Below, in pieces: positions 1 through 64,000 of a DNA stretch of 64,000 nt. Position 1 is the stretch's first letter. Each line of letters opens with the position of its first letter. The translations under genes and the position numbers were made by a program. The stretch is taken from the NCBI RefSeq assembly GCF_032444005.1, contig NC_091289.1, positions 155,124,001 through 155,188,000 of the forward strand, given 5' to 3'. The notes beneath the pieces are model-generated. The model saw nothing but the letters and a program-made list of their open reading frames with translations. It did no database searches and was not told where the DNA came from. The stretch is from Ranitomeya imitator (Eukaryota).

Positions 1-845
1 TGAGAGCTCTGAGAAGATACGTTTCCCGGACCGCTTCTTTTCGAAAGGCGGATGTTCTGTTCGTTCTTCCTGCGGGTCATAAAAAGGGACTCGCAGCCTC
101 TAGATCGACCTTAGCCAGATGGATAAGAACCACTATTCAGGAGGCCTACCGTATCAAGGGTGCAGCCATCCCGGCTGGTATCAGGGCACACTCTACTCGG
201 GCGGTAGGGGCTTCCCTGGGCGCTTCGGCACCAAGCTTCAGCAGAGCAGGTTTGCAAAGCGGCCACTTGGTCCAGCCTGCACACTTTCTCTAAACATTAT
301 AATATCCACACTCAGGCCTCTGCTGATGCAAGTCTGGGAAGGAAAATTCTTCAGGCTGCGGTATCACACCTATAGGCATTAAGTGCCTAGGGGTTTTTTT
401 TCCAGTGAGTCTTCTTCCCACCCTGGGACTGCTTTGGGACATCCCACAGTCCTGTGTCCCCCAATGAGACGATGGAGAAACAGGGATTTTTGTGTTACTC
501 ACCGTAAAATCCTTTCTCCGAGTCGTTCATTGGGGGACACCGCTCCCTCCCTATTCTTGTTGTTTGGTCTATGGAGTTGTTCAGACTGTAGTATTATTCT
601 AGTCATGTTGACTTTGTTCTAATGCTGTTTTGTTTTCTCTATCTCCTACTGCTTGTGCACCAAACTGGAGCTGTCAGGGCCAGTGTCAAGGTGTATACTA
701 TGGAGGAGGAGCTAAATTTTTTTTTTTACCTACTTAGTGTCAGCCTCCTGGCGGCAATAGCATACACCCACAGTCCTGTGTCCCCCAATGAACGACTCGG
801 AGAAAAGGATTTTACGGTGAGTAACACAAAAATCCCTGTTTTTTT
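1..845 (+). mobile_element. 3' end of a DIRS1-like retrotransposon with internal complementary region (ICR) and right terminal repeat
   Basis: 481-540 is the reverse complement of the terminal ~781-840. CCCACAGTCCTGTGTCCCCCAATGA occurs at 443 and 767. It follows the YR ORF, which is DIRS architecture. Confidence 0.85.
3..375 (+). pseudogene. DIRS-type tyrosine recombinase, C-terminal fragment (one frameshift)
   Basis: Frame 3 reads RALRRYVSRTASFRKADVLFVLPAGHKKGLAASRSTLARWIRTTIQEAYRIKGAAIPAGIRAHSTRAVGAS. After an extra C at 214-216 it continues WALRHQASAEQVCKAATWSSLHTFSKHY. The HSTR, W and HY motifs match YR box II. Confidence 0.85.
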
Positions 846-1319
846 TGTAATCTAGATTGAGATGTGAAAGAAAAAAAAAACCTTGTGAAAAATGTTTGTG
901 AGCTGATCTTTCTCCTTAAATATGACTGTGCATGCAGCTGCTATGGCTGTGTGGGCACTGTATACAGACTATAGCTGGAAGGTGTGTGTGCATAGGAGTG
1001 ATAAGTTTTATTAGATGCAGGGTTAATCACAGATCACTGCATAATCAGCTCTTGTCCTGTGAATAATTCATTATTACTCTTAGATTGGGCAAAACACAAG
1101 TGTATAATCATTAAAAATTGGCTCCTGTGTATATTTTGCTGTTACGTACATGTTATGGCGCCCCCTGCTGTTCTTCTATAGGTAATGTCACATACTCTGC
1201 AGCTCAGGTCCACCGTGCGGCTCAGCTTGTACATGGGGCGTCCAGAGTTCGGTTCAGATACCAGATCCTGAACCAGAACCCGAACTTTTAAGTTTGGGTT
1301 CCCTCGTCTCTAGTTATAA

Positions 1320-2012
1320 TGTCATCCGTGACGGAACTGAGTGTCTGGCCTGCACGGGATAATTCCTCTGTTAGTCACGCTAAAGCTGTGTGATCATCTT
1401 AATTGTCTGTTGCCAAATGGTATCTCCGAGAGATTTATGTGTACACGGAGAAAGACTACTAGTGATTGACCACACAGTCAGGAGCAGAAAATCTGCTTTA
1501 TTGAACAAACGGTACATCCTTATATAGGTTGTCACTTCTCATATTGATCCTTGGTAAAACCTTCTGATTTCCCCTCCCCCAGGAGGACTTTAATCAGCAT
1601 TCATTCGCTTTTATGATTCTGATTTCTCCTAATCATTACTTCATTCTTTATTAATAAAAAGTGGACACGCTATCGTATCAAAGTCCACATAAGTGTTCTA
1701 AAACTTGCTGACGGGTATGACTTCTAGCACGTAGACACATAACCAGTCTCTTTGGTTCATAGTGTTCTTATAAGCGTCCATTTTGTATATATTCATTCAT
1801 TTTCGATATCATTAAATGAATCGCCTCTATAGTATGCAGCGCGCGGGCTCAATAGTAAGTCTCTGGGTCGGTGCACGTCATCTCACAGGGCAGTGAAGGG
1901 TCCCATAGACTTACAGCAATGTGCGGACTCAATAGTATGTGGGTGCGCCATACGAGAGCTGTGCAGTCAGTACCCAGACCAAATATAATGTATTACCAAA
2001 AAATGTCTGACA
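1320..2012 (-). mobile_element. Possible solo LTR
   Basis: TG...CA ends; reverse-strand polyA (TTTATT) and TATA-like signals near 1497-1526. No TSD found. Confidence 0.3.
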
Positions 2013-2537
2013 GTCACACTTAAAGCTGTGATTGCACTGGACGCTCACTTTCTGATAATGTTGCTGTGTAAACAGGCTGCTGATCACTCGATCAATGAGC
2101 AAAACGCTCGTCTATCATGTGGAATGTGCTATTGTGCTGCACAAAAGATCATCGCTCTCGGCAGCACACAATCCTGTGTAAACAGGCCTTGTGCTGTAGA
2201 GAACATGGCAGCCTACACGCACTGAGCGATTATTGCAGATTGTTTGGTGCAATTAGGCTATAGAACGACCGCCAATCAGATAATATTTCCCGATTGGAAG
2301 TAGCTTAGTGCCGCCGGCCGGTTCTTGTAAGCGGACATGTTGTCTGGCAGATTATTGACTGATGTGTAATAAGTTTGCAACAGAAATGAGTTGAGTTAAT
2401 TTCCACAAATTTTCCTTAGAACATTGCGGGGTCCGTGGACCTCCAATGAGTCTGAATAGGGATAACGCAGCTCTGCGGATTTAGGAACCAACTTGCTCCA
2501 TGACTGATTTGTAATCCTGTTGTGTCGCCCGTCATAG

Positions 2538-2629
2538 ATTCACCGCCCGGATTACAGAACTCATGCAAGTGCTGAAGGACCTCAATCAGGGGAAATACGA
2601 GCGAACCATGGTTTCTCAACAGGAGAAAG
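2538..2629 (+). CDS. ABCD3: ABCD3 exon (~exon 14), [30 protein letters not shown]
   Basis: tag|ATTC...AAAG|gtgact; 92 nt. Confidence 0.95.
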
Positions 2630-5600
2630 GTGACTATATGAATGTGGTACTGGCAGCACTATCTCACATGTACACACGCGTGTATTACTACCAAATCTCC
2701 TCTGACATTGCAGAGACAGAAAATCTTCCCAGCGTTCCCCTGATACCTGGAAGTGGAACCGTTATCAACACTGACAACATCATAAAGTAAGTTTGGGAAT
2801 TCTCCTCTTATGAATCTGGCTTCGTAGTTACGGTTTTATTAGTGGTGTGGCGTGTTCATAGACCACATCGTAAGCCAAGGGTGGGAAAAGCCAAAATGTC
2901 ATAATCCGCACAGGAAAAGGCAGAGTGTTATTTTACTGGAAAAATCAAACTTTTTATTTTTTTTATTTTAGTGGTTTTGTAAAACGGAGCCGTCACCGCC
3001 CACCGCCATTGCAGAATAATTCTTGTTAACGTTACATCACCGCTATAGACTGTGTAGTGTCAGGCATTTTAATCATTTACATCCTTTCTTGGCACAGCTG
3101 GATTCATTTGGGAATTGCTGGAAGCAGAACGACATATTCCCATCAGCAGTATTAGTTAACTGGGTTCTCCAGTGAAATCACGTTTGTACCTGTCCACAGG
3201 AGATGTGATAATCGGTGGGGTCCGATCGCAGAACAGACCGGGCACTTTTAACCCTGTTACAATGAAGTCACAGTGCACATACTTGACCTCCGCTCCATTC
3301 GTTCACTATGGGACTGCTATGTGCTGTGATTGCCTTTTTTCGGCAGCCCCATACAGAATGAATGGAGCGGTGGTGAAATGTCTGATCTACTGCTCCATTT
3401 TGTAATAGATCTGCCAATTGGTGCAGGTCCCAATTGTGGGGCCCCCCACTGATCAGCTACGTATCACCTGTCGTGAGGATAGAGAACTAGGGATGAGTGG
3501 AGCGTAGATATTCGGGTTCGTGAGGTTTGACCGAACATTAGTCCAAAGTTCGGTTTGGGTTCTTCAACTGTACCCGAACTTGAACCCAAACCCCATTGGA
3601 GTCAATGTGGACCTGAACTTTTGGCTGTCCTATCTATCTTTCTCCCTATCTATCTGTCCTGTATCCTGCAGTTATCTATTTGCACTTCTTTTTTTTTTTT
3701 TTTGCGTTTTTTTAGGTTTGAACACGTCCCCCTTGCAACACCAAATGGAGATCTACTCATCCGAGACCTTACTTTTGAGGTAAATAAGGTTGAGTTTTTC
3801 TTCCCACTATATTGTTACTTGTACAGTGTAGCCATCTTATTAAAAATATTTTCTGTTGTATACGGAAATGATTTTAGGTTAAAAAAAATGCATTTTTTAA
3901 TAAAAGAATGAAATGTTGATAGTTTGATTGTATCGCTGAGGGTTTGTTGCTTTTCTTCCTGAGGCATTGACGCTCGCCGTGGTCATTTAAAGCTGTTGGC
4001 CTCTACTAGGACAACCTCTTCTTGATCAAAATGTTTGGCCCTATAGAATAATAAAGATAATACTAAACCTCATGTGTTGGCGCCATTGCTGCGGTGTCGG
4101 AACGCGCTCTCCCCGGGGCTCCCGTGCGGTTGTTGTGACACGTGACCCCGGACCCAATCAGCGCTGCTGTCACTTTCCCCGCCTTGGGACAAATCGAACA
4201 TGAAGAGGAAGTCCGGGCTGCAGCTGATCACGGACTTCTTCTTCATGATCAGTTCGACAGGAGGTGGGGACAGTGACGCCAGCACTGATTGGTCGGCAGC
4301 ATCATATGTCACAGCAACCACATGGGAGCCCCGGAAGAGCGAGTTCTGACACTGCAGGAATGGCGCCGGCACGGGAGAGGAGTATTACCGGTTTTCTATA
4401 ATAGAGCAGATGGCATAAGGCGCGCCGCACACCAAGTACTGCAAATGGTTTTTAATGGTTTGATCCTTCTGGACATTAAAACTGTCTGTTTCTAACATGT
4501 TACCCTTTCATGTCCATGCGATTTTCATTTCTGCACTTTCAATATTTCCTCCCTTTAGTCCAAGGGCCTTAACTTTTTTTATTGGTGTCCAAAACGCAGA
4601 CCTTCATGATGATCATGTCACTGATTCTCTCCTAGATTTATAATTGCATTTAAAGGGAACCTGTCACCAGCAAAAAACGCTATTACTAACCTGCCCGGCA
4701 CCTGCACTTAGCCGAACGCTGCCGGGAGAAAATTATCATTATTCTCCCCTGGTTTCAGTTACAGGGACGGCGCCAGTTCAGTCACCACTCTGAATACAAA
4801 GTGGCAGCTGTAACCGAGTCACCGGCCCTGACTGACACTCCCTCTGCATTGGGGCCGGCTGTCAGTCGGGGCCGGTGGCTTTGTATTCAGAGTGGTGACT
4901 GAAACCAGGAGAGAATAAAGTTCATTTTCTCCCTGCAGCATTCAGCTAAGTGCAGGCGCTGAACAGCATAAGAACTCTGGTAACCTGCAGATTAACCCTG
5001 TACCTGCTGATTAATAGCATTTTTGCAGGTAACAGGTTGTGATGAAACTGCAGAGATCAGATATTGCTCTGGTAGCTGCTGTCAGAGGTGGCTGCTGGCT
5101 GTATTACACAGCTGGCACCCGTTTTGTGTGGAGGGGGCTTGGCACATGGAGTGGGTTCTGGAGCCATCACCAAACATGGGGTGTAATAGTACATCCTACG
5201 TCTGCCAGAGGTTAAGATCCTTTACCCGTTATAGATGGCCACACTTGCCAACCATCTAAGGTGTTCATTGGCCTCCTGACTCCTTCAACAGAATTTTTCA
5301 GGGAAGGAAAGGATTAGGCCTGTTACCTTAGAAAGCCCAATGCCACCAAAGGTGTCCTGCGTCTTACTCCACTCTCCCCATTGAAGATACGTGTATGCTG
5401 GGCTGAGCCCAGTGTATATGCAGGAAAGTAGAGAGAACCTGTATGTCGGCTGTCCTGGCACCTTCTCCATTTCTTTCTTCTCTGCAGGCTTTTTTGTATC
5501 ATGTTATGTGTTGACTTTCTTAGCTTTTGTGTTGGCAGTTTTAATATAATATAATTATTGGTATTTGGTTACATGAAAAAGGTTGAATTTCACACATTCC

Positions 5601-8600
5601 TCTGTGTAGGTGAGGTCTGGCACCAATGTTCTTGTCTGTGGGCCAAATGGATGCGGGAAGAGTTCCCTGTTCCGTGTATTGGGAGAGGTAAGTGTCCATC
5701 TAACTGAGGTTGTAGTTCCGTCTGGTTCTGGACGTGAATACAAGCTCACACACGTACGCTTCTTACATATTCTTAGTTTTAATAACGTTACTATTAGTAA
5801 TTTTAAAGGGAACTTGTCGCCTGGTTCATGTCGCCCAAACTGCTGGCAGCATGAACCTAGTTCTGGCTGCACTATTGGCCCGGTGTATTCTCTGAAATGC
5901 TTCCCTCGGATGAACCTTGGACATCCAGAAAAAATGGGACCACAACCGGCTTCTAATTGGCTGCAGGTCTCACGTGGCATAACAATGTTACTCAACATCC
6001 AGGGCTGGAGGGGCGCTAGTGCAGGAAGAGATCATGTCCTTTTTATAGGGGTGCCTAGGTAGTGTCTTCAGGTCCCTTTTTTTTGTTACCGGCCACTAGT
6101 TGGGCCCAACTTATCACAGGGATACTTTCTCAAGAATTACACACATTTATAAGCACTAATGGGGCTTTAACATAGTTTTTCTATGTGTTCTCATTTAAAA
6201 ATAAGTAGGAATCGGTAAAAAAATACAGAACATTATTTCTTGATTTTCTTTTTAGTTTTTTCAAATTGTGTTTCTTCTTTCTCTTTTAGTTATGGCCGCT
6301 TTTCGGTGGATCTCTTACAAAACCTGATCGGGGAAAACTATTTTATGTTCCTCAGGTAACGTTTTACTCACACGTACGATTTACTCCTTTGTGTGATAAT
6401 ATTTGGGCGAGACGAGTGGTGATTTTTATCTCCATAATTTCCATAACAGAGGCCATATATGACCCTTGGGACATTACGGGACCAAGTCATCTATCCAGAC
6501 ACCCAAGAAGATCAGAAACGCAGAGGCATATCTGATAAGGTAAGAAGAACTATTATTGCTGGTTTAGCTTTCTGAGCCCTCAAATTTTTTTCTTTTTTTT
6601 ATTACGCTACAACCTTAGTTTTAGCTAAATTATTTTCTTTGTTTACAACTGAACGCAGGTCCTGAAAGAATACCTGGACAATGTCCAGTTAGGGCAGATT
6701 CTGGACCGTGAGGGCGGCTGGGACAGTGTCCAGGACTGGATGGATGTTCTCAGTGGAGGAGAGAAGCAAAGGATGGCGGTATGTAATAAATGATGGGTGC
6801 TTGCCATGGGTTTTATTTTAAATGGCCACCTTAAAGGTGATCATAGACTACATTCCAGTCTGGGATCAGCTACTGCATTTCACGGATGCCTCTGACCTTC
6901 AGAGGAAATTATGGAGTTGGTCAAACAAAATCATTAGATTGTCATTGGAGAGGTGGCCATATTAATTTTGTATTAGTTGGGCGGATGTACAATTAAATAC
7001 GGTATGTATTGATCACCTACCTAGATATAAATACCACTGATGCATATCACACAAGAATCTCAAATAGGGATACGCCCTAGGAATGGACATCAGTAACAGG
7101 GAAAAACTCCACTACCAGATATCCCACAACTGAAAGGAGTAGAAACAACCCAAAAAGCATATAAAATGCAAAGAGTAACACATTTTATTAAATATATACC
7201 AATACAGATAGATAAACATAACATAGACAAGGTACACGCAGAGCTTATGTACGTAGGACCGACGACACTAAAGATTCCACCTGGGTAAGTAGATCTAACC
7301 GAGGCCTATCACCTCTGAATACTAAACAGGGACGATCATTCTGTCATCTGAAAGTGCATAGTGCCTAGCTCAATAATACTAGTATAAGGTGCAACTCTAC
7401 AATCTGCCCAAGTGGGCACAGAAACAATCACCCATGTCTATCTTAGGCTACGTTCACATTTGCGGCTTTGGACGCAGCGGCGTCGCCGCAAAACAACGCA
7501 CGCGTCATGCTTCCCTATCTTTAACATTGGGGACGCATGTGCGTTCGTTTTCATGCGTTTCGGTGCGTTTTGCGACGCATGCTTTCTTTCGACGCACTTG
7601 GCAGTGCGTTGCAAATGCAACATGTTGCATTTTTTCTGCGTCCAAAATTTTTAAAAAACGCTTGCGTCGCACTTGCGTTGTATTTGCGTCGTCGAAACTT
7701 CAAAACCTCCATTGAAGTGTATTGGCAACGCAGAAGACGCAAGTACTTGCGTTGTTGTGCGTTGTAGGACGCATGCGTTCTTTACTTTAAAAATAGAGAC
7801 ACTGAAAATACCCTATATTATTAAAAAAGGGTTGAACGCATGCGTCAAAAATGCATGCGTTCTACTTGCATCTTTCGTGCGTCATGCGTTGCGTCCACGA
7901 CGCTGCGTCCAAAGCCTCAAATGTGAACGTAGCCTTACCCATGAATAGGTGCCAGTGTCCGTCCAGCTAGCACCTATTCATGGGTAAGATAGACATGGGT
8001 GATTGATTGTTTCTGTGCCCACTTGGGCCGATTGTAAAGTTGCACCTTATACTAGTATTATTGAGCTAGGCACTATGCACTTTCAGATGACAGAATGATC
8101 GTCCCTGTTTAGTATTCAGAGGTGATAGGCCTCGGTTAGATCTACTTACCCAGGTGGAATCTTTAGTGTCGTCGGTCCTACGTACATAAGCTCTGCGTGT
8201 ACCTTGTCTATGTTATGTTTATCTATCTGTATTGGTATATATTTAATAAAATTTGTTAGTCTTTGCATTTTATATGCTTTTTGAATTGATCACCTACCTA
8301 GTAGCGATGAGCGAGCATGCTCGGATAATGTGTTATCCGTTCATGCTCGTGTGCAGAGTTTCTTTGGCATGCTCAAAAAATGTGTCCGAGTCCCCGCACC
8401 CGCATGTCTCTCGGCTGTTAACCACAACACATGAAGGGATTCCCTGTTTGTTAGACAAACCCTTCATGTGTTGCAGCTGTTGAACAGCCGGAAGACATGG
8501 AGCCGTGGGACTGAGAACATATTTTTCGAGCATGCCGAAGACTCTCAGCACCTCTGATAACACCTTATCCCAGCACGTTCGCTCATCACTAATAACTAGT

Positions 8601-11600
8601 AAATAATTGCTCGTCTTCTTAATCAGTGCGACCAAAGATGTACACAAGATCATTCTGACCTTGCAACGATATCTAATTGAACAGGAACCTAAGTAAAGCT
8701 ATAAACGCTCGTCCCCTTGAACGCGGATATTCGGAATATTCCATCACTGCCAGTCCAGGTGTCCAAGTCCTGTTTCCATTGCTTGTGTGAAAAAAGGACA
8801 TGTTCAGATCTAAAGCTTTTACTATATTAATCACATTGTCCTTTCAGATGGCTCGGTTATTTTACCACAAACCTCAGTTTGCCATATTGGATGAGTGCAC
8901 GAGCGCGGTCAGCGTGGATGTCGAAGGTTACATTTACAGCCACTGTAGGAAGGTGAGTGACCGTAGAGAGACAGGGATATTCTGATGGGGCCATTCATTC
9001 CTGAACCACAGTGTGTATATCACATTGGCAGAGGAGGAACATTCGCACCACATCGTCCATTTCATTGCTGTGCGTTTCATCTTCGCTACCATGTGCTTTT
9101 ACCGCCGCTGTGAACTTGGGACATGAGCCGCCGTTCTTGTCATGGTCGCGTATGAGCACCAATCTAACCAAACTAATCTAATGTCATATATAGTGCTGAG
9201 CGAGTGTATTCGTTGCTCGGGTTTTCCAGAGCACGCCCGGGTGACCTCCGAGTATTTATGACTGCTCGGAGATTTAGTTTTCATCACCGCAGCTGAATGA
9301 TTTACATCTGTTAGCCAGGCTGAGTACATGTGGGGGTTGCCTGGTTGCTAGGGAATCCCCACATATAATCAAGCTGGCTAGTAGCCGCAAATCATTCAGC
9401 TGCGGTGATGAAAACTAAATCTCTGAGCAGTCATAAATAGTCGGAGGTCACCTGAGCGTGCTCAGGAAAACCCGAGCAACGAGTACACTCGCTCATCACT
9501 AGTCATATATCATCAGCTTAATTAAAGGAAATATGTAGCTTGGTTTCAGAAGACCCTTTTTGAGGAGTATTTCTGAAATTTATTTCTACCCTGCAGTCAT
9601 CCCGACTGATAATACCTGTATATAGACATAATGTAGTGTAGTATCCACCTGATTTTAATGTTCCACACTGAACAAGTAAGGAGGAATTATATTGTAGCTC
9701 ATATACTAATACCAAATAAAGAGGATCGACCTATAATTAAGGTACTAAATAAGAGTCACTCATTGGTATTATAATATGTAACTCCTAATTTACCTCTTGG
9801 GGGGCTTTCACATTACGTTCTGGCATCTGTTCGGCGACCCCGTCAGGGCATCCGACCGATTCTCCCGGAAAACAGGATTCGTATGTATGCTCTAACAGGG
9901 GCCATTGGCTATAATGGTGTTGACATAGTGAACGTGCGCTCTGAAGTGCATCATTTTCGGGCGTATACGTCCACTGGAGGCTTACGCTGTCTGAGTAAAT
10001 GCCGAAAAACGATGCGTGTCAGAGCCCACATTCACGCTTTCAACACCATCGTAGCCTATGGCCTCTGTTGGCGCCTACATCCGAATCCAGTTTTGAGGGG
10101 GGATTGGACATAAGCCACAACGGGGCCGCTGAATGGGTGCCTGAATGTAGTGTCACCCTTCTTCTAATACTTAATATAGAGGAACTCTAATTTTACCCTT
10201 TATTTTACCACCATTATAAGCAATTTTCGGGTATTATCCTGTAGTTGGGAGATGTTCTGCACATGGATTTCCATCTCGTCATTAGTAATTTTTTGGCCAC
10301 TATCTTTGTGTTGAAATTTCTAGTTTGCAATAAACAAGCCTTATTTCTTCCTAGGTTGGAATCACCCTTTTCACTGTGTCACACAGAAAGTCCCTGTGGA
10401 AACACCATGAGGTAAGAGCGAGTCATAATAATTGGTGCAGTGTCAATGCTATTCATCCGTGATATCTGACCACATAAAACATGGTATGAATCTAGCAGAA
10501 TGTACAATCCTCATCTAGTCCTCCATTCTAGGAAAGCAGGTGAAGTATTAGTCCTTGAGCCTCCTTGTTATCGGCAGACCCTCAGTAAATGTACCATTGG
10601 CACTGATTGGCTGTTTTCATTAGAGGGGGTGAACCCCTGATATGTGGCACCTATATAACATACTTGTATAGCCATTTATCTGAGCACCCAGCTCTGTATT
10701 TGCTTTCACAAGGTAGTGATAATCTCCTGCTGATAAAACACTGACTTAATTGAATCAGCAAAACAAAGCCCAGTTAGTGACATCTCTGGCGTTAGAGTTT
10801 CTGCTTCTGCATCATGTTCATATCCACTTTTTGGTCTATAGGGCTGTTCACATCCACTTTTTTTTTCCTTTTTCATATCTCTGCGGACCGCACAAATCTT
10901 ATGGTACCGTCACACTTAGCGACGCTGCAGCGATACCGACAACGATCCGGATCGCTGCAGCGTCGCTGTTTGGTCGCTGGAGAGCTGTCACACAGACAGC
11001 TCTCCAGCGACAAACGATCCCGAGGTCCCCGGTAACCAGGGTAAACATCGGGTTACTAAGCGCAGGGCCGCGATTAGTAACCCGATGTTTACCCTGGTTA
11101 CCATCGTTAACGTAAAAAAAACAACCACTACATACTTACCTACCGCTGTCTGTCCCCGGCGCTCTGCTTCTCTGCTCTGGCTGTGAGCGCCGGGCAGCCG
11201 GAAAGCAGAGCGGTGACGTCACCGCTCTGCTTTGCGGCCGCTGTGCTCACAGCCAGAGCAGAGAAGCAGAGCGCCGGGGACAGACAGCGGTAGGTAAGTA
11301 TGTAGTGGTTGTTTTTTTTTACTTTACCGATGGTAACCAGGGTAAACATCGGGTTACTAAGCGCGGCCCTGCGCTTAGTAACCCGATGTTTACCCTGGTT
11401 ACCAGCGAAGACATCGCTGAATCGGTGTCACACACGCCGATTCAGCGATGTCAGCGGGAGATCCAGCGACGAAATAAAGTTCTGGACTTTCTTCCCCGAC
11501 CAGCGACATCACAGCAGGGGCCTGATCGCTGCTGCCTGTCACACTGGACGATATCGCTATCCAGGACGCTGCAACGTCACGGATCGCTAGCGATATCGTC

Positions 11601-11987
11601 TAGTGTGACGGGGCCTTTAGTCTGAATGTTGGATCAAAATCGGCAATACGAGCCTTTTGGTCCATGAAAAAAATCGGACAAGTATCTGGTGTCAATTTTT
11701 CATGGACCGCTAGATAGGAGAAGTTGGAGAAACTTTTTTTTTGTCTACTTTGGTAAAAAAAAAAAACTAGGCAGTCTGTGGTCACTCTGATCAAAACCGT
11801 GATGAACCCAGTCTGAATGAGCCCTTACTATACATATTTTCGGCTGGTAATTTTCAGTGCCTAGTCATGATAAAGTAATGTGTTTGGGTATATTTTTTTC
11901 TCTCCGCAGTACTACCTTCACATGGACGGACGAGGCAACTACGATTTCAAGCCAATTACAGATGATACAATTGAGTTTGGATCCTAG
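2538..11987 (+). CDS. ABCD3: ABCD3/PMP70 peroxisomal ABC transporter, 3' ten coding exons (gene starts upstream of the window)
   Basis: Spliced translation from ...[30 protein letters not shown] to ...[25 protein letters not shown]. Contains Walker [10 protein letters not shown]-loop YVPQ, signature LSGGE, Walker B ILDE and H-loop SHR. Exon sizes 92/73/64/78/66/90/120/105/57/78 keep one frame and match my recollection of mammalian ABCD3 exons 14-23. Confidence 0.97.
2714..2786 (+). CDS. ABCD3: ABCD3 exon (~15), [25 protein letters not shown]
   Basis: ttgcag|AGAC...ATAAA|gtaagt; 73 nt. Confidence 0.93.
3716..3779 (+). CDS. ABCD3: ABCD3 exon (~16), [21 protein letters not shown]
   Basis: polypyrimidine tract-tag|GTTT...GAG|gtaaat; 64 nt. 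Confidence 0.96.
5610..5687 (+). CDS. ABCD3: ABCD3 exon (~17), [26 protein letters not shown] (Walker A)
   Basis: gtag|GTG...GAG|gtaagt; 78 nt. Confidence 0.97.
6290..6355 (+). CDS. ABCD3: ABCD3 exon (~18), [22 protein letters not shown]
   Basis: ttttag|TTA...CAG|gtaacg; 66 nt. Confidence 0.97.
6450..6539 (+). CDS. ABCD3: ABCD3 exon (~19), [30 protein letters not shown]
   Basis: aacag|AGG...AAG|gtaaga; 90 nt. Confidence 0.97.
6659..6778 (+). CDS. ABCD3: ABCD3 exon (~20), [40 protein letters not shown] (ABC signature)
   Basis: gcag|GTC...GCG|gtatgt; 120 nt. Confidence 0.97.
7025..8284. mobile_element. Palindromic (fold-back) non-autonomous insertion, Penelope-like architecture
   Basis: 17-bp TSD ATTGATCACCTACCTAG at 7008-7024 and 8285-8301. 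Arms of ~310 nt (7151-7445 plus 7938-7952 versus 7970-8283) with a 17-nt loop. Confidence 0.8.
7446..7934. mobile_element. PIF/Harbinger MITE
   Basis: TIR GGCTACGTTCACATTTG, TTA TSD; nested in the palindromic insertion. Confidence 0.88.
8302..8591. mobile_element. hAT-type MITE (TAGTGATGAGCG family)
   Basis: Termini TAGCGATGAGCGA / TCGCTCATCACTA; same family as 9191, 12564 and 22243. Confidence 0.75.
8848..8952 (+). CDS. ABCD3: ABCD3 exon (~21), [35 protein letters not shown] (Walker B)
   Basis: tttcag|ATG...AAG|gtgagt; 105 nt. Confidence 0.97.
9191..9501. mobile_element. hAT-type MITE
   Basis: TIR TAGTG(A/C)TGAGCGAG; perfect 8-bp TSD GTCATATA. Confidence 0.88.
10355..10411 (+). CDS. ABCD3: ABCD3 exon (~22), [19 protein letters not shown]
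   Basis: cctag|GTT...GAG|gtaaga; 57 nt. Confidence 0.97.
10902..11616. mobile_element. PIF/Harbinger MITE (GGTACC(G/T)TCACAC family)
   Basis: TIRs, TTA TSD and internal inverted repeats; relatives at 25036 and 48782. Confidence 0.85.
11910..11987 (+). CDS. ABCD3: ABCD3 last coding exon, [25 protein letters not shown]
   Basis: ccgcag|TAC...TAG; 78 nt. Confidence 0.97.
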   Translation, partial: YYLHMDGRGNYDFKPITDDTIEFGS

Positions 11988-12182
11988 AGCTCGTAATTCG
12001 GAGCCAACTCACGGAAAAGAAAACTGACCTAGTTTACTTTCTCTTAGCGATTATTCTTTTTTTTTTTGCCTAATTTTACGCAATTGAAGTCTAATACGTT
12101 AATGTAATTAACACTACTGTACAAAGGTACAATGAAGTCCTCCATGAGGTTCAAATCAGTGGATCCGAATAGTCTTTATAAA

Positions 12183-12188
12183 AATAAA
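12183..12188 (+). promoter_or_regulatory. Candidate proximal polyadenylation signal of ABCD3
   Basis: AATAAA about 195 nt after the stop codon. Confidence 0.45.
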
Positions 12189-12563
12189 TTACTCAGCCTT
12201 TCTCGGCCAGTGACACATGCGTCTGATTTCCAGAAAGGAGTGAGAAATCTGCCCCCTTAGTGGGGCATACGGTGGTCCTGCTCCTGCGCTTCCTCTCTAA
12301 GCGTTGACTGCACTGTGGCCTGGCACTGGAAGGGTTTCTTGTGATCGCAGTAAAACACGTTTAGCGTCCTTTTTTTTTTGTTTGTTTTTATTGTTTAAAA
12401 CTGATCTCAGGTTATATTTTGAGACAATGCAGATGATAAAAATGGACAACATGCACTTAATTATAGGATTTACTATATTTCTTGTTGTTATGATGCCAAA
12501 AAACACCAGATAGGGATTCCAGTGAGAAAACACTGAATGGCTCTTGCTTTGCCGGGTTGTAAC

Positions 12564-12845
12564 TAATGATGAGCGAGCGTCCTGGGATAAGGTGTTGGCA
12601 TGCTCGGGTGCGAACCGAGTATCTTCAGCGTGCTCGAAAAATATGTCTGCGTCCCTGCGGCGTTTCGAGAGCAGCAACACATGTAGGGATTGCCGAACAG
12701 ACCATTCCTATATGTGTTGCGGCTGTCGAACAGCTCAGAGACCTGCATCGGTGAGGACTCGGACATATTATTCGAGTAGGCCCAAGATGCTTGGTCAGCA
12801 CCCGAGCATGCTAACGCCTTATCCGAGCACGCTCGCGCATCACCA
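12564..12845. mobile_element. hAT-type MITE downstream of the ABCD3 stop
   Basis: Perfect 8-bp TSD GTTGTAAC; TIR TAATGATGAGCGAG / CTCGCGCATCACCA. Confidence 0.85.
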
Positions 12846-13223
12846 GTTGTAACGTCTGCTACGCAGGCTCTGCAAATCTCCGAGAACTCGGCCCGAATCC
12901 ATGAAAAGGCAGGCGGGCGTAGAATACTTGTATTCCATGGAGTATGTCTATGCTGATGCTTTCTGTCTCCAATTTTATATGTAACAGATTTACACGTCCC
13001 ACGTGCAGATTTCAGTGTATTTTTCGGATACTTTCCGTGTGATTTATTGTAACCTATTAACTTAAGATAGTAGTAAAGTGGATGAATTATAGGCTGTTTA
13101 TCAGGAGATCACTGAGCAGGGTAATAGACCATTTATTGTACACATGACCAGGAAGGTAAGGGCATTAACTGGATATGTATAAACATTGGAATATGATACA
13201 TAATGGCATGCACTGAGTAATGC

Positions 13224-13229
13224 AATAAA
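13224..13229 (+). promoter_or_regulatory. Candidate distal polyadenylation signal of ABCD3
   Basis: AATAAA followed by GT/T-rich sequence about 1.24 kb after the stop. Confidence 0.35.
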
Positions 13230-14178
13230 TGGGATCTGTGTAAATCCTCGTCGCTGTGTCTTCTGAAGTTTTTATTTAATTACATTTACATTTTGTACTC
13301 GATATTCTTCTCTCTCAGGGTGCACGTTGCGTTCCGGCACCATTTGGTGGCCTACTAGGGACTTATGCCCGAATCCACCAGGAAACTGGATTTGGATGAA
13401 TGCGGCCATAGAGTATAATGGTGCCGGCACAGCAAACGTGTAGACTGCATCTGGGTGTCAGTCTCCAGTAGGCGTACACGCCCGAAAATGATGCAGTGCA
13501 ATCACCCACATGCTTTACAATGGCAAACTGCTAGATCCTGACATAGGTAAGATCTGATAGCTTTTCACTAAAAGTCTAGGATCACACAACAGTTTTTTTC
13601 CACATATGGGAAATCAGTCCGATTATGCTGATCCCTCTGAGCACACTTTCCCCACCCCCTCTGTAATGTCCGTCCTTGAAATTCGCACACCACTCGGATG
13701 TCATCAGAGTGCGGTCCAATGTTTTCTATGGACCCATAGATATGAATGGGTGAGTGGCATCCGATTATCAGAGGCAAATCATGCATGCTGCAATTTTTTT
13801 TTTTCCTTGGACCGAGTCTTCCGAATAAAGATAACCAAATGGTACAATGTTTTAGCCAAATATGTAATACAGAATTGCTGTTTTTTTGGCTCATTCCTTT
13901 TCACAAATAAATGTAATCGAAGTAATCAAAACGCCATATGTAGCAAAAAATGTCACCAATTAATACGACAACTTGTCCCCCCCAACAAAAAAAAATAAAA
14001 ATATATCACTCTTGTAGATGGTGATATAGTTGTCGGCAAATGGCAACAAAAGATTTTTTTCAAACAATTTATTGTACAAAAGTAATAGAACATTAACATA
14101 AATACATTTTTTTTATTGCTGTAACTATACCACAGAGTAAAGTCAGCACGCTTGCAGCATGATGAGCGGCATAATATA

Positions 14179-14183
14179 TATAA

Positions 14184-14233
<50 letters not shown>
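14179..14233. repeat. (TA)n microsatellite
   Basis: Long run of TA dinucleotides. Confidence 0.95.
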
Positions 14234-14236
<3 letters not shown>

Positions 14237-16729
14237 CAATTTTGTTTTCCCAATCCTTTCCCATAATAAGTAGTTATTCGACTCCTCCTCACAACCTTAA
14301 TGTAAGTGTAAGTCACAGGGTGCACGTGAATGTAGTGGGTTCACAGCCTGCAATTATCTGCAGCAACAACGACCAGAGCTTACTCCGTTCACTGCTGTTT
14401 AACCATTTCCGTGACACATTCGCCGGTGCACTAGAGAAACTTCTCCCATTGGCCCACCTTGGATAAGGTGTTATCAGAGCATTCTTGGGTGCTAACAGAG
14501 CATTTTCGGCGTGCTCAAATAATATGTTCGAGCCCCCGCGGTTGCCTGCCTCGCTGCTGTTCGACAGCATCAACACATTCGGCGGTTGGCTGCTAGGAAA
14601 TCCCTGCATGTGTTGTGGCTGTCGAACAACCGAGGGACATGCAGCCACAGGGACTCGAACATATTTGAGCATGCCGAAGACACTCGGTTAGCTCACGAGC
14701 ATGCTAGGATAACACTTTATCCGAGAACATTCGCTCATCATTACCTGTGATCCTTTAATCAAACTAAAAAAAATAAAGTAAAAACATGTTCTAAAAATTA
14801 CATTCTAAAAGTTTAAATCATAATTAAAAATAGACGATATATTTGGTATCATTCTGTTCATAAAAAGTAAAATTTCACAAAATATAAAATAACTTTAAAC
14901 CATATGTTAAATGCTAAAAAGAAAAAAATATATATATCCCAGTTTTTCAGTATATTGTATAGTAAAGTGAATGGTGTCATTTAAAACAAAACAAAAAAAA
15001 AATGAATGTGCTAAAATTAAAAATCAGCCGGTCATGAATGAGATGAAAAAATAAAAGTTGTGGTTCTTGGAATGCAACAATAAAAGTTCATACAAAATCA
15101 TGCTTTTTTTCTCAGGGCTGGTCCTAAAGGGATTAATTTTGCACCAACGAAACAAGAAAAAATCTTTTGTTGAAAGTGGGGTAAAAAAAAAAGTGAAAAA
15201 CAATGGGTTAGATTCGTTATTGCATCTGTACCTATTTTTTAATCAAATTTTTGTTGTGTTTTGACCATTTTTTTTCTTTAATTTACAGCTTATTTATAGT
15301 CTATTACATACATTATTTTTTTTTATTGGCCCTTGTGGTTTGTGGTTTCCAAATGTCTCTGGCTGACTTGTAAATTCTGGCTTTTATATGACATTTTGGT
15401 CATATAAAAAGATACAAATAAGGTTAATGGAAAAAAATTAAAGCGCTTTTGATTTTCCATAAAATGAATGAACTACCTTTGTGAAGAATTTGAGGTAAAG
15501 AACGTCAACAAACGAGACAAAAAGGAAAAGACTTAAAAAAAAATTCATGTTGTCTTCCTTCTAAAGATGCTATTTGCGAAATTAAAAAAAAAAAAAAAAA
15601 AAAAAACACAAACCTGTAAATGATGAATCTGGCCTAAAGAAGCAATGATATTACTAATTAGTAGGTCCGAATATGTTACATACATTCTTTTACCGCCACT
15701 CGATGGCACACTTCTGACCTCTGGTTCTCGAACCATGGACTGTGCCCAATAGAGAGGGAAAGAAGTGTTTGAAGAAAAGTGTATATAGACATATTTATAT
15801 ATTTTTTTTTCCATAGTAGACTGATATAACATCTTTAAGATTAAGATAATGTACTAACTGTTACTTTCGCACTAAATCAAACGTCTTTATTTTCACGGGG
15901 GCAAACATTCAGCTCGAGAAGGGGGTGTCCTAGTAGTAGACAAACCCTATAAGCCTGAGCATAATTCTTTCTTCACTGACGTCAGTAACTGGCTGTGGAC
16001 ACCGGTGGGTTCTTCATGATGCCAAATCTGGTTCTCTCCTTGGTACCATATATATGGCATGGCACATGGAGCTCAAGTGAAATTTACAGGTACATTTCTA
16101 GCTATCCTGTCCCATCATATTATGTTCATCAGCTGTGGGTAATTCTTGCACAATGCCTTACATGTGAATTATTATAAGTGCACAGTGCCCACCAGTAACC
16201 AGCTGGTGCAACAGGATTTATGATGGAGACACTGTCATGTGCCCAAAGCACACGGTCGGCCAACCCATCTGTGCCCGAACGATCAGACAACTGGACCACA
16301 GACCGCTCTACATGAATGTCTCCAGTGTATTGTTGAGCAAAAAGATGTCCCCTGCCCTAGCCTGTCATCCAGTCTAGTCCTCATTGTGCTCACAGTCTAG
16401 TCCTCTGTAGCACCTGGAGGAGGGCAGTCTTTATTTTTGCAGCCATCATGCTGTGCATTTTTGCCCACTTGGCCCCACAACATCACTATGCCTTACACAA
16501 TGTCATGGGAGCTAAAAGGTACAAGATGTTTTCTGGCTACAGAAGTGGAGACTCCTTGGCTGCGATGGAGGACAGGATGCCGGACTGGAGCAGCACAAAT
16601 CCTTGCCCAGCTGTACTCGTGTGCAGAAGTCGGTGCCAGGACTTGGGCCTGTTATGTTCTCTGATGATGAGCATTGACACTTGGGTGTGATACAGCTTGT
16701 GACCTGACCCTTCTGTTTTGAAACTTGTG

Positions 16730-17495
16730 TGTTATGATCAGGTGACCTTGGATCAGCATGAAAACTTTCACTGGAGTAGGTGGTAACTATACTGACCGCA
16801 AACCCTGATCTTAACACCGCAACTAGAAGTAGCCGTGGGGTGTGCCTAACAAAACCTAGACACCTTGTCACAGCCGGAGGACTAAATGCCCCTATAGATG
16901 GAAATAGGAATTCTACCTTGCCTCAGAGCAGAACCCCAAAGGATAGGCAGCCCCCCACGAATAATGACTGTGAGTAGTAGAGGAAAAAACACGCAGGCAG
17001 GAAACAGGATTAGCAAAAGAGGCCACACTAGCTAAAATAGGAAAGGATAGGACAGGATACTAAGCGGTCAGTATTAAAATCCTTCCAAAAATATCCACAG
17101 CAGAAAATACAAAAACTCCACCCTCTAACTAAAGATGTGAAGCGTATATCTGCAACTCCAGAGAATCCAACAAGACTGAGAAAACTGACACAGTCTAAGC
17201 TGGACCAGAGAAAACAAATGAATAGCACAGAATATAAGCACACTGCATGTGTGCCACAGAAAAAGAAACAGACACTTATCTTTGCTGAATTGGCAGCTAA
17301 GCAGGAGAAGCCAGAAAGGGATCCAACACTTCCCAAGAAACATTGACAACTGGCAAGGACTAATGAATCCTGCACACCTAAATATCCCAGTCAGAACTGC
17401 AATCAGCAGATACACCTGGCCAGGACTGCGACTCAGAGCCAACTGCATTCCCACCTACAACCACTGGAGGGAACCCAAAAGCAGAATTCACAACA
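16730..17495 (-). mobile_element. Solo LTR of the Gypsy/chromovirus family seen at 49358
   Basis: TGTTATGA...GAATTCACAACA termini (reverse complement of the 49358 LTR termini); 6-bp TSD CTTGTG. Confidence 0.88.
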
Positions 17496-17831
17496 CTTGT
17501 GCTACTGCTGGACCAATGATGTTTTCCACCTGCCTGACTACTTGGGTATGTCTTGGCACCATCTTTGACCAAGTCTTGCTCATCTGCTGTAAACTGCCAG
17601 ATGGGTTTGGGACTTTCTACTTTCCAGATCTCAATATAGTCACAAAAGGATGGCTGCCACACTCTGGCATTAGGAGCTGGGATTAGGACTTTGGATTATC
17701 TGCCGTTATCGGCCCAGGCAGTAGCCAAATGTAGTCAGTGAATGGATGGTGCAGGCATAGGACTTGTCATTCTTCAGCTGTGATCCGCAACTAAGCTCCA
17801 ATTCCTGCACTTTAACCCCTCTATAGTGACT

Positions 17832-17962
17832 GGTATAGTGTAATGGTTAAGTGCACAGCCTTCGACATGGGAGACTTGGGTTTAATCCTGGCTCTGCCCT
17901 GTTGGAAATAATATAGTAGTGGTCGTTGGGCAAGACTACTAACACTATAGTGCCTACCTCAG
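17832..17962 (+). mobile_element. tRNA-derived (CORE/MIR-like) SINE remnant
   Basis: A-box TAGTGTAATGG, B-box GGTTTAATCC, and a GGGCAAG..GTGCCT..CAG core-like segment. Confidence 0.45.
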
Positions 17963-18046
17963 TAAACATGAGTGTAGTGTCACGAACAAAGAGTTATGCC
18001 GGCTCGGACGTCGTCTGGATTAACAAGATCCGCATCAGATGTTGAG

Positions 18047-19068
18047 GAACAAACACCACAGTTTACAAGACAAAAATGGGCCCAACTGCACCCCGAAAAA
18101 ATGTGCAAAAAAGACAAAAAAAATATATAAAATTTTTGTGAGGTATTAGTTTATACTTTGGCCAAAATACGCAAGCTCGTAACCCGCGTCAAGGGTCCAT
18201 TTTTGTCTTGTAAACTATGGTGTCTGTTCTCATGGGGTGCATTTGGATAGCGCTGGGCAGGCCCGCCTGATCTAATAGAAGGGTGTCACTACTAGGCTTG
18301 CCTGGATGCTGTGCATCTCCATAGTGTGAACAGCGCCACATACAAGTCTTTTATGTGCAGCAATGTGCCAAGCAGCCACCCCCTCCATTAGTTTGGTAAG
18401 ATGTGAGTGGCTGCCTCATCGGTTATGCTGCACCTGTGTTGTCTCTATCTTAACCACATGGGTCCACTGCATCCTGATAGTGCATTTGTTTAGAGGCCTA
18501 GGCAGGTAAGCACCTCTGCCGTGTTTTGCTGTTTTTTCTCATTTTTGGAGGATCTCTGAATCCTCTTTTTGTGCTTTTGCTGTTTAGAATTAGGACTCGT
18601 AAGCGTGGGGACCCTTGACGCGGGTTACGAGCTTGCGTATTTTGGCCAAAGTATAAACTAATACCTCACAAAAATTTTATATATTTTTTTTGTCTTTTTT
18701 GCACTTTTTTTCGGGGTGCAGTTGGGCCCATTTTTGTCTTGTAAACTGTGGTGTCTGTTCACATGGGGTGCATTTGGATAGCGCTGGGCAGGCCCGCCTG
18801 ATCTAATAGAAGGGTGTCACTACTAGGCTTGCCTGGATGCTGTGCATCTCCATAGTGTGAACAGCGTCACATACAAGTCTTTTATGTGCAGCAATGTTCC
18901 AAGCAGCCACCCCCTCCATTAGTTTGGTAGGATGTGAGTGGCTGCCTTATCGGTTATGCTGCACCTGTGTTGTCTCTATCTTAACCACATGGGTCCACTG
19001 CATCCTGATAGTGCATTTGTTTAGAGGCCTAGGCAGGTAAGCACCTCTGCCGTGTTTTGCTGTTTTTC
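18047..19068. repeat. Inverted plus tandem duplicated non-coding element (A'-B-C-A-B)
   Basis: 18047-18198 is the reverse complement of 18608-18760; 18197-18537 is repeated directly at 18728-19068 (531-nt period). Confidence 0.85.
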
Positions 19069-19099
19069 CTGGGGTTTAGGGAGAAGAAGGCTTCGACCT

Positions 19100-21070
19100 G
19101 CGTGTTTTGGCAAGATGCAAAAAGATAGATTTCAGGTAGGCCCCACCTGTCTACCTGTATTTTGAAGCTCCCAAGTGTTCAAGCTCCATTCCTCCGGCTG
19201 GATGTCTTGGCGACTCAGTCCGCCTGGGGGTTGGAAGGGCCTTTCAAATGGACTGCTGTCAGTGACAGTAGGTGTTTTTCTGCCCATCAGAATATTCGAG
19301 TGGAAATACTTTTTAGGTTGTTGAACCTTGTACTGCCTTGATGCTTGATACAAGCAACTGCAGTCATGTTGTTCTAATATATTCGGATGTGCTGTCCAGC
19401 GATCTGGCGACCTGCTACCAGAAGGTCTTCCTCTACAGCTTTTAACTCTCTGAAATTGGATGACTTCCCGCTTGTTGTCTGGTCCCAGAGTCCTTGGAAC
19501 GGAATATTGTTTATGGTGGCTCCCCGGCCCCTCCTCCTGACATCTGATGTAATTGTAGTTAGTGGGACCTGAGTCTGGAGGTTTTTGGAATTTATCCACC
19601 ATGCCATATAGGCTCTTACTCGACCCGGCGTGTGTAGCCTTCTGTTTAGAGTACTGGGATGGCCGTTGCAGTTCCCTAAAATGTGAGCTTGAAGGACTCT
19701 GGAGTGGGCCTGAGCCCAGGCTACCAAATGGATGTAGGCTGTCATGGAGCCCAAGACCGACCTACCTTCTCTGAGTGTAGGGGACCTCATGTCTCTGAAA
19801 CTCTTGACCTTTGTTATTAAGGTCAGATGGTGGTCTTCTGGAAGGAACAACATCTGTTTTAGAGTTCAGGAGTACTTCAAGGAATTTTCTGCTTTTGGAG
19901 GGCAGTAGCTGAGACTTTTTCAGGTTCGGGATGCATCCCAGAGATCTTAATATATCGAGAGTCTTTGATACATGAGACTCCAGGGCCATCTTGGTGGAGG
20001 CTACTATCAGCAAGTCGTCCAGGTAAGGCACTATAGAAACGCCTTGACTCTGGATAAAGGTCACTGCTTCTGCCATTACCTTGGAGAAGATTCTTGGCAC
20101 TGAGGAGATGCCAAATGGAAGGACGTTGAACTGAGGGTGCTTCACAATGACGATCTCCCTGTACCGCAAATCTGATATATTCTCTGTGCCTTGGGTGGAT
20201 TGGAATATGGAAGTAGGCATCTTTCAAGTCGATGGTCGACATGAAGAAGTGAGGCCCGATTAAAGGAATGGCTGATCTTACGGATTCCATCTTGAATCTG
20301 CAGTATTTTACATGTTGGTTCATTCCCTTCAGGTTTATAATGATACGAGCCTCACCTGAGGGTTTGGCTACCAGAAACAAAGGCCACCAGGGACGACTGC
20401 ACCTCCTGTTTGACCAGCGAGCGAATCTCTTCCAAAAGGGAGGGTTGCTCTGCTCTGATCACATTGTTGATGCATGACTGGCAGAGCTTTTTATCCTATA
20501 GTGAGGGTTGCTTTATATTACAAATGGCGCACTTTTTTCTAATAGTAGTTTTGGGGTAGACTTGTCTCCCTGGAGCGAGAGGGAGAGAGGTGTCAGAAAA
20601 GAAGGACCCCCTAAAATATCCACCTGCGGTCCCCATCCCTGCAAACACTTACTGTGGCAGGGGCAGCGCTGGGCTCTGCAGACGCAGGGCTTGAAGTGCC
20701 TTCCATGCTATAAGATAGCCTTACCTCTGTGGCGACTTCGGGCAGGTTTTATAGTGGTCAGTAGCCAGCCCCTGCCCCTCCTGGGTCCATGTGCAGGCAG
20801 TGTGTCATCCGTGAGCACCCGGCATCCGGAAGTTCAGGTGCGTTCCACTGGAATGCAAGGTCCCGGAAGTGACGCACGCTCTTCACTGACGCCACCTTCC
20901 GGGACGCCAAGCTGCGCGTATGGAGGGGGAGAAGACTGGGGAGCTCAAGGAGGACCCCGGTCGGGATCTCTGGTCTGCATTGCCCTCTTGGGGTGCAGGA
21001 AGGCCAGGAGGGAGTCCAGAGGTCACCGTAGCAGGGGAGGAGGCGAGGAGTGACCACCTGCTGCCCGGCA
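19100..21070 (-). pseudogene. DIRS-like reverse transcriptase/RNase H, degenerate
   Basis: Frameshifted pieces: FLVAKPSGEARIIINLK..TIDLKDAYFHIPI, LPFGISSVPRIFSK..VPYLDDLL, and RNase H TITSD..SNFRELKAV. Confidence 0.85.
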
Positions 21071-22242
21071 AGACAGGCTCTGCCTGTCAATTTAAAGGGA
21101 ACCTGTCACCCCGTTTTTTCAGTAGGAGATAAAAATACAGTTAAATAGGGCCTGAGCTGTGCTTTACAATAGGGTATTTTTTGTCCCCTGATTCCCTACC
21201 TATGCTGCCGAAATACCTTACAAAAGTGTCCTTTTTCGCCTGTCAATCAGGCTGGTCAGGTCGGATGGGCGTGGTCACAGCGCTGTTTCTCCCCCACATC
21301 TTGCTTATGTTCCCGTTGGTGGCGTAGTGCTTCTCGCATGCGCAGTACATTTAGCTGTAGAAAAAGAGCGTGCTCGCCGCTATTCAGCGGTTTCTCGGTG
21401 GGCGCGGCCATCTTCCTGAGGCCGCGCGTGCGCAGATGGAGTCTCCTGCTTCCCGGGGCTTCAAGAAAATGGCCGCGGGATGCCGCGTGTGCGCAGATGG
21501 ACATCGCAGCGGCCATTTTCCTGAAGCCGAGTTCGAATCTTCATATTCTTTTCTAAAAGCTAAGAGTGAAGAACAATGACTGGATACTATGGTTATACTT
21601 TCTTTTTACAGTCACGTATCACACGAACCTAGAGTTGCTGTAATATTTCGTTTTATGCAGGTTCAGAAAGTCTTCTTACAGGGAAACAACACTGACTAAA
21701 CAATCTTTGCCGGAGTGATTGAACAGTGACTTATTGGCTGCATTCCTCACTGTGGCCGTCTATTTCCAGAGTATTTCACAGATGGATAGGCATTCTGAGC
21801 TATGCAAGAGATCGTCAGGACTGGGTCAAAGGCTTAAAGTTCTAAAGAAGACACAAAATTTAATTATAAGCTGCGTAAACTATTATGATATGGTTTACTC
21901 GAACTTCGGCAGATTGTCCGGGGCATAAGTACTCAGGGTTTATTTTTCGGCTAGTAACTAGGACACGCTTATTAATTTCGAGATCACTTTGTTTTTCTTT
22001 TTCTACAGCCGGACAGGAAACATATGATTGAAAGAGAAACTAAACTTTCTTTCCGTTTTAATCATTCTGTCCAGCATGGAAAGTTTTGAAACTTTGAAAA
22101 TCCTCTTGATCGCGGAAATTGTCTTCATTCCTATATATGCAAAAAAAAATATTCCAAGTGGCTTCAAAACCCTGGCTATTCCCCAGTCAATTTGCCTGCC
22201 TTAAGCTGCATTCATATAAGAATGGACTCATTTGGAGAACAG

Positions 22243-22460
22243 TAGTGATGGGCAAAGGTGTTATCCAAGCATTTTCGGGTGATAACCGAGTGTCTTCGGC
22301 ATGCAGATCTACAAGCAATCTCTGCATGTGTTGTGGCTGTCGAACAGCCGGGAGACATTCACCCGCGGGGACTCGAATATAGTTTTCGAGCATGCTGAAG
22401 TCACTCAGCACCCGAGCATGGTCAGATAACACCTTATCCGAGCACACTCGCTCATCACTA
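22243..22460. mobile_element. hAT-type MITE
   Basis: TAGTGATG / CATCACTA termini; 8-bp TSD GAGAACAG/GAGTACAG. Confidence 0.75.
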
Positions 22461-22560
22461 GAGTACAGATTATGGCAGTGTAGATATGTAGGTATGTACT
22501 TTATAGTATAAATTTGTATAGCATTTTTTAATGGTTTGGAAACTTTTTATTCATCTAGGG

Positions 22561-22722
22561 CAGGGGTCCCCAACTCCAGTCCTCAAGGCCCACCAACATG
22601 TCATGTTTTCAGGATTTCCTTAGTCTTGCCCAGGTAATAATTGCATCACCTGTGCAATGCAAAGGAAATCCTGAAAACATGACCTGTTGGTGGGCCTTGA
22701 GGACTGGAGTTGGGGACCCCTG
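22561..22722. mobile_element. Palindromic hAT MITE (162 bp)
   Basis: TIR CAGGGGTCCCCAACTCC; perfect 8-bp TSD ATCTAGGG; relative at 56376-56560. Confidence 0.9.
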
Positions 22723-23280
22723 ATCTAGGGTATGTGCACACAACGTCATTTTCAGGCAAATTCCACCTGAAATCTTTCTTAAAAAAAGCCCTTAAAAATG
22801 CTGTGAAGAATTAACCCACGCACTGCATTGTAAAAATGACTTGCTGTGGATATGGCCCATCTTTTTGAGCTTTTTTTTTAACCATTTCAGGCTTTGAAAG
22901 TTGGGAAGCGGCTAAAAGAAGTCATCTGACCATTACTCACTAGAGTTTATACATATGCAGAGGCAAAAACGGACGCGATGGGTCCAAAGAATGTTGCCAA
23001 TATTTTCCCAAAATGTCTCCTGCTTAAAAAAAAACAAAAAAAACACTCATCGGCTTCTAAAAGACGCTGTGTGCACATACCCTTATAGGTCTAGTCAATT
23101 AACACATTACACAGGGATTTTCTTGCCGATATACTGTATACATTGCATTATGTCAGAGTGGTTAGGATAGATTTAAAATTAATTACATGGTAGGAACAGG
23201 GATCTAAGGGGCAATGTTTCTCCTTATGGAGACTGACAGGCCTGGCATGTCAGAGTGAGGAGACCTATATGGCATGCATG

Positions 23281-24553
23281 TGGAGCGCCCCCAGACACAG
23301 GGCCACTAGTCACTCGGTACCGGTCCTTTCTGCTCAGTTATGCGGTTGTCACTGTGGCTGGACCCGGTCGTGACCCTCCTAAGGGGTGTCCAATGAAAGG
23401 GGTAGTACAGTCTGTCAGGGGTTCGTGACGCCACCTGTGGTGTTCGGTCAGGGTGACCGACGCTGCTGTGGGGTCCGCTGGGGTGATGGAATAGCAGCCG
23501 GATGGTATACCTTCCCGCAGGTGAAGTATGTCCCCAGGGCTTCCCAGTAGTGTGGATGGAGATGGTGTGAGGTGCAGGCAATAACGAGGACACAGTGTTG
23601 CAGTCTCTTTACCTTTTACTGAAGGCTTCAGTACACTCAGTCCAGAGCACGTTCAACCGGGCTATCAGAGACCGACCGGCCGGTCCGGTGGGCACATCCA
23701 GAGTTTCCCTCGCAGATGGAAATCGTTGCCTACCAATAGCGCCTGTGTGTTGTAGTCCTACCCTGCTGAGCATTCGGAATAGTCCTCACAACTGCTGTTT
23801 CTCTTTGTTCGTTCTCTACAGCTTTCTCTCTCTCTCTCTCTCGTTCTTTGGTTCCAGATGTTGCTAGTTTCTAACGTCCCCCAGATATGTTATGTCTAGG
23901 ACGCCACCCGTTTGACGGGAAGGCTTGGAGGTCTTCTGGGACCCTAGAGACGCCCCTCTCCCAATGTTGCCCCCTATGTCTTCGTAGGTGTAGAAGGTAG
24001 ACAGCCAACCTATAATCAACTGTCCAGCGGAATTTGAAGTAATGCCTGAAGTCAGTTACTCCTACGGTGATCCGGCCATCGACTACGCGCCTCAGTAAGA
24101 TGTTGCCTTCCTCTCTCTGCACGACTCTTACTAGCTCTCCTTTGTGCTGATCTCGTTTACACTGTTCCACAATATTCTTCCCTTCTTGTCTTTCTTAGGA
24201 TACCGCCGCAAGGTGTGCAGGCGCGGTTCCGTTACGTTCTGTTCGCTAGGCGCCTGCCAGGTTCCCACGCCTGACAGGGACCCCCCTGTGTCTTCTCCCT
24301 GCAACACCCCCTGCCACGGGATGTTGCCTGGTTCCAACCCAGTCAGCTTCTGACTAACTTCCTCCCCAGCCCCTAGTTTTACCAGTGTGAGGAGTGGCCC
24401 AATAAATAAAGCCTTTTTCTCCCCCTAGTGGCCGGAGTGTGAAGTGTAATGTGTTCTGGTGATACCTGGTCAGGAGAACTCTTTAGTGCCATCGGACGTA
24501 CCGCTACTCGCCTTGGGGCCATACTGCAACGACCAGGTCTCTGGGGCGCTGCA
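23281..24553 (+). mobile_element. Solo LTR (Gypsy-type, 1273 bp)
   Basis: Termini TGGAGCGCCCC...GGGGCGCTGCA; 4-bp TSD CATG; AATAAA near 24401; partial relative at 32436. Confidence 0.85.
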
Positions 24554-24714
24554 CATGCTCCTCTGGGAAATTAAATATGCAAATTGCTTCTTCAGAGAGG
24601 AAGAGGACTTGAGCTCTACTGCCACCTATTGGAAGCAGCGATCCTAAAAGTCAATAACGACCCTGTAATGAGCATTGTCATATGACGTAGGATAAAACCA
24701 AATCTGAATCTCAA

Positions 24715-24757
24715 TTTACAGACACTGTTTTGGGGTATTGCCCCTCGTCAGTGCAAA
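24715..24757 (-). ncRNA. Type I hammerhead ribozyme motif, core G12 mutated to A
   Basis: Minus strand UUUGCA-CUGACGA-GGGG(CAAUA)CCCC-AAAAC-AGU-GUC^-UGUAAA. Confidence 0.75.
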
Positions 24758-25035
24758 ATCTGATTTGGCTAGGTGAGAGGCTTAAAACTTGGATCTAAAG
24801 GGCAATGTTTCTCCTTGTGGAGAGTGACAAGCCAGGCCTGGCTTATCAAAGTGAGGGGACTTATACACCATGCATGCCCCTCTGGGAAATTACTAGAGTT
24901 CTAGTCCTCTTCCTCTCTGAAGAGATATTTTGCATATTTAATTTCCCGGAGGAGCATGCACGGCATGTCAATCTCCTCACTCTGACATGCCAGGCCTGGG
25001 TTGTCCCTCTCCACAAACAGAAACGTTACCTCTTA

Positions 25036-25453
25036 AGGCCCCGTCACACATAGCGACGCTTAAGCGATCCCGACAATGATACGACCTGTCAGGGATCGTT
25101 GCTGCGTCGCTATGTGGTCGCTGGTGAGATGTCACACAGTGCGATCTCCCCAACGACGCAGCAGCGATGCGGCGACCTGTAGAACGATGCTATTTCATGA
25201 TGATTCAATGGGACGTCCTGTCAACGAGGTCGTTGGTAAGGTGTCAAACACAGCGATGTGTGCTACCCAGCGGGACCTCAACGATCAAAAAATGGTCCAG
25301 GCCACTCCGACACGACCAGCGATCTCACAGCAGGGGCCTGGTCGCTGCTACGTGTCACACATAGCGAGATCGCTACTGAGGTCGCTGTTGCGTCACAAAA
25401 CTTGTGACTCAGCAGCGATCTCGCTAGCGATCTCGCTATGTGAGACGGGGGCT
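25036..25453. mobile_element. PIF/Harbinger MITE
   Basis: TIR AGGCCCCGTCACAC; TTA TSD. Confidence 0.85.
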
Positions 25454-25501
25454 TTAGATCTCAGTCTTAAGCCTCTCACCTAGCCAAATCAGATACCACA
25501 C

Positions 25502-25546
25502 TTTGCACTGATGAGGGGCAATACTCCAAAACACAGTGCCTACAAA
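25502..25546 (+). ncRNA. Type I hammerhead ribozyme motif, degenerate
   Basis: UUUGCA-CUGAUGA-GGGG(CAAUA)CUCC-AAAAC-ACAGU-GCC-UACAAA. Confidence 0.65.
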
Positions 25547-26724
25547 TGTAGATTCTGGTTTGGCTTTTATCCTAAGTCATATGGAAAGGCTTGTCAAAGG
25601 GTCGATACTGACTGTTAGGATTGCTACTTCCAATAGGTGGTGCTAGAGTTCTAAGCTCTCTCCCTTTCTGAAGAAGCAATTTGCATTGTAGGAGCAGAAA
25701 ATCTGCATCTATATTTTGAATTAATATTTTTAGCTGCCCTAATTACGATACTGGGTCTCATATAATAATTTTTTGCTATAGCTGTAATATATTCTGCAGC
25801 ACTTTACAACTGATGTCTTGAAATGTATCACGTAACACACCATGGTATATTGTAAAGTGTTTGATAAATCACAAGATTCACCTAATAGCACTGAGATTGC
25901 CACATGATTAGTTAGACTCAAACTACATATTACTACATTATGGGATTAGATGTACAAGCTTTATTCAACATTATGCAGTGTTGTGAGATGGGAAGCAGTC
26001 ACTAAAAATGGTGTCTGGGAAGAAAATGCTGCATAAGAGGGTAAACGTTTTAGGAGTCAATGACAATATCATTAACAATCCTACCCTGATATTGTATTTT
26101 AAATGGATATGTTTTTGCCTAAAAATCACTTTTCAATTTGGGTGTCAATATTCATTTTACACGGTTTGCTTTCTACACCCTCTATTTTGCATTGTGTAAT
26201 GCTGGCTGCAGAATGAGGTAACCGAAAATAATCAGTGAGCTTGTTCTGATGGAAGAATTTATAATTATAAATTAATTATTAATTATAATAAGGAAAATAA
26301 TCCTCCTAAGCTCATCTCACACTAGTTTGTGACTACAAAGTTCAGCTCAACTTTCATGTTATCCTAACACAGTGTACATAGTTATGGCTAAGGCTAGTTT
26401 CACATTTGCGTTAGAATCCGCAGCGTTTAATCCACATCCGCAAGTGCAGGAAAAAACGCATAGAAATACGTACTAACGCGGTGTTTTTTAGACGCATGCG
26501 GGGAACGCATGCGGTTAAAAAACGCCACGTTAGTACGTATTTCTATGTGGTTTTTTTTCTGCTTTTGCGGTTTTGGTGCACAGGGTGAAAAATTTAGCAG
26601 GAGAAAAATCTAGATAACCAGAAACCACCAATGGGACTACAGAGGGCGTGTATTATGGGATCTCTATATATAGACCCTTGAACAGCTGAAATCTTCAGAT
26701 TTTGCTCCTGTATGCTGTGTCATA

Positions 26725-27578
26725 ATGGATCTTCGCATGGAGAGCTTTTATTTCAACCTGGATTTAAGCATCAAGCTGTTTCTTGCCTGTGCGTTTGCTT
26801 GGGAGCAAGACAGAAATCGTGAAAGATTGAGAAGGAGATGGCGTAGGCGTTTTTGGAGACACCCCATTATTGAATTACGTGAGAGACGTGGAGCCTATCA
26901 CACGCTGTATGGCGAGCTTAATGCCAACCTGGAGAAATACCAAGAATATACAAGGATGTCGCAAGACTCGTTCCGGGATTTGATTGCTCGTGTCCAAGGA
27001 GCCATACGGAGACAGGACACCCAGCTCCGTAGAGCGATTCCACCCGAGGAACATCTACTGGTTACATTAAGGTACGTTCCAAATCTAAACCAATGACAGT
27101 CCAAATTTTGGGTGTTCTGACATGTATTTTTTGGGTATTTTCCTTTCTGGCGTAACCACACCATAAATAGAATAGATAGTAAAAAAAATTTTCTTACAGA
27201 TTTCTGGCAACCGGAGAGAGTTTATCATCCCTCCACTTCCAATACCGGCTTGGAATATCCACCCTGTCTGGAATAGTTGCGGACACCTGCCGGGCATTGT
27301 GGAATGTACTCAGGGATGAGTTTATACCTGTACCCACCTTGGACATGTGGCTTGAAATTGCGGAAAAATTCTGGAGTGTGTGTGATTTCCCCAACTGTTT
27401 GGGAGCGGTTGATGGAAAGCACATCCGCATTATAAAACCAGCCAGAATAGGATCGGAGTACTTCAATTACAAAAAAATATTTTTCTGTTGTCCTCATGGC
27501 AATAGCCGATGCGGACTGTCGCTTCATCGCCGTGGACATTAGAGCTTTTGGCCGTGGCAACGATTCCCAGACTTTTAA
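26725..27578 (+). pseudogene. Harbinger (HARBI1-like) DDE transposase, N-terminal part, two exons (26725-27071, 27200-27578)
   Basis: Splice join gives ..LVTLR|FLATGES..FPNCLGAVDGKHI..YFNYKK. A +1 frameshift in an A7 run at 27471-27477 precedes ..VLMAIADADCRFIAVD. Truncated at a TTAA T2/Kolobok MITE insertion. Confidence 0.85.
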
Positions 27579-28557
27579 AGGGAACCTGTCACCTGAATTT
27601 GGCGGGACAGATTTACGGTCATATGGGCGGGGTTTTCGGGTGTGTGATTCACCCTTTCCTTACCCGCTGGCTGCATGCTGGCCGCAATATTGGGTTGAAG
27701 TTCATGCTGTGTCCTCTGAAGTACACACCTGCGCAAGGCAAGATTGCGGAGCGTGCGGCCGCATAGGAACACATGGAGCCGCACGCTCCGCTCTGGAGTG
27801 CCGGCGCCAGAGCTTGGATTCCACATGCGAGACACGGACATGTTTCTCGCATGTGTGATCCCGGCTTAATACTGATATAAAACACTGACCACATACTGCT
27901 AGTGCTACGGCAGCCATGTTGCTTTAGTGGTAAGCTTGTTGACAGCATTGCGTCCTGATTCTGTTCTGCAGTATCCATTGGACACAGACTGAAGAGACAA
28001 TGCCTGTCATACAAAACAGATCTACACTCATCAAGTCAGGTGTCAGAAATAATGAATTCATGATGCACATATAACAGCCTCATGAATTCACTATTTCTGA
28101 CATATGTACAGGTGAGCATAGATACGCCGTGTATGACCACCATCGTTCCTTCACTTTGTGTGGAATATTACGTACACAGAAGAGAAAATGGAGGTAATAC
28201 AAGGCAGTTCTCTACTCACCAGGTCAGATGTTCTAACTAATAAGTTTTTGGACACCTGACCTGTTGAGTATAGTTCTGCATTGTATTTCCGCCATTTTCT
28301 CTTCAGTCTGCAACACTAGTCACAGACTAAAGGAAGAGATTGTGGAGATATTACATGAATTATTTTTTTGGCCCACCTCATATCTCTATACTAAAGACAC
28401 ACAAAGCTGCAGTCATTTATTTGCTAACTACTAGAGCTATGATGTGGCCAAAAAATTAAGTGTTCGGCGCACGGTGTGTGTTGATGGTGGCGAAAGACAC
28501 AATAAATCACACATAATTGGGGCAAAAAATAATATTTTTGTTTACACAAACTTTTAA

Positions 28558-29345
28558 TTTAACTGCGCCTGCTTGGGGTAGAGTGATGTAAACGGGGGTG
28601 TGAAGCAGTGAGGCCTGGCTAACAGTGGACGACGCAGGGGTGGCAGGAGAACGGGCAATGAAACTTGAGGGGTCTGGTAGTTCGGGGATAGGGCTTGACA
28701 CATGAGAGGCTTGAGACGCACTGGATGGGTGAGACAAACCTGACATTACAGACACACTGGGAGGTGAAGGGGGAGGAATACTAAGAGTTCGCTGTTTGTT
28801 TGTTTTTTCTTTTTCCTTTCTGGGATTGCCAGGTTCTGGGAAGCCTCGGAGGACTCATTTGTCATGGCATGGTCGTGGTGGGTGACCTGTAAGGGTCCGG
28901 CTGCACTGTGCCAGAGTCCATAGTGCTCGTAGAGTGTGCAGCCATGCCAGAGTCCATAGTGCTTGTAGAGCGGAAGGCCATGCCAGCGTCCTGCTGCATC
29001 ATGGTGGTGGCGGTACAGAAGGCCATGCCAGGGTCCTGCTGCATCGTGGTGGTGGTGGCGGCGGTACAGAAGGCCATGCCAGGGTCCTGCTGCATCGTGG
29101 TGGTGGCGGTACAGAAGGCCATGCCAGGGTCCTGCTGCATCGTGGTGGTGGCGGTACAGAAAGCCATGCCAGGGTCCTGCTGCATTGTGGTGGTGGCGGT
29201 GCAGAAGGCCATGCCAGGGTCCTGCTGCATCGTGGTGGTGGCGGTACAGAAAGCCATGCCAGGGTCCTGCTGCATTGTGGTGGTGGCGGTGCAGAAGGCC
29301 ATGCCAGGGTCCTGCTGCATCGTGGTGGTTGTGGTACGGATTCTG
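28558..29345 (-). pseudogene. Harbinger ORF2 C-terminal low-complexity remnant with 45-nt coding repeats
   Basis: (TATTTMQQDPGMAFC)n then MSPPRLPRTWQSQKGKRK, then S/P-rich SVMSGLSHPSS. Position is convergent to the transposase. No Myb/SANT domain seen. Confidence 0.5.
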
Positions 29346-30010
29346 ATGCATGCAGAAAGAAAGAAATGGCAGAAATTAGGACATATAGAGACAGAAAATA
29401 GAAAATAAAGGCATTGGCTAGGATATACTCACATTGTTCAGAGGCTTGTTTGCTCCAAGGTGCTGTGGTCTGTCTGCTCTGCTTGGCTGTCTGCTGAGTA
29501 GTGACCTGCAAATGTCCACACCCTCCCTTTATCTGTGGGGGGTGGCTTATCAGTATCTAGACATGTTTTTCTCTGGTGCAACGCATGCATTCACGAACGC
29601 AAGCAAACACATGTGCTTGTGAACGCATGCGTTCACATAGACAGCAATGCGTTTTTTTGGCGCATTCCTTACGCAATCGACCGCATACGTTTATAGACGG
29701 CAAATTGCCGCCTCTAAAAATTACTACATGTAGCATTTCAGCGCAAAACTGCAGACGACGAAACGACGCATGCATCGTCAAACACGGCCAAAAGCAAACG
29801 ATCGCAGACGCATAAACGCGGCCAAAACCAAACGATCGCAGACGCATACGTCGCTAATGTTAAAAATAGGAATACACAACGCATGCGGATATATGCGGAA
29901 GAAACGCTGCGGACACAACCACAAATGTGAAACTGGCCTAACAACAGCCCCTATTTTAGAAGTGGCCATTTTTTTAGTGTAGCATCCACTGTTTTTGAAT
30001 CCTGAGTTAA

Positions 30011-31285
30011 CCCCTTCACGACATGCGCCGTACTAGTACTGCGCATGCCGTGTCACCCCTTTTGATGTGGGCTTCGGCGGTGAGCCCGCATCAAAGTCGC
30101 GACATGTCAGCTGTTTTGTACAGCTGACATGTGCGCGCAATAGCGGCGGGTGAAATCGCTATTCACCCGCCGCTATTAACCTGTTAAATGCCGCTGTCAA
30201 ACACAGACAGCGGCATTTAAGTACCGCATCCGGCCGGGCGGCCGGAAATGACGTCATCGCTGACCCCCGTCACATGATCGGGGGTCGGCGATGCATCAGG
30301 AAGGTAACTATAGAGGTCCTTGAGACCTCTATGGTTACTGATGCCGGCCTGCTGTGAGCGCCACCCTGTGGTCGGCGCTCACAGCACACCTGCATTTCAG
30401 CTACATAGCAGCGATCTGTTGATCGCTGCTATGTAGCAGAGGCGATCGTGCTGTGCCTGCTTCTAGCCTCCCATGGAGGCTATTGAAGCATGACACAAGT
30501 AAAAAAAAAATGTTTTTAAAAATATGAAAAAAATATAAAAAATATAAAAGTTTAAATCACCCCCCTTTCGCCCCATCCTAAATAAAACAATAAAAAAAAC
30601 AAACATACACATATTTGGTATCGCCGTGTTCAGAATCGCCCGATCTATCAATTAAAAAAAAGCATTAACCTGGTCGCTAAAAGGCGTAGCGAGAAAAAAA
30701 TCCAAAACGCCAGAATTACGTTTTTTTGGTCGCCGTGACATTGCATTAAAATGCAATAACGGGTGATCAAAAGAACGTATCGGCGCAAAAATGGTATCAT
30801 TAAAAACATCAGCTCGGCACGCAAAAAATAAGCCCTCACCCGACCCCAGATCACGAAAAATGGAGATGCTACGGGTATCGGAAAATGGCACTTTTTTTTT
30901 TTTTTAAGCAAAGTTTGGAATTTTTTTTCACCACTTGGATAAAAAATAAACTAGACATGTTAGGTGTCTATGAACTCATAATGACCTGGAGAATCATAAT
31001 CGCAGGTCAGTTTTAGCATTTAGTGAACCTAGCAAAAAAGCCAAACAAAAAACAAGTGTGGGATTGCACTTTTTTTGCAATTTCACCGCACTTGGAATTT
31101 TTTTCCCGTTTTCTAGTAAAAGACATGGTAAAACCAATGGTGTCGTTCAAAAGTACAACTTGTCCCGCAAAAAATAAGCCCTCACATGACCATATTGACG
31201 GAAAAGTAAAAAAGTTATGGCTCAGGGAAGGAGGGAAGTGAAAAATGAAAACGCAAAAATGAAAACGGGCCGCGACTTGAAGGGG
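30011..31285. mobile_element. Non-autonomous TTAA (piggyBac-type) element
   Basis: TTAA|CCCCTTCA...TGAAGGGG|TTAA. Confidence 0.85.
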
Positions 31286-31383
31286 TTAAGTCATCTGACA
31301 CCTGGGAAAGGACATGTGGCACAATTTTTGCACTTTTTTTTTTTTTTTAATACCCCAAAATAGTGATGGCTTGTGCAGTTTAA

Positions 31384-31711
31384 AGGGACACTGTCACCTG
31401 GATTTGGAGGGAACAATCTTCATCCATGGAGGCGGGGTTTTTGGGTTTTTGATTCACCCTTTCCTTACCCGCTGGCTGAATGCTGGCTGCAATATTGGAT
31501 TGAAGTTCATTCTCTGTCCTCCATAGTACACGACTGCACAAGGCAAGATTACCTTGTGCAGGCGTGTACTATGGAGGACAGAGAATGAACTTCAATCCAA
31601 TATTGCAGCCAGCATGCAGCCAGCGGGTAAGGAAAGGGTGAATCAAAAACCCCCAAACCCCGCCTCCATGGCTAAAGATTGTTCCCTCCAAATTCAGGTG
31701 ACAGTGTCCCT
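31384..31711. mobile_element. T2/Kolobok MITE, near-palindromic
   Basis: TTAA|AGGGACACTGTCACCTG...CAGGTGACAGTGTCCCT|TTAA; related termini near 4650, 5805, 21095 and 27579. Confidence 0.88.
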
Positions 31712-32435
31712 TTAAGGAGTATTCTCATGTTGTTTCTTCGGTGGAACAATGCTCCTCTTCCTCGCAGATTCCTCTGGTTCCTGGGGGCAATGTGCTCCTG
31801 AAGATTCACAGTTCATGACTGCGCTCTGGTCCAAATTTTTCACTCTCCAAAGCAGCGAGCAGAGCTAGCTTTGTCTCTTCATGATGGGGACTGAGGCTGG
31901 CTGGTAATCGGGAATGCTAGTAACGTAGCCACAAACTGTCCCCTATAGAATGAAAAATTCCTCTGGAAAAGAGTTTCAATAAATTTTAAACTTGCTTGTT
32001 TTTACGCTCACTTTGGAATTTTAACCATTTAAGAACTTGAGACAACCCCTTTAATTCCTTATTGCCCTTGCTCCACAGTTCTGCCTTCCATACTTTCGGC
32101 TTCCCATTTCTATTGTGAAACTACCTAAAGAACAGCCTCAGGGCGAAACATGTCACGTCATGTAGCCCTGGATTGCGATGAAGGTAGAAAAGATGAGTAA
32201 CCTGTAATTCGCACTGACACCCAAGAATACGCTTGGAAACGTGAAGTATTACCCGATAAATGCGTATCATCCCTGGGAAAGGACTTTTATCAGATGGTTA
32301 CACGATTGTGTCATCATCTGAAGAAGGTTGTTTTCTATCTTCATTGCACCGCTAATGCCCCATCCCCAGTGTGGATTCCTAATTCGAGGACCTGGCGGCA
32401 GTCATCATACCGACACACAGCAGTCTAATGGAACA

Positions 32436-32875
32436 TGGGGCGCCCCCAGACACAGGGCCACGAGTTCTCGATACCGGGCCCCTCAGTCTCTGTATTGGGA
32501 TCGTCACGGTGGCTAGACCCGGTCCGTGACCCTGCTAAGGGGCGCCCAATGAAAGGTGATGGTGTGATGCGTGGTGTGAGGCGTGATGAATAACAAGGAC
32601 ACAGGGTTGCAGTCTCTTTACCTCTTTACTGAAAGCTTTGGGATCCGCAATCCAGAGCACTGCTAACAGGGCTGGCTGAGACCGGCCGGTCCGAAGGCAC
32701 ATCCAGAGTTTCCTTTGCAGGTGGAGATCAGTGCCTACCCACTAGCGCCTGTGTGTTGTAGTCCTTCCCTGCTGAGCACCACGGGATAGTCCTCACAACT
32801 GTTGTGTCTGTGTTCGTTGTTCTTTCTCTCTCTCTTCGTCCCCCAGATGATATGGTTAGGACGCACCCGTATGAC
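32436..32875 (+). mobile_element. Truncated LTR, same family as 23281-24553
   Basis: Starts TGGGGCGCCCCCAGACACAGGGCCAC; collinear blocks shared with 23281-23900. Confidence 0.75.
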
Positions 32876-32979
32876 TGGAGAGGAGAGGTCTGTGATTTTT
32901 ATCGTAGGTACACTTCAACTGTGAGAGACAGAATGCTTATTTCCCCACTGTAGCTGATTAATCTACTAATCACAGAGTA

Positions 32980-33857
32980 CAAAAGAATTCCAATAGGCAT
33001 TATTGGTGGTGCATAAAAGTCACTCAATAACTAATAGCATATATCCGAATACATGCACCACCCATGCATGGACAATAAAGATAACTGCCAACGCATAGTA
33101 GACTAAGAACAAGAACAAATGCAGTCATAGAATCCAATAAAAACACTTTTTATTAGTAATTAATATAAAATGTACAAAAATGAACCAAACAGACAGTGTG
33201 CAATGAGGCTAGCAGCTGGTACAGAAATGCCAGAGGCAACATGAAAAAACAATAGCCGAAGGTATGGTGACCCCACTGGTAGTCCAGATACAGCTCATAG
33301 GTATAAGAAAGCATACAACATGTCAAAAGCTAATGCACAACGGGTAAATAGCAGCACCAACATATATATCTTTTTATATCTCCCATAGCGGTAGGCAATA
33401 GTATGGGCACAGACATGTAAAAAACGGTACAATATGCATATCACCTGATGTAGAGGACCTGGACCAACGCAGGTGACACCGGACCACCCCGACGCGCGTT
33501 TCGGTAAGTGTACCTTCCTCAGGGGGCGCCCTGTTTCTTTACATGTCTGTGGCCATACTATTGTGTACCGCTATGGGAGATATAAAAAGATATATATGTT
33601 GGCTGCTGCTATTTACCCGTTGTGCATTAGCTTTTGACATGTTGTATGCTTTCTTATACCTATGAGCTGTATCTGGACTACCAGTGGGGTCACCATACCT
33701 TGGGCTATTGTTTTTTCATGTTGCCTCTGGCATTTCTGTACCAGCTGCTAGCCTCATTGCACACTATCTCTTTGGTTCTTTTTTGTACATTTTATATTGA
33801 TTACTAATAAAAAGTGTTTTTATTGGATTCTATGACTGCATTTGTTCTTGTTCTTAG
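32980..33857. mobile_element. Palindromic hammerhead-bearing non-autonomous insertion (Penelope-type)
   Basis: 18-bp TSD TCTACTAATCACAGAGTA (32962-32979, 33858-33875); ~330-nt inverted arms 33096-33425 / 33533-33864. Confidence 0.82.
33487..33526 (-). ncRNA. Minimal type I hammerhead ribozyme with intact core
   Basis: Minus strand CCCC-CUGAGGA-A-GGU(ACACUU)ACC-GAAAC-GCGC-GUC^-GGGG; palindromic stem III ACGCGCGU. Confidence 0.8.
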
Positions 33858-34294
33858 TCTACTAATCACAGAGTAGTATATTAAGCCCTTGATAAATATA
33901 CAGATGGTGAGTCCTTATGTTCTCAGCTTGTCTTTACTGATAGATGAAAAAAACGCTTGACATCCATGAGAAACAGCTAACTCTCAGCTCATAGGTAAGG
34001 GCAGACTTTGGGATAAGCATCTGCCTTTGCCACTTTTATGGCTCAAGTCCAAACCACTATTCCCATCCTTCTGTGTAACTTGCTGTATATTCTGGACTGA
34101 CTACACGTGGGTTCTCACATGCATTCTCATCTAAGGCACTGCAGCTCCTATTGCCTTCTTCTTACTAAACTCTTCCCTCTCCAACATTTCCCTAATGCAG
34201 TAGCCAGGGTCATATTTCCATCCAGCCACTACAGCGATGCCTCCAGCCTGTGCCAGTCATTACTGTAGTTGCCTTTCTGCTATAGAATATAATA

Positions 34295-35195
34295 GGGCAG
34301 CACAGTGGCTCAGTGGTTAGCACTGTATGGTGGCTCAGTGGTTAGCACTGTATGGTGGCTCAGTGGTTAGCACTGTATGGTGGCTCAGTGGTTAGCACTG
34401 TATGGTGGCTCAGTGGTTAGCACTGTATGGTGGCTCAGTGGTTAGCACTGTATGGTGACTCAGTGGTTAGCACTGTATGGTGGCTCAGTGGTTAGCACTG
34501 TATGGTGGCTCAGTGGTTAGCACTGTATGGTGGCTCAGTGGTTAGCACTGTATGGCGGCTCAGTGGTTAGCACTGTATGGTGGCTCAGTGGTTAGCACTG
34601 TATGGTGGCTCAGTGATTAGCACTGTATGGTGACTCAGTGGTTAGCACTGTATGGTGGCTCAGTGGTTAGCACTGTATGGTGGCTCAGTGGTTAGCACTG
34701 TATGTTGGCTCAGTGGTTAGCACTGTATGTTGGCTCAGTGGTTAGCACTGTATGGTGGCTCAGTGATTAGCACTGTATGGTGGCTCAGTGGTTAGCACTG
34801 TATGGTGGCTCAGTGGTTAGCACTGTATGTTGGCTCAGTGGTTAGCACTGTATGGTGGCTCAGTGGTTAGCACTGTATGGTGGCTCAGTGGTTAGCACTG
34901 TATGTTGGCTCAGTGGTTAGCACTGTATGGTGGCTCAGTGGTTAGCACTGTATGGTGGCTCAGTGGTTAGCACTGTTGCTTTGCAGTGCCGAGGTCCTGT
35001 TTTCAAATCCAACCAAGGACGACATCTGCAAAAATTGTGTATGTTCTCCCCATGTCTTTGTGGGTTTTCTCCCACATTCCAAAGATGTACTGATAGGGAA
35101 TCTAGATTGTGAGCCCCAATGGGGATAATGCTGATAATGTCTGTAAAGCGCTGTGGAATTAATTGCGCTGTGTCAGTGAGTAAAATAAATATAAA
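34295..35195 (+). mobile_element. tRNA-derived V-SINE-like element with amplified A-box
   Basis: GGGCAGCACAGTGGCTCAGTGGTTAGCAC head, B-box-like TTCAAATCC, TGTATGTTCTCCCC..GTGGGTTT core, GTAAAGCGCTG tail. Confidence 0.8.
34305..34976 (+). repeat. 25-bp minisatellite, 27 copies
   Basis: CACTGTATGGTGGCTCAGTGGTTAG in exact 25-nt phase from 34321 to 34971. Confidence 0.97.
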
Positions 35196-36669
35196 TGTAT
35201 CACTCTCACCCACAAAGCACTTCAAAGTGCGTCACTGCGTCTGTAAACTGGTAACGCCACCCCACTTGGGTTCTCCATTCTGCTAATGCTCCTAACATCC
35301 TCCATTATCTGAATCTGCCACTCTCCTCTCCAAGACTTTTCTTACGCTGCATTAGTTCTCTGGAATACTCTACCCCAGATAAGCTGGTTAATTCTCAGTG
35401 TCCACAGTTTTAGACATGCCCCCAAACAAATCTTTTTAGGCAGGCCTATCACATCACTAACCTATTTTTTTTTTTATATTCAACTTTTTATCTAAAGGCA
35501 ATTGTATACTGATAATCTATTTATATAATTACCTTAAATTGTCTGTCATCCACTTCCGTCTGGACGTCCTCGAATCCCACAATCCACCGCGCCGCACCGG
35601 AAGTACGACTACCGCCATATTGGAATACCCAAGTGATGGGTATTCCAATATGGCACCCGCTGGTGGTACCAGGCCCTTGTGCAGTATCACCAGCGGGTCA
35701 TCGCCGGACCCCCCGCTGCTGAGACTCCCCCGCCGCAAGGACCCCTCCCCACCGCTAGGATCCAGGCCGCCGCTGGGATCCCGACCACCCCTGGAATCCA
35801 AGCCACCAGAGATGGCGGTATGCGTAAGCACTGAACGCATACCGCAATGTCCGATGGAGAAGCAGGGACCGTGCCAGGATGGGGTGAGTATGATCGGGGA
35901 GGGTGGGCCTGGCTATATTCACATGTCCCCGTTCCACCGCTGTGTGCCGCTCTGTCTTCTACATCATCTGGCTGTGAGGTTCAGGTCAGAGGGCGTGATG
36001 ACGTGGTTAGTGCAAGTCCTCTGCCTGAACAGTATGAGTCGACATTTAATTTATTAATTTTATTTGCAAGACATCTTGCATTGGCCAAGATTATATTTTT
36101 CCAGATCCACATTTATTCCTGGTTTCCCTAATAAATAAAAAAGTTATTATATGAGCCACAATCCACAAACTTCCTACATCAGCATTACAAGCTTTTCTAA
36201 GGTGTAGAGCGATAAATCCACCATTCCCTCCTCACCGCATTATTAGATTAATGTAGCAATCGGGCCTCCAGGTCACTGATAACATTTACTTGCGCCACTC
36301 TCGCCTTGATCTATATATAGGGTAACGTTTGTGATGATAGCTCCACTCTTAGCCCACTGGATTCATTCTCTCTCCCAAACAGAAAATTCATGAATGCATC
36401 TGGGAGAAATGTGTTGTGATGTGGTGGGCAGAAAGTTTCCTTCTAATCTCTTCGATAAGGAGAGATAATACAAGCTCGGCTTGTTTGGGATTCCTGAGAT
36501 TCCAGTGCTACAGAAGTGCCATGGGAAGTGATGAGAGAATGGGTTTAATAGATCCCTTTCCAGTCTGGATAACTTTTAACCCGCAGCTGTCCAAACCGTA
36601 ATCTACATTACCGTATGAATAGCTGAGTGATAATGTGTAACTCCAAATCCCATTGTATCTGAACCAGCC

Positions 36670-37612
36670 AGTTTCTATGCTCAGTTTTTCAGTTTCTGTT
36701 CTCATTTCTTTTAGTTTCTGTGCTCAGTTTTTCAGTTTCTGTTCTCATTTCTTTTAGTTTCTGTGCACAGTTTTTCCAGTTTTTGCGCTCAGGTTTTCAG
36801 ATCCTTTGCTCAGTTTTTCAGTCACTGTGCTTTTTTGTTTTTTTCAGCTTCTGTGCTCAGTCTTTCAGTTTCTGTGTTTAATTTTTTATTTCCTGTGCTC
36901 ATTTTTTTTTTAGTTTATGTGCTGTTTTTCCAGTGTTTGTGCTCAGTCTTTCAGTCACTGTGCTTTTTTTTTCAGTTCATGTGCTCAGTTTTTCAGGTCC
37001 TGTTCTTAGTTTTTCAGTTTATGTGCTTAATTTTTCCTTTCCTGTGCTCATGCTTTTAGTTTATGTACTCAGTTTTCCAGATCACTCCCTGTGCTCAGTC
37101 TTTCAGTTTCTTTGCTTAATTTATAATTTCCTGTGCTTTTTTTTTTTTTAGATTCTGTGGTCAGTTTTTCCAATTTCTGTGCTCAGTTTTTCAGTTCCTA
37201 TGCTTAGTTTTTTAGTTTCTGTGCTCACTTTTTCCAGTTTTTGTGCTCAGTTTTTCAGTCACTGTGATTTTTTTTTTTTCAGTTCATGTGCTTAGTTTTT
37301 CCAGTTCCTGTGCTCAGTTTTTCAGGTCATGTTCTTAGTTTTTCAGTTTCTGTGCTTAATTTTTCTTTTCCTGTGCTCATTTTTTTCAGTTTCTCTGCTC
37401 AGTTTTTTCAGTTTCTCTGCTCAGTTTTTCAGTTTCTGTGCTTAATTTAATTTTTCTTTTCCTGTGCTCATTTTTTTTTTAGTTTCTGGGCTCAGTTTTT
37501 TCAGTTTCAATGCTCATTTTTTAGTTCCTGTGCTCAGTTTTTCAGTTCCTGTGCTCAGTTTTTCAATTCCTGTTCTTAGTTTTTCAGTTTCTGTGCTCAG
37601 GTTTTCAGTTTT
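36670..37612. repeat. Degenerate ~21-bp T-rich tandem repeat
   Basis: Variants of TGTGCTCAGTTTTTCAGTTTC over ~940 bp. Confidence 0.9.
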
Positions 37613-38129
37613 TGTTAGTATAATAGACATTGTATGTCCAGATTTGTTCCCTACCAATATGGGACTTGAGCGCAGAAAGGAAAGCCAAGGTGAGAAAAAA
37701 CATTCAGTACTGTCCAAAAGTTTTAAGCAGGTGTGGAATAAATTCTGGAAAAAAAGAATATTTTCAAAAATAGAAGTGTTAATAGTTTATTTCTATCAAT
37801 TTTCAAAAGATAAATCATTAATCAATATTTAGTTTGATCGCTAGATATGAATGGATTGATTTGTGCAACTCCAGCCCTTGGTCAGGTCAGTATTCTCGTG
37901 AGTCTTTTATATTACGAGATCCCCAGCGCCTTTTGATTATCCAGAGTGGATCACCATCATCATTGAGGTATGATGCACAGTAGACGTTGTGCCAGCCTGG
38001 CAAATCAGAAGGCATTAGGAGGATCCCAGAAGAAGGTAAGAGGTTTCCAAAGCTCTCGTCCAGTGGTCCCAGATCTTTGACCTGAATGATCGATTAATGT
38101 CCAGCAAATCGATCCGTCCGTCTCTAGTG

Positions 38130-38250
38130 ATCATTCTTTGACTTCAAAACAGCATTGATTCTTCTCGATACATTTGCACATAATTTTTGTAGGAACTTGA
38201 CAGAAAGGTTTTTCCAAACACCTTGGACAATTAGTAACCACCGATCTTCT
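38130..38250 (-). pseudogene. Tc1 transposase C-terminal remnant
   Basis: Minus strand WKNLSVKFLQKLCANVSRRINAVLKSKNDH*. Confidence 0.5.
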
Positions 38251-38253
38251 TTA

Positions 38254-39099
38254 GGCCGGTTTCACACGTCAGTGTCTCCGGTACGTGAGGTGACAGTTTC
38301 CTCACGTACCGGAGCCACTGACACACGTAGACACATAAAAATCAATGCATCTGTTCAGATGTCATTGATTTTTTTGCGGACCGTGTCTCCGTGTGCCAAA
38401 CACGGAGACATGTCAGTGTTCGTGGGAGCGCACATATTACACGGACCCATTAAAGTCAATGGGTCCGTGTAAAACACGTACCGCACATGGACGTTGTCCG
38501 TGTGCAGTCCGTGTGCCGTGCAGGAGACAGTGCTACATTAAGCGCTGTCCCCCCCACTGGTGCTGAAGCCGCGATTCATATCTTCCCTGCAGCAGCGTTT
38601 GCTGCAGAGAAGATATGAATAATAGTGTTTAAAATAAAGATCTATCTTCCCATAGGGGTGGAGCCGCATATTCATTACTGTAATCGGCGGCCCCACGTGA
38701 CCGCATACAGGAGAAGATGCGGCCAGACCAGGAAGCAGCGACAGCCAACGAGGGAGCCGGGTGAGTATTCTCAGAACAGCGGGTGGGCGCACAGGGGTGG
38801 GAGGGCGGGGGACACATAGATCTTCATTTTAAACACTATTATTCATATTTTCTCTGCAGCAAACGCTGCTGCAGGGAAGATATGAATCGCGGATTCAGCA
38901 CGATGCAGGGGACAGCAATAAACTTTAGCGCTGTCTCCTGCACGGTGCGTGTGGTACCCAGTGGGCACACGGGCGGCACACGTGTGCCGCACGTGTACCA
39001 CACTGATGTCCCACGTGAGTACACGGACACACGGACACGGATAACTCCAGTACTGATTTTATACAGTACTGGAATTATCTGGACGTGTGAAAACCGGCC
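38254..39099. mobile_element. PIF/Harbinger MITE
   Basis: TTA|GGCCGGTTTCACACGTC...GACGTGTGAAAACCGGCC|TTA. Confidence 0.85.
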
Positions 39100-40448
39100 T
39101 TACTGAGATTGGAGATAACAGTTGGTGCTCATGAAGTTCTACGGAGATGGGAGGAGCTGGAGCCAGACAGAGGCATTCTGCTGCAAGTTCTCCTTAAACG
39201 ATAATTAAAGTTCTACGTCGACCTTTGTATGCGCCAACTCTCACCTCCTATCTCAGCAATGGGAAAATCTGTATTTACTGAAGGTAGAATTTACCAGTGA
39301 ATTGAGAATTTTGACAATAAATAATCAATTCAGGAGGCAAAAAAAAGTGGATTTCGCTAATAAGATACAGTATATTCCAACGTTTGTTATTTTCACATTA
39401 GAAAAAAATCATTTTTTTTCTAGAATCTCCTGAATTGATCATTTATTCTAAAATTCTGAATACACTGGTAAAATCTACCGTCAGTAAATACAGATTTTCC
39501 CATTACTGAGCTAGGAGATGGCAGTTGGTGCTCATAAAGTTCTATGGAGAATAGTAAGTGTCATTTAAAGAGAACTTGCAGCAGAATGTTGGTGTCGCCC
39601 TCTTGCTCCTCCCATCTCCATACAAGTTCATGAGCACCAACTGCCGTCTCCTATCTCAGCAATGTGAACACCTGTCTTCACTGAATCCGGGAGGAGAAAA
39701 AAATGCAGATTTTCCTGATAAGATATACGGTATTAATAATAATTATAATAATTTTAATTATATAGCACCAACATATTGCGCAGCGCTTTACAAACTTATA
39801 TTGCAAAGTTGCTTATTTTCATGTGTTCTGTTCATTTATGAAAACAATGGTTGCTCTTTAAGGAACCTATAAAAGTGGAGCTTTGCTTTAGGGAGAGAGC
39901 TATGTGATCTAATCAAAATAAATACCTCTGTAAGGACAGCTCAAATCAACTCAAAATAGAAAAAAAATCAATCCAGCCTAACGGAAAAGGGGTGAAGCGC
40001 TCAGGAAAAAATCGGGAAAATGTCATCATATTCTTTACTTTTATTGCACTTGGCGGCCTTTCTCCCACTAGGATCACACAAGTGTTATGTCTTTCAGCAG
40101 TATAACGCTGTGCAATTACTACTGATATCTCAATAGCAGCAGATAAAATACTAGAGGGGTGACCGCTCGTCATGCCATGAGAATTAATCATTTTATTTTG
40201 GAAACGAGAGTAAAACAAACATTTGAGAAAAGTTGTATTGGGTTACACTGGTGCAGGATACCTCATTCAAATGAAAGAAAAACTGTTGACTATTTAACAG
40301 ATCCATTTCCATAGATTTCAATGTTAAAAAAACAGATCCGATTGAAATCCGTTTTTTTTTAGCTGCCCTAAAAAAAGTTGACTTTTTTGCAGCTGGATCC
40401 CTTCTAACTGATAATTACTGGCCTTATTCAGACGCAGTGCTGTACACA

Positions 40449-41664
40449 CCGTGCCTTGAAAAAGTATTCATACCCTGTGAACTTCTCCATATTTTTTCAT
40501 GTTACACCCACAAACTTAAATGTATTTTATTGGGATTTTATGTAATAGACTAACACTACGTTGCAAGTGTTTGTGAAGTGTAAAAGAAATGATACATGGT
40601 TTTCTTCAAAATATTTTAAAATTCCAAAATTTGAAAATTGTGCCGTGCATTTGTATTCGGGCCCCTGAGTCAATACCACAAAGTAAGACCACCTGATGCT
40701 ATTACCGCTGCATGACTTTTGGGGTGTGTCTCTATGAGTTTTGTACATCTAGAGGATGAAGTTTTTGCCCATTCTTCTTCTTTGCAAAGTAGCTCTAGCT
40801 CAGTGAGATTGGATACAGGTGTTGTTCAGCAGCAATCTTGAAGTCTTGCCATAGTTTATCAGTGGGATTTAGGCCTGGACTGGGTCACTCACACAAATGA
40901 GTATGCTTTGATCTAAACAATCCATTATAGCTCTGGCAATATGTTTAGGGTTCCTGCCCTGCTGGAAGATCAATCTATGCCACAGTCTCAAGTCTGTGCA
41001 GCCTCTAGTTGGATTTCCTCCACAATTGCCCTATATTTAGCTCCATCCATCTTCCCAACAACCCTGACTAGTTCTGCTGCTGAAAAAAGCATCCCCACAG
41101 CATGTTGCCGCTCACCACTATGTTTGACAGTGGGGATGGTGTTTTCAGGGTGATGTGCAGTGTTACTTTTCTGACACAGATAGTGTTTTGCATTTAGCCC
41201 CAAAAGTTCTTCTTTGGTCTCATGTGACCAGAACAGCCTGCTTCCACATTCTAGCCATATTTCCTGCAAAGCATTTGGCAAACTGCAAATGGGATTTCTT
41301 ATGGCTTTTTTTAAGACCATGAGTGACCATGTAAATCTTGTCATCTTCTCTATTTAGTGCTCCCCTTGATTGGGATGTCAGTTTAGGTGGATGGCCATGT
41401 TTTGATAATTTTGCAGTTGTGCCATACATGTTCCATTTCTGGATGATAGCTTGAACAGTGCTCCGTGAGATGTCCAGAGCTCGGGCTATTTTTTTTTATA
41501 ACCTGACCCTTCTTTACTCTTCTCCACAACTTTATCCTTGACCTGTCTGGTGTGTTCCTTGGTTTCATGATGCTGTATGTTCTCTAATGTTCTCAAACTT
41601 TGTGGGTGCAACATAAAGAAATGAGGACAAGTTCACGGGGTAAGAATACTTTTTCAAGGCACTG
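40449..41664 (-). mobile_element. Internally deleted, degenerate Tc1 element
   Basis: TIR C(A)GTGCCTTGAAAAAGTATTC; TA at the right end; remnants FWSHETK..HHPENTIPTVKHSG. Confidence 0.8.
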
Positions 41665-42699
41665 TATATTATTATTATTATTACTATACATTTTTATAGC
41701 GCCATTTATTCCATGGCGTTTTACATGTGAACGGGGCAAATATAGACAAGTACAATAAACAGGAGTAAAACAAGGCGCACACAAGTACAGGAGAGACGAC
41801 CCTGCCCATGAGGGCTCACAGTCTACAGGGGATGGGTGAGGATACACTAGGAGAGGGTAGAGCTGGTCATGCGGCGGTATATAGTGATGTTAATGTATTA
41901 AGTTGGCAAAATATAACTTCTAGCAGTTGACACACAGATGTATGGGTTTAAATATAGTACAAATCATGGGAAAAATTTTACATGCAGTCTGGTGGTAATA
42001 GAAATGATGGGAATTTACAGGATATCATAGAGATGCAAATGTACAAATATCTGCCAGTATATGGATACATGAACGCCGCCCACCGTGTAGCCTCTATTAT
42101 ACATTGTCAGTTCTCCCAGAGAGTCTGTCCCATTTCTTTGTCATTTTTTAGTACATGAGGTACATGACAGGACAAGCTCTCCGGCAGCAAAGGTACAAAC
42201 TGCATAAACCTGTCCTTGTGAAATTGTCAGGATGGGTGCAACCACCCGTGTCAGAAGGATTTCATCAAAAAGCAGTGAACTGTGGCTGTAAGCAACAAGA
42301 CATGGCCGAAGGGAGATATACATAAAAAGGCTTTATAACATGTGACGGTAGAGAGACTTTAGGGAGTGCATTGATTCCAATGAGGTTGTTTTCATGTCAC
42401 CTCATATTGCAAAGCGGAATATCCTCCTGTTTTCTACTAAAAGGATAAAACCATATACAGACATACAGTTTATTGGCATGAAAGAACCAAGACCGCCAAA
42501 GAGAATGTCTTGGCTCCTTACTGTGGGTTATAGAGGGAGATCCTGAACACCAGATCACCCCCTTATGGTGTCATACAGTATCCCACAGATGCATAGGAGT
42601 TGTTCTGATGGGAAGCAGTTTCCCATTACTCTCAACTTTCCAGTTTTAACATCATAATTTAGGTTCTGTTCACATCTACATTAGAGCCACTGTTGCCAT

Positions 42700-43386
42700 A
42701 TTTGATGGAAGAAGAAGGATGATTTCAACCCCAAGATAACTGTGCCAACCATGAAGCATGGTGGGGGAAACATCATACTTGAGGTTTTTTTTCTGCAAAT
42801 AGAACATGATGACAGCACTGTATTGAAGGGAGGATGGATGGGGTCATGTATTGCAAGATTTTAGCCAACAACCTCCTTCCCTCAGTAAGAGCATTGAAGA
42901 TGAGTCGTGGTTGGGTCTTCCAGCATGACTATGACCCGAAACACACAGCCCGGGCAACTAAGGAGTTACTCTGTAAGAAGCATTTCATTGTCCTGGAGTG
43001 GCCTAGCCAGTGTCCAGATCTGAACCCGATCAAAAATCTTTGGAGGGAGCTGAAACTGAATGTTGTCCAGTGACAGCCCCAAAATCTGAAAGATCTGTAT
43101 GGAGGAGTGGGACAAGATCCCTGCTGCAGTGTGTGCAAACTTGATCAAGAACTACAGGAAACGTCTGACCTCCGTAATTGCAAACAAAGGTTTCTGTACC
43201 AAATATTATGTTCTATTTTTCGATTGTATCAAATATTTATTTCATGCAAATTAATTACGGTATGTAAAAATCATACAATGTGATTTTTTTTTTAAAGATT
43301 TTGTCTCTCACAGCTGAAGTGTGCCTAGGATAAACATTACAGACCTCTCTATTCTTTGTAGGTGAGAAAACTTATTTTCCCCACTA
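42700..43386 (+). mobile_element. Tc1 3' fragment
   Basis: [33 protein letters not shown]. Confidence 0.8.
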
Positions 43387-44039
43387 TATATGTACAGTAT
43401 ATACCAGGATTGAGGACATGAATTTTAGGACCTGTGTGGAGGGGATTCCTGCTCTTACTATCCACTAGAATATGGGACTCAGCCAGTGTGAGCTGGACTC
43501 CCTCTCTCGGCTAGATGAGCTGCCTCTATATGATACATGCACCTTTTTCTCTACACAACCTCTTTATCTAAAAGAGTAACCCACCGATGTTCACACGTAC
43601 CCACAAGTCTGCTGTTTCTTCCTGTATAGGACTTATTAGGAAAAAATAAACCTGTTATTTTGGATTTCATTACTTTCTTGCCCAGGTCTTGCATGCTCTG
43701 GTGTATGTGCACGATTATGGGGGAGTTGTGAGAAGCAGCTGTTGGCTTTATCAGCATTGTGTATGGTCAGTTTATGCGTCTAGGGCATCCTCTCACCATG
43801 TATCTGTATTCTTTGTGGGAGGTGTGGTATTTACATCCGGTGTAGATAAGATAAAAGTAATAAAATATTGGCTAAAATAAATTCTATCAATATGTAAATG
43901 GGCAAATAGTGTTCAAAGGTGAAATTCCACATCATGAAGCGAATTTAACCATTACAGGGTCCGCCCACTACTTAGATGTTTATGATATACTAGATGGTGG
44001 CCCGATTCTAACGCATCGGGTATTCTATAATATGCATGT

Positions 44040-44430
44040 CCACGTAGTATATTGCCCAGCCACGTAGTATATTGCCCATCGACGTAGTATATTGCCCAGC
44101 CACGTAGTATATTGCCCATCGACGTAGTATATTGCCCAGCCACGTAGTATATTGCCCAGTTACGTAGTATATTGCCCATTTGCGTAGTATATTGCCCAGC
44201 CACATAGTATATTGCACAGCCACGTAGTATATTGGCCAGCCACGTAGTATACAGCACAGAGCCACGCAGTATATTGCAGAGCGAGGTAGTATATTGTCCA
44301 GCCACGTAGTATATTGCACAGCGACATAGTATATTGCACAGCGACGTAGTATATTGCCCAGCCTTGTAGTATACAGCACAGAGCCACGTAGTGTATTGCC
44401 CAGTGACGTACTATATTACCGAGCCACGTA
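44040..44430. repeat. 20-bp minisatellite
   Basis: CACGTAGTATATTGCCCAGC units. Confidence 0.92.
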
Positions 44431-44975
44431 TGTCACAGGTTAAAAAAATAAACATACTCACCTAACGATCCAAGGGCCCCTTGTAGTGTAAAATACTCAC
44501 CATTCTTGTCGCTGCTCCTCAGCGTCCCATCTCTCCGCTTCCTGGGATCCAACGGCGCTGTGCAGATGGGCGCGCGGCTGCCGCCATATTGCGTTCCCCG
44601 GATGCTTTGCGAAATTACCCATATGACTTAGTGGTCTCGTGAGGCCACTAGGTCTTCTGGGTAATTTCGTAAAGCATCGGGGGAATGCAAGATGGCGGCA
44701 GCCGTGCGCCCATCTGCACAGCGCCGTTGGCGGCAGGCGCGAGCGGCTCAGCGGACAACGGACGGTGAGTATAGCAGGTTTTTTGTTTTTTTACTATTTT
44801 TAACATTACTTTCTTTTACTATTGATGCCGCATAGGCAGCATCAATAGTAAAAGGTTGGGGACACACAGGATTAATAGCGGCGGTAATAGAATGCGTTAC
44901 CCGCGGCATAACGCGGTCCGTTATCGCCGGCATTAACCCTGTGCTAGCGGTGACCGGAGGGGAGTATGGAGCGTA

Positions 44976-45228
44976 GCGCCGGGGTCACTGACTGCGGGGA
45001 GCGGAGCGCCGGGGACACTGACTGCGGGGAGCGGAGCGCCGGGGACACTGACTGCGGGGAGCGGAGCGCCGGGGACACTGACTGCGGGGAGCGGAGCGCC
45101 GGGGACACTGACTGCGGGGAGCGGAGCGCCGGGGACACTGACTGCGGGGAGCGGAGCGCCGGGGACGGGGAGCGGAGCGCCGGGGACACTGACTGCGGGA
45201 AGCAGATCGCCGGGGACATTGACTGCGG
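44976..45228. repeat. 30-bp GC-rich minisatellite
   Basis: GCGGAGCGCCGGGGACACTGACTGCGGGGA units. Confidence 0.93.
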
Positions 45229-45543
45229 GTAGTAAGGAGCGGCCATTTTGTTCCGGACTGTGCCCGTCGCTGATTGGTCGTGGCTGTTTTGCGGCGACCA
45301 ATCAGCGACTTGGATTTCCATGGTAAACAGAGGCCACGACCAATGAATATCCGTGACAGAAGGACAGACAGACAGACGGAAGTACCCCTTAGACAATTAT
45401 GTATATAGATCCTTATGATAAGCCATTAATATAAAATCGGCCAGGGGTCCATAATCCGGCACTCCCACCCATCAGCTGCTTGCTATGGAGCAAGAACAGC
45501 ACAGCGCCATAAACTGTGTTGTGGCCGTTCATGTGTACTGCAG

Positions 45544-46337
45544 TGTTATGGACCTGGTGGTTAGGAGCACCCGGAACGACCTGATGGTTAAACTCACACA
45601 GGACAAGCTCTGGGAAGTGGGAGCTCTGCTGACCGCAACCCCTAATCCTATCACACAACTAGAAATAGCCGTGGAGCTTACCTAAGTCTCCCTAGACGCC
45701 TCTTCACAGCCTAAGAGCTAACTAGCCCTAGAGATAGAAAATAAAGCCTACCTTGCCTCAGAGAAATTCCCCAAAGGAAAAGGCAGCCCCCCACATATAT
45801 TGACTGTGAGTAAGATGAAAGTCACAAACACAGAAATGAAACAGGTTTCAGCAAAGGGAGGCCAGACTTACTAAACAGACTGAGGATAGGAAAGGTATCT
45901 TTGCGGTCAGCACAAAAAACTACAAAAAGACCATGCAGAGTGTGCAAAAAGACCTCCGCACCGACTCACGGTGCGGAGGTGCCACTCTGCATCCCAGAGC
46001 TTCCAGCTAGCAAGACAAAATCATGATAGCAAGCTGGACAAGGAAACAATGAACAAATAATTAACTAGCAGGGACTTAGCTTCTGCTGGAGTAGACAGGT
46101 CACCAGAAAGATCCAAGAGCGAACTGAACCAGTACAAGAACATTGACAGCTGGCATGGAGTAACGATCTGAGTGGAGTTAAATAGAGCAGCCAGCCAAAG
46201 AATAAACTACGTCACCTGTGGAAGGAACCTCAGAAGCAGCAGCTCCGCTCACAGCCACCAGAGGGAGTCCATGGACAGAACTCGCCGAAGTACCATTCAT
46301 GACCACAGGAGGGAGTTCGATAACAGAATTCACAACA
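45544..46337 (-). mobile_element. Solo LTR of the Gypsy/chromovirus family
   Basis: TGTTATGG...GAATTCACAACA; 6-bp TSD CTGCAG. Confidence 0.88.
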
Positions 46338-46769
46338 CTGCAGGCACCTGAAAATGACCACTGTACGGTGTAACAGCAATGTACGCTGTGTACATCCAAC
46401 CACAACCAGAGCTGCAAATCGCTGATTGGTGGGGGTGCTGGGTGTTGGACCCCAAATAAATCTTATTTTGATGAAGTCTGCTAAAGGATAGATCATCAGT
46501 ATATTGATCCCCTTTAATTCCCAAATGGCAACTAAGCTTACACGTCCATATTGCTGGCAACATACGCAATGTGATGATATATAATAAACAGGTCCAATTA
46601 CCCTCATGTACTGCGTGCCAGGGACTTCAGCTAAAAATGGTTTAGAACACTTTTTGCTCCTTATAGTACATTGAGGAATCTGGTGGCACTATTAGGAGGC
46701 CATTAGCAAGTATGCTGCTTTTTCTGATATTTATTTAGCAGGAGCTAATTCCATCCCATAGTTTCATAG

Positions 46770-47090
46770 TTTTTAAGGTTGAAGGTAGATAAGTCCATCA
46801 AGTTCAGCCTATAGCCTAACCTGTTTATCCTGAGGAAGGCAAAAACCCCACAAGGCAGATGCTAAATGCCCTATATTGGAGGACAAATTCCTTCCCACAA
46901 ACGGCAATCAGGCTAGTCCCCTGGATCAATGTCCCATCACAGAATCTGGTACCCGAATAATCAGTAATATTTTTCACAAAAGACATCCAGGCCTCCTTGT
47001 CCTTTTAGTGAATCGACCATTACAACTTCATGTGGTAGGGACTTGTAAAATCCGATTGCTCTTACAGTAAAGAATTCTTAATCTCACTTC
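46770..47090 (-). mobile_element. CR1-like LINE 3' remnant
   Basis: CATAGTTTTTAAGGTTGAAGG..GTCCATCAAGTTCA start, typical of a reversed CR1 tail; related fragment at ~59450-59655. Confidence 0.5.
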
Positions 47091-48781
47091 TGGTACAGTA
47101 AAGAATCCTTGCAGATAGGGATCTACAAGTGCTGGGACTCATTCTAACAGCACTTGTGCTGGTCTTTATGGGCTGTGAAGAGTCCCACTGATCCTATAAT
47201 AATGGCCTATTCTAAGTATCAATAATCTAAACCTCAAGGCGCTGAGTCAGAAATTACTGCTGGCAGATAACTGCTATTTATTCTGCAAAAAATTGTGAAT
47301 GCAGCTGTTGGCTATTAGCAGCCTGTAATCGATGATGAGTGTAAGATAAAGAAATATTAGGTCATTTTCACTCATCCTATATTCTCATAGTTTTCTGTCC
47401 ATTATAAACAAGTACTCATTATAGTCTATGGGCATGCTCACGTGTCCAGCTTTTTTATAGATAAATTTATGCTATCCGTGTGGTATCATAATGCTGTCCA
47501 CTTTTCATTGTGAAATAGGTAGAAGTTGGAAAATGTTGATCTTTTTCAATCCTTTCAAACAAAAACCACACTTATGGTAAAAATGTACATCGTGACCAAA
47601 AGAATGGCAAAAATCGTTTAAAAATCATTGACCAAAATGTATCCATATAAGATTTGATTTGATTTCTCATTGCAGTTCTTGAAGAGAAACACATCTTATG
47701 AGCCCAGTTTCCTACATGTACCAGACATAAATAAACTCTAGAAGAAAAGCTATAATATCTGACGGCATCACAAAATGTGTCAGCTGAAGGAAACTAAATT
47801 TTAAAACGCACTCCTCTTAATATATTGCAATCATCATATTATACGGCACTGTGTACTTACAATTGCTCATTTTTCCCTTCTTCCCAGTTAATTATTTTCT
47901 ATTAGGTCTATGACATCACGTGAGTAAAAACAGACTAGCTGAATCCTTCTAAACTCTATGTAGAAACAGGAAGCCTCTTTTCCCTGCATGTGTCATCATT
48001 AGAATTACAATTCTACATCATGTGATATAGAGCTAATGGAAAGGAGAAGAATTAGCTGGGTAGAATAGCAAAATGAGCAATTGTAAGTACACAGTGATAT
48101 ACAATATGATGATTGCAATATACTGTATTAAGAGGAAAAAACTTTCAAAAATGTTTCCTGAATAAATGAGATTCAATGCTGTCAACATAGAATTTTTTGG
48201 TGCCATCAGGACACTATGTAGGTCTGTTACTGTTTTACAAATTGTATTTCTTGCATCAATGAAGTAACTCCGGATGGGTGCTTTATGTACCGGATTTAAA
48301 TGCATGGAGTAATTCAGTTCCCCTGTGTTACACCCTTCCCAATTTGCTGTCCAGGAAGCAGGCGCTGATGCCTCTTGCCCACAACCTGCAGTTGCACAGA
48401 CACAACAGTCAGCAACCACGTCCAGTCCAGCGTTCAGTTGTCCCTTATCAGCATATATGTCTGTTCACAAATTGTTAGTTAGATAGGGCCTATATATTTG
48501 TTAGCAGTTTACATTGTCCGGTGCTGGACAAAGACCATTGCTGGGTTTTAGAGGTTCCTAAGTTCCTAAAGGAGACTTGTGTCTCTTTATTAAACTGTCA
48601 CTTCCCTTAAATTTTCAAAATTTTGGTAAAAAAGAAAAAGATGATGGGGTATTGGCCAGTTTCTGTACATTTTAAGCAGCTCTAAGAGTCTGGGTTAGCC
48701 ACTAGAAAGGGGCATTATAGCACACTGAGATTAGAGATAGGAACAGGAACAGTTAATTTAGGAGAGGCCAACTGTGGGTAA

Positions 48782-49311
48782 AGGTACCTTCACACTGAAT
48801 GATATCGCTAGCGATCCGTGACGTTGCAGCGTCCTGGATAGCGATATCGTTCAGTTTGACACTCAGCAGCGATCAGGATCCTGCTGTGATGTCGTTGGTC
48901 GCTGCAGAAAGTCCAGCACTTTATTTCGTCGCTGGACTCCCTGCAGACATCGCTGAATCGGCGTGTGTGTCTCTGCACTGGCTGTGAGCGCCGGCCAGCC
49001 GGAAAGCACAGCGGTGACGTCACCGCTCTGCTTTCCGGCTGCTGTGCTCACAGTCAGTGCAGGAAAGCACAGCGCCGAGGACAGACAGCGGAAGGTAATT
49101 ATGTAGTGTTTGTTTTTTTACTTTTACGATGGTAACCAGGGTAAACATCGGGTTACTAAGCGCGGCCCTGCCCCTGTTTACCCTGGTTACCAGCATCGTT
49201 GGTCGCTGGAGAGCTGTCTGTGTGATAGCTCTCCAGCGACCAAACAGTGACGCTGCAGCGATCGACATCGTTGTCGGTATCGCTGCAGCGTCGCTGAGTG
49301 TGAAGGTACCT
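48782..49311. mobile_element. PIF/Harbinger MITE
   Basis: TAA|AGGTACCTTCACAC...GTGTGAAGGTACCT|TAA. Confidence 0.9.
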
Positions 49312-52300
49312 TAAGACAGGAGGATTTACTGGTTTTGGGTCAATCAGGTTAGGGAGCTGTTGTGAATTCCGCTCTTGGGCTCCCTCCGGTGGTTGTAAGT
49401 GGCACTTTTGTGAGTTCTGCTCTTGGGCTCCCTCCGGTGGTTTTAAGTGGTATGGCTGCTCCTTGGATTTAGCAGTCTGCAGCTGCTTCCACTGATTGTC
49501 TTTCTGCTCGGCTATTTATGCCTGGCTCTTCCCTTCAGCCAGTGCCACTTGTCAATGGTTCCTGGTTGGATTCACATCTCTCTTGGATTTCCCTGATATC
49601 CTGACCAGTTCAGCAAAGATAAGTCCTTTCTTTGCTCTTTTCTGTCCACATGTTGTGGACTTATTCGTTCTGTGCATTCTATGTTTTGTCCAGCTTGTCA
49701 GTATGGATTAATTCAGTTAAGCTGGAAGCCCTGGGAAGCAGATTTACCCTCCACACCTTTAGTCAGGTGTGGAGATTTTTGTAAACTCTGTGTGGATTTT
49801 TGTAGTTTTTAATACTGACCGCACAGTATTCTATCCTGTCCTATCTATCTAGCTAGACTGGCCTCCTGTGCTACATCCTGGTTTCATTCTGTGTATGTCT
49901 TTTCCCTCTCCATTCACAGTCATTACTTGTGGGGGGCTATCTATCCTTTGGGGATTTTTTCTGAGGCAAGATAGTTTTCCTGTTTCTATCTTTAGGGGTA
50001 GTTAGTTCTCAGGCTGTGACGAGGTGCCTAGAAAGTGACAGGAGCATCCCATGGCTACTTCTAGTGTTGTGTTGAGCTTAGGGACTGCGGTCAGTACAGT
50101 TACCACCTCCTTCAGAGCTCGTCCCATGTTGCTCCTAAACCACCAGTTCATAACAGTACAAGAGGCCAATAATGAATTAAATGCATCTCAAAAGAAGGAA
50201 AAAAAAATTCTGAGCCATTTTTTTTTCTGTGCTCTGTTTTGTCTTTTTTTCCCCCCTCTTGATCTCTGGGTGGTTCAGGATTTATGCTCTGGCATGGATG
50301 TTCAGGGTTTGTTTTCTCGTGTGGATCAACTTGCTGCAAGAGTACAGAGTATCCAAGATTATGTTGTCCAGACTCCGGCTTTGGAGCCTAGAATTCCTAC
50401 TCCTGATTTGCTTTTTGGGGACAGATCCAAGTTTTTGAACTTTAAAAATAACTGCAAATTGTTTTTTGCTTTGAAACCCCGTTCTTCTGGTGATCCCATT
50501 CAGCAAGTTAAAATCATCATATCCTTGCTGCGTGGTGACCCTCAGGACTGGGCATTCTCCCTTGAATCAGGGGATCCAGCATTGCTGAATGTAGACGCAT
50601 TTTTTCAAGCGCTCGGATTATTGTATGACGAACCTAATTCTGTGGATCATGCAGAAAAAACCCTGTTGGCCTTGTGTCAAGGTCAGGAAGCGGCAGAATT
50701 ATACTGCCAGAAATTTAGGAAATGGTCTGTGCTCACTAAATGGAATGAGGATGCTCTGGCTGCTATTTTCAGAAAAGGTCTTTCTGAAGCCCTTAAAGAT
50801 GTTATGGTGGGCTTCCCTACGCCTACTGGTTTGAGCGAATCTATGTCTCTAGCAATTCAGATTGATCGGCGTCTGCGCGAGCGCAAAGCTGTGCACCATA
50901 TGGCAGTGTCCTCTGAGCAGAGTCCTGAGCCTATGCAATGTGATAGGATTTTGACTAGAACAGAACGGCAGGAATTCAGACGTCAGAATAGGCTGTGTTT
51001 TTACTGTGGTGATTCTGCTTATGTTATTACCGATTGCCCTAAGCGTACTAGGAGGGTCGCTAGGTCTGTTACCATCAGTGCTGTACAGCCTAAATTTCTT
51101 TTATCTGTGACCCTGATTTGCTCATTGTCGTCCATTTGTGGATTCAGGCGCTGCCCTGAACTTAATGGACTTAGAATTCGCCAGGCGCTGTGGTTTTTCC
51201 TTGCAGCCTTTGCAGAGCCCTATTCCTTTGAGGGGCATTGATGCTACACCATTGGCCAAGGATAAACCTCAGTACTGGACGCAGATGACCATGTACATGG
51301 CTCCAGCACATCAGGAAGACTGCCGTTTTCTGGTGTTGCATAACATGCATGATGTTGTTGTACTGGGTTTTCCATGGTTACAGGAACATAATTCGGTGCT
51401 GGATTGGAAAACTGTCTGTGACTAGTTGGGGTTGTCAAGGGGTACATAGTGACGTTCCTTTGATGTCAATTTCCTCTTCCCCCTCTTCTGAGGTCCCTGA
51501 GTTTTTGTCGGATTTCCAGGATGTATTTGATGAGCCCAAGTCCATTTCCCTTCCTCCACATAGGGACTGTGATTGTGCTATTAACTTGATTCCAGGTTGT
51601 AAGTTCCCTAAGGGCCGACTTTTCAATCTGTCTGTGCCAGAGCATGCCGCCATGCGAAGCTATGTTAAGGAATCTTTGGAGAAGGGGCATATTCGGCCGT
51701 CTTCGTCACCATTGGGAGCGGGTTTCTTTTTTGTTGCTAAGAAGGATGGCTCCTTGTGACCCTGTATAGATTATCGTCTTCTTAATAAGATCACGGTCAA
51801 ATTCCAATACCCCTTGCCTTTGCTTTCTGATTTGTTTGCTCAGATTAAGGGGGCTAGTTGGTTTACTAAGATTGACCTCCGAGGGGCATATAATCTTGTT
51901 CGTATTAAACAGGGTGACGAATGGAAAACTGCATTTAATACGCCCGAAGGCCATTTTGAATACCTCGTGATGCCATTCGGGCTCTCTAATGCTCCATCTG
52001 TGTTCCAATCTTTCATGCGTGATATTTTCCGCAATTATCTTGATAAATTCATGGTTGTATATTTGGATGATATTTTGATTTTTTCCGATGATTGGGAGTC
52101 TCATGTGAAGCAGGTCAGGATGGTATTCCAGATCCTTCGTGACAATGCTTTATTTGTGAAGGGGTCTAAGTGCCTATTCAGAGTTCAGAAGGTCTCTTTT
52201 TTGGGTTTTATTTTTTCTCCCTCGTCTATGGAAATGGATCCTGTTAAGGTCCAAGCTATTCATGACTGGATTCAACCCACATCTGTGAAGAGCCTTCAAA

Positions 52301-52754
52301 AATTTTTGGGCTTTGCTAATTTCTATCGCTGTTTCATTGCCAACTTTTCCAGTGTGGTTAAGCCCCTTACTGATTTGACGAAGAAAGGCGCTGATGTGAC
52401 GAATTGGTCCTCTGCAGCTGTTGAGGCCTTTCGGGAGCTTAAACGCCGATTTACTTCTGCCCCCGTGTTGCGTCAGCCGGATGTTTCCCAGAAGATGTCT
52501 GTTATCTGGGTTGTTTGTGACCGATTCTCTAAAATGGTCCATCTGGTACCTTTGCCTAAGTTGCCTTCCTCCTCAGATTTGGTTCCATTGTTTTTTCAGC
52601 ATGTGGTTTGTTTGCATGGCATTCCGGAGAATATTGTGTCTGACAGAGGTTCTCAGTTTGTCTCTAGGATGGGCATTGATTTGTCTTTTTCTTCGGCGTT
52701 TCATCCTCAGACTAATGGCCAAACTGAGCGAACTAATCAGACCTTGGAAACCTA

Positions 52755-54402
52755 CAGTTAGGTCCATATATATTTGGACAGAGACAACATTTTTCTAATT
52801 TTGGTTATAGACATTACCACAATGAATTTTAAACAAAACAATTCAGATGCATTTGAAGTTCAGACTTTCAGCTTTCATTTGAGGGTATCCACATTAAAAT
52901 TGGATGAAGGGTTTAGGAGATTCAGCTCCTTAACATGTGCCACCCTGTTTTTAAAGGGACCAAAAGTAATTGGACAGATTCAATAATTTTAAATAAAATG
53001 TTCACTTTTAGTACTTGGTTGAAAACCCTTTGTGGGCAATGACTGCCTGAAGTCTTGGACTCATGGACATCACCAGACGCTGTGTTTCCTCCTTTTTGAT
53101 GCTCTGCCAGGCCTTCACTGCGGTGGTTTTCAGTTGCTGTTTGTTTGTGGGCCTTTCTGGCTGAAGTTTAGTCTTTAACAAGTGAAATGCATGCTCAATT
53201 AGGTTGAGATCCAGTGACTGACTTGGCCATTCAAGAATATTCCACTTCTTTGCTTTAATAAACTCCTGGGTTGCTTTGGCTTTATGTTTTGGGTCATGGT
53301 CCATCTGTAGTATGAAACGACGACCAATCAGTTTGGCTGCATTTGGCTGGATCTGAGCACACAGTATGGCTCTGAATACCTCAGAATTAATTTGGCTGCT
53401 TCTGTCCTGTGTCACATCATCAATAAACACTAGTGACCCAGTGCCCCTGGCAGCCATGCATGCCCAAACCATCACACTGCCTCCGTCGTGTTTTACAGAT
53501 GATGTGGTATGCTTTGGATCATGAGCTGTACCACTCCTTCGCCATACTTTTCTCTTTCCATCATTCTGGTAGAGGTTGATCTTGGTTTCATCTGTCGTAA
53601 GAATGTTCTTCCAGAACTGTGCTGGCTTTTTTAGATGTTTTTTTGTAAAGTCCAGTCCAGCATTTTTATTCTTGATGCTTATGAGTGGCTTGCACCGTGC
53701 AGTGAACCCTCTGTATTTACTTTCATACAGTCTTCTCTTTATGGTAGATTTGGATATTGATACGCCAACCTCCTGGGGAGTGTTGTTCACTTGGTTGGTT
53801 GTTGTGAAGGGGTTTCTCTTCACCATGGAGATTATTCTGCGATCATCCACCACTGTTGTCTTCTGTGGGCGCCCAGGTCTTTTTGCATTGATGAGTTCAC
53901 CGGTGCTTTCTTTCTTTCTCAGGATGAACCAAACTGTAGATTTTGCCACTCCTAATATTGTAGCAATTTCTCGGATGGGGTTTTTCTGTTTTCGCAGCTT
54001 TAGGATGGCTTGTTTCACCTGCATGGAGAGCTCCTTTGACCGCATGTTTACTTCACAGCAAAACCTTCCAAATGCAACCATTACACCTCAAATCAACTCC
54101 AGGCCTTTTATCTGCTTAATTGAGAATGACATAACGAAGGGATTGCCCACACCTGTCCATGAAATAGCCTTGGAGTCAATTGTCCAATTACTTTTGGTCC
54201 CTTTAAAAACAGGGTGGCACATGTTAAGGAGCTGAAACTCCTAAACCCTTCATCCAATTTTAATGTGGATACCCTCAAATGAAAGCTGAAAGTCTGAACT
54301 TCAACTGCATCTGAATTGTTTTGTTTAAAATTCATTGTGGTAATGTCTATAACCAAAATTAGAAAAATGTTGTCTCTGTCCAAATATATATGGACCTAAC
54401 TG
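52755..54402 (-). mobile_element. Tc1/mariner transposon, full length, ~222-bp TIRs
   Basis: TA|CAGTTAGGTCCATATATATTTGGACAG at both ends; TIRs 52755-52976 and 54181-54402; inserted in the Gypsy integrase. Confidence 0.95.
53008..54045 (-). CDS. Tc1 DD34E transposase, 345 aa, uninterrupted
   Basis: MRSKELSMQVKQAIL..GRPQKTT..TDETK..QMDHDPKH..WPSQSLDLNLIEH; 34 residues between the second D and E. Confidence 0.9.
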   Translation of the reverse strand: MRSKELSMQVKQAILKLRKQKNPIREIATILGVAKSTVWFILRKKESTGELINAKRPGRPQKTTVVDDRRIISMVKRNPFTTTNQVNNTPQEVGVSISKSTIKRRLYESKYRGFTARCKPLISIKNKNAGLDFTKKHLKKPAQFWKNILTTDETKINLYQNDGKRKVWRRSGTAHDPKHTTSSVKHDGGSVMVWACMAARGTGSLVFIDDVTQDRSSQINSEVFRAILCAQIQPNAAKLIGRRFILQMDHDPKHKAKATQEFIKAKKWNILEWPSQSLDLNLIEHAFHLLKTKLQPERPTNKQQLKTTAVKAWQSIKKEETQRLVMSMSPRLQAVIAHKGFSTKY

Positions 54403-56375
54403 TATTTGAGATGCTTTGTGTCTGCTGATCAGGATGATTGGGTGGCTTTCTTGCCGTTGGCCGAGTTTGCCCTTAATAATAGGGCTAGTTCGGCTACTTT
54501 GGTTTCACCTTTTTTTTGTAATTTTGGTTTTCATCCTCGTTTTTCTTCGGGGCAGGTTGAGCCTTCTGATTGTCCTGGTGTGGATTCTGTGGTGGACAGG
54601 CTGCAGCAGATTTGGACTCATGTGGTGGACAATTTGATGTTGTCTCAGGAAAAGGCTCAACGTTTTGCTAACCGCCGTCGGTGTGTTGGTCCCCGGCTTC
54701 GTGTGGGGGATTTGGTTTGGTTGTCTTCTCGTCATGTTCCTATGAAGGTTTCTTCCCCTAAGTTTAAGCCTCGGTTTATTGGTCCTTATAAGATTTCTGA
54801 AATTATCAATTCGGTTTCTTTTCGTTTGGCTCTTCCAGCCTCTTTTGCCATTCATAATGTTTTCCATAGATCTTTGTTGCGGAGATATGTGGTGCCCGTT
54901 TTTCCCTGGTTGATCCTCCTGCCCCGATGTTGGTTGAGGGAGAGTTGGAATATGAGGTTGAGAAAATTTTGGATTCTCGTTTTTCGAAGCGGAGGCTTCA
55001 GTATCTTGTCAAGTGGAAGGGTTATGGCCAGGAGGATAATTCTTGGGTTGTTGCCTCCGATGTCCATGCCGCCGATTTGGTTCATGCTTTTCACTTGGCT
55101 CGTCCTGATCGGCCTGGGGGCTCTGGTGAGGGTTCGGTGACCCCTCCTCAAGGGGGGGGTACTGTTGTGAATTCCGCTCTTGGGCTCCCTCCGGTGGTTG
55201 TAAGTGGCACTTTTGTGAGTTCTGCTCTTGGGCTCCCTCCGGTGGTTTTAAGTGGTATGGCTGCTCCTTGGATTTAGCAGTCTGCAGCTGCTTCCACTGA
55301 TTGTCTTTCTGCTCGGCTATTTATGCCTGGCTCTTCCCTTCAGCCAGTGCCACTTGTCAATGGTTCCTGGTTGGATTCACATCTCTCTTGGATTTCCCTG
55401 ATATCCTGACCAGTTCAGCAAAGTTAAGTCCTTGCTTGCTCTTTTCTGTCCACAGGTTGTGGACTTATTCATTCTGTGCTTTTTGTTTTGTCCAGCTTGT
55501 CAGTATGGATTAATTCAGTTAAGCTGGAAGCTCTGGGAAGCAGATTTACCCTCCACACCTTTAGTCAGGTGTGGAGATTTTTGTAAACTCTGTGTGGATT
55601 TTTGTAGTTTTTAATACTGACCGCACAGTATTCTATCCTGTCCTATCTATCTAGCTAGACTGGCCTCCTGTGCTACATCCTGTTTTCATTCTGTGTATGT
55701 CTTTTCCCTCTCCACTCACAGTCATTACTTGGGGGGGGGCTATCTATCCTTTGGGGATTTTCTCTGAGGCAAGATAGTTTTCCTGTTTCTATCTTTAGGG
55801 GTAGTTAGTTCTCAGGCTGTAACGAGGTGCCTAGGGAGTGACAGGAGCATCCCACGGCTACTTCTAGTGTTGTTTTAAGCTTAGGGACTGCGGTCAGTAC
55901 AGGTACCACCACCTTCAGAGCTCGTCCCATGTTGCTCCTAAACCACCAGTTCATAACAGGGAGCCCAGGCAGGTCAGCTGAGCCTGGGGGCCCCCAGCTA
56001 AGCAGTGGGCCACGTAAAGTTAAGTGTGAAGCCCAGTCATCCAGGAGAGCAGAAGGACAGCAGATGTGAGAGCAGAGGTGATAGCAGAAGTGAGAGCAGC
56101 AGAAACAGCAGAAGTGAGAGCAGAGGTGATAGCAGAAGTCACCACAGAACAAACGCAGGTCGCTCCAAAATGTGGCAGCTTTCTACTTGGGCAGATGCCC
56201 TTATGTCTAGGGAGAAACAGGCAAGGGAAATCTGAACGTTGCGAAGCTGAACAGGGAGGACTCTGCAGTACCTGTCGAAACGGGACAAACCGGGTACAAC
56301 CTAAAGGACATAGGGAAGAGAACAGGGAAAGCGAAGGATGTGAACTGTGCAAAACTCTGTGTTGATGCTGTAAGT

Positions 56376-56560
56376 CAGTGTTCCCCAACTCCGGTCCTCA
56401 AGAGCAACCAACAGGTCATGTTTTCAGGATTTCCTTAGTATTGCATAGGTGATAATTGCATCACCTGCCCAGGCAATAATTCCATCACCTGTGCAATACT
56501 AAGAAAATCCTGAAAACATGACCTGTTGGTGGCTCTTGAGGACCGGAGTTAGGAACACTG
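56376..56560. mobile_element. Palindromic hAT MITE
   Basis: CAGTGTTCC..GGAACACTG; 8-bp TSD CTGTAAGT/CTGTAACT. Confidence 0.85.
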
Positions 56561-57629
56561 CTGTAACTGATGTGGATGTGCTGTGATTGGAAACAAGCAA
56601 AGTTCTACGTTTTAAGTTGGAATTGGACTCTGTCTCTTTATGTGAAGAAGTGTCCCGGTGTCTAAGGGAGGCCTCTGAGAACCAGGCAAGTAAGACAGTG
56701 GGACTCTGTATATGTGATCCGGGTGGTCAGGGCACGCTAAAGCAGACACCTATGTGGGCCATAACTGCTGCCCTGGCTGCAGCTCACAGTACAGCGCTTA
56801 TTCATATCCGTGGATTGTCAGTTACTGCAGGGTATAACAACCGTCCGGAGGCAAGAGCAAGACATGTTCTCTGTAACCACACTGACCACGAGGATCATGG
56901 ACCAAGGACACCCCTATATTCCTTAGTATTCTTCTAGACACCATATCAAAATGTTTTGTTTTGGGGGTTTTTGTGCCCTTTTTTCTTAGCTGGACAGTCT
57001 CATAATTTAGACCACAAATTCTCTCCCATTGGCAGCAGACTTGTCTCTCATCTCCCGTCTCACAATCAGTGAAATTACACTCTGAAGCTATGTTTCTACG
57101 ATGAGTATTTGGTGAGATTTTGACGCTGTAGATTTCCTGCAGAGTTTCATTCTTCAACTTGCCAGATTAGGTTATTTGTGTTTCTTCGTTGCCTTTTGAG
57201 TGTTTCTACATGTTTTTATTGCATTTTTTTCAGTTTCGCTCTTCCTTCTTTTTTAATATAGTTTTTTAATTAAAATAACTTTGTTTTGTAAACTTCTGTT
57301 TGCTGTGAGCTTTGTTAATGCTTTATTGATAATATATGTGCATGTGGATTACATCCATTTTTTTGCTGCTGAAATGTAATAAAAACCCACATGAATTTTT
57401 TTATATGCGAATATTCGGTATCTCATTAAAGTGTATGGGGAAATCCCGCAAATATAACAAGATTTCAAAAATTCCACACACCTCAATTTTTATAGCATTA
57501 AAAAAAGTAAAAAAGTCCAAGAACGTTAAAGGATCCAGCTTCCAGAAAATAATTTTTGAATTTAATCCATTAAAAAAGTGAAAAAATATACAAAGTTTGC
57601 AAAAGGTTGAAGTGAACACTTTCTATAAG

Positions 57630-57671
57630 AACCAACGCGTTTCAAACGTTACAACGTTCTTAGTCCTGGTT
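57630..57671 (-). ncRNA. Variant minimal hammerhead-like motif (A3:U8 core)
   Basis: Minus strand AACC-AGGACUA-A-GAACG(UUGUAA)CGUUU-GAAAC-GC-GUU-GGUU; palindromic ACGCGU. Confidence 0.5.
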
Positions 57672-59659
57672 CGAAATGCATCGGTTTTTATGAAGGTTAT
57701 TCAGAGAGTGAAATCTCTGTTCCCCTGTACTTTACACACTCTCCCCTGCTCCAGGGCTGAATCTCTGTTGCCACCCATGGTATCTATTATTGTCTGCAGC
57801 GCTGACTTCACATCGACAGCGCTGCAGACAATTAGTGAGCTCAGCAATTTATGATGTCTATTCAAGCAGAGTCACTGAACTAAGTTACTGACTGCAGCGC
57901 TGTCATCGATGTAATGATGAAGTCAGTAATGATTTACAGCACTTTTACATGGCGATATTTTGCATCAGTATTTAACAGACTCCAGGAGTGGATCCAAAAC
58001 ATAGAAGAGGTGAAAGTCATTCAGTTATTATTTTTCTCAGTGTTTGCTCCTGTCTGTTTTTTAGCTGACAAATACTGATGTAAAATACTGGCCAAAATTC
58101 TCACTGTGTGAATGAGGCGAGGAAGCTGCTTGTAATCCTGCTGTAATAGAAGTCCTTATTCCAATGATGAGTGCACACTTGCTTGTCTTCTCTGCTCCAT
58201 GATATTCATCAGAGCAGGAGCAACACCTGGGGCAAAACTGTGGCCGGCAGATGTCCGGCCCTATGACACATTGATATGTGATGGACCCCGACTCCCAAAC
58301 AAAATGAATCACACAGACGCACACAAAATAAATACACAAAGCATTGTAATTAGGTGTCAAACGTTCTCAATTTTATTTACATTCACGACACCAAAAATGG
58401 CACAACCCCCGACTCACGAAGAGTCACCCTCCAGCACTCAAGAGAGGAAAAACCCCATGGTGGAAACCTCTAGGAAACTATGGCTGGAGGATCGCCCTTC
58501 CCTTGGGCTTAGAGAGTTAGTGCCGATATATAACAGATGTAACAAGTTTTATCATTTGTACATTTTACCAGATTTACAGAGAACGACATAACAAATATAG
58601 ACTATAAATGTGATAAACCGGATGTGGGAGAGATCTGGCTGCGATATCGGTCACCACATTGGTTGTTAGACCCAATTTAGTTGATCTGATTGCCCAGATG
58701 GATGAACCATTTCTTCCTTACAGATCCAGGTCCACCTCTCATAAATTTAGATTTTTGGTTACAGGGATTATTCATAATGGATAACCTCTAATAGGAGAAA
58801 TACCCCCTCCCCCTTCTCCCATCCCAATTTATCACCCATTAAAGTCATAGGTGCTTCCATGAACTCCCAAAGGAGAGCTGCTCTTTGTAGAGGGTAACAG
58901 AAGGGGATCCTGTGCTGGGGACCCCCCTCGGTTACCTTCCCACACCCTAGGGGTGTCTAAAACAGACAAACCCTTTCCCTGCTAGAACCTCCAAATTTCA
59001 CCAAGGTCGGCACATTACGTGGGGTGGTCAAGCTCAACGTCCTCAGGCGCATCAGTAATGGCACTGATCGTGGCAGTGCGGCCTTCTGTTATGGAATCTT
59101 CTTTATCACACTTGTTTATGACCTCATAACAGTTGTCATGGTTACTGCAGAGGCTATTACTGATGCAGGACCCAAGTATTAACCCTTTCATCATTGGTAA
59201 TTCACTTCATTATAGAGGCAACTAACTGCACTTGTTACCAAGCAGGCGCCTATCATTATGGCTTCCCTTAGGCACCATAAGAAATACAGATTAAACGTGC
59301 AAGTGTTTCAGGAGTGTGTTGCACTTTTTAAATCCAGAGATTGGATTTATAGCTAGCACTTTACACAGAAATAAATAAGGGGAAATTACTTGTAAAATAA
59401 TACTATAGGGAATTACATTTCAAACATTTTCCTAATGTACAGTTCACATAATTACATAGGTTGAAAAAAGACCTAGGACCATCAAGTTCAACCTATCTTC
59501 AAAGTTATATATTTTATATTACTAGATTATTTATAACTCACAATGTCATGTTTTGTTAAAAAAAAGCATCCGGACCTTTTTTAAATGTTGTTATAGTAAC
59601 TGCCATTACTAGCATTCCAGTCTGATTGCTCTTACTGTAAAGAACCCTTTCCCGTGTGG

Positions 59660-61766
59660 GCCCGCACTGCAGTGGTTAAAGCCGCCAGTCAATCGGAGGC
59701 TGGCAGCTGACGTCAGCGCGCATCGCCGGCGTATGCCGTCATTGTCATTTGCCGGCGAGTGCGCGCTGAAACGCCGGGATGGATCTTCGCTTCGACGCAT
59801 GAGCACGGCCAGGTAAGGAGAACGTTTTTTTTAACTGAAAGCGGCAAGCCGCAATGTGGACCATGTGTCTCTATCCAGCCCGGCACAGAAGGGAGACAGG
59901 GAGCAGAATGGAGACAAGGGGCAGAATGAGACAAGGGGGCAGATTGGAGACACAGGGGGCAGATTGGAGACAAAAGGGCAGAATGGAGACACGGGGCAGA
60001 ATGGAGACAAGGGGGTAGAATGGAGACACGGGGGCAGAATGGAGACAAGGGGGCAGAATGGAGACACGGGGCAGAATGGAGACACGAGGGCAGAATGGAG
60101 ATAAGGGGGCAGTATGGAGACAAGGGGGCAAAATGGAGACAAGGGGGCAGAATGGAGACACAGGGGACAAAATGGAGACAAGGGGCAGAATAGAGACATG
60201 TGGCAGAATGGAGACACGGGGGCAGAATGGAGACACAGGGCAGAATGGAGACAAGGGAGCAGAATGGAGACACAGGGGGCAGAATGGAGACACAGGGGGC
60301 AGAATGGAGACTAGGGGCAGAATGGAGACACGGGGCAGAATGGAGACTAGGGGCAGAATGGAGACTAGGGGCAGAATGGAGACAATGGGCAGATGGGAGA
60401 CACAGGGGCAGATGGGAGACATAAGGGCAGATGGGAGACACGGGGTGCAGGATAGAGACATGGTGCAGGATGGAGACTGATGGGGCAGGAATATGGGGCA
60501 GAATGGAGACAGATGGTGCAGGATCATGGGGTAGGATGGATACAATGGAGACAGATGGGGCAGGATCGTGGGACAGATGGGGCAAGATCAAGGGACAGGA
60601 TGGGGAGATCATATGGGGCAGGATGGGACATCACGTGGGGGCAGGATGTGAGAACATATGGCTGGAACCAGAAATGAGATACACAGGGCCAGGATGGGGG
60701 ATATTATTACCATAGGGGCTAATTAAGGGATATTATTACTGAAGTGATGTATTTATTTTTTGAGGATACGGTTTTAAATGGGTAGGGGGGGCCTGTTACT
60801 ATGCAGACCAACATTGTCGTTTTTTTTCTTTATCTGTTGTAGTTTAGAATTTGGGAAAAAAATAAGTAATGTGTTCTGCAAGCAGTGCTCTAGATAACTG
60901 TTATTTCCTGCAGAAATGAGCCCTGACTGGATGAAGTGACGGCGGTATGTGCTGGATGAAGATTAAAAGCAAAGATAAAGGTCTTCACCTAGAGACGTCA
61001 CTGGTGAGTCAGTGTGTTACCTGTACACTGATGCTGTACACTGTATACTATATACAGCAGTCCTGTGTACAAGGTCACCAGTGATCACTGTATTACCTTT
61101 ACATTATACACTACATACAGAGGTCCTGTGTATAATGTCACCAGTGATCACTGTATTACCTGTACACTGACACTGCATACTAAGTACAGATCTCCTGTGT
61201 ATAATGCCACTTACGGTGATATTAGTATTGTGTTTTTTTATTACTGATTACTATTTTAGTATTCAGTCACTATGTGGTGGCAATATCTTGTCCGGCCATG
61301 GTGTGACTGTATTTGTTCCTTGTATGTGCTATTATTTGGTCACTATGTGGTGGTAATATGTGGTCTGGTCATGGTGTGGTGGTATTTGTTCCTTGTATGT
61401 GGTATTATTGGTGATCATATTGTGGTAATATGTGGTCTGGACATGGTGTGGTGGTATTTGTTCCTTGTATGTGCTATTATTTGGTCACTATGTGGTGATA
61501 ATATGGTGTCTGGTCATGGTGCCGTGGTATTTGTCATTTGAAAAATAAATAAAATATACCTAAATTGTATTGGATATTTTAATAAATGTTTAGTAGGTTA
61601 GAGTAGGGTAGGGCCCGACCTTGTCGTGGTGGCGGCTTTAAAAATCTTTTGACTGTGGACAGTTCGAGGGGTGGAGGCGGGGCTGGGGTGGAGCCTTGGC
61701 GGAGCCTCAAGTGGGCCCCGAAAATGTTGCCAGTATGGGGCCCCGAAATTCCTAGTGGCAGCCCTG
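59660..61766. mobile_element. Non-autonomous DNA element (hAT-like 3' end) packed with tandem repeats
   Basis: ~20-nt GGGGCAGAATGGAGACA repeats (59880-60720), further repeats at 61010-61220 and 61270-61540; ends ..CCTAGTGGCAGCCCTG; left terminus not identified. Confidence 0.5.
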
Positions 61767-64000
61767 TTTGCATGCAGGTGAAAAATGGCCCCCCAAAGTC
61801 AATGTTATTGGTGGACCCTTGTCATCCCAGTCTGACACTGGATCTACTGATTGCTGTGGTTTCAAATTGTAGAATATACAAAGAACAGATATTGCCAGGG
61901 AACACTGCTTGGGTCCATATCTGCAATAATATATGTTCAGTTATAGTGACGTGCCGAGCTATGGACCCCACTTATGGGACATATGGACTCTTATCTTATA
62001 TATAACGGTGGATGTGTCCTTTTGTCCAAAGCCAGAATGTCAGTGTGACACTGAAATCAGCACGTGTGCATAACACACTTTGGCACCATTTTATTGAAGA
62101 CACTGTACGCGAATTCACAGTGTCTTCAACGAAATGGTGCCGGATATCTTGAGATGCGCATGCGTTGACTCTGGCACTATTTTATAGAAGAATTCTACTA
62201 CAACGTCAACATAGCAGTGCGCACGCAGTGGCCATTGCCATTATCCCTATGGCCGGCGCGTGCGCACTCCTGCACTGACCTTGTAGTACATTACTTCAAT
62301 AAAAGTCAGTATGGAGTCAGTGCGCTCGCAAATCATGCTATCCGGCGCCATTTTTTTTTAAGACACCATGTCTGCAAATTTGCATATACAGTGACTTCAA
62401 CAAAATTGTGCTGGAGTTCAGTGCCAGTAAAAAAATTATTTTAAAGTATCCTATTAGGTTATGTGCAGACAACATATTTTTCAGGTGGATTTTACCTGGA
62501 AAAGTGTCGAAAACAAGGGCAAAGTCTCCAACAAAGCAGGTACTGAAAAAAAGAGTTCCAGCTTTTTTCTGAAGTCGCTTCAATTAGGAAAATCTTGTTG
62601 GGTCTTATAGATGTCGTATGCACATACCTTGAGTGTATTGTGAGGCAGTGACCAGTGTTATATACGAGGGTCGCTATGTGTTCCTCCCCCAGGATGTGTA
62701 AAGAAGCATATGGAGGCCGTGGAAGTGCATTGCAGTCAAAGGCATAGCTGTGATTGCAAGGCAAAATAGAAGCAAGTGTTGATCTTGGGCCAGCTATTTG
62801 TCCAAGGCAGATTTAAGAAAACCTGCCATGGGCTTTTATTTTTTAAATGGACTACAGGATGGTAGTGGGTGGTCCATTTCCTCCCCTGGCCCCAGGCTTC
62901 CCATGTGGCCTACAGCCACAGGTTCTTTTGTACAAACCTCTGAAGCAGAGGATGGGTATGTCAGTTTGGTTTTGCAAACAGGCAGAGCAGAAGGCTCTGC
63001 ATAGCTCAACCTGTGTAAGGCAACACAGGGCCAAGAAGCCTGGCACCATCAGCGTACACGGCGGTGCAGTCACCCATAGCAACCGGTTATGGACTGTCTG
63101 TTTTCTCGGCTGTGATCCGGAGGATACAGCGTACTGTGTGAGTTTGGACATTAAACACGTTTTGCTGTGAACTTTCTCTATGGTCACTGTCTGTCACACT
63201 GAACCAACCCTGCTTCACTACAGCATGTACATACAGAAGTTTTTTTTAGCAGAAACTGAGAAAATTCTCCTCAAATCTTGGAAGTTGTATACAGTTTCTG
63301 CTCCACAAGCTCAGCAAAATGACTCAGTGTGCACATAGTCTAAGGGTTGTGCAGAAACTCTCAAATCAATACTCGAGTTGGAGCAGAAACTCTCCAAAAA
63401 TCGTATAAAAAAACTCAGTGATGTTTTCACCATTAGTCTATGTACTGAGCTTTTGGAGTGAAAATTCCAGGTTTTAGAGGAGAATTTCATCTAAAAAAAC
63501 ATGAACACTCTTAGAATGAACATACTTGCCAATGGTCCAAGATTTCTCAGTACACAAGTGGGCAGACTTTATGCACAATCTGCCCCAAAGAGGGTATTTT
63601 TGGATTGACTCTGGGTGTTACTGAGAGGATCTGGGGGCATTCTGATGGTGGGACTTAAACATCTTCAATAATGTTTGTAATTATGGAGTTAAAGAAGGCT
63701 GTGGTCCATTTGGGACCCCGATCCCCTGGCCATAGAAATGAGAAGTTACAAAGAACATCTCTCTGGATGGCCAAACCAACATTACATATACTGTCCATTG
63801 ATTTGAGTGGGCATTGTGTAATGCTTAATTTTCCCCTGTGGTGGCGCTGCAGAGAAATGCAACACTTCCTGACGGAGATTACCGCTAATTGCCTGATTAG
63901 ATCGAAACGTCAGAATCTGCTCATTGTCAGATTATAACAAGTAGAGAAAACAAAGGAATTGTCTTACGCCAAAAATGGAAAAACGACGCGCACTCCAACA

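What the first reader, a model, noticed from the sequence alone, without database searches (positions are those of the whole stretch)
23200..25684. Retrozyme-like array: ~320-nt hammerhead monomers, tandem and head-to-head
Seen: after removing the nested solo LTR and MITE, the region is ~1.3 monomers on the minus strand (period ~314 nt) joined at 24893 to ~1.1 monomers on the plus strand (period ~329 nt). Each strand has one type I hammerhead, and a degenerate 14-nt TSD flanks the whole unit. Established: newt satellite 2 and animal non-LTR retrozymes are tandem monomers of a few hundred nt with one hammerhead each, and they yield monomeric or circular RNAs. Inferred: a frog retrozyme family whose insertion came from a circular RNA template.
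Basis: partly seen in the sequence, partly recalled or inferred. Interest (0 to 1): 0.78.

Follow-up and report, generated by a model that had tools for sequence, protein, structure and literature searches.

The report
Old dead frog hammerhead retrozyme insertion
This is an old, decayed, head-to-head insertion of a very abundant ~330-base non-coding frog repeat that carries a hammerhead self-cutting RNA motif whose key catalytic base is mutated in both arms; the kind is already known from amphibians, so the locus is ordinary.

Summary
Window 23200-25683 is one insertion bounded by a 12/14 target-site duplication. It consists of ~1.3 units on the minus strand joined at 24893/24894 to ~1.13 units on the plus strand. 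A 1273-nt LTR-like insert and a 418-nt Harbinger-type MITE split it later.

Each arm has one type I hammerhead-like motif. Copy A is the only hit of a relaxed hammerhead descriptor in the window, against 0 hits in 300 random 128-kb sequences. It matches a canonical hammerhead in a metagenomic tandem repeat at 25 of 26 bases. The single difference is catalytic G12, which is A in both arms. No Rfam hammerhead model reports either copy.

The unit is hugely repeated in the frog: about 20,000 contigs per DNA run lie on it. Tandem unit joints occur elsewhere in the genome. Family near-fixed letters restore helices I, II and III and the GUC site in copy B. The family's letter at position 12 could not be read.

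Best reading: a dead, old copy of a non-LTR retrozyme-type family, inserted the Penelope way with both target strands primed. A circular RNA template is not shown; a linear multimer of three or more units fits equally. This scan has already reported many such retrozymes elsewhere in this genome. Interest is low.

The parts
23186..23199 (.). Left copy of the target-site duplication (CATGGTAGGAACAG)
   Evidence: 12/14 match to 25684-25697; 22 of 5000 shuffles reach it
23200..23280 (-). Distal part of the minus-strand array (second, partial unit; unit phase ~65-146)
   Evidence: 81-85% identical to 24796-24876 and complementary to 24955-24998
23281..24553 (.). Nested LTR-like insert (probable solo LTR): TG..CA ends, 13-nt terminal inverted repeat, CATG duplication at 23277-23280 and 24554-24557
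   Evidence: Other genomic copies read straight through the site (loose ends at 24555). Partial relative at 32436-32835
24554..24893 (-). Main part of the minus-strand array (one full unit plus a 20-nt overlap; period 319)
24715..24757 (-). Hammerhead relic A. Helix I UUUGCA/UGUAAA, CUGACGA, helix II GGGG-CAAUA-CCCC, AAA in place of GAA (position 12 = A, at 24731), helix III AC-AGU-GU, and C17 at 24721 (cut would fall between 24721 and 24720). A distal helix I CCAAAUC/GAUUUGG extends the motif to 24698-24768
   Evidence: Only hit of the relaxed descriptor in 128 kb, 0 hits in 300 random sets. 25/26 identical to the canonical hammerhead of L002. Not reported by Rfam
24893..24894 (.). Inversion joint: minus-strand array starts at unit phase ~46, plus-strand array at phase 1, with no spacer
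   Evidence: The joint is private to this locus: other copies continue with the unit end before 24892 (loose ends)
24894..25035 (+). Plus-strand array, first part (unit phase 1-142)
25036..25453 (.). Nested Harbinger-type MITE (418 nt, ~21-nt terminal inverted repeats, TTA duplication at 25033-25035 and 25454-25456)
   Evidence: Relatives at 10907-11619 and 48818-49306. Its internal palindromes explain the sub-threshold microRNA-family hits
25457..25683 (+). Plus-strand array, second part (phase 143-329, then 40 nt of a second unit). Homology to the unit runs on to 25686, a 3-nt overlap (CAT) with the TSD
   Evidence: Summed read depth falls from 1e4-1e5 to 7-8 at 25688
25502..25546 (+). Hammerhead relic B: UUUGCA, CUGAUGA, GGGG-CAAUA-CUCC, AAA (position 12 = A at 25528), ACA-CAG-UGC, then C. 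It has private changes at 25525, 25539, 25542, 25548 and 25549 against letters near-fixed in the family
   Evidence: Family letters
25684..25697 (.). Right copy of the target-site duplication (CATTGTAGGAGCAG)

Best explanation
The locus is one old, dead insertion of a very high-copy, protein-free ~320-330-nt repeat of the animal non-LTR retrozyme type. Each unit carries a type I hammerhead of the amphibian short-helix-III kind.

Inferred insertion mechanism: a Penelope-like element's enzyme nicked both target strands 14 bp apart. Each 3' end primed reverse transcription on a multimeric (or circular) retrozyme RNA, and the two cDNAs were joined in the middle. That gives two inverted, 5'-truncated arms with their 3' ends outward, inside a 14-bp duplication.

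The hammerhead is catalytically dead in both arms, because G12 is A. Either the template already had A, or the C11.1-G12 CpG decayed to CpA twice. Copy B has also lost U16.1 and a helix I pair. Each strand has only one motif, so the locus cannot release unit-length or circular RNA. A solo-LTR-like element and a MITE inserted later.

Shown: the anatomy, the TSD, the abundance, tandem joints elsewhere, and hammerhead ancestry of the motif. Inferred: the Penelope-type mechanism, the time at which G12 was lost, and past ribozyme activity.
For: Anatomy and in-phase continuation across both nested elements.

TSD of 12/14, p about 0.004.

Hammerhead ancestry: copy A is the only hit of a type I descriptor with position 12 left free in 128 kb, against 0 hits in 300 random 128-kb sequences. 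Copy A is 25/26 identical to the canonical CUGACGA-GGGGCAAUACCCC-GAAAC module of a 580-nt tandem repeat in metagenome contig L002, and the only difference is G12.

Family level: about 19-20 thousand contigs per DNA run lie on the unit. Summed depth is 1e4-5e5 on the unit against 7-8 in the flank. Joints 25638-25642 -> 24892-24893 show tandem units elsewhere. Letters with over 90% share in the family change copy B to CCCC (helix II), GUGUC (cleavage triplet) and UGCAAA (a perfect 6-bp helix I).

CpG logic: seven sites keep CG in one arm or both, and at six of them the other arm has lost it, to TG or CA at five.

Literature: amphibian retrozymes of 330-350 nt with weak helix III (PMC7229834). 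Frog retrozymes as non-autonomous Penelope-like derivatives (10.64898/2026.07.22.740005). An inverted 5'-truncated copy next to Penelope-like insertions (PMC8557442). A Penelope-like enzyme cleaves and extends both strands, and hammerhead mutants still insert (PMC11167929).

Earlier notes of this scan report 353- and 384-nt hammerhead retrozymes with inverted arms in this genome. These are leads, not tests.
Against: No Rfam hammerhead model reports either copy, at gathering or at E<=10, even on 131-nt slices. This weighs little, because Rfam also misses the canonical L002 motif.

G12 is A in both arms. Under independent CpG decay this has a probability of only about 0.14 (my estimate), so the template may already have been dead.

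The family's letter at position 12 was not readable.

No Penelope-like reverse transcriptase was tied to this family here.

The minimum-free-energy fold pairs GCACUG of the core with CAGUG(U/C) and does not form the three-way junction.

The runs are contigs, so there is no evidence on RNA ends or circles.
Confidence: 0.72

Rival explanations
1. The family, or the subfamily that gave this copy, spread with an already dead core (A at position 12). It is a hammerhead-derived repeat that Penelope-like machinery mobilises without any self-cleavage, so it is not a working retrozyme.
For: Both arms carry A12. Two independent CpG-to-CpA decays have a probability of about 0.14, estimated. G at position 12 is not near-fixed among genomic copies, whereas other private changes of copy B show up as near-fixed alternatives. 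Hammerhead catalytic mutants of a Penelope-like element still insert in vitro (PMC11167929).
Against: Family near-fixed letters keep all three helices, the CUGAYGA box and GUC intact, as expected if masters were functional. C11.1-G12 is a CpG, the fastest-decaying site. The clipped-read consensus before 25550 (87 and 77 contigs, agreement only ~0.5) reads CCCAGAAAAAC(G/A)TGTC, which has a G aligned near position 12. This is a weak hint.
Confidence: 0.3
2. The unit is the pseudo-LTR of an autonomous Penelope-like element, and this locus is a heavily 5'-truncated copy of it, not a separate non-autonomous retrozyme.
For: Retrozymes and pLTRs are sequence relatives in frogs (10.64898/2026.07.22.740005). 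Read depth along the unit is very uneven: 6e3 to 5e5 summed depth. One segment, around the ATTTGCAT octamer, is far more abundant, as if shared with another element.
Against: Both arms cross a unit-to-unit junction with no ORF between. The same junction is seen in other genomic contigs. The unit holds only short ORFs of up to 43 codons.
Confidence: 0.1
3. The hammerhead likeness is chance in an ordinary satellite or fold-back MITE.
For: No Rfam hit. The GAAA box is missing. The region folds as a plain hairpin.
Against: 0 hits of the relaxed descriptor in 300 random 128-kb sequences. 25/26 identity to a canonical hammerhead module. Family letters improve all helices. The 14-bp TSD and the tandem-plus-inverted layout do not fit a cut-and-paste MITE.
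Confidence: 0.03

Closest known systems
Animal non-LTR retrozymes (axolotl Rtz331/Rtz353; Xenopus families), PMC7229834 and 10.64898/2026.07.22.740005
   Same: ORF-less tandem units of ~320-330 nt. One type I hammerhead per unit with a weak 2-3-bp helix III. Very high copy number. TSD longer than 4 bp. Host genome with Penelope-like elements.
   Different: Position 12 of the core is A in both arms. No unit-length or circular RNA could be shown. Outside the hammerhead the unit was not compared with published families, because no sequences were available to the tools.
Penelope-like element insertion architecture (PMC8557442; PMC11167929)
   Same: Partial tandem plus an adjacent inverted 5'-truncated copy, inside one target duplication. 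AT-rich target flanks. Agrees with cleavage and extension of both target strands.
   Different: No reverse transcriptase/GIY-YIG ORF in the insert. The two outer ends lie at different unit phases (~146 and ~43), not at one fixed initiation site.
Newt satellite 2 (own knowledge; cited in PMC7229834)
   Same: ~330-nt unit with a hammerhead that has a very short helix III. The unit also keeps an ATTTGCAT octamer in its most abundant segment. From memory (Coats et al. 1994), satellite 2 is transcribed from an snRNA-type promoter. That parallel is a lead and was not tested.
   Different: Dispersed TSD-bounded insertions rather than long satellite blocks at this locus. No sequence comparison was possible.
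Canonical hammerhead in metagenome contig L002 (580-nt tandem repeat)
   Same: Identical CUGACGA box, helix II GGGG/CCCC, loop CAAUA and AAAC. 25/26 bases.
   Different: L002 has G12. Nothing else in the unit is alike apart from a marginal 15-nt inverse match. Different unit length; unknown organism.

Membership tests
Hammerhead ribozyme, type I (Rfam CL00010) | CUGANGA box (C3-A9) | tested here: met
   CUGACGA at 24745-24751(-) and CUGAUGA at 25508-25514(+)
Hammerhead ribozyme, type I (Rfam CL00010) | GAAA box with catalytic G12 | tested here: not met
   A at position 12 in both copies (24731 read on the minus strand; 25528). The family's letter is unreadable
Hammerhead ribozyme, type I (Rfam CL00010) | Helices I (open), II and III around the core, and an NUH cleavage triplet | tested here: met
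   Copy A: helix I 6 bp plus a 7-bp distal part, helix II 4 bp, helix III 2 bp, GUC. Copy B fails (GCC, one broken helix I pair), but family near-fixed letters restore it
Hammerhead ribozyme, type I (Rfam CL00010) | Score at or above the gathering score of an Rfam hammerhead model | tested here: not met
   No hit even at E<=10 on 131-nt slices. Controls: 33485-33528(-) scores 25.5 bits, below the gathering score of 34, and the canonical L002 motif is missed too
Hammerhead ribozyme, type I (Rfam CL00010) | Self-cleavage | not testable with these tools
   Needs in vitro transcription of monomeric and dimeric constructs
Animal non-LTR retrozyme | ORF-less tandem units of a few hundred nt, without LTR, PBS or PPT | tested here: met
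   Periods 314-329. Unit-to-unit junctions occur in both arms and in other genomic contigs. Stop-free stretches inside the unit reach 43-44 codons; longer ones of 54 and 79 codons only cross the private inversion joint
Animal non-LTR retrozyme | One functional type I hammerhead per unit | tested here: inconclusive
   One hammerhead-derived motif per unit, dead in this copy. State in family masters unknown
Animal non-LTR retrozyme | Dispersed, repeated, TSD longer than 4 bp | tested here: met
   About 2e4 contigs per DNA run. 14-bp TSD, 12/14
Animal non-LTR retrozyme | Unit-length linear and circular RNAs | not testable with these tools
   All runs were contigs. Runs guessed to be RNA carry family copies inside longer contigs of 605-2729 nt
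Penelope-like element (autonomous) | Reverse transcriptase plus GIY-YIG ORF | tested here: not met
   No ORF over 135 aa in 24540-25700, and that one lies in the MITE. The insert 23281-24553 has no listed ORF of 130 aa or more

The most novel reading that the evidence does not exclude
A retrozyme-type family reached tens of thousands of copies in a poison frog while carrying a catalytically dead (G12A) hammerhead. That would show in vivo that self-cleavage and circularisation are dispensable for Penelope-driven spread of these repeats.
Probability: 0.25. Interest if true: 0.45.

Novelty: new member of a known kind. Interest (0 to 1): 0.2.

Why it matters
By itself it matters little. It is one decayed copy of a class already described in amphibians, and this scan has met that class many times in this genome.

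Two modest points remain.

- The locus is a clean example of the Penelope-type layout in which both strands are primed, applied to an ORF-less repeat. It needed at least about three units of template.
- Both arms share a G12-to-A core. This raises a testable question: do such repeats keep spreading after the ribozyme dies, as in vitro work on a lizard Penelope-like element suggests?

Tried and rejected
1. Rfam at gathering and at E<=10, on the whole region and on 131-nt slices, gave no hammerhead. I do not take this as proof of absence, because the canonical L002 motif is also missed. The sub-threshold whalefall-1 and microRNA-family hits are hairpins of the unit and palindromes of the MITE.

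2. I searched for other copies in the window. There are none.

3. I tried to fetch other family copies through spurious ORF products. The search for homologous proteins on the 43-codon open frame that starts in the hammerhead found no candidate.

4. Exact-pattern scans of genome contigs found nothing. The metagenome scan gave L002, which was useful, and L001, which has C at position 12 and is unrelated.

6. A paper search for the helix II sequence returned only unrelated primer hits.

7. A circular-RNA fold of the unit gave z -3.35 (A) and -1.83 (B), with 60% of bases paired. This is compatible with a structured retrozyme RNA but not diagnostic.

8. I considered arguing that the arms came from different subfamilies, and hence from a heterogeneous linear template, using their 7-nt and 2-nt indels. 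I rejected this as undecidable, because the indel table hides a row and long gaps may be clipped.

9. I considered two separate insertions. The single TSD around the whole unit argues against this.
Full report
**1. What is there**

- A minus-strand array runs 24893->24554 and continues, across a 1273-nt insert, 23280->23200. It holds about 1.3 units with a period of 314-319 nt.
- A plus-strand array runs 24894->25035 and continues, across a 418-nt insert, 25457->25683. It holds about 1.13 units with a period of 329 nt.
- The arrays meet head-to-head at 24893/24894 without a spacer. The minus array starts there at unit phase ~46 and the plus array at phase 1.
- All overlapping pieces are 78-88% identical.
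- No other copy lies in the 64-kb window.

**2. The nested elements are secondary**

The insert 23281-24553 has TG..CA ends, 13-nt terminal inverted repeats and a CATG duplication. It has a partial relative at 32436-32835. It is probably a solo LTR. I only describe it.

The insert 25036-25453 has ~21-nt terminal inverted repeats and a TTA duplication, as Harbinger-type MITEs do. It has relatives at 10907-11619 and 48818-49306.

Contigs from other genomic copies continue through the 24554 site with uninterrupted unit sequence (loose ends).

**3. One insertion event**

CATGGTAGGAACAG (23186-23199) and CATTGTAGGAGCAG (25684-25697) flank the whole unit and match at 12/14 positions. Only 22 of 5000 shuffles of the two 40-nt junction neighbourhoods do as well. 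Summed read depth drops from 1e4-1e5 to 7-8 at 25688, which fixes the right boundary. The unit's last three bases (CAT) overlap the duplication.

**4. The hammerhead question**

In the RNA sense, copy A (24715-24757, minus strand) reads UUUGCA CUGACGA GGGG-CAAUA-CCCC AAA AC-AGU-GU C UGUAAA. It has the following parts:

- helix I of 6 bp, followed further out by a 7-bp CCAAAUC/GAUUUGG helix;
- the CUGANGA box;
- a 4-bp helix II with a 5-nt loop;
- a 2-bp helix III with a triloop;
- a GUC triplet.

Everything a type I hammerhead needs is present except position 12, where the catalytic G is an A.

A descriptor that leaves position 12 free finds this one site in both strands of the window. It finds none in 300 random 128-kb sequences with the window's dinucleotide make-up. 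An exact-pattern scan of metagenome contigs returned L002, a 580-nt tandem repeat with CCUAA CUGACGA GGGGCAAUACCCC GAAAC UAGUA UUAGG. Copy A matches that module at 25 of 26 bases, and the one difference is G12. The motif therefore descends from a hammerhead.

Copy B (25502-25546) has the same A12. It also has CUCC in helix II, GCC instead of GUC, and a broken helix I pair.

**5. Rfam**

No hammerhead model reports either copy, at gathering or at E<=10, even when only 131 nt are searched. There were two controls. The minimal hammerhead at 33485-33528(-) scores 25.5 bits, below the gathering score of 34. The canonical L002 motif is not reported at all. The negative result therefore says more about the models' fit to short-helix-III hammerheads than about this motif. 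As a membership test it is still not met.

**6. The family**

All runs were laid as assembled contigs at 80% likeness.

- About 19,000-20,000 contigs per DNA run of the same organism lie on the unit.
- Joints 25638-25642 -> 24892-24893 show unit-end to unit-start junctions, that is tandem arrays, elsewhere in the genome. After removing the MITE they imply a unit of ~328-331 nt.
- The inversion joint is private to this locus.
- Letters with over 90% share in the family correct copy B at five places. 25525 T>C gives CCCC. 25539 C>T gives GUGUC. 25542 A>G gives UGCAAA, a perfect 6-bp helix I with UUUGCA. The other two are 25548 and 25549. With them helix III becomes ACA-CAG-UGU.
- The family-level motif therefore has all helices, the box and GUC.
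- The table keeps only rows whose share reaches about 0.9 in some run, and 106 rows are hidden. All that can be said for position 12 (24731, 25528) is that G is not near-fixed.
- A clipped-read consensus before 25550 reads CCCAGAAAAAC(G/A)TGTC, with a G aligned near position 12. Its agreement is only ~0.5, so it is a hint and no more.
- Depth varies about 80-fold along the unit. It is highest around the conserved ATTTGCAT octamer. Part of the unit may therefore be shared with other, more abundant relatives.

**7. When was G12 lost?**

C11.1-G12 is a CpG. In the A/B alignment seven sites keep CG in one arm or both, and at six of them the other arm has lost it, to TG or CA at five. This implies roughly 25% retention per copy. 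It gives about a 0.14 chance that an ancestral CG became CA in both arms independently. That estimate is my own arithmetic.

It is therefore somewhat more likely that the template already carried A12. I put the reading "the family or subfamily spread with a dead core" at about 0.3. It would not be a great surprise, because catalytic hammerhead mutants of an Anolis Penelope-like element insert normally in vitro (PMC11167929).

**8. Mechanism**

Penelope-like insertions are typically partial tandems with an adjacent inverted 5'-truncated copy (PMC8557442). A purified Penelope-like enzyme cleaves and extends both target strands (PMC11167929). That fits this locus:

- two arms with their 3' ends outward at a 14-bp staggered duplication;
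- AT-rich target flanks;
- inner ends joined at 24893/24894.

Frog retrozymes are reported to be non-autonomous relatives of Penelope pseudo-LTRs (10.64898/2026.07.22.740005). Amphibian retrozymes of 330-350 nt with weak helix III that cleave as dimers are described in PMC7229834.

Placed on one RNA, the arms need about 430 + 185 + 373 nt, roughly three units. A linear multimeric transcript and rolling reverse transcription on a circle both supply that.

**9. Function now**

There is none. Each strand holds a single mutated motif, so even an active core could not release a unit. The local minimum-free-energy fold pairs GCACUG with CAGUG(U/C) and does not form the three-way junction. The unit as a circle is moderately structured, with z -3.35 for A and -1.83 for B. 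Runs guessed to be RNA contain family copies only inside longer contigs.

**10. Context and earlier notes**

The window is transposon-rich. Earlier notes of this scan report many hammerhead retrozymes in other pieces of this same genome, a poison frog by their account. They describe 353-nt and 384-nt families, several with inverted arms and 13-15-bp duplications, and some with degenerate cores. I used them as leads. The only one I tested myself is the hammerhead at 33485-33528. The kind of element has thus been found before by this scan on other DNA of this genome.

**11. Verdict**

It is a new member of a known kind and of low interest.

Noticed in passing
window 32962-33875 (hammerhead at 33485-33528, minus strand): A ~900-bp palindrome with a minimal type I hammerhead at its centre (Rfam Hammerhead_1, 25.5 bits, E 0.0013, below the gathering score of 34). 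It is flanked by a direct repeat CTACTAATCACAGAGTA (near 32963 and 33859). It looks like a Penelope-type fold-back insertion. The ~330-nt unit studied here has no blastn match to it.
   Followed up: partly
window 58620-59089 (+): 7SK RNA match above the gathering score (52.5 bits). It covers the full 331-position model but is spread over 470 nt, so it is a 7SK gene or pseudogene with about 140 nt of extra sequence.
   Followed up: no
window 50051-55140: Remnants of a Ty3/gypsy-type retrotransposon (gag, RVT_1, rve, Tf2-1 SH3). A Tc1/mariner-type transposase ORF is nested on the opposite strand at 53008-54081.
   Followed up: partly
window 32436-32835: Partial relative (~80% identity) of the LTR-like insert 23281-24553. 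It lies just upstream of the other hammerhead palindrome.
   Followed up: no
window 10907-11619 and 48818-49306: Two further copies (75-86% identity over the aligned pieces) of the Harbinger-type MITE that split the plus-strand arm. Its internal palindromes give sub-threshold hits to microRNA families (MIR7526, 44.6 bits against a gathering score of 110).
   Followed up: partly
L002 1-1112 (metagenome contig TBL_comb47_HYPODRAFT_10135176): A 580-nt tandem repeat with a canonical type I hammerhead: helix I CCUAA/UUAGG, helix III of one pair capped by the palindrome CUAG. It is probably a retrozyme of an unidentified lake eukaryote. Rfam does not report it at E<=1.
   Followed up: partly
window 24577-24584(-), 25679-25686(+); mutated at 24928-24935(+): An ATTTGCAT octamer sits in the most abundant, best-conserved segment of the unit. 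From memory, newt satellite 2 is transcribed from an snRNA-type promoter with an octamer. This is a possible internal promoter and was not tested.
   Followed up: no
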